This document shows, one piece after another, positions 1 through 20,000 of a DNA stretch of 20,000 bases. Within the stretch, counting starts at the first letter, position 1. Every line of letters begins with the position of its first letter. The DNA comes from an uncultured virus (IMG/VR IMGVR_UViG_3300034062_002951) (taxonomy: Duplodnaviria; Heunggongvirae; Uroviricota; Caudoviricetes). The translations under genes were made by a program, and so were the position numbers. The notes under the pieces were generated by a model. The model saw only the letters and a list, made by a program, of their open reading frames with translations. It made no database searches and was not told the DNA's origin. Location: IMG/VR virus record IMGVR_UViG_3300034062_002951. The stretch is one strand, 5' to 3'.

Positions 1-28
1 GACCGCAACCCCAGGAAGAAAGAAAGAA

Positions 29-1483
29 ATGACTGACAACTTTTTAGAAACTTATCCCTTCAGGAACAAGCCTTTTGTCCATCAACAGGCCTATCTTCAA
101 CGTCACTGGAATGCCCCGGTAGCAGCTTTGTTTGCAGATATGGGAACTGGGAAGAGCTACATGCTCATCAACAATTTCTCCATGCTCTACGACAAGGGAT
201 TGCTAAACGGGGTGTTGATAGTAGCACCAAAAGGAGTCTATCGAAACTGGTTTGACACGGAGATTCCTAAGCATATACCCGAACATGTGCAATACCGCAT
301 GGCGATATGGAACCCTCAACCAAGAAAGGCTGAAGAGCAGGCCTTGAACAGCTTGTTTGACATCACTGAGGACCTAAAAATCCTGGTCATGAACATTGAA
401 GCGTTTTCCACGATCAGGGGGTCGAAATACGCTGGCCGGTTCCTGCTGTGCCACGACGCGATGATGGTGATTGATGAGAGCACCACCATCAAGACACCCA
501 CTTCGGCCAGGTCAAAGAGCACTGAAAAGGTGGGCCGTGGTGCGCGGTTCAAGCGCATTGCTACGGGCTCCCCGGTGACCAAGTCACCCATGGATTTGTA
601 CCAGCAATGTGCTTTCTTGTCGCCCAACTGCCTGAATGCGGCAAGCTACTACTCGTTCCAGGCGCGCTACGCGGTTGTGATTGAGCGCAGTGTGGCCACG
701 CACAGCTTCAAACAGGTCGTTGGGTATCGCCGCCTCGATGAGCTCAAAGAGAAGCTTGACCGCTTCAGCTTTCGGGTGACCAAAGAGGAGTGCTTGGACT
801 TGCCCGACAAGCTGTACGTCAAGCGGGAAGTGGACCTGACTGATGAGCAAAAACGTGCGTACGTGCAGATGAAAGCAATGGCGCTGTCCCAGTTCAAAGA
901 GGGAGTAACCAGCACGGTCAATGCCCTGACACAACTCATGCGCTTGCATCAAATCGTCTGTGGCCACGTGAAGCTAGACAACGGGGAAGTCATTGAGTTG
1001 CCCAATAACCGAATCGGCGAGCTCCTGTCTGTTGTCGAGGAGACTGACGGCAAGATCATCATCTGGGCCAACTACCGCCATGACATCGAGGCCATCAAGC
1101 TGGCCCTGTCAAAGGAGTACGGCATGAACTCAGTGGGTATGTACTACGGGGACACGGACGACGACGAGCGAAAGCGTGTTTTGGAGGAGTTCCAAAAGCC
1201 AAATAGCGAGATGCGTTTCTTTGTCGGCAACCCAAGCACTGGCGGCTATGGTTTGACCCTGACCGCTGCGCACACGATGGTCTATTACAGCAACAGCTTT
1301 GACTTAGAAAAGCGCCTGCAATCGGAAGACCGTGCACACCGCATTGGCCAGACAAAGAACGTGACCTACATTGACCTGATTGCCGTCGGAACGATAGATG
1401 AGAAGATTGTCAAGGCCCTACGCGACAAAATTGACATCGCCACCCAGGTGATGGGAGAGGACTTTAAACAATGGTTGATTTAA
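29..1483 (+). CDS. SNF2-family (SF2) phage DNA helicase/ATPase
   Basis: 484 aa. Motif I ADMGTGKS, motif Ia LIVAPK, motif II MVIDEST, motif III ATGSP, motif V GGYGLTLT, motif VI QSEDRAHRIGQ. Purine-rich SD-like AGGAAG upstream. Confidence 0.93.
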   Translation: MTDNFLETYPFRNKPFVHQQAYLQRHWNAPVAALFADMGTGKSYMLINNFSMLYDKGLLNGVLIVAPKGVYRNWFDTEIPKHIPEHVQYRMAIWNPQPRKAEEQALNSLFDITEDLKILVMNIEAFSTIRGSKYAGRFLLCHDAMMVIDESTTIKTPTSARSKSTEKVGRGARFKRIATGSPVTKSPMDLYQQCAFLSPNCLNAASYYSFQARYAVVIERSVATHSFKQVVGYRRLDELKEKLDRFSFRVTKEECLDLPDKLYVKREVDLTDEQKRAYVQMKAMALSQFKEGVTSTVNALTQLMRLHQIVCGHVKLDNGEVIELPNNRIGELLSVVEETDGKIIIWANYRHDIEAIKLALSKEYGMNSVGMYYGDTDDDERKRVLEEFQKPNSEMRFFVGNPSTGGYGLTLTAAHTMVYYSNSFDLEKRLQSEDRAHRIGQTKNVTYIDLIAVGTIDEKIVKALRDKIDIATQVMGEDFKQWLI

Positions 1484-2175
1484 TCCCCATTCGCAAGCTC
1501 TATGTGTACGAAAAGCTTGAACAAATAAACGCACCAGAGGGACGTGTTTACGGCGACGACAGATTGCCAAGCGTCACCCGTATCCTGTCGGCTACTAAGG
1601 ACCGATCGCACCTTGACGCGTGGGCCGCGAGGGTTGGTGAGGAGGAAGCGGAGCGTATCAAAAACGAAGCCGCCACGATCGGCACTCACATGCACAACGT
1701 TATCGAGCGCATGATTGCTTATAGGGATTTACCACGTCCAACCAACTGGCTTATGACTAAGGGTTATGAGATGGGGTACAAGTTAATTAACACTTACTTT
1801 CCCTATATGTCAGAAATATGGGGGTCAGAGGTGTCTCTTTATTACCCTGAGAAATATGCAGGGACGACCGACTTTGTGGGCGTGTACCGTGGGCGGCCAG
1901 CCATTGTTGACTTTAAGCAGTCCGTCAAACCTAAGCGCGCGGAGTGGATTGAGGACTATTTTCACCAGCTTGCCGCCTATGCTTTGGCCCATGACATCAT
2001 CCACGGCACGAATATCGATTTTGGAGCCATCCTGGTTAGCGTTCAAAACGGCACGACGCAAGAATTCACGACCACTGGCCGTGAATTTCAGAACCACAAG
2101 GATGCTTGGATGAAGCGTGTCGAGCAGTTTAAGCAGCAGGCGGTGCCGCTCCCTGAGACGCCAGCATCGGACTGA
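1471..2175 (+). CDS. PD-(D/E)XK exonuclease (MGME1/Cas4/RecB-like phage nuclease)
   Basis: 234 aa. LPSVTRIL, GTHMHNVIE, E-x-x-L (SEVSL), YAGTTD, IVDFK and QLAAY motifs. Overlaps the helicase end by 13 nt. Confidence 0.88.
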   Translation: MVDLIPIRKLYVYEKLEQINAPEGRVYGDDRLPSVTRILSATKDRSHLDAWAARVGEEEAERIKNEAATIGTHMHNVIERMIAYRDLPRPTNWLMTKGYEMGYKLINTYFPYMSEIWGSEVSLYYPEKYAGTTDFVGVYRGRPAIVDFKQSVKPKRAEWIEDYFHQLAAYALAHDIIHGTNIDFGAILVSVQNGTTQEFTTTGREFQNHKDAWMKRVEQFKQQAVPLPETPASD

Positions 2176-5100
2176 TGGAGTCATTGGGGAACAGCGACTG
2201 GAACATTGCACGACTGGTTGACGATTGAGCGCCGGGAGCAGGAGCTTGTGCACCAGGTTTCTTGTCAAAGAGGCCAGGGACGCCTTTGGACGGCACTGAT
2301 GGAGGCAGCTTGCGTACTGGTGGCGGAGAACCGGGAGGCCCTGTTTGAATCAGATTTGCTCTTGGAACTTCGCTCTCGTAGATACCCAAAGGTGCTGGGA
2401 TTCGAGTGGCTATCGTACGGCCAAGCAATTGAGCAAAGTTTTCCACAAAGCCCGCCTCTTGCTGCTTGTTCACACCACGGCGTAACAAGGCGGCCATCAT
2501 CTGTGGGTCTTGCAGGGCCTTTTCTATGGTACTGCGCACCATAAAGTTAGGCATCTTGTCAAAGATTTCACGTACGTACTTCGAGCCGGCGGAGGCAGCA
2601 ATCAAGGAGCCTGGTCCGCCGCCAGAGACAGAAGTACCGATATTGGCACCGACGATGCGCATGGCCAACTCTTCTACAGCACCTGCGCCGTCCAAGACTT
2701 TGTTGAGCTCATTCTTGTTGCCCATGGCCTTTTCAACACGCATCATTGGAATCATCAGACGCTTAAGGTTGTTCACCTCTTGTGGTGTTATGAGACCCTG
2801 GCTTCGCATGATGTTGACAATTGAGGGCTGACCCTGGCCAAGGGGCTTCAACAATGCATCATTAAATGCCTGAATGCTGAAGCGTCCATCTCCACCTGCT
2901 TTGGTGTAGGCGTAGTCAAACAAAGTGGACTTCAGCCCATTGACTGCATCGGGCCCACCTGCACCTGCAAGCTTGGCTATGTTGGAGATATTCTTGACCG
3001 GGAACTTACTGTTAAGCGCATCAATGACAGCATTGGTTGGGTTCTCAAACTTCAACACTTGAGCAAACGCAGATTGATTTGCAATGGTCTTGTTGATTTC
3101 ACTGTTCTGGTCCTGTATTGCACGGAATGCAAGTTCTGCTCTTTTCGCGTCTTGCAAGTCGGCATAGATGCCCAGCTTCTCCAGCATAGGCTGGTTCTCA
3201 GCAGCAAACTTCTCCAGCATGCGAGGATTCAAGCGACCAGTTACGGGGTCAATTGCCTTTGCCGCAGCCAATCGATATACGCGGTCTTGTGCGTCTCGAA
3301 TGGAGGCCACTTGTATGTCTGCCAAATCTGCTTGAGGCTTCAAAGCCAGGGCCTGTTTGCTACGTTTGCCAAACTTACTGACTGCCTCGTCGTACTGAGT
3401 ACGCATGAACTTCACTGAGTCCTCAATGTCATTCATGCGCATTGCTGTCACGTCGGCGTTGGAGCCAAATGCTCTTGACACCAATATCTCTGCGGGCATG
3501 CGCTCTTTGCCTACAACGGTCTTTGCTCCGGAACCCGTGATGCTTGCCTCACTGGCAAAGGTGCGAGTAAACGTGTCGTTCAAGGCCTTGGAGAAACTTC
3601 TTGCTTGATCAAACGCAGGAGCCTTCAATGTCTCCAAGTCTTTCAGGATGCCCTCGGCCAAAATGCCGTAGAACCTTGCGTCTCCCATCTCGCCTTTGCC
3701 AGCGGCATCACGTGCAAGAGACAACAAGTTACTCCGGTAGTTGACCATCTCGCCAACATCCATCTCCTTAAGTTCTGGAACAAAACGTTCAGGCACTTGC
3801 CCTGACTCCAAGAACTCATCCGTATTGCGGCCAAGCTTGTACTTCATGACCGAGGCATCATCAATACCAAAAGTGCCAATAATATCCTTGACCAGCTTGG
3901 GCGTAGTGTTCTTGTAGACGACGTCGGCAATGCTCAGGGTTGCGTCTAGGAATGCTCGGCTTGTGTTAGTGGGCTTAATCTCTGCACCCCTGACCACTGT
4001 CTCACGCAGAGTGATCATGGGCCATTTGCGTGTTTTTTCGTATATTGCTTGTGCCTCTGGCCCCTCCATCGGAACCTTTTGTGGAGGCCCTTGGACACGT
4101 TTAACAGGGGCAATCTGGCGCAGGCCCTCGGCCCACAACTCGGATTCCATGTCCCGTGCTTGGCGCAATGCAAGTTCTGTTTCTGTCTTTACGATGTCGC
4201 CAATTTCTCTACGAGCAGCAGGTGTGTCCTTGGAAATTTTGGCAATCTTGCTGGCCGCTGTTGCATCCGCCGCCGCAAGACGGCCATTCAGCATGGCGGT
4301 ATGGGCATCTTGTTCCATCTGAGCTGCTTTGCGCAAAGCATCGGGAGTGCCTATTTCTCTCAGCTTCTGAACCAACAATTTGTATGCCATTAGGGAGTCT
4401 TCACCCTGCTTAACTGTTTGGCCAGAGAATTCTGCATTGGTACGAGCAAGCGATGTTTCCAGGGCAGACAAAGTCATGCTGCCTGTTTTCTGTGCGGCTG
4501 TTGGCGTAGCTCCCCCTGTAGTAGGTTGCTCCAAGCGGCGAATAAGCAGAGGAATATTTTCTCCTGTGCCATTCAAAATCTCATACAAGCGAGCAGCGGC
4601 TTTTCCCTCTTTGGCCGCAGGTCCCGCGCTGTTTCTAAGGTTCTTCGCCCAGTCGATTACGTCACCAACTGAGTTAACCACGAAGCGGCCTGGGGCAAAC
4701 ATGCCGCCCATTACTTCCGCGCCAAAACGCACACCTTTTTGGCCTGGAAAAAGCTCTTCTGCAAAGAAGGCTCCTGTACCTGCTCCGGCGGCCGCGATTG
4801 TTTCAGCAGTACCAAAGCTAATTGGTGATCTGCGAGCAGCCTCTCCCATTGAGGAGATAAACCGTGAGACGCGGTTCCCGGTGAATTTAGGCAGGAAGTA
4901 GAGCGATGGAGAAAACGCAATCGATGTACCAAACGTGCGGCCACCCTCACGCACAGACAACAAGTCTTCACGCAGGGGAGGCTCTTCGTACTCTTCGGGG
5001 AACATCTGTTGCAAAGCGTAGTTCACGCCCATGCCGCCCAAGACGCCACCAACAAACCCTAAAGGAGGGCCCAAGGGTGCGGCAGGGCCCATGAATGGCG

Positions 5101-5380
5101 CAGCCATAGTACCTGCCCGCAGGCCAAGCATACCGCCAGCGGAGATGGGAGCGCTTTCTCGCAGTCCCATCCTGGTACCTTGGCCAACAGCCTCGACCTT
5201 TTCGCCAAGTGTTGGAAACTCCGACTGAGAAATCTGTTGCAACGCTTTTAACTGATCTGCTGCGTTGGCAGCGGGAACAGGACGACGGCCTTGCGTTAAC
5301 GCAGGAGGCGGCTGACCTCCTCCTGTGTCAGGCAAAGTCAGAGCATCAAGTTGCTTTTGAATTTCTTCAGGAGTTGCCAT
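2129..5380 (-). CDS. Large putative internal virion/DNA ejection protein
   Basis: 1083 aa, predicted mostly helical by composition. Gly/Ala-rich hydrophobic segments near the N-terminus (GFVGGVLGGMGVNYAL) and a Pro-rich C-terminal tail. Last gene of the virion operon, the usual position of podovirus ejection proteins. Function inferred from position. Confidence 0.65.
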   Translation of the reverse strand: MATPEEIQKQLDALTLPDTGGGQPPPALTQGRRPVPAANAADQLKALQQISQSEFPTLGEKVEAVGQGTRMGLRESAPISAGGMLGLRAGTMAAPFMGPAAPLGPPLGFVGGVLGGMGVNYALQQMFPEEYEEPPLREDLLSVREGGRTFGTSIAFSPSLYFLPKFTGNRVSRFISSMGEAARRSPISFGTAETIAAAGAGTGAFFAEELFPGQKGVRFGAEVMGGMFAPGRFVVNSVGDVIDWAKNLRNSAGPAAKEGKAAARLYEILNGTGENIPLLIRRLEQPTTGGATPTAAQKTGSMTLSALETSLARTNAEFSGQTVKQGEDSLMAYKLLVQKLREIGTPDALRKAAQMEQDAHTAMLNGRLAAADATAASKIAKISKDTPAARREIGDIVKTETELALRQARDMESELWAEGLRQIAPVKRVQGPPQKVPMEGPEAQAIYEKTRKWPMITLRETVVRGAEIKPTNTSRAFLDATLSIADVVYKNTTPKLVKDIIGTFGIDDASVMKYKLGRNTDEFLESGQVPERFVPELKEMDVGEMVNYRSNLLSLARDAAGKGEMGDARFYGILAEGILKDLETLKAPAFDQARSFSKALNDTFTRTFASEASITGSGAKTVVGKERMPAEILVSRAFGSNADVTAMRMNDIEDSVKFMRTQYDEAVSKFGKRSKQALALKPQADLADIQVASIRDAQDRVYRLAAAKAIDPVTGRLNPRMLEKFAAENQPMLEKLGIYADLQDAKRAELAFRAIQDQNSEINKTIANQSAFAQVLKFENPTNAVIDALNSKFPVKNISNIAKLAGAGGPDAVNGLKSTLFDYAYTKAGGDGRFSIQAFNDALLKPLGQGQPSIVNIMRSQGLITPQEVNNLKRLMIPMMRVEKAMGNKNELNKVLDGAGAVEELAMRIVGANIGTSVSGGGPGSLIAASAGSKYVREIFDKMPNFMVRSTIEKALQDPQMMAALLRRGVNKQQEAGFVENFAQLLGRTIATRIPAPLGIYESEVPRANLIQTGPPGSPPPVRKLPPSVPSKGVPGLFDKKPGAQAPAPGAQSSTSRAMFQSLFPNDSISPMLASQGAAPPAA

Positions 5381-5383
5381 GGC

Positions 5384-7438
5384 TTATTTCTTCCACATTG
5401 ATACTCTACCGTTCCACAAAAAGTTCGTGCCATTAGGAAGTGCCTGCACTTCCTCAATGGTGTACACGCGGGGAGGAATTCCAGCTACTTTATTGAAATT
5501 TTTGAGTTCTTTTATTTCATCCAACGCGGCTTGCCTAGATGCTACAGGGAAATTTGGATTGACCGCATCTATCTCGGCAGCTTTTAGCCGCTGGTTAAGG
5601 AAGTCCTCAATACCGATCAAGCGATTGCCCAGAGAGCTTGGGTTGTCAAAAAACGCTGGCGCAATATCTATCTCTTTTTCAATTGCTTGCATCTCTGAAA
5701 CAGGGTAGCGTGGGTTTGCTGCCAACGCCTTGATCAGGGATCGTCTTGCTGAATCAAAGAAAGTACGTGCCTCATCGGCCTTGGCATCCACTTGACCAAA
5801 GACGCGCAAGACGGGCAGTGTCTTGAGGTACTGAATAGGGCCTGCAACCAAAGGGCGTTGGTTCCACAAAGTCTTCTGGTCTTTAGGGGTCTTAAGCGCC
5901 ACGTAGGCATCTTTCGCCTCGGCAGGCACATCAGCAGGCACTGTTCCGGGAGTCCCGCTGATGTCTCCAGCGGCACCGGGAGGAGCAGCAGGCGGTTTTG
6001 CTCCTCCGGGCCTTGGACCACCTGGAGCAGGAGCAGCAAGTGTTCCCCCTGTGTAATATGGAATAGGTCTTCCAACCAGCTGATATGCAGTGATCACATG
6101 CGGAGGTAGTTTCTTTTTGTTTATTACTGTCACATAGCTCTTGTTTCCTGTAACAGGGTCGGTCCTCTCTTCTCGTTGAGAGGTCTCCTGTGTGTAATCG
6201 GTTACTGCGGTATCTAATTCAAAGAGCTGCTCGGGAGAGAGTTTTCCTTCGGCAAGCAGCGGGGCAGTTCTTGCAAACATATTTAATTGTTCATTTGTTC
6301 CAAACGGCCCCTTTGGCGGCTTGTTAAGGTTCTTTTGTTTCTCTGCTTCAATTCGTGCTTCAGCAGCAACAATGTTCCCAAACAAAGCCCTCTTTTGTTT
6401 TATAAGCTCATTGTTTGCTGCTTGGATTTGATCGATATCCTTCTCTGACGCTTGCAACGCGGCCATCTTGATAGCGCGCTCGCCTTTGTCAATCTCCGCC
6501 ACACGTGCCATCATGTCCTGAGGCAGGGTTCTGACCGCACCCGCCATGCGAGAAACAAAGCTTCCACGCAACGGACGGCCTTGGTCATCGACGTTTGCGC
6601 CAAAGTTAAAGGCCCGTTGGCCGAGAGAAAATAGCATCTGTGCTTCGCTCGCGCCCTTGGTGTCACCGAGAATCGTGCGGTATGCAGGCTCACGCCCACG
6701 AGCCAATGCTCCCAGATCGGGAACCGTTTGTGGCTGCCTTGCAATCAACTCTTGCATGCCTTGTTGGGCCGCAGAAACCATGTTGGTGGGGTATTTAAGT
6801 AAAGGTGCTTCTCTTTCGCTTGGGACTGTTTCATCGGCAGGGGTCACTCCGTCCTCAGTAGACCCTGCCTGAAAATTTTGAACATAGCCGCCTCTTGCCA
6901 TAGCCATGGGAGGTGCGCCAGCAATACCACCTGTCTCAGGTGGAGGGGGACCTGCCATGCCTTGTGGGCCACCAGCGCCACCCATCAGTGCCGCCATCAT
7001 CTCAGGAGGCATACCACCAGGGGCAGCTTCAGGAGGAGCGCCCGGGGGCATCATCTCAGGGGGCATTCCAGGAGGAGGTGCCATTGGAGGCTGGGGACCT
7101 TGCATCAGTTCGGCTGAAGCAGGAGCAGCACCAATGCCTTGCTGTTGGGCAAGAACAGGCTGCAAAAGAGCAAGCACTTCTTGGGGCGTGTCCTTGGCAG
7201 CACGGTACCCGACCATGTCCGCCAGTTCATCAATACGCGCTTCGACTGAGCGCATGTCCCCGCGTAAGTTGTTCATCAAAATTTCAGGAGACTTTGGCGA
7301 GCGGCCCATGACCTCAGAGGCAACACGGTCCTCTTCGTTGGTGTCTTCCGTATCGTCGTCTTCCATCTCCATCATGTCCTTGAAACCAGCCATGATGCCC
7401 ATGTTTTCGACGTCTTGTTCCATCATTTTGTTCTTCAT
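5384..7438 (-). CDS. Putative internal virion/ejection protein
   Basis: 684 aa. Acidic, Met-rich N-terminus, Pro/Gly/Met linker, MAMARGG motif, coiled-coil-like middle. Tightly packed between neighbouring genes. Confidence 0.6.
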   Translation of the reverse strand: MKNKMMEQDVENMGIMAGFKDMMEMEDDDTEDTNEEDRVASEVMGRSPKSPEILMNNLRGDMRSVEARIDELADMVGYRAAKDTPQEVLALLQPVLAQQQGIGAAPASAELMQGPQPPMAPPPGMPPEMMPPGAPPEAAPGGMPPEMMAALMGGAGGPQGMAGPPPPETGGIAGAPPMAMARGGYVQNFQAGSTEDGVTPADETVPSEREAPLLKYPTNMVSAAQQGMQELIARQPQTVPDLGALARGREPAYRTILGDTKGASEAQMLFSLGQRAFNFGANVDDQGRPLRGSFVSRMAGAVRTLPQDMMARVAEIDKGERAIKMAALQASEKDIDQIQAANNELIKQKRALFGNIVAAEARIEAEKQKNLNKPPKGPFGTNEQLNMFARTAPLLAEGKLSPEQLFELDTAVTDYTQETSQREERTDPVTGNKSYVTVINKKKLPPHVITAYQLVGRPIPYYTGGTLAAPAPGGPRPGGAKPPAAPPGAAGDISGTPGTVPADVPAEAKDAYVALKTPKDQKTLWNQRPLVAGPIQYLKTLPVLRVFGQVDAKADEARTFFDSARRSLIKALAANPRYPVSEMQAIEKEIDIAPAFFDNPSSLGNRLIGIEDFLNQRLKAAEIDAVNPNFPVASRQAALDEIKELKNFNKVAGIPPRVYTIEEVQALPNGTNFLWNGRVSMWKK
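6995..7069 (-). repeat. Intragenic 21-nt direct repeat encoding GMPPEMM twice
   Basis: catcatctcaggaggcatacc (6995-7015) vs catcatctcagggggcattcc (7049-7069), 19/21 identical, within the Pro-rich linker. Confidence 0.8.
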
Positions 7439-7447
7439 ATTGCCCTC

Positions 7448-8554
7448 TTAAAAGAGTCCAGCTTTCTTTGCCCCAGCGGCAGTTGATAACACACCCAGGC
7501 CCACTCCCAACGCTTGTTGGAAGGGGCTTGCAGAAGGCTGGCTGACCGCCGCCGTTGACATCTGAGTCGATGGTGCGCCCTTGTAAATGTCTGACAGGAA
7601 GCCTGCTTGTTGGTAAGGCGAGTACACCTTTTGCAACTCCGTCGCACGCTGTGCATCCAGTTGTTGCTGATTCATCGCCTGCTGTGACTGACCGACGTTA
7701 TACAAGAAGTTAACGTCGCCTTGTCTCATCGCCTGTGCTGTCTGGCCGAGAGCACCTTGTTGGATACCCAACTGGCCCATCTGTGCGCCCAGTTGTCCAA
7801 GACCTGACGACATTTGCGCGCCTTGGCCAAACTCTTGGCCAGCCAGTGAGCCAATGCCTGCGGCCGCTTGGCCAAGACCTTGTCCCATGGCCAGTTGTCT
7901 TTGTTTGGCTGCTTCAAAGGTTCCCATGCCGGCCTGTTGGGCTTGGCCATAGTTCTGTGCGTAGTCTTGGAAGATGCGCTGCGACATAACGTCTTGCAGG
8001 CCTCGCTCCATCTCTGCGCGCTGTACGCCTTCACGGGTGCCACCAAAGGCACCGGAGCGAACAGCTTGAGCCGCTGCACCTTGGCGTGCAATGTCGCCTT
8101 GACGGCGCATCTCTGCCAAGGCCTGTTGCGTGACCTGAGCCTGATACGGGTTCATGAATTGCGCGGCCATGGTGGGGTCGTATTGACCGCCGCCTTGCGC
8201 CAAGGCTCCAATGCCTGCACTCAAAACATTTTGGGCCTCGCCGTACTGGTCTCGGGTGTCTGCTCCACGCAAGACATTGGCCGCTTCGCCGGTTGTCCCG
8301 TAGGCCTGGGTTACCGCTTGGTTGGCAGAAGTCAGATATGGGTCAAAGGCTCCAATCCCCTGCGCTATTGCAGCGTTCATCGCCGTCTGTTGAGCAGGAG
8401 CAAAGCCAGCTACGTTGTAGCCTGGAAGTTGTTCAGCTAAAGGCGTACGGCCTTCGTTAAAAGCCAGTGCCTTGGCTTGCTTTAGTAGGTCAAGCTTATA
8501 GGCTTCAATCTCCGGGGCTTCCCGGACAATTTGTTGTGTTGTTGTGGTAGCCAT
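7448..8554 (-). CDS. Putative DNA transfer/pilot (ejection) protein, Gln/Ala/Gly-rich
   Basis: 368 aa. FMNPYQ and GAFGGTR motifs, quasi-periodic GQGLGQ/GLGQLG stretch, hydrophobic C-terminus (ALGVGLGVLSTAAGA). Confidence 0.62.
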   Translation of the reverse strand: MATTTTQQIVREAPEIEAYKLDLLKQAKALAFNEGRTPLAEQLPGYNVAGFAPAQQTAMNAAIAQGIGAFDPYLTSANQAVTQAYGTTGEAANVLRGADTRDQYGEAQNVLSAGIGALAQGGGQYDPTMAAQFMNPYQAQVTQQALAEMRRQGDIARQGAAAQAVRSGAFGGTREGVQRAEMERGLQDVMSQRIFQDYAQNYGQAQQAGMGTFEAAKQRQLAMGQGLGQAAAGIGSLAGQEFGQGAQMSSGLGQLGAQMGQLGIQQGALGQTAQAMRQGDVNFLYNVGQSQQAMNQQQLDAQRATELQKVYSPYQQAGFLSDIYKGAPSTQMSTAAVSQPSASPFQQALGVGLGVLSTAAGAKKAGLF

Positions 8555-8556
8555 AA

Positions 8557-10977
8557 TTAGCCTTTCACCATTCCGCCTTTTTCAAGCGATTTCATAAGTT
8601 TGTACATCCGTGCAGCACCTTTACGGCGACTTCCGTTTCCAGCATTGCGCACGGCCCTGGCGGTAAATACAAACTCACCGTCTGACAACATAGCAGGAAT
8701 ATCATCCGAAGTTCCTGTTCCAGGGCCGTTGATAGGTCCTGTCTTACGAGGGAATTCCCTAATTGATCCGCCCTTGGCGGCCATTATCGGTGCTGCTGTA
8801 CCGATGAAAGGTGAATAGTACTGTTGAATAGATTGTGTTCGACGACGGCCATACTCAGGAGAATACTGCGCCTGCATAATCCCAGTGGGTGTAACCACTC
8901 CTGGGGCAGCAGCACCTTGTCCACCTGCATACAGGGTTGCACGAGTGGGATCATATGCGCCCGCACCTTGGGACTGGTAGTTATACAAGCTGCCAGAGAA
9001 TGCTTGTGGGTTGTCTCGCATGTAGTCCGTTCCTGTGTAAGCAGGGTCGTATATAGGTGCGTCGTCCACAGGAGGCGTCTCGAACCCGCCAGCTAAGTAC
9101 GTTGCACCCAATCCGGCTGCGGCCAAAGGGGCATACTTAGTAAAGAAGCCAGGGGCATTGGCTTCATAGGCAGCGTCATAGGCAGCTTCTGCTCCTGCTG
9201 AAGTAGGCTTAATCCCTGCGGACTCCATTCTCACTCGGTAGGCAGCTACTGCCTTATCTCCTGCAAGGGCAGCCTGTTCGTTTCCTTGTTGTATGGCGGG
9301 ACGGTCAGTAGCAAAATTTTCGTTGTAAAAATCTTTTACAGGGCCAAGAACTTGTTCTCCTCTCGCGCCAAGGGAATATGTGCTTTTGTCTACTACGGGA
9401 GCAGGGCCTCGGCTCTCGGGTGAGCCAGTAGACACGAAGCTTCCGTCCTCCACTGGAACAAAGCTAGAGCTCTGTTGGGGAATAGTTACCCCAGGAGCAT
9501 TTCCAATTCCCGCGTTCAACAGGCCTACGCCTCCGGGAGGTGCATTAAAACCGCCTGTCAAAGAGATTGGCTGGCGCTGTACGCCCAGTCCCGCTCCAGG
9601 AGACATTCCCTGAGCCTGGACATAATCAGAGGCAGTGTTCAGGCTGTAGTCACCTGGGGCCCTGTCCATCAAATACTGTGACTGCGCAGACAAGTTTGGG
9701 GTGTACCCTGGCGCGTTGGCCACCATGTCCGCTTGTTGTGGGGAGATCGTAAAGTTGTCTACGGGCGCAGCAGGTTCTCCTGTGTAATAGGGAGAGTACT
9801 TGTCTGTAGCAGGCAAAGGGAGATTCTCGGCCGCAGTGCCTACAACGCCTGTACTCTCAATTGGGGCAAGAGACAGGTTTGATCCATCTGCTGCTGCATC
9901 GGTAGGAGCCCCGGTCCGTGTTCCGCCAGCCTGGCCACCAGGCAAATAGCCCCTTTGCTGACCATAACCAACGCCTGCGGCTGTTACGCCACCAATTGCA
10001 CCCGCTTTCAGGGCCTGTTCCGGAGACATACCCGATGCCAAACCAAAGCCCGTACCCAGGGCCGCGCCCGTGAAGCCTTGATTGAGCAAACTACCCGCCG
10101 CGCCAGGCATGTAGCTACTGATAGACGGGGCGATTGAGCCGCCGATGTAGCCCATGGCCGCACCCTTGAGAATATCCTGAATGTTCCCGCCGCCCAATGC
10201 CGCCATGCCGCCACCAACAATTGCTGCCGTGCCAGCGGTGCCAATACCAAAGCCCGCTGCAATTGGACCCAGAGCCATGGTTGCGCCAATTGTCAAAGCA
10301 ATCCGCCCAATGTCGCTTTTAGCAACGTCTTTTACAACGTTTACCACTGCCTTTGCAGGGGCAGTAACAGCCTTCCACACGTCACTAAAAAAGCCGTATT
10401 CAGGCAGTCCTGTGTATGGGTTACGTGTACCAAGACCACCTGCCTGACGCAACATTTCGGCTTCTTGTGGGTTGATGTGGGCAAGCATGGTATCTCGTCC
10501 ACGGCCTCGGGCTTGCAGTGCTTTGGCAGCGTCTGCCAATCCACCACTCTTCATTGCCATAGGTTCTTGTGGTCCGGGGCCCATGGCCTCTGGAGAGACG
10601 TTCTGTGCTTGTTGGATGCGTTGCTCGTTCAAAGCAGCAAGCATGGTGGAAACGAACCCTTGATCAAACTCAGGTGGGAAGTCACCTTCATCAATCGCCC
10701 CCGCTTCAATACCCGCACGGATGATTTCCTTGTACTGATCGGGGTACTGCATCATGTATTCAAGCAGCGTAATAAACGCCTCTATCTCGCTAGGCTTGAG
10801 ATTAAGTTGCGATAGGCTAGAGCCAATGGCAGTCTTGTATTCGCCAAAGGCCTGCGGGTCGGTCTCCTGCATAGCAGAAGATGCCGCGTTGTACGCGTCT
10901 AAGCTTGAGACGTAGCCTCGTGGGGGTTGCTGCTGTTGCATGGGCATGGGAGCCGCCATGATGCCTTCATTCGCCAT
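8557..10977 (-). CDS. Putative internal virion/ejection protein with a tape-measure-like C-terminal motif
   Basis: 806 aa. GRGRDTMLAHINPQE...NPYTGLPEY domain, long Gly/Ala hydrophobic region, C-terminal AKGG...GPGTGTSDDIPAMLSDGEFVF. Strong SD GGAAAGGA. Confidence 0.68.
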   Translation of the reverse strand: MANEGIMAAPMPMQQQQPPRGYVSSLDAYNAASSAMQETDPQAFGEYKTAIGSSLSQLNLKPSEIEAFITLLEYMMQYPDQYKEIIRAGIEAGAIDEGDFPPEFDQGFVSTMLAALNEQRIQQAQNVSPEAMGPGPQEPMAMKSGGLADAAKALQARGRGRDTMLAHINPQEAEMLRQAGGLGTRNPYTGLPEYGFFSDVWKAVTAPAKAVVNVVKDVAKSDIGRIALTIGATMALGPIAAGFGIGTAGTAAIVGGGMAALGGGNIQDILKGAAMGYIGGSIAPSISSYMPGAAGSLLNQGFTGAALGTGFGLASGMSPEQALKAGAIGGVTAAGVGYGQQRGYLPGGQAGGTRTGAPTDAAADGSNLSLAPIESTGVVGTAAENLPLPATDKYSPYYTGEPAAPVDNFTISPQQADMVANAPGYTPNLSAQSQYLMDRAPGDYSLNTASDYVQAQGMSPGAGLGVQRQPISLTGGFNAPPGGVGLLNAGIGNAPGVTIPQQSSSFVPVEDGSFVSTGSPESRGPAPVVDKSTYSLGARGEQVLGPVKDFYNENFATDRPAIQQGNEQAALAGDKAVAAYRVRMESAGIKPTSAGAEAAYDAAYEANAPGFFTKYAPLAAAGLGATYLAGGFETPPVDDAPIYDPAYTGTDYMRDNPQAFSGSLYNYQSQGAGAYDPTRATLYAGGQGAAAPGVVTPTGIMQAQYSPEYGRRRTQSIQQYYSPFIGTAAPIMAAKGGSIREFPRKTGPINGPGTGTSDDIPAMLSDGEFVFTARAVRNAGNGSRRKGAARMYKLMKSLEKGGMVKG

Positions 10978-10982
10978 GATTA

Positions 10983-11044
10983 TCCTTTCCAGTTGATGCC
11001 AAAGGCCCCATGGGCCGCGCGTCGGGAAAGGACGCGAATGTGGC
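10983..11044 (-). promoter_or_regulatory. Putative structured 5' leader (three-way junction plus anti-SD loop/pseudoknot)
   Basis: Stems GCCA/TGGC, CGCGTC/GACGCG and GGCCC/GGGCC. TCCTTTCC (11025-11032) is the exact complement of the SD GGAAAGGA (10983-10990). Confidence 0.6.
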
Positions 11045-11048
11045 TGTA

Positions 11049-11078
11049 ATTATGTCGCATTTCCCTAGTTCCTGTCCA
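11049..11078 (-). promoter_or_regulatory. Putative sigma70-like promoter
   Basis: On the - strand, TGGACA (11073-11078), an 18-nt spacer, then CATAAT (11049-11054). Each hexamer is a 5/6 match to consensus, and it reads into the only sizeable gap in the annotated operon. Confidence 0.45.
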
Positions 11079-11397
11079 TCTCTAAATAGGACAGGTAAAA
11101 GTCAGCGGTCGCCAGTGAACTGGTGACTTTAATCACGTCGGTTGCCTCCAATATGCAAGGCACCCCGCTCAAGACATCCAAAGTCTGGTTCGTGGGCAGC
11201 GAGTAGACCTTCAACAAACAATATGCAGTGGCCGCGCCAAGCGGGTAGACGTTGACCGTCAAGGCGGTTGTGGAAGCGTTTCTGTTTGTCACCCGCAAGG
11301 ACGAAAGCACCGCCGTGTTGGCGGCTGGCGCGGTGTAAATCGTGGTCTCAGTCGCAGCCGCTGGGGTCAAGAATTTCCGAAAGTACTTATTTGCCAT
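11065..11397 (-). CDS. Small beta-rich virion protein (hypothetical)
   Basis: 110 aa, alternating hydrophobic/Thr pattern, 2 nt from the upstream gene, in the tail region. Confidence 0.65.
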   Translation of the reverse strand: MANKYFRKFLTPAAATETTIYTAPAANTAVLSSLRVTNRNASTTALTVNVYPLGAATAYCLLKVYSLPTNQTLDVLSGVPCILEATDVIKVTSSLATADFYLSYLEMDRN

Positions 11398-11399
11398 GA

Positions 11400-12107
11400 T
11401 CAGTTTGCCGATACAAAGTTAATGGTGAGAATCACTGATGGAATGGCAGGGCGCGTGGGGCTCGTGCCAGCGGCATAGTGCTCCAAATAGATGTCAATGT
11501 TGTCTGACCACCAGGCAACCTCTAAATAATCGTTGGTGGGATCATCTACAGTGAAAATACCAGTAATCGCTGGAACTATGTGGGACCAAATGGTGGCGGT
11601 TTTACGAGCAGGCACATCAAAGCGCGTGTTGCTTAAGGGGTAGTTGACCCCGGTGTCCTTGGCCCACACTTCAAACTCACCTGCTGTATTGCTTCGATTT
11701 GTCACTTGCAAGGTGAAAGTCACTAGATATTGACCAGCGCATGGTACCTTGATCCGTGAGCCGCTTTCCACGCTGATGCCGTTGGAAAACGCAGGAGCAA
11801 AAGTAAGCAAGTTCTCCCCTGTGATACTGGCGTTTGTCTGGTCCTGGTCCGAGATCATCATTGCCTGAGGCAAGATGATGCCGTTACTGTTTTGAAATCC
11901 ACGAATACCACCAGCAAACCCGCCTCCCGCTCCGCTGTTCATGGCCATCCATGTTGCAGCGCCAGCGGTGTTCTCACTGGGGACAGGCGTATACGTGTTG
12001 TTGAGTTGAAGAATAACCTGCTCAAGGGAGCGCACCAGTTGGTTGAACTGCGACGCATCATAGGCAGGCGATGCGTTGGGCAGTCGAACGTTGTTGATCT
12101 TACTCAT
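11400..12107 (-). CDS. Virion fibre/needle-like protein (N-terminal helix plus possible C1q/BclA-like beta domain)
   Basis: 235 aa. Amphipathic helix FNQLVRSLEQVILQLN, Gly linker, then SRIKVPCAGQYLVTFTLQV, resembling C1q/TNF-like trimeric heads. ATGA overlap with the upstream gene. Confidence 0.55.
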   Translation of the reverse strand: MSKINNVRLPNASPAYDASQFNQLVRSLEQVILQLNNTYTPVPSENTAGAATWMAMNSGAGGGFAGGIRGFQNSNGIILPQAMMISDQDQTNASITGENLLTFAPAFSNGISVESGSRIKVPCAGQYLVTFTLQVTNRSNTAGEFEVWAKDTGVNYPLSNTRFDVPARKTATIWSHIVPAITGIFTVDDPTNDYLEVAWWSDNIDIYLEHYAAGTSPTRPAIPSVILTINFVSAN

Positions 12108-13957
12108 CTCAATCCATCCGGTTGGATGTCAACGCGCAACGTTCCATAACGCCAGTTGGTATCTATATCACTGCTCTCAATGCGCAAGCTGATCTGTCTC
12201 CCGCGCGCGCGAGTGTCTACCTTCTGCGTGTTCGGAGCAATCACATAGGGGTCAAGCGAGCTTGGACTTGCACTGGCCTGTGGGTATGGGCGCAACAACA
12301 GGTGAACAGTTAAGTTGCCCTCTTGGTTCTTGAAGTCAGGGATAAACCGCTTCATAAACAGCATCTGGTCGCCGTCACCAATATCAAAGTAGCCAGACTT
12401 CACATAAGCCGTGATGGCCGCTCCATTGCCGTTCTTGCCATCTTCTTGGTTGTATATCAGTGAGCGACCAGCGGTCAGGCCGTTGATTGTGCTGATGGTG
12501 GCGGCGGTGCTGTCGGGGAAGTATTCGGACGCAGTTGGGTTGCTGTACGTTCCCGAGTCTGTCCACGCGGTACGAGGCATGCTGCCAATAGACCAGACAT
12601 TCTCTAGGTAGTTGTACGTCACAAACCGATCAATGTAGTCAGCAGTGAACGAGCAATACCACCAAGTTACTTCGTTGAACTGTGTGTTGACTCCGATGTT
12701 TACCTTGGCGTTTTGAACAACGTTGATGTCTTTGAAGACGTAATCCTGAACAGTACAAGCAAGCTTTTTAACAGTTCCGTCGAACATGAAGAAGGCGTCT
12801 TTGTCCATCCAAAACGCAACGCCGTTGACGTCAGCAGAGGCATGCGGGCCGATCAGGCCGCAGTTAGAGCCCAGTTGCTGGAAGCCAAAAGTGTAAGGAG
12901 GACCGATGTACTGCATACCATGCAAAGCACTATCTGTCCAAATAAGAATCTGTCCTCTGGAACGCACAGCAGAAACAATGTGGTTGCCGTCCGTGAGCCG
13001 TTGTCCGCCGGCCGTGTTAGTTGCACTCTCAACAAAACTGTTGATGTCCTCCTGATTGGAGAAGCGAACAAACATGGGGTCCTGGGTCGATGGAGACCCA
13101 ATCGTGTTCTCCGTGCCAAAGCACACCAAGTGCCTGTCTGGCGTAGACACAACCGCATAGGTGTTCTTTGTTGGAGCGCCTGATATGGCCGTAGCACGTG
13201 TGGTAATACCTGCGCTTGTATCAAACAAATAGATAGCGCCGTTCGCAATCTGGCATACAACGTCTTCGCCAAAATTATCAAACTGCCAGACCCGCGAATC
13301 AAGGGCCACGGAAGTAGATGGCGGCCTTGGTGTTCCCCAGGTGCTCGCGCCCCACGTGCCTACGCCCCAGCCGTAGTCAACGGCGCTGACAGCAGTGCCG
13401 ACGTTGATCTGATAAGCAGCGTCCGCAGTGCCTACAGCGTTAGCTGTGGACGTGGCAGCAGCAGGAGAAAGGATGGTGTATTCATTGGCATTTGTGATGA
13501 ATTGAACCTCAAATTCACCAGTCAGACTTGCGTTAGAAATGCCTCCAGGGTTTCCTGTTACGTTTGAAAACGTAACAAAGTCTCCTGCAATACAACCATG
13601 CGCGGTGTCGTTGACGGTGACGGTAGTGAGTGTATTGACCGTGTCAAAAGTAACTCCAACAGCCGTTCTGCGAATGGGCGTGACATCTCCCCACAAAGCG
13701 CCATACAGCGCATACAGCTTTCTGTTGGTGCCCACGATCATGTAGGGCGAACCATCTAAACCATTCCAGGTGTATATCTCACTGACCATGCCAACTAAGT
13801 AGGCAGCAGTCTCGTTGAATTGCGTCCAGCCGCCCATCTTCTCGGGCAGGCCATAGCGAAAGCGCACGTAGTCCGAGTCAATCCAGCCGCCTTCAGCGCC
13901 GTACTCAGTGTTTTGTTTGTCTACACCAGGTTTGAGAACAATTCGTGCGAGTGCCAT
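12104..13957 (-). CDS. Tail hub/nozzle (P22 gp10/tail tubular B-like) protein
   Basis: 617 aa, beta-propeller-like composition (WQFDNFGEDVV, FVRFSNQED, FQQLGSNCGLIG, AFWMDKDAFFMFDGTV). C-terminal RARGRQISLRIES...WRYG. Inserted small beta domain VTVNDTAHGCIAGDFVTF. Lies upstream of the ejection genes. Confidence 0.72.
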   Translation of the reverse strand: MALARIVLKPGVDKQNTEYGAEGGWIDSDYVRFRYGLPEKMGGWTQFNETAAYLVGMVSEIYTWNGLDGSPYMIVGTNRKLYALYGALWGDVTPIRRTAVGVTFDTVNTLTTVTVNDTAHGCIAGDFVTFSNVTGNPGGISNASLTGEFEVQFITNANEYTILSPAAATSTANAVGTADAAYQINVGTAVSAVDYGWGVGTWGASTWGTPRPPSTSVALDSRVWQFDNFGEDVVCQIANGAIYLFDTSAGITTRATAISGAPTKNTYAVVSTPDRHLVCFGTENTIGSPSTQDPMFVRFSNQEDINSFVESATNTAGGQRLTDGNHIVSAVRSRGQILIWTDSALHGMQYIGPPYTFGFQQLGSNCGLIGPHASADVNGVAFWMDKDAFFMFDGTVKKLACTVQDYVFKDINVVQNAKVNIGVNTQFNEVTWWYCSFTADYIDRFVTYNYLENVWSIGSMPRTAWTDSGTYSNPTASEYFPDSTAATISTINGLTAGRSLIYNQEDGKNGNGAAITAYVKSGYFDIGDGDQMLFMKRFIPDFKNQEGNLTVHLLLRPYPQASASPSSLDPYVIAPNTQKVDTRARGRQISLRIESSDIDTNWRYGTLRVDIQPDGLR

Positions 13958-13960
13958 GAC

Positions 13961-14194
13961 TTATCTAAATCCTGCGGTTTTCTTTGCAATCTTCTTTGGT
14001 TGAGCTACAAACTGCTTTCCTGCCGCCTTGCCTTTGCGCTTGGCCTTGGTCGTGGCCGCATATTCAGCCGGAGACAAAGACTTGATAGCTGCTTCAGGGA
14101 GATACCTCTCACCCGTTTTTGACGAAGGCTTCCCAGACTTAGTGCGCCATTTCTGGTCGCCCCAGTTTTTAAGGGATTGCTGTGGGGCTTTCAA
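13961..14194 (-). CDS. Small basic hypothetical protein (resembles DUF5872-type phage proteins)
   Basis: 77 aa, Lys-rich, with QQSLKNWGDQKWRTKSG and ERYLP. TTG start overlaps the upstream TGA (TTGA, 14191-14194). Confidence 0.7.
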   Translation of the reverse strand: MKAPQQSLKNWGDQKWRTKSGKPSSKTGERYLPEAAIKSLSPAEYAATTKAKRKGKAAGKQFVAQPKKIAKKTAGFR

Positions 14195-14382
14195 TCTCTG
14201 TACCCGCCGCCAGCGGCCTTATATTTCTTGGCCACAAGCTGGGCTTTCCTGGCCGACCACTCTCCCGCGCCTGTGCCTTGTGTCGCGGCGGCTTTTACCT
14301 GAGACACGATCTTCTTGCGCAGAGTAGGCTTTGTGTAGTTGCCCGCAGCGTTAACAGTAGATTTTTTGGGTTTTGCTTTCAT
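14191..14382 (-). CDS. Small basic hypothetical protein
   Basis: 63 aa, Lys-rich, NYTKPTLRKKI...GEWSARKAQLVAKKYKAAGGGY. ATG lies 1 nt after the endolysin stop. Confidence 0.75.
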   Translation of the reverse strand: MKAKPKKSTVNAAGNYTKPTLRKKIVSQVKAAATQGTGAGEWSARKAQLVAKKYKAAGGGYRD

Positions 14383-14383
14383 C

Positions 14384-14848
14384 TCAGGCCATTAATCCAG
14401 GGACATACTGTGTTTTACCAGCGACTTTCATGGCGGTCAACTCTTGTTTCTTAAGATTGGCCGGGTCAAACGACACGTGCACCCAGCCGCTATCGGGTAT
14501 ACCCGGAGTGTAGAACTCCAAGATCAACTGGGTGTAGTCCAGATTATCCATGATCCATTGGGCAAGTTCTGCGTTGGGGACACCAGGAATCTCTATATCG
14601 GCTGCTCGGCCAAGGCAATGGTCTGAGGTACGAGACCCTTTCACCGCTGCATTGGATTCAGGACTGCGATAGCCTGAGTTCACTTTGACACCTTTGCCAA
14701 AATGGTCGCGCACGGGCTGGAGAACTTTCTCACACAGCAGGCGCAAAGCTTCAATTTCAACTTCACCGGGAGTATTGTCAAAGCCCATACGCAGGGCAGT
14801 CTCTGATTTGGTCAGTTCATGCAGGGAGAAGTTGGCGGTCAGGTTCAT
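14384..14848 (-). CDS. Endolysin, peptidase M15A-like Zn peptidase
   Basis: 154 aa. SGYRS, SDHCLGRAADI (H-x6-D Zn ligands) and WVHVS (third His). No signal peptide seen. ATGA-coupled to Rz. Confidence 0.9.
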   Translation of the reverse strand: MNLTANFSLHELTKSETALRMGFDNTPGEVEIEALRLLCEKVLQPVRDHFGKGVKVNSGYRSPESNAAVKGSRTSDHCLGRAADIEIPGVPNAELAQWIMDNLDYTQLILEFYTPGIPDSGWVHVSFDPANLKKQELTAMKVAGKTQYVPGLMA

Positions 14849-15309
14849 TTAAAGCTCCTCATTTGGTTGTAGGTATCAATACAGGCGTTGAGACTGCGGA
14901 TGGCTTGGTCGCCTCGGCTGGTGAGATCGACAAGAGCTTGAGCAACTCCTCGGTCAAGCTCGGCTCTTGTTTCTGTATCTCCACTGGGAGGGGTGGAATC
15001 TGCGGAGGCTGATACGGGGCAGGAGGCTTGGACAGGAATGAACAGCCGACGCTCGCCAGAGGCAATATCAGTACGCAGCTTAGTTTCTTTAGCTTTTGCA
15101 ACATTGTTGGCTTTCCTTAAAGTTTGGGCATATGTCTGGGCAACTTCCCCCATACGCTGTTCTGTTTCTCGTGCCTTGGCGTTCAGGGCTGCAATCTCAA
15201 TCTGCTGGCGCTCGTACTCATTTTGTTCACCGCTGTAATACCCAGCACCAAAGCTGCCCAGCACCGCCAAAACGATGCCAAGCAGGACGTAAGGATTGAA
15301 TAGGCTCAT
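14845..15309 (-). CDS. Rz: Inner-membrane spanin (Rz-like)
   Basis: 154 aa. N-terminal TM (YVLLGIVLAVLGSFGAGYY), coiled coil, then LRTDIASGERRLFIPVQASC and RGDQAIRSLNACI, typical of lambda Rz-like proteins. Contains a nested lipoprotein ORF. Confidence 0.85.
   Translation of the reverse strand: MSLFNPYVLLGIVLAVLGSFGAGYYSGEQNEYERQQIEIAALNAKARETEQRMGEVAQTYAQTLRKANNVAKAKETKLRTDIASGERRLFIPVQASCPVSASADSTPPSGDTETRAELDRGVAQALVDLTSRGDQAIRSLNACIDTYNQMRSFK
14859..15104 (-). CDS. Rz1: Outer-membrane spanin lipoprotein (Rz1-like), fully embedded in Rz
   Basis: 81 aa in another frame. Basic N-terminus, hydrophobic core, lipobox-like SVGC, Pro-rich mature part. ATG preceded by SD AAGGA. Confidence 0.82.
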   Translation of the reverse strand: MLQKLKKLSCVLILPLASVGCSFLSKPPAPYQPPQIPPLPVEIQKQEPSLTEELLKLLSISPAEATKPSAVSTPVLIPTTK

Positions 15310-15629
15310 GGCTTTGGTGGCTCATCGCTATCAGTGGCTTCAGCCTTGGCGCTTGCGTTGGCAATTGCCTTGACTCCTGAACGACCCGCAACACCGCCAA
15401 GCACCCCAGTGATGAAGACCATTATTGTTGAAATCTGCTGTGTATACACCTTGTCGATTGCCGCCATGCTGCCATTCATAGGCTGGGTGACAAACGAAAC
15501 TGAGTACAGAAACATACCCATTGAGGCCAGCAGGATGGTCACCAAGACCACAATGACAAATGCCCAAACCCTGACTTCAATCTCGTCGGAACTCAAGCGG
15601 CTATTCGGTTTGTATCCAATGGTGGGCAT
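15306..15629 (-). CDS. Two-TM membrane protein, holin candidate
   Basis: 107 aa with two hydrophobic helices (VWAFVIVVLVTILLASMGMFLYSV and ISTIMVFITGVLGGVAG) and a charged C-terminus. Directly upstream of the spanins and endolysin. Confidence 0.65.
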   Translation of the reverse strand: MPTIGYKPNSRLSSDEIEVRVWAFVIVVLVTILLASMGMFLYSVSFVTQPMNGSMAAIDKVYTQQISTIMVFITGVLGGVAGRSGVKAIANASAKAEATDSDEPPKP

Positions 15630-15811
15630 TACTTTTTCTCCTCTGGTTTGACAAGCATTTCAGGGCAAGTACCGGCAGCGGTACAGATAGGTGGTTTGCA
15701 TTCAGCATTTTCCCAGTTATTGGGGTTTTGGCATGGGTAGCGGTAACGGTCTTCACAACCGGCTGCAAAGACCAACATGGCGGACAGTATCCAGATTTCA
15801 TAGACGTTCAC
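15629..15811 (-). CDS. Small Cys-rich lipoprotein
   Basis: 60 aa. Signal peptide ending FAAGC (Cys19) plus four further Cys. GTG start overlaps the upstream stop (GTGA). Its stop overlaps the next ATG (TAATG). Confidence 0.75.
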   Translation of the reverse strand: MNVYEIWILSAMLVFAAGCEDRYRYPCQNPNNWENAECKPPICTAAGTCPEMLVKPEEKK

Positions 15812-15972
15812 TTATCTTTCTCCCGTTTCTGTTGTTCAACTTCACGCCTTAACTTTTCCATCTTTTCAATTTGCTGCTTGGCCTCTTGCTTGGTTTGCAG
15901 CACATCTATATACAGCATACCCAAAAAAGGCAACAACAGAACTACAAGCACACAGGCTGCTATCCATCCCAT
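15808..15972 (-). CDS. Single-TM plus coiled-coil membrane protein (54 aa; alternative start at 16095 gives 95 aa)
   Basis: MGWIAACVLVVLLLPFLGMLYIDVLQTKQEAKQQIEKMEKLRREVEQQKREKDK. The ATG at 15972 is coupled to the upstream stop (TGATG). Confidence 0.7.
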   Translation of the reverse strand: MGWIAACVLVVLLLPFLGMLYIDVLQTKQEAKQQIEKMEKLRREVEQQKREKDK

Positions 15973-16652
15973 CACGCTTTCCCAGTCTTGCTTAAGAGGC
16001 TCAGGAGGAGCCACATATACAGGAGGAAAAGAAAAGTCACTAGTAGGTACGCTTGCTTTTCGCTTGTAAGGCGCTCCCTTTCCTTGCGTTGCCATGAGTC
16101 GTCATCCCGTTTCTTCCTTGCTTTGTCCTGCTCTACCTTGATGACATCCCGCATATCAAACACTTTGCTATACAAAGCCCCCATTTCAGGTGGAGACTGG
16201 TAGACCATAGTTTCCCTGATTGTCACTTCCAACGCTGCCATCTGGTCTTGAGCCATTACCCGCTTCAGGGCAGCTTCCATCAGGTTGGCATCGGGGTCGT
16301 AGACTGATCTGCTCTTCTCTTCCTCTTCCCTTATGTGCGTTGCGAGTTGTTCTTGGAGCTTAAAAAACTGGGTAAGCTGAGTAACGATGTCTGCCATGAC
16401 TTGGGTTTCGTCAACGGCAACGTAGGCCTCCTTCTTTTTCGCCACAGACTTTGGCGCGGGCTTGGGAGCGCCACCAAAGAATCCTGCAAGCTTCCCCCAA
16501 AACCCGTAAACCTCTTTTCCAATCTCAACAGCCTCGTCAACCGTTGCCTTGACCTCCATGAAAGATGTCTTAGCTTGCTTGTATAGCTCACAGCCTTCTT
16601 TGATAGCGGCGACACAAGCATTTGCAGCAAAGAGGAGACTGATTGGGTCCAC
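15972..16652 (-). CDS. Helical protein with C-terminal TM anchor (lysis-region hypothetical)
   Basis: 226 aa, GTG start. MDPISLLFAANACVAAIK N-terminus, coiled-coil body, C-terminal TM (AYLLVTFLFLLYMWLLLSLL). Confidence 0.75.
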   Translation of the reverse strand: MDPISLLFAANACVAAIKEGCELYKQAKTSFMEVKATVDEAVEIGKEVYGFWGKLAGFFGGAPKPAPKSVAKKKEAYVAVDETQVMADIVTQLTQFFKLQEQLATHIREEEEKSRSVYDPDANLMEAALKRVMAQDQMAALEVTIRETMVYQSPPEMGALYSKVFDMRDVIKVEQDKARKKRDDDSWQRKERERLTSEKQAYLLVTFLFLLYMWLLLSLLSKTGKA

Positions 16653-16666
16653 ATGCGAACGCTCAT

Positions 16667-16879
16667 TTACATGGTGGAGCCAGAGGCCGCTGGGATGGTT
16701 GTGACCTGGATGGAGGTGCTCTTCTTAAGGTCAAGAGGCGTATTGCAATCGGAGCAGGTGTCCGCCTCGAGTTCACTCTCGTCCAGGTCGTAGCCACAGC
16801 TTGCGCACACGATTTCAATTTCGTGTGCCGGCTCTATGACGCCATTAGAGAGAGTCGTCGGAAGTTTGAATAGCTTCAT
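16667..16879 (-). CDS. Small Zn-ribbon protein
   Basis: 70 aa with CASC and CSDC pairs. Co-oriented with the operon and fills the gap between neighbours. Confidence 0.7.
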   Translation of the reverse strand: MKLFKLPTTLSNGVIEPAHEIEIVCASCGYDLDESELEADTCSDCNTPLDLKKSTSIQVTTIPAASGSTM

Positions 16880-17000
16880 TTTGTTTCTTCGCTTCCGTTT
16901 GGATAGCCTCTATGACCTGAAAGACTTCAGTGTATGGGCGTGTTCCAAGGTATTGCAGGATCGCATTTACCAAGTTGGTTGAGAGTTTGATGTCGTTCAT
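16845..17000 (-). CDS. Small hypothetical protein, 51 aa (not in the ORF track)
   Basis: Manual translation MNDIKLSTNLVNAILQYLGTRPYTEVFQVIEAIQTEAKKQNEAIQTSDDSL*. ATGA-coupled to the upstream mini-ORF. Resembles small proteins that follow tail fibres. Confidence 0.75.
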   Translation of the reverse strand: MNDIKLSTNLVNAILQYLGTRPYTEVFQVIEAIQTEAKKQNEAIQTSDDSL

Positions 17001-17068
17001 GGTGTTTCCAATGCCGTGATTCGTGCTGTCAGGTCTGTGATGAGGGCTTGTTGTTCTTGGATGTTCAT
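16997..17068 (-). pseudogene. 23-codon mini-ORF, probable relic of a tail-fibre intramolecular chaperone (peptidase S74) C-terminal coiled coil
   Basis: MNIQEQQALITDLTARITALETP*. SD AAGGA upstream. Its stop overlaps the next ATG. Confidence 0.6.
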
Positions 17069-17078
17069 TTTGTTGTCC

Positions 17079-18134
17079 TTAACAAGCCATCAATACACAA
17101 GGCACACAGAATGAACCGTCTGCGTAGGTGCAAGTAACATGGGTTGATGTGACTTTAGCGATGGTCTTGGAGCGAACAATGTCGTCACCCTGCGGCTTGG
17201 CAGTGCCATCACCAGCAGACATCAGCAAGTCACCACGCTGGACAGTCACACCTTGTGCAATGCGGATGATCATGTCACCCGTCATCGCCATGTTGATCTC
17301 GTCCACATCGTGTGCGTCATCATGCGTCCAGTTCACGAACACACCAGCGACATTGGCGTCACCTTCAACGTCAGAGACCTTGACCTTGTTGAGCTGTTCG
17401 TTCTCGACAGGGTTGCCATCAGCATCGGTGTAGACGTTCATCTCATCTAGGTTTGACAACACAGTGCCCTTGACCAGCGATTCGTCTTTGGCTGTGGTGG
17501 TTTGTGCCCAGCGAGACAAGTGACCACCGTTGTAGGACACGGTTGTGCCAGAGACGGAGATGTTGCCTTCTTGTGTTCCTGCTTGACGCAAAGTAACAAG
17601 AATACCGTCAGAATCTTGACGATTTATATAAACTGTGCCACTTGAGTCGCTTCCTGTAAAAGCTCCAGCAATGCCTGAACCATCTGTAAAAGCACAACCA
17701 TCAAGTGTGCCTAAATTACTTGTCTTCCCCACCAGCAAGATACCGTCGGAGTCGATACGGGCCCGTTCGGAGCCGTTTGTTTGAAACGACATCCCAGTAT
17801 TATTTGTCAGTCCAAAAATACTTCCTACAGTTACATCGCTGCCGTTTAGAAAATACAACCCAACAGAGCCAGAGTCGTTACCGTCTTGAATTGCGATTCC
17901 ATCTCCAGTGACAATGTTGTCTAAATGAAGTCGGTATGTCGGCGAACTCGTCCCAATACCTACGTTGCCTGCGCTGTCGATGCGCATAGCCTCCGCACCG
18001 CCTTCAGCAAAAGCAATGGTGTCAGCGGCAGGGAAGAAGATACCTGTGTTTGCATCTGTTCCCCTGATAGCAGGGGTTGCGGCACTACCATCAATATCGG
18101 ACAGTCCATCAGTTCCTGAAAGAATTAAGCTCAT
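17079..18134 (-). CDS. Tail fibre/receptor-binding protein with C-terminal chaperone-like domain
   Basis: 351 aa. Fibre repeats AMRIDSAGNVGIGTSSP and ERARIDSDGILLVG. The C-terminal domain (VAGVF...TGDMIIRI...GDLLMSAGDGTAK) resembles peptidase G2-type autocleaving chaperones. Confidence 0.75.
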   Translation of the reverse strand: MSLILSGTDGLSDIDGSAATPAIRGTDANTGIFFPAADTIAFAEGGAEAMRIDSAGNVGIGTSSPTYRLHLDNIVTGDGIAIQDGNDSGSVGLYFLNGSDVTVGSIFGLTNNTGMSFQTNGSERARIDSDGILLVGKTSNLGTLDGCAFTDGSGIAGAFTGSDSSGTVYINRQDSDGILVTLRQAGTQEGNISVSGTTVSYNGGHLSRWAQTTTAKDESLVKGTVLSNLDEMNVYTDADGNPVENEQLNKVKVSDVEGDANVAGVFVNWTHDDAHDVDEINMAMTGDMIIRIAQGVTVQRGDLLMSAGDGTAKPQGDDIVRSKTIAKVTSTHVTCTYADGSFCVPCVLMAC

Positions 18135-18146
18135 GGTTTTTCCTTG

Positions 18147-18332
18147 TTACCAGCCAGCCATGCTGACATACTTCTGACCATCCGCACCACAATCAGCAAG
18201 GAACTCATCCTTCTGTTCAATGCTGTAGTTGCGGCATTTCACACGCTTCAATTCAGTCTCTGTTTCTTCAAGCCATGTGGCTTCAAGAGTGTTTGATTTG
18301 ATGTCGTGACAGACTGCGGCTAAGTAAATCAT
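18147..18332 (-). CDS. Small hypothetical protein, possible fibre partner or chaperone
   Basis: 61 aa, ATGA-coupled to the 335-aa fibre gene. Confidence 0.65.
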   Translation of the reverse strand: MIYLAAVCHDIKSNTLEATWLEETETELKRVKCRNYSIEQKDEFLADCGADGQKYVSMAGW

Positions 18333-19336
18333 GATGTTGATCCTTTGATAATTACAAAACTTAAAACAATTGCTTCTGATAATGAACCTGATGTTACATT
18401 GCGAACACTAATAACCGCAGAACCAGCACCTTGTGCTCTTGCAAAGAATGAGTACGTTCCATATGCAGCCATGCCTGATACATCATTAACCACAATTACA
18501 TCTGCACTAGATGTAATTAAAGAATTGGTCAAAGTAAAGTTGACATTTGTATTTGCCCCCAACGCCGCATTGCTCATCGTAATCTGACCAGTAGGCTTAT
18601 TCAGAGTTACACCAGTTGACTTGTTTGTTGCCTGTGTAACAGTGCCACCAGCGCCTGTGGCATACCCAAGACCGTTTACTCCATTTACAACAGCACCACC
18701 AAGGAATGAACCTTTGCCGTTGCCATCAATTGTTACCTTGACTGCTCCGCCATTACCTCTTCCGTCTAATATGTTCCATGCAGTTCCAGTTGCATTTTCA
18801 GCCTGAACACGAATAAGTGATGAGGCATAAGAAGTGGAAGCGGAATATGCGCCAAAGGCTACTTGCCCAGTTCCTGTTGTATCTAACCTAACACTTAATC
18901 TCTCATCCCAAACAGGAGAGGTTGCAGAAACTCCAATTAACAAATTACCGTTGGAGTCGATACGAGCAGTTTCTATTAATGTTGCTGTATTTCCAGCAGT
19001 ACCTGAGGCGGTGCGATAAAAAATAACTTGCCCAGCAGACTGTGAAATAAACGAAGAAGCGTTTGTAGTTTTATACGTCCAATTTCCAGCAGAGTTTAAA
19101 AATAAATTGTTTATAAGCCACGTTTGTGAGGAAAAATCAACAAGAGATGAGCCTGTTGCTATATCAATAGTTTTTGCTGAACTATTCCATGATGATGGTG
19201 TAGTACCAATCCCCACATTTTGTGAAGCATCTACAGTTACCGCCGTTGTCCCCGCAGTTTGAAGCGCCAACACGCCGCTGGTGTCAGCAGTCTGGACTAG
19301 ACCAGCACTGGTGCTGGCATTGAGTGTTACAGCCAT
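18329..19336 (-). CDS. Tail fibre/receptor-binding protein
   Basis: 335 aa, Thr/Ser/Gly/Asn-rich. Repeats VDASQNVGIGTTP and ETARIDSNGNLLIG. C-terminal beta domain begins GGTVTQATNKSTGVTLNKPTGQITM. Confidence 0.75.
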   Translation of the reverse strand: MAVTLNASTSAGLVQTADTSGVLALQTAGTTAVTVDASQNVGIGTTPSSWNSSAKTIDIATGSSLVDFSSQTWLINNLFLNSAGNWTYKTTNASSFISQSAGQVIFYRTASGTAGNTATLIETARIDSNGNLLIGVSATSPVWDERLSVRLDTTGTGQVAFGAYSASTSYASSLIRVQAENATGTAWNILDGRGNGGAVKVTIDGNGKGSFLGGAVVNGVNGLGYATGAGGTVTQATNKSTGVTLNKPTGQITMSNAALGANTNVNFTLTNSLITSSADVIVVNDVSGMAAYGTYSFFARAQGAGSAVISVRNVTSGSLSEAIVLSFVIIKGSTS

Positions 19337-19518
19337 TATGTGTTCTCCTCATCTGCGGGAAGTGGTTCATCTGCGCCATAGACCTTGCCGCCTTCGGCTT
19401 GGTACTTTAAAAAGGCTTGGTAGTCTGTGTTGTCGGGGTCGAAGGGGATAGCAGTATTTCCGTTAAGAATTACACAATTTGCTAGTGTGCCATCTAAATT
19501 TTTACATAATTTATACAT
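19336..19518 (-). CDS. Small tail-fibre-associated protein
   Basis: 60 aa with IPFDPDNTDYQAFLKYQAEG, a motif I recall in small proteins downstream of fibre genes. TAATG-coupled to the next gene. Confidence 0.7.
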   Translation of the reverse strand: MYKLCKNLDGTLANCVILNGNTAIPFDPDNTDYQAFLKYQAEGGKVYGADEPLPADEENT

Positions 19519-19520
19519 TT

Positions 19521-20000
19521 TTATAACTCCGCTGATGCTTCAACTGCCGCTGTAGCAGAAGTTGGGGTAAGATATATATATCGTATATTTGTAACTGTTC
19601 CACAATTGAACCCTTGAGCAATTTGTCTTGTAGAAGAGTACGCCGTTGAAATGCTTGTACACGCTACTTGCACACTTGAATCATTTATTAACAAATTTGT
19701 AACATCTATTGCACTAACAGTAGGGACAGTTCTCATTTCTACAGGTAATGCACATTGCCATACAGCGGCGGATGTGCTTTCGGTACGCCCACCATAAAAA
19801 CGAGTTCCATTACCTGAGTATTTAATATAGTACCTCTGACACAAAGCCAACTCAGTCCCATAAGGTCTGTAGTCAAAGCTTGTTGCTGTTGAGCCTTTTT
19901 CAAGCTGTACGCCTGTGATGTAGAAAGTTGCGCCGTTTGTGCCGACTACTGATGTTGCGCCTGTGACTGAAATGTAATTTGCAGAAGCCCACGCACCAGC
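19521..20000 (-). CDS. Tail fibre/carbohydrate-binding-like virion protein (5' end lies outside the window)
   Basis: The frame is open from 20000: AGAWASANYISVTGATSVVGTNGATFYITGVQLEKGSTATSFDYRPYGTELALCQRYY...VEASAEL*. The ORF-track start at 19850 is an internal TTG. Confidence 0.78.
   Translation of the reverse strand, partial: AGAWASANYISVTGATSVVGTNGATFYITGVQLEKGSTATSFDYRPYGTELALCQRYYIKYSGNGTRFYGGRTESTSAAVWQCALPVEMRTVPTVSAIDVTNLLINDSSVQVACTSISTAYSSTRQIAQGFNCGTVTNIRYIYLTPTSATAAVEASAEL

What the first reader, a model, noticed from the sequence alone, without database searches (positions are those of the whole stretch)
10978..11078. Candidate cis-regulatory RNA: three-way junction with a hairpin loop that pairs with the SD of the first ejection-protein gene
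Seen: the only substantial gap in the annotated late operon reads, on the - strand, GCCA-CATT-CGCGTC-CTTTCCC-GACGCG-C-GGCCC-ATG-GGGCC-TT-TGGC-ATCAACT-GGAAAGGA-TAATC-ATG. This gives two GC-rich hairpins closed by a short GCCA/TGGC stem. TCCTTTCC (11025-11032, mostly the loop of the first hairpin) is the perfect 8-nt complement of the SD GGAAAGGA (10983-10990). A TGGACA-N18-CATAAT promoter candidate would start transcription near 11041-11045, at the 5' edge of the structure. Known: loop-to-SD pseudoknots control translation in preQ1, SAM-II and SAM-V riboswitches and in protein-bound operators. I do not recognise this sequence as any of those. Inference: a possibly undescribed phage riboregulator that sets the dose or timing of four membrane-active ejection proteins.
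Basis: partly seen in the sequence, partly recalled or inferred. Interest (0 to 1): 0.82.

Follow-up and report, generated by a model that had tools for sequence, protein, structure and literature searches.

The report
Phage leader RNA hiding ribosome site
A small folded RNA that matches no Rfam family sits in front of the probable DNA-injection genes of a group of uncultured aquatic phages, where one loop can pair with and hide the ribosome-binding site, probably to keep these proteins scarce and to tell apart messages made from two different promoters.

Summary
Real and conserved; no Rfam match. The element occurs in 147 of 219 distinct upstream regions of the homologous gene, including phage DSL-LC04, once per genome (5 of 5). 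Both hairpins (P1, P2) and the closing stem P0 covary. Loop-SD pairing is supported by wobble changes and by repeated joint loss of loop and extended SD, not by clean compensatory pairs.

Two corrections. (1) The promoter probably starts at A11041 (A at position 7 or 8 after the -10 in 60 of 62), inside P0, so the three-way junction should form only in read-through mRNA, as in T4 gene e. (2) The deepest-conserved part is the P1-C-P2 tandem hairpin, kept even where SD pairing is lost, which points to a second, binding-site role.

Best reading: a translational lock on the first gene of a probable ejection-protein operon, folding differently in read-through and locally started mRNA. Which mRNA is ON is unresolved. 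'Membrane-active' is weakly supported; nothing indicates a riboswitch ligand. The scan had not recorded this sequence; it has noted similar leaders in other phages. It may be among the unnamed candidates of PMC10690425, whose alignments I could not read.

The parts
11073..11078 (-). -35 hexamer of an internal sigma-70-type promoter; overlaps the last codons of the upstream gene
   Evidence: In 17 of 62 non-redundant homologues an equivalent hexamer lies wholly downstream of the upstream stop, so it is kept apart from coding. Spacer 18 in 60 of 62 where 17-19 was allowed; the 62 were selected on this promoter pattern.
11049..11054 (-). -10 hexamer
   Evidence: P1 begins 11-12 nt after it in 55 of 62.
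11041..11041 (-). Predicted transcription start of the local promoter (inferred, not mapped)
   Evidence: A at position 7 or 8 after the -10 in 60 of 62 and a pyrimidine-purine step there in 58 of 62; non-overlapping position pairs give 8-33 and 14-38.
11041..11044 (-). P0 5' arm, mostly upstream of the predicted start, so complete only in read-through mRNA
   Evidence: Cognate vs non-cognate duplex -5.97 vs -4.82 kcal/mol; at most 1 pair left in the local transcript in 33 of 49 elements with P0 of 4 bp or more.
11018..11036 (-). P1 hairpin, 6 bp with a 7-nt pyrimidine loop (11030-11024)
   Evidence: 98.6% of cells paired; two-sided changes at pairs 2-6 among 76 non-redundant elements.
11024..11033 (-). 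Anti-SD: loop plus the top of the P1 5' strand; 6 bp as pseudoknot, up to 9 bp if the top of P1 is displaced
   Evidence: 93.5% of pseudoknot cells paired, mostly one-sided changes; base after the 8-nt SD is C or T in 31 of 35 against 4 of 16 in element-less homologues.
11017..11017 (-). Single C between P1 and P2
   Evidence: C in 75 of 76.
11004..11016 (-). P2 hairpin, variable loop, covarying stem
   Evidence: 4 of 5 pairs with two-sided changes; 4 bp or more in 72 of 76 against 33% in shuffles.
10998..11001 (-). P0 3' arm
10991..11003 (-). Fixed-length spacer from the end of P2 to the SD (contains the P0 3' arm)
   Evidence: 13, 12 or 11 nt in 44, 11 and 3 of 59, while P2 itself spans 11-19 nt.
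10983..10990 (-). Extended Shine-Dalgarno
   Evidence: The 7-nt form is present in 122 of 147 elements and 0 of 72 element-less homologues; of 22 gene starts printed for the window only this one has it.
8557..10977 (-). First regulated gene, 806 aa, probable internal virion (ejection) protein
   Evidence: Short C-terminal match to tape-measure PHROGs only; no Pfam; N-terminal 200 aa fold as a helical domain without a PDB match.
2129..8554 (-). Three further tightly spaced genes of the same operon (368, 684, 1083 aa)
   Evidence: 368-aa gene hits phrog_4287 DNA ejection protein; matching block in DSL-LC04 ends in a 'DNA transfer protein'; gaps 2, 9 and 3 nt.
11065..11397 (-). Upstream 110-aa gene whose read-through transcript would carry the complete P0

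Best explanation
A cis-acting translational lock at the head of a probable ejection-protein operon, whose fold depends on which promoter made the mRNA. Shown by comparison: P1, P2 and P0 are RNA helices, and the P1 loop and the extended SD are kept or lost together. Inferred: (1) loop-SD pairing hides the ribosome site by default, either as a pseudoknot on intact P1 or as a 9-bp helix that displaces the top of P1; (2) the local promoter starts inside P0, so long read-through mRNA from the tail/lysis block folds the full junction, which holds the SD at a fixed distance from the loop, while the local mRNA has only P1 and P2; (3) I favour read-through OFF and local mRNA partly ON (about 55:45), as in T4 gene e, with P1 folding first and giving ribosomes a short window before the SD is captured, as in the MS2 maturation leader. 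The effect would be a small, separately timed supply of low-copy virion proteins, shielded from the strong late transcript.
For: Conservation: 147 of 219 distinct upstream regions from protein-anchored searches (359 loci, 327 parsed), where the downstream N-terminal 200 aa are only 31-49% identical to the window's in the 30 aligned. Covariation: 13 of 23 pairs with two-sided changes, 83.5% paired against 35-53% for slid registers. P0: permutation p at most 0.002 with 43 identity clusters and at most 0.006 with 22. Joint loss of loop and extended SD in about five separate places on the protein tree (L144; L353; L362/L346; L736; L382-L849 group); P0 decays with them (-6.5 vs -1.8 kcal/mol, 59 vs 17 elements). 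Fixed P2-to-SD spacing. Opening the SD costs 5-6.5 kcal/mol in nested models of 55 homologues. Some lineages lack promoter and leader together, with the SD directly after the upstream stop (L147, L675, L676, L695, L701). Precedents: PMC3014915 section 29, PMC4615214 passages.
Against: No start site, probing or translation data. Nested energies point the other way on direction: P0 stabilises the SD-free fold (-17.7 to -21.6 kcal/mol against -23.5 for the SD-paired fold) and lowers the opening cost in 34 of 55 homologues, raising it in 19; the difference is weaker at 20 C (p 0.09). These models cannot score pseudoknots. RNAalifold predicted only 5 pairs of P1 on the MAFFT alignment. P0 is only 60% paired on that alignment, is under 4 bp in 10 of 59 elements, and its test weakens at 12 clusters (median p 0.012, worst 0.066). 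The pseudoknot lacks clean compensatory pairs because the SD is constrained anyway. The model does not explain why the P1-C-P2 sequence is kept where SD pairing is lost. Gene function is only partly established.
Confidence: 0.55

Rival explanations
1. Protein-bound operator: a phage or host protein recognises the P1-C-P2 junction and shifts the balance between SD-free and SD-paired folds (for example unassembled ejection protein repressing its own synthesis, or a late activator opening the lock). Compatible with the best explanation and may add to it.
For: Sequence, not just pairing, is kept at the junction: outer P1 pair C-G in 76 of 76, linker C in 75 of 76, purine on the 5' side of the first P2 pair in 76 of 76, also in elements without SD pairing. 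One copy per genome in 5 of 5 fits an autogenous operator. T4 gene 32 and 43 operators are the precedent.
Against: No RNA-binding candidate found: the N-terminal domain has no Pfam, PDB or named Atlas match. The downstream protein diverges widely while the site stays fixed, which fits a conserved host partner better than the encoded protein.
Confidence: 0.3
2. The tandem hairpin acts on transcription or mRNA life: a put-like RNA that binds host RNA polymerase and protects the long, poorly translated operon from termination, or a 5'-terminal stabiliser; the SD lock is a second module.
For: Double hairpin a few bases after a sigma-70 start, at a fixed distance from the -10, heading an 8.8-kb operon; kept without SD pairing in 23 of 147. 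HK022 put is a double hairpin of about 65 nt that acts on RNA polymerase (PMC8632103 passages).
Against: About 33 nt here against about 65 for put; no sequence comparison with put was made; only a weak terminator-like site inside the first gene, in a scan that finds fewer sites than shuffles; 72 of 219 homologues lack the element.
Confidence: 0.2
3. Same lock, opposite direction: local mRNA is OFF and P0 in late read-through mRNA keeps the SD free, so the operon is translated only late.
For: Nested energies: P0 favours the SD-free fold and raises the nested barrier out of it from 10.5 to 14.4 kcal/mol.
Against: A conserved promoter would then make silent mRNA; the fixed P2-to-SD spacing fits docking on the junction better than release; the average effect is about 1 kcal/mol.
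Confidence: 0.25
4. Small-molecule riboswitch with a loop-SD pseudoknot.
For: Junction plus SD pseudoknot architecture and conserved nucleotides.
Confidence: 0.05
5. DNA-level operator: the P1 inverted repeat binds a repressor just downstream of the promoter.
For: Inverted repeat at a fixed distance from the -10.
Against: Variation is wobble-type and one-sided (U-G 50, U-A 22 of 76 at pair 5); loop length varies from 3 to 8 nt; P0, P2 and the SD coupling are unexplained.
Confidence: 0.04

Closest known systems
SD-sequestering leaders of T4 genes e, soc, 49 and I-TevI (PMC3014915 section 29)
   Same: A promoter lies in the 5' strand of a leader helix, so read-through and locally started transcripts fold differently; SD sequestered; risky proteins downstream.
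   Different: In T4 the lost 5' strand is itself the anti-SD of a simple hairpin and the promoter is T4 late-type. Here the anti-SD stays in both transcripts, only the closing stem of a three-way junction is lost, the pairing is loop-to-SD, and the promoter is host sigma-70-type.
Levivirus (MS2) maturation-gene 5' UTR (PMC4615214 passages)
   Same: Low-copy virion protein; upstream complement of the SD held in a hairpin that excludes the final SD-paired fold; multi-arm leader.
   Different: RNA phage, larger cloverleaf, transient hairpin; here P1 is the most conserved helix and may coexist with SD pairing as a pseudoknot. No Rfam match.
HK022 put antiterminator RNA (PMC8632103 passages)
   Same: Double hairpin near a promoter at the head of a long operon.
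   Different: About half the size; coupled to an SD-pairing module; no evidence for polymerase binding.
preQ1, SAM-II and SAM-V riboswitches; int-alpA motif (RF02996)
   Same: Loop-to-SD pseudoknot (riboswitch features recalled; int-alpA description from scan note e1-5706974).
   Different: No Rfam match at gathering score or at E up to 10; structural-gene context.
Type I toxin mRNA leaders, e.g. timP (PMC11228461 abstract and start of introduction)
   Same: Leader fold blocks ribosome access by default; alternative folds including a pseudoknot.
   Different: In timP the pseudoknot activates and an antisense RNA exists; none was sought or seen here.

Membership tests
Any Rfam 15 family (includes preQ1, SAM-II, SAM-V, int-alpA as curated there) | Match to the family covariance model | tested here: not met
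   0 hits at gathering score in the window; two chance hits (E 3.9 and 6.1, far below gathering) in 10900-11150; 0 hits at E up to 1 in 12 homologous loci.
T4 e / I-TevI-type promoter-overlapping leader | A promoter starts inside the 5' strand of a leader helix | tested here: inconclusive
   Predicted from conserved A at position 7/8 and the place of the P0 arm; start not mapped.
T4 e / I-TevI-type promoter-overlapping leader | The strand missing from the short transcript is the one that pairs with the SD | tested here: not met
   The anti-SD (11032-11025) lies downstream of the predicted start and is in both transcripts.
T4 e / I-TevI-type promoter-overlapping leader | Long transcript repressed, short transcript translated | not testable with these tools
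   Nested folding leans the other way by about 1 kcal/mol and cannot score the pseudoknot.
MS2-type kinetic leader | SD complement held in a hairpin that excludes the more stable SD-paired fold | tested here: met
   -17.7 vs -23.5 kcal/mol, nested barrier 10.5 kcal/mol; P1 rarely forms at nested equilibrium (median probability about 0 in 55) yet is the best-conserved helix.
MS2-type kinetic leader | Translation only during a folding delay | not testable with these tools
   Needs refolding kinetics; a pseudoknot path would lower the barrier.
HK022 put | Double hairpin of about 65 nt | tested here: not met
   Double hairpin present but 33 nt (11036-11004); put size.
HK022 put | Factor-independent antitermination through RNA polymerase binding | not testable with these tools
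   Needs transcription assays.
Autogenous translational operator (T4 gene 32/43 type) | The encoded protein binds the leader | not testable with these tools
   No RNA-binding fold recognised.
Ligand-binding riboswitch | Metabolite-related downstream genes and a conserved ligand pocket | tested here: not met
   Always the same virion-gene family; junction strands variable.
Candidate viral structured RNAs of PMC10690425 | Sequence present in their IMG/VR alignments | tested here: inconclusive
   Motif strings absent from 3 of 6 supplementary files, whose tables list properties rather than sequences; alignment archives and PDFs unreadable.

The most novel reading that the evidence does not exclude
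A two-module phage leader: a miniature tandem hairpin that binds host RNA polymerase or another conserved host factor just after initiation, fused to a junction-pseudoknot that senses which promoter made the mRNA and sets ribosome access accordingly. One 60-nt RNA would couple transcription processivity and translation dose for a virion-assembly operon.
Probability: 0.15. Interest if true: 0.88.

Novelty: new variant of a known kind. Interest (0 to 1): 0.64.

Why it matters
Podovirus ejection proteins are packaged in about 4-30 copies (PMC8954989 passages; PMC8402733 abstract start), and two literature searches found no RNA-level control described for them. This leader is a compact, testable candidate, with natural variants that have lost single modules (SD pairing, P0, or promoter plus leader). 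It also extends the T4 rule 'promoter inside the leader helix' from simple hairpins to a junction with a pseudoknot, and offers a 33-nt conserved core whose partner is unknown.

Tried and rejected
Rfam: no match. Promoter-plus-SD pattern scan: mostly unrelated hits; those with loop complement in register all had the canonical core. Loop-plus-SD pattern scan: 94 of 120 canonical; the other 26 showed no P1 variant of this element. Cultured relatives HTVC023P, HTVC027P, HTVC103P and CRP-901: no match of model R1 in the 10-16 kb stretches fetched, not whole genomes. Extra copies per genome: none with R1; a loose core pattern gave 3 further overlapping-type hits in DSL-LC04 only, near the reversed-pattern control, and missed the known copy in G003. 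My idea that element-less homologues use a short anti-SD hairpin instead was rejected: opening cost above shuffles in 8 of 19, means 2.78 vs 2.78. Metatranscriptomes: 7 runs with small shares; 4 laid, contigs only, unstranded; several pieces cross the predicted start into the promoter, which fits read-through RNA or DNA and cannot map a start. Fold and Atlas searches of the downstream protein gave no function. RNAalifold on the MAFFT alignment recovered only P1. The first tree run mislabelled most rows through a pattern error and was replaced. No whole genome is held for the window. Supplements of PMC5737381 were unreadable and its main text does not mention int-alpA.

Full report
Observation. 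The region is the only gap over 14 nt among 22 junctions of the - strand block. The 8-nt loop-SD complement arises in 228 of 200000 shuffles. Alone, the fold is modest: z -2.19 for the junction, and with the SD included the nested MFE switches to an anti-SD:SD helix that melts P1. Rfam gives nothing.

Context. The window is a podovirus-like phage: helicase and exonuclease on +; tail fibre, Rz-like spanin, M15 endolysin, a virion structural protein and four long genes on -. The closest annotated record is DSL-LC04, a metagenome-assembled lake phage with the same gene order and the same 87-88-nt gap holding the element; its paper places it near Pelagibacter phages by terminase and predicts a Pseudomonadota host (PMC10611076, passages). 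More distant relatives are HTVC023P, HTVC027P and CRP-901; the stretches fetched from them lack the element. Of the four genes, the second hits a DNA-ejection PHROG and the first has a short tape-measure-like C-terminal match; they are rich in Ala, Gly and Gln, lack Cys, and show one weak hydrophobic segment in all. 'Ejection-protein operon' is probable; 'membrane-active' is an inference from T7 and P22 (PMC8954989, passages).

Conservation. An exact 19-nt P1 pattern hits 94 IMG/VR loci, nearly all before the same gene family. Of 359 loci, 327 could be parsed and 219 upstream regions were distinct; 147 carry a P1-type hairpin behind a -10-like hexamer (both required by my rule), 72 do not (a few starts among the 72 are misassigned). 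Proteins in the 30-sequence alignment are 31-49% identical to the window's. Model R1 finds one copy in each of 5 complete or near-complete genomes.

Helices. On a sequence-only alignment of 62 non-redundant leaders (135 distinct ones clustered at 90%, two truncated rows dropped) the four-helix structure is 83.5% paired, 13 of 23 pairs have two-sided changes, 0-7 of 500 shuffles reach the measures, and slid registers give 35-53% (the tool warns that relatedness can inflate the shuffle test). RNAalifold itself predicted only P1. Among 76 non-redundant protein-anchored elements P1 shows two-sided changes at pairs 2-6 and a U-G/U-A mix at pair 5; P2 has 4 bp or more in 72 of 76 against 33% in shuffles, with the register chosen for best pairing in both. 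P0 shifts by indels, so I tested it without alignment: each 5' segment pairs better with its own 3' segment than with others (-5.97 vs -4.82 kcal/mol; p at most 0.002 for 43 clusters, at most 0.006 for 22, median 0.012 for 12), a control segment shows no such effect, and about ten rows had the SD cut at a wrong place.

Loop-SD pairing. 93.5% of cells pair, mostly with one-sided wobble changes. The better evidence is joint loss: 119 of 147 elements have both loop and extended SD (118 plus one misfiled), 23 have neither, 3 keep the SD with a one-mismatch loop, 2 have an altered loop without the SD; 0 of 72 element-less homologues have the extended SD. On a FastTree protein tree of 99 representatives, midpoint-rooted and with several weak nodes, the losses fall in about five places. 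Two low-GC variants keep a shifted, wobble-rich complement (L736, L362). The base after the 8-nt SD is C or T in 31 of 35, against 4 of 16 in element-less homologues and 3 of 10 other genes, which fits a 9-bp helix invading the top of P1 (small controls). The P2-to-SD distance is 11-13 nt in 58 of 59 while P2 varies from 11 to 19 nt.

Promoter and start. The 62 leaders were selected on the promoter pattern, so its consensus is no test. Independent signs: spacer 18 in 60 of 62; the -35 lies wholly outside the upstream gene in 17 of 62; A at position 7 or 8 after the -10 in 60 of 62. A start 7-8 nt after the -10 is the usual bacterial geometry (recalled). That puts +1 at 11041. The P0 5' arm begins at positions 1-5 in 45 of 49 elements, and at most one P0 pair survives in the local transcript in 33 of 49. 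P0 covaries, so it must form in some RNA; read-through from the gapless upstream block is the obvious source. Metatranscriptome pieces cross this point but cannot separate RNA from DNA or map ends.

Mechanism. Shown: three helices, coupling of loop and extended SD, coupling of P0 with them (-6.5 vs -1.8 kcal/mol). Inferred: the SD is hidden by default (5-6.5 kcal/mol to open in nested models), and the two transcripts differ. T4 genes e, soc, 49 and I-TevI use this logic with read-through OFF (PMC3014915, section 29); MS2 uses a transient hairpin over the SD complement to allow brief translation of a low-copy virion protein (PMC4615214, passages). The fixed spacing and the junction geometry (1-nt link between P1 and P2; junction families recalled) suggest that P0 positions the SD at the loop, hence read-through OFF. 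Against this, nested energies show P0 favouring the SD-free fold by 3.9 kcal/mol in the window and about 1 kcal/mol on average, in 34 of 55 with 19 opposite. I leave the direction near even.

Unexplained. P1-C-P2 keeps its sequence where P0 and SD pairing are gone. A binding partner is likely; candidates are a translational regulator (T4 gene 32/43 type) or RNA polymerase, as with the larger HK022 put double hairpin (PMC8632103, passages). The downstream protein gave no hint.

Novelty. No Rfam match for the window or 12 homologous loci; no paper holds all six terms, and the 12 listed of 235 do not address it by title or abstract start. PMC10690425 clustered IMG/VR intergenic regions into 8495 candidates (passages); this abundant element may be among them, and the alignments could not be read. 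The scan's own index has no look-alike sequence but lists other loop-to-SD phage leaders. PMC11228461 was seen as abstract and start of introduction, PMC8402733 as a search listing.

Verdict. A real, uncatalogued phage leader RNA; a new variant of SD-sequestering leaders, with a probable promoter-of-origin twist and an unexplained conserved core. Interest 0.64.

Noticed in passing
L199, L202, L207, L373, L380, L707, L714, L719 and others, 20-50 nt before the homologous start: Homologues without the element mostly still have a -10-like hexamer just upstream of this gene (19 of 24 with credible starts, 9 of extended type; hexamer list chosen after looking), so an internal promoter for this operon seems general in the family.
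   Followed up: partly
L147, L675, L676, L695, L701: Lineages nested near element-bearing ones lack both promoter and leader; the SD follows the upstream stop directly, suggesting a switch to translational coupling.
   Followed up: partly
L736, L739, L821 (between -10 and SD): A low-GC variant appears to replace P0/P2 by a different stem around P1 whose 5' arm again lies in the first bases after the -10; seen by eye only.
   Followed up: no
L255, L272, L301, L330, L334 (match region): An unrelated conserved leader with two short hairpins between a near-consensus promoter and a similar extended SD recurs in five other viral contigs; not compared with Rfam.
   Followed up: no
L420, L456, L460, L477, L515 (match region): Another recurring arrangement in unrelated phages: an SD complement upstream of a -10-like hexamer and the SD downstream, i.e. 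the classic T4-type layout.
   Followed up: no
window 11073-11095: A 7-bp hairpin (about 11095-11071 on the - strand) covers the -35 hexamer and the last codons of the upstream gene; similar arms are visible in many homologues but overlap conserved codons.
   Followed up: no
window 8600-8780; L136 3900-5195; L135 4125-5144: The C-terminal motif of the 806-aa protein is shared with siphovirus tape-measure proteins and with Pelagibacter phage proteins in different gene positions (in HTVC103P, next to the portal gene).
   Followed up: no
window 1-20000: CGCG occurs 49 times against about 89 expected from base composition, yet the element holds two such sites.
   Followed up: no
L594, L607: Two bacterial metagenome-assembled genomes contain contigs with this phage element and gene; probably binned phage DNA, not host evidence.
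   Followed up: partly
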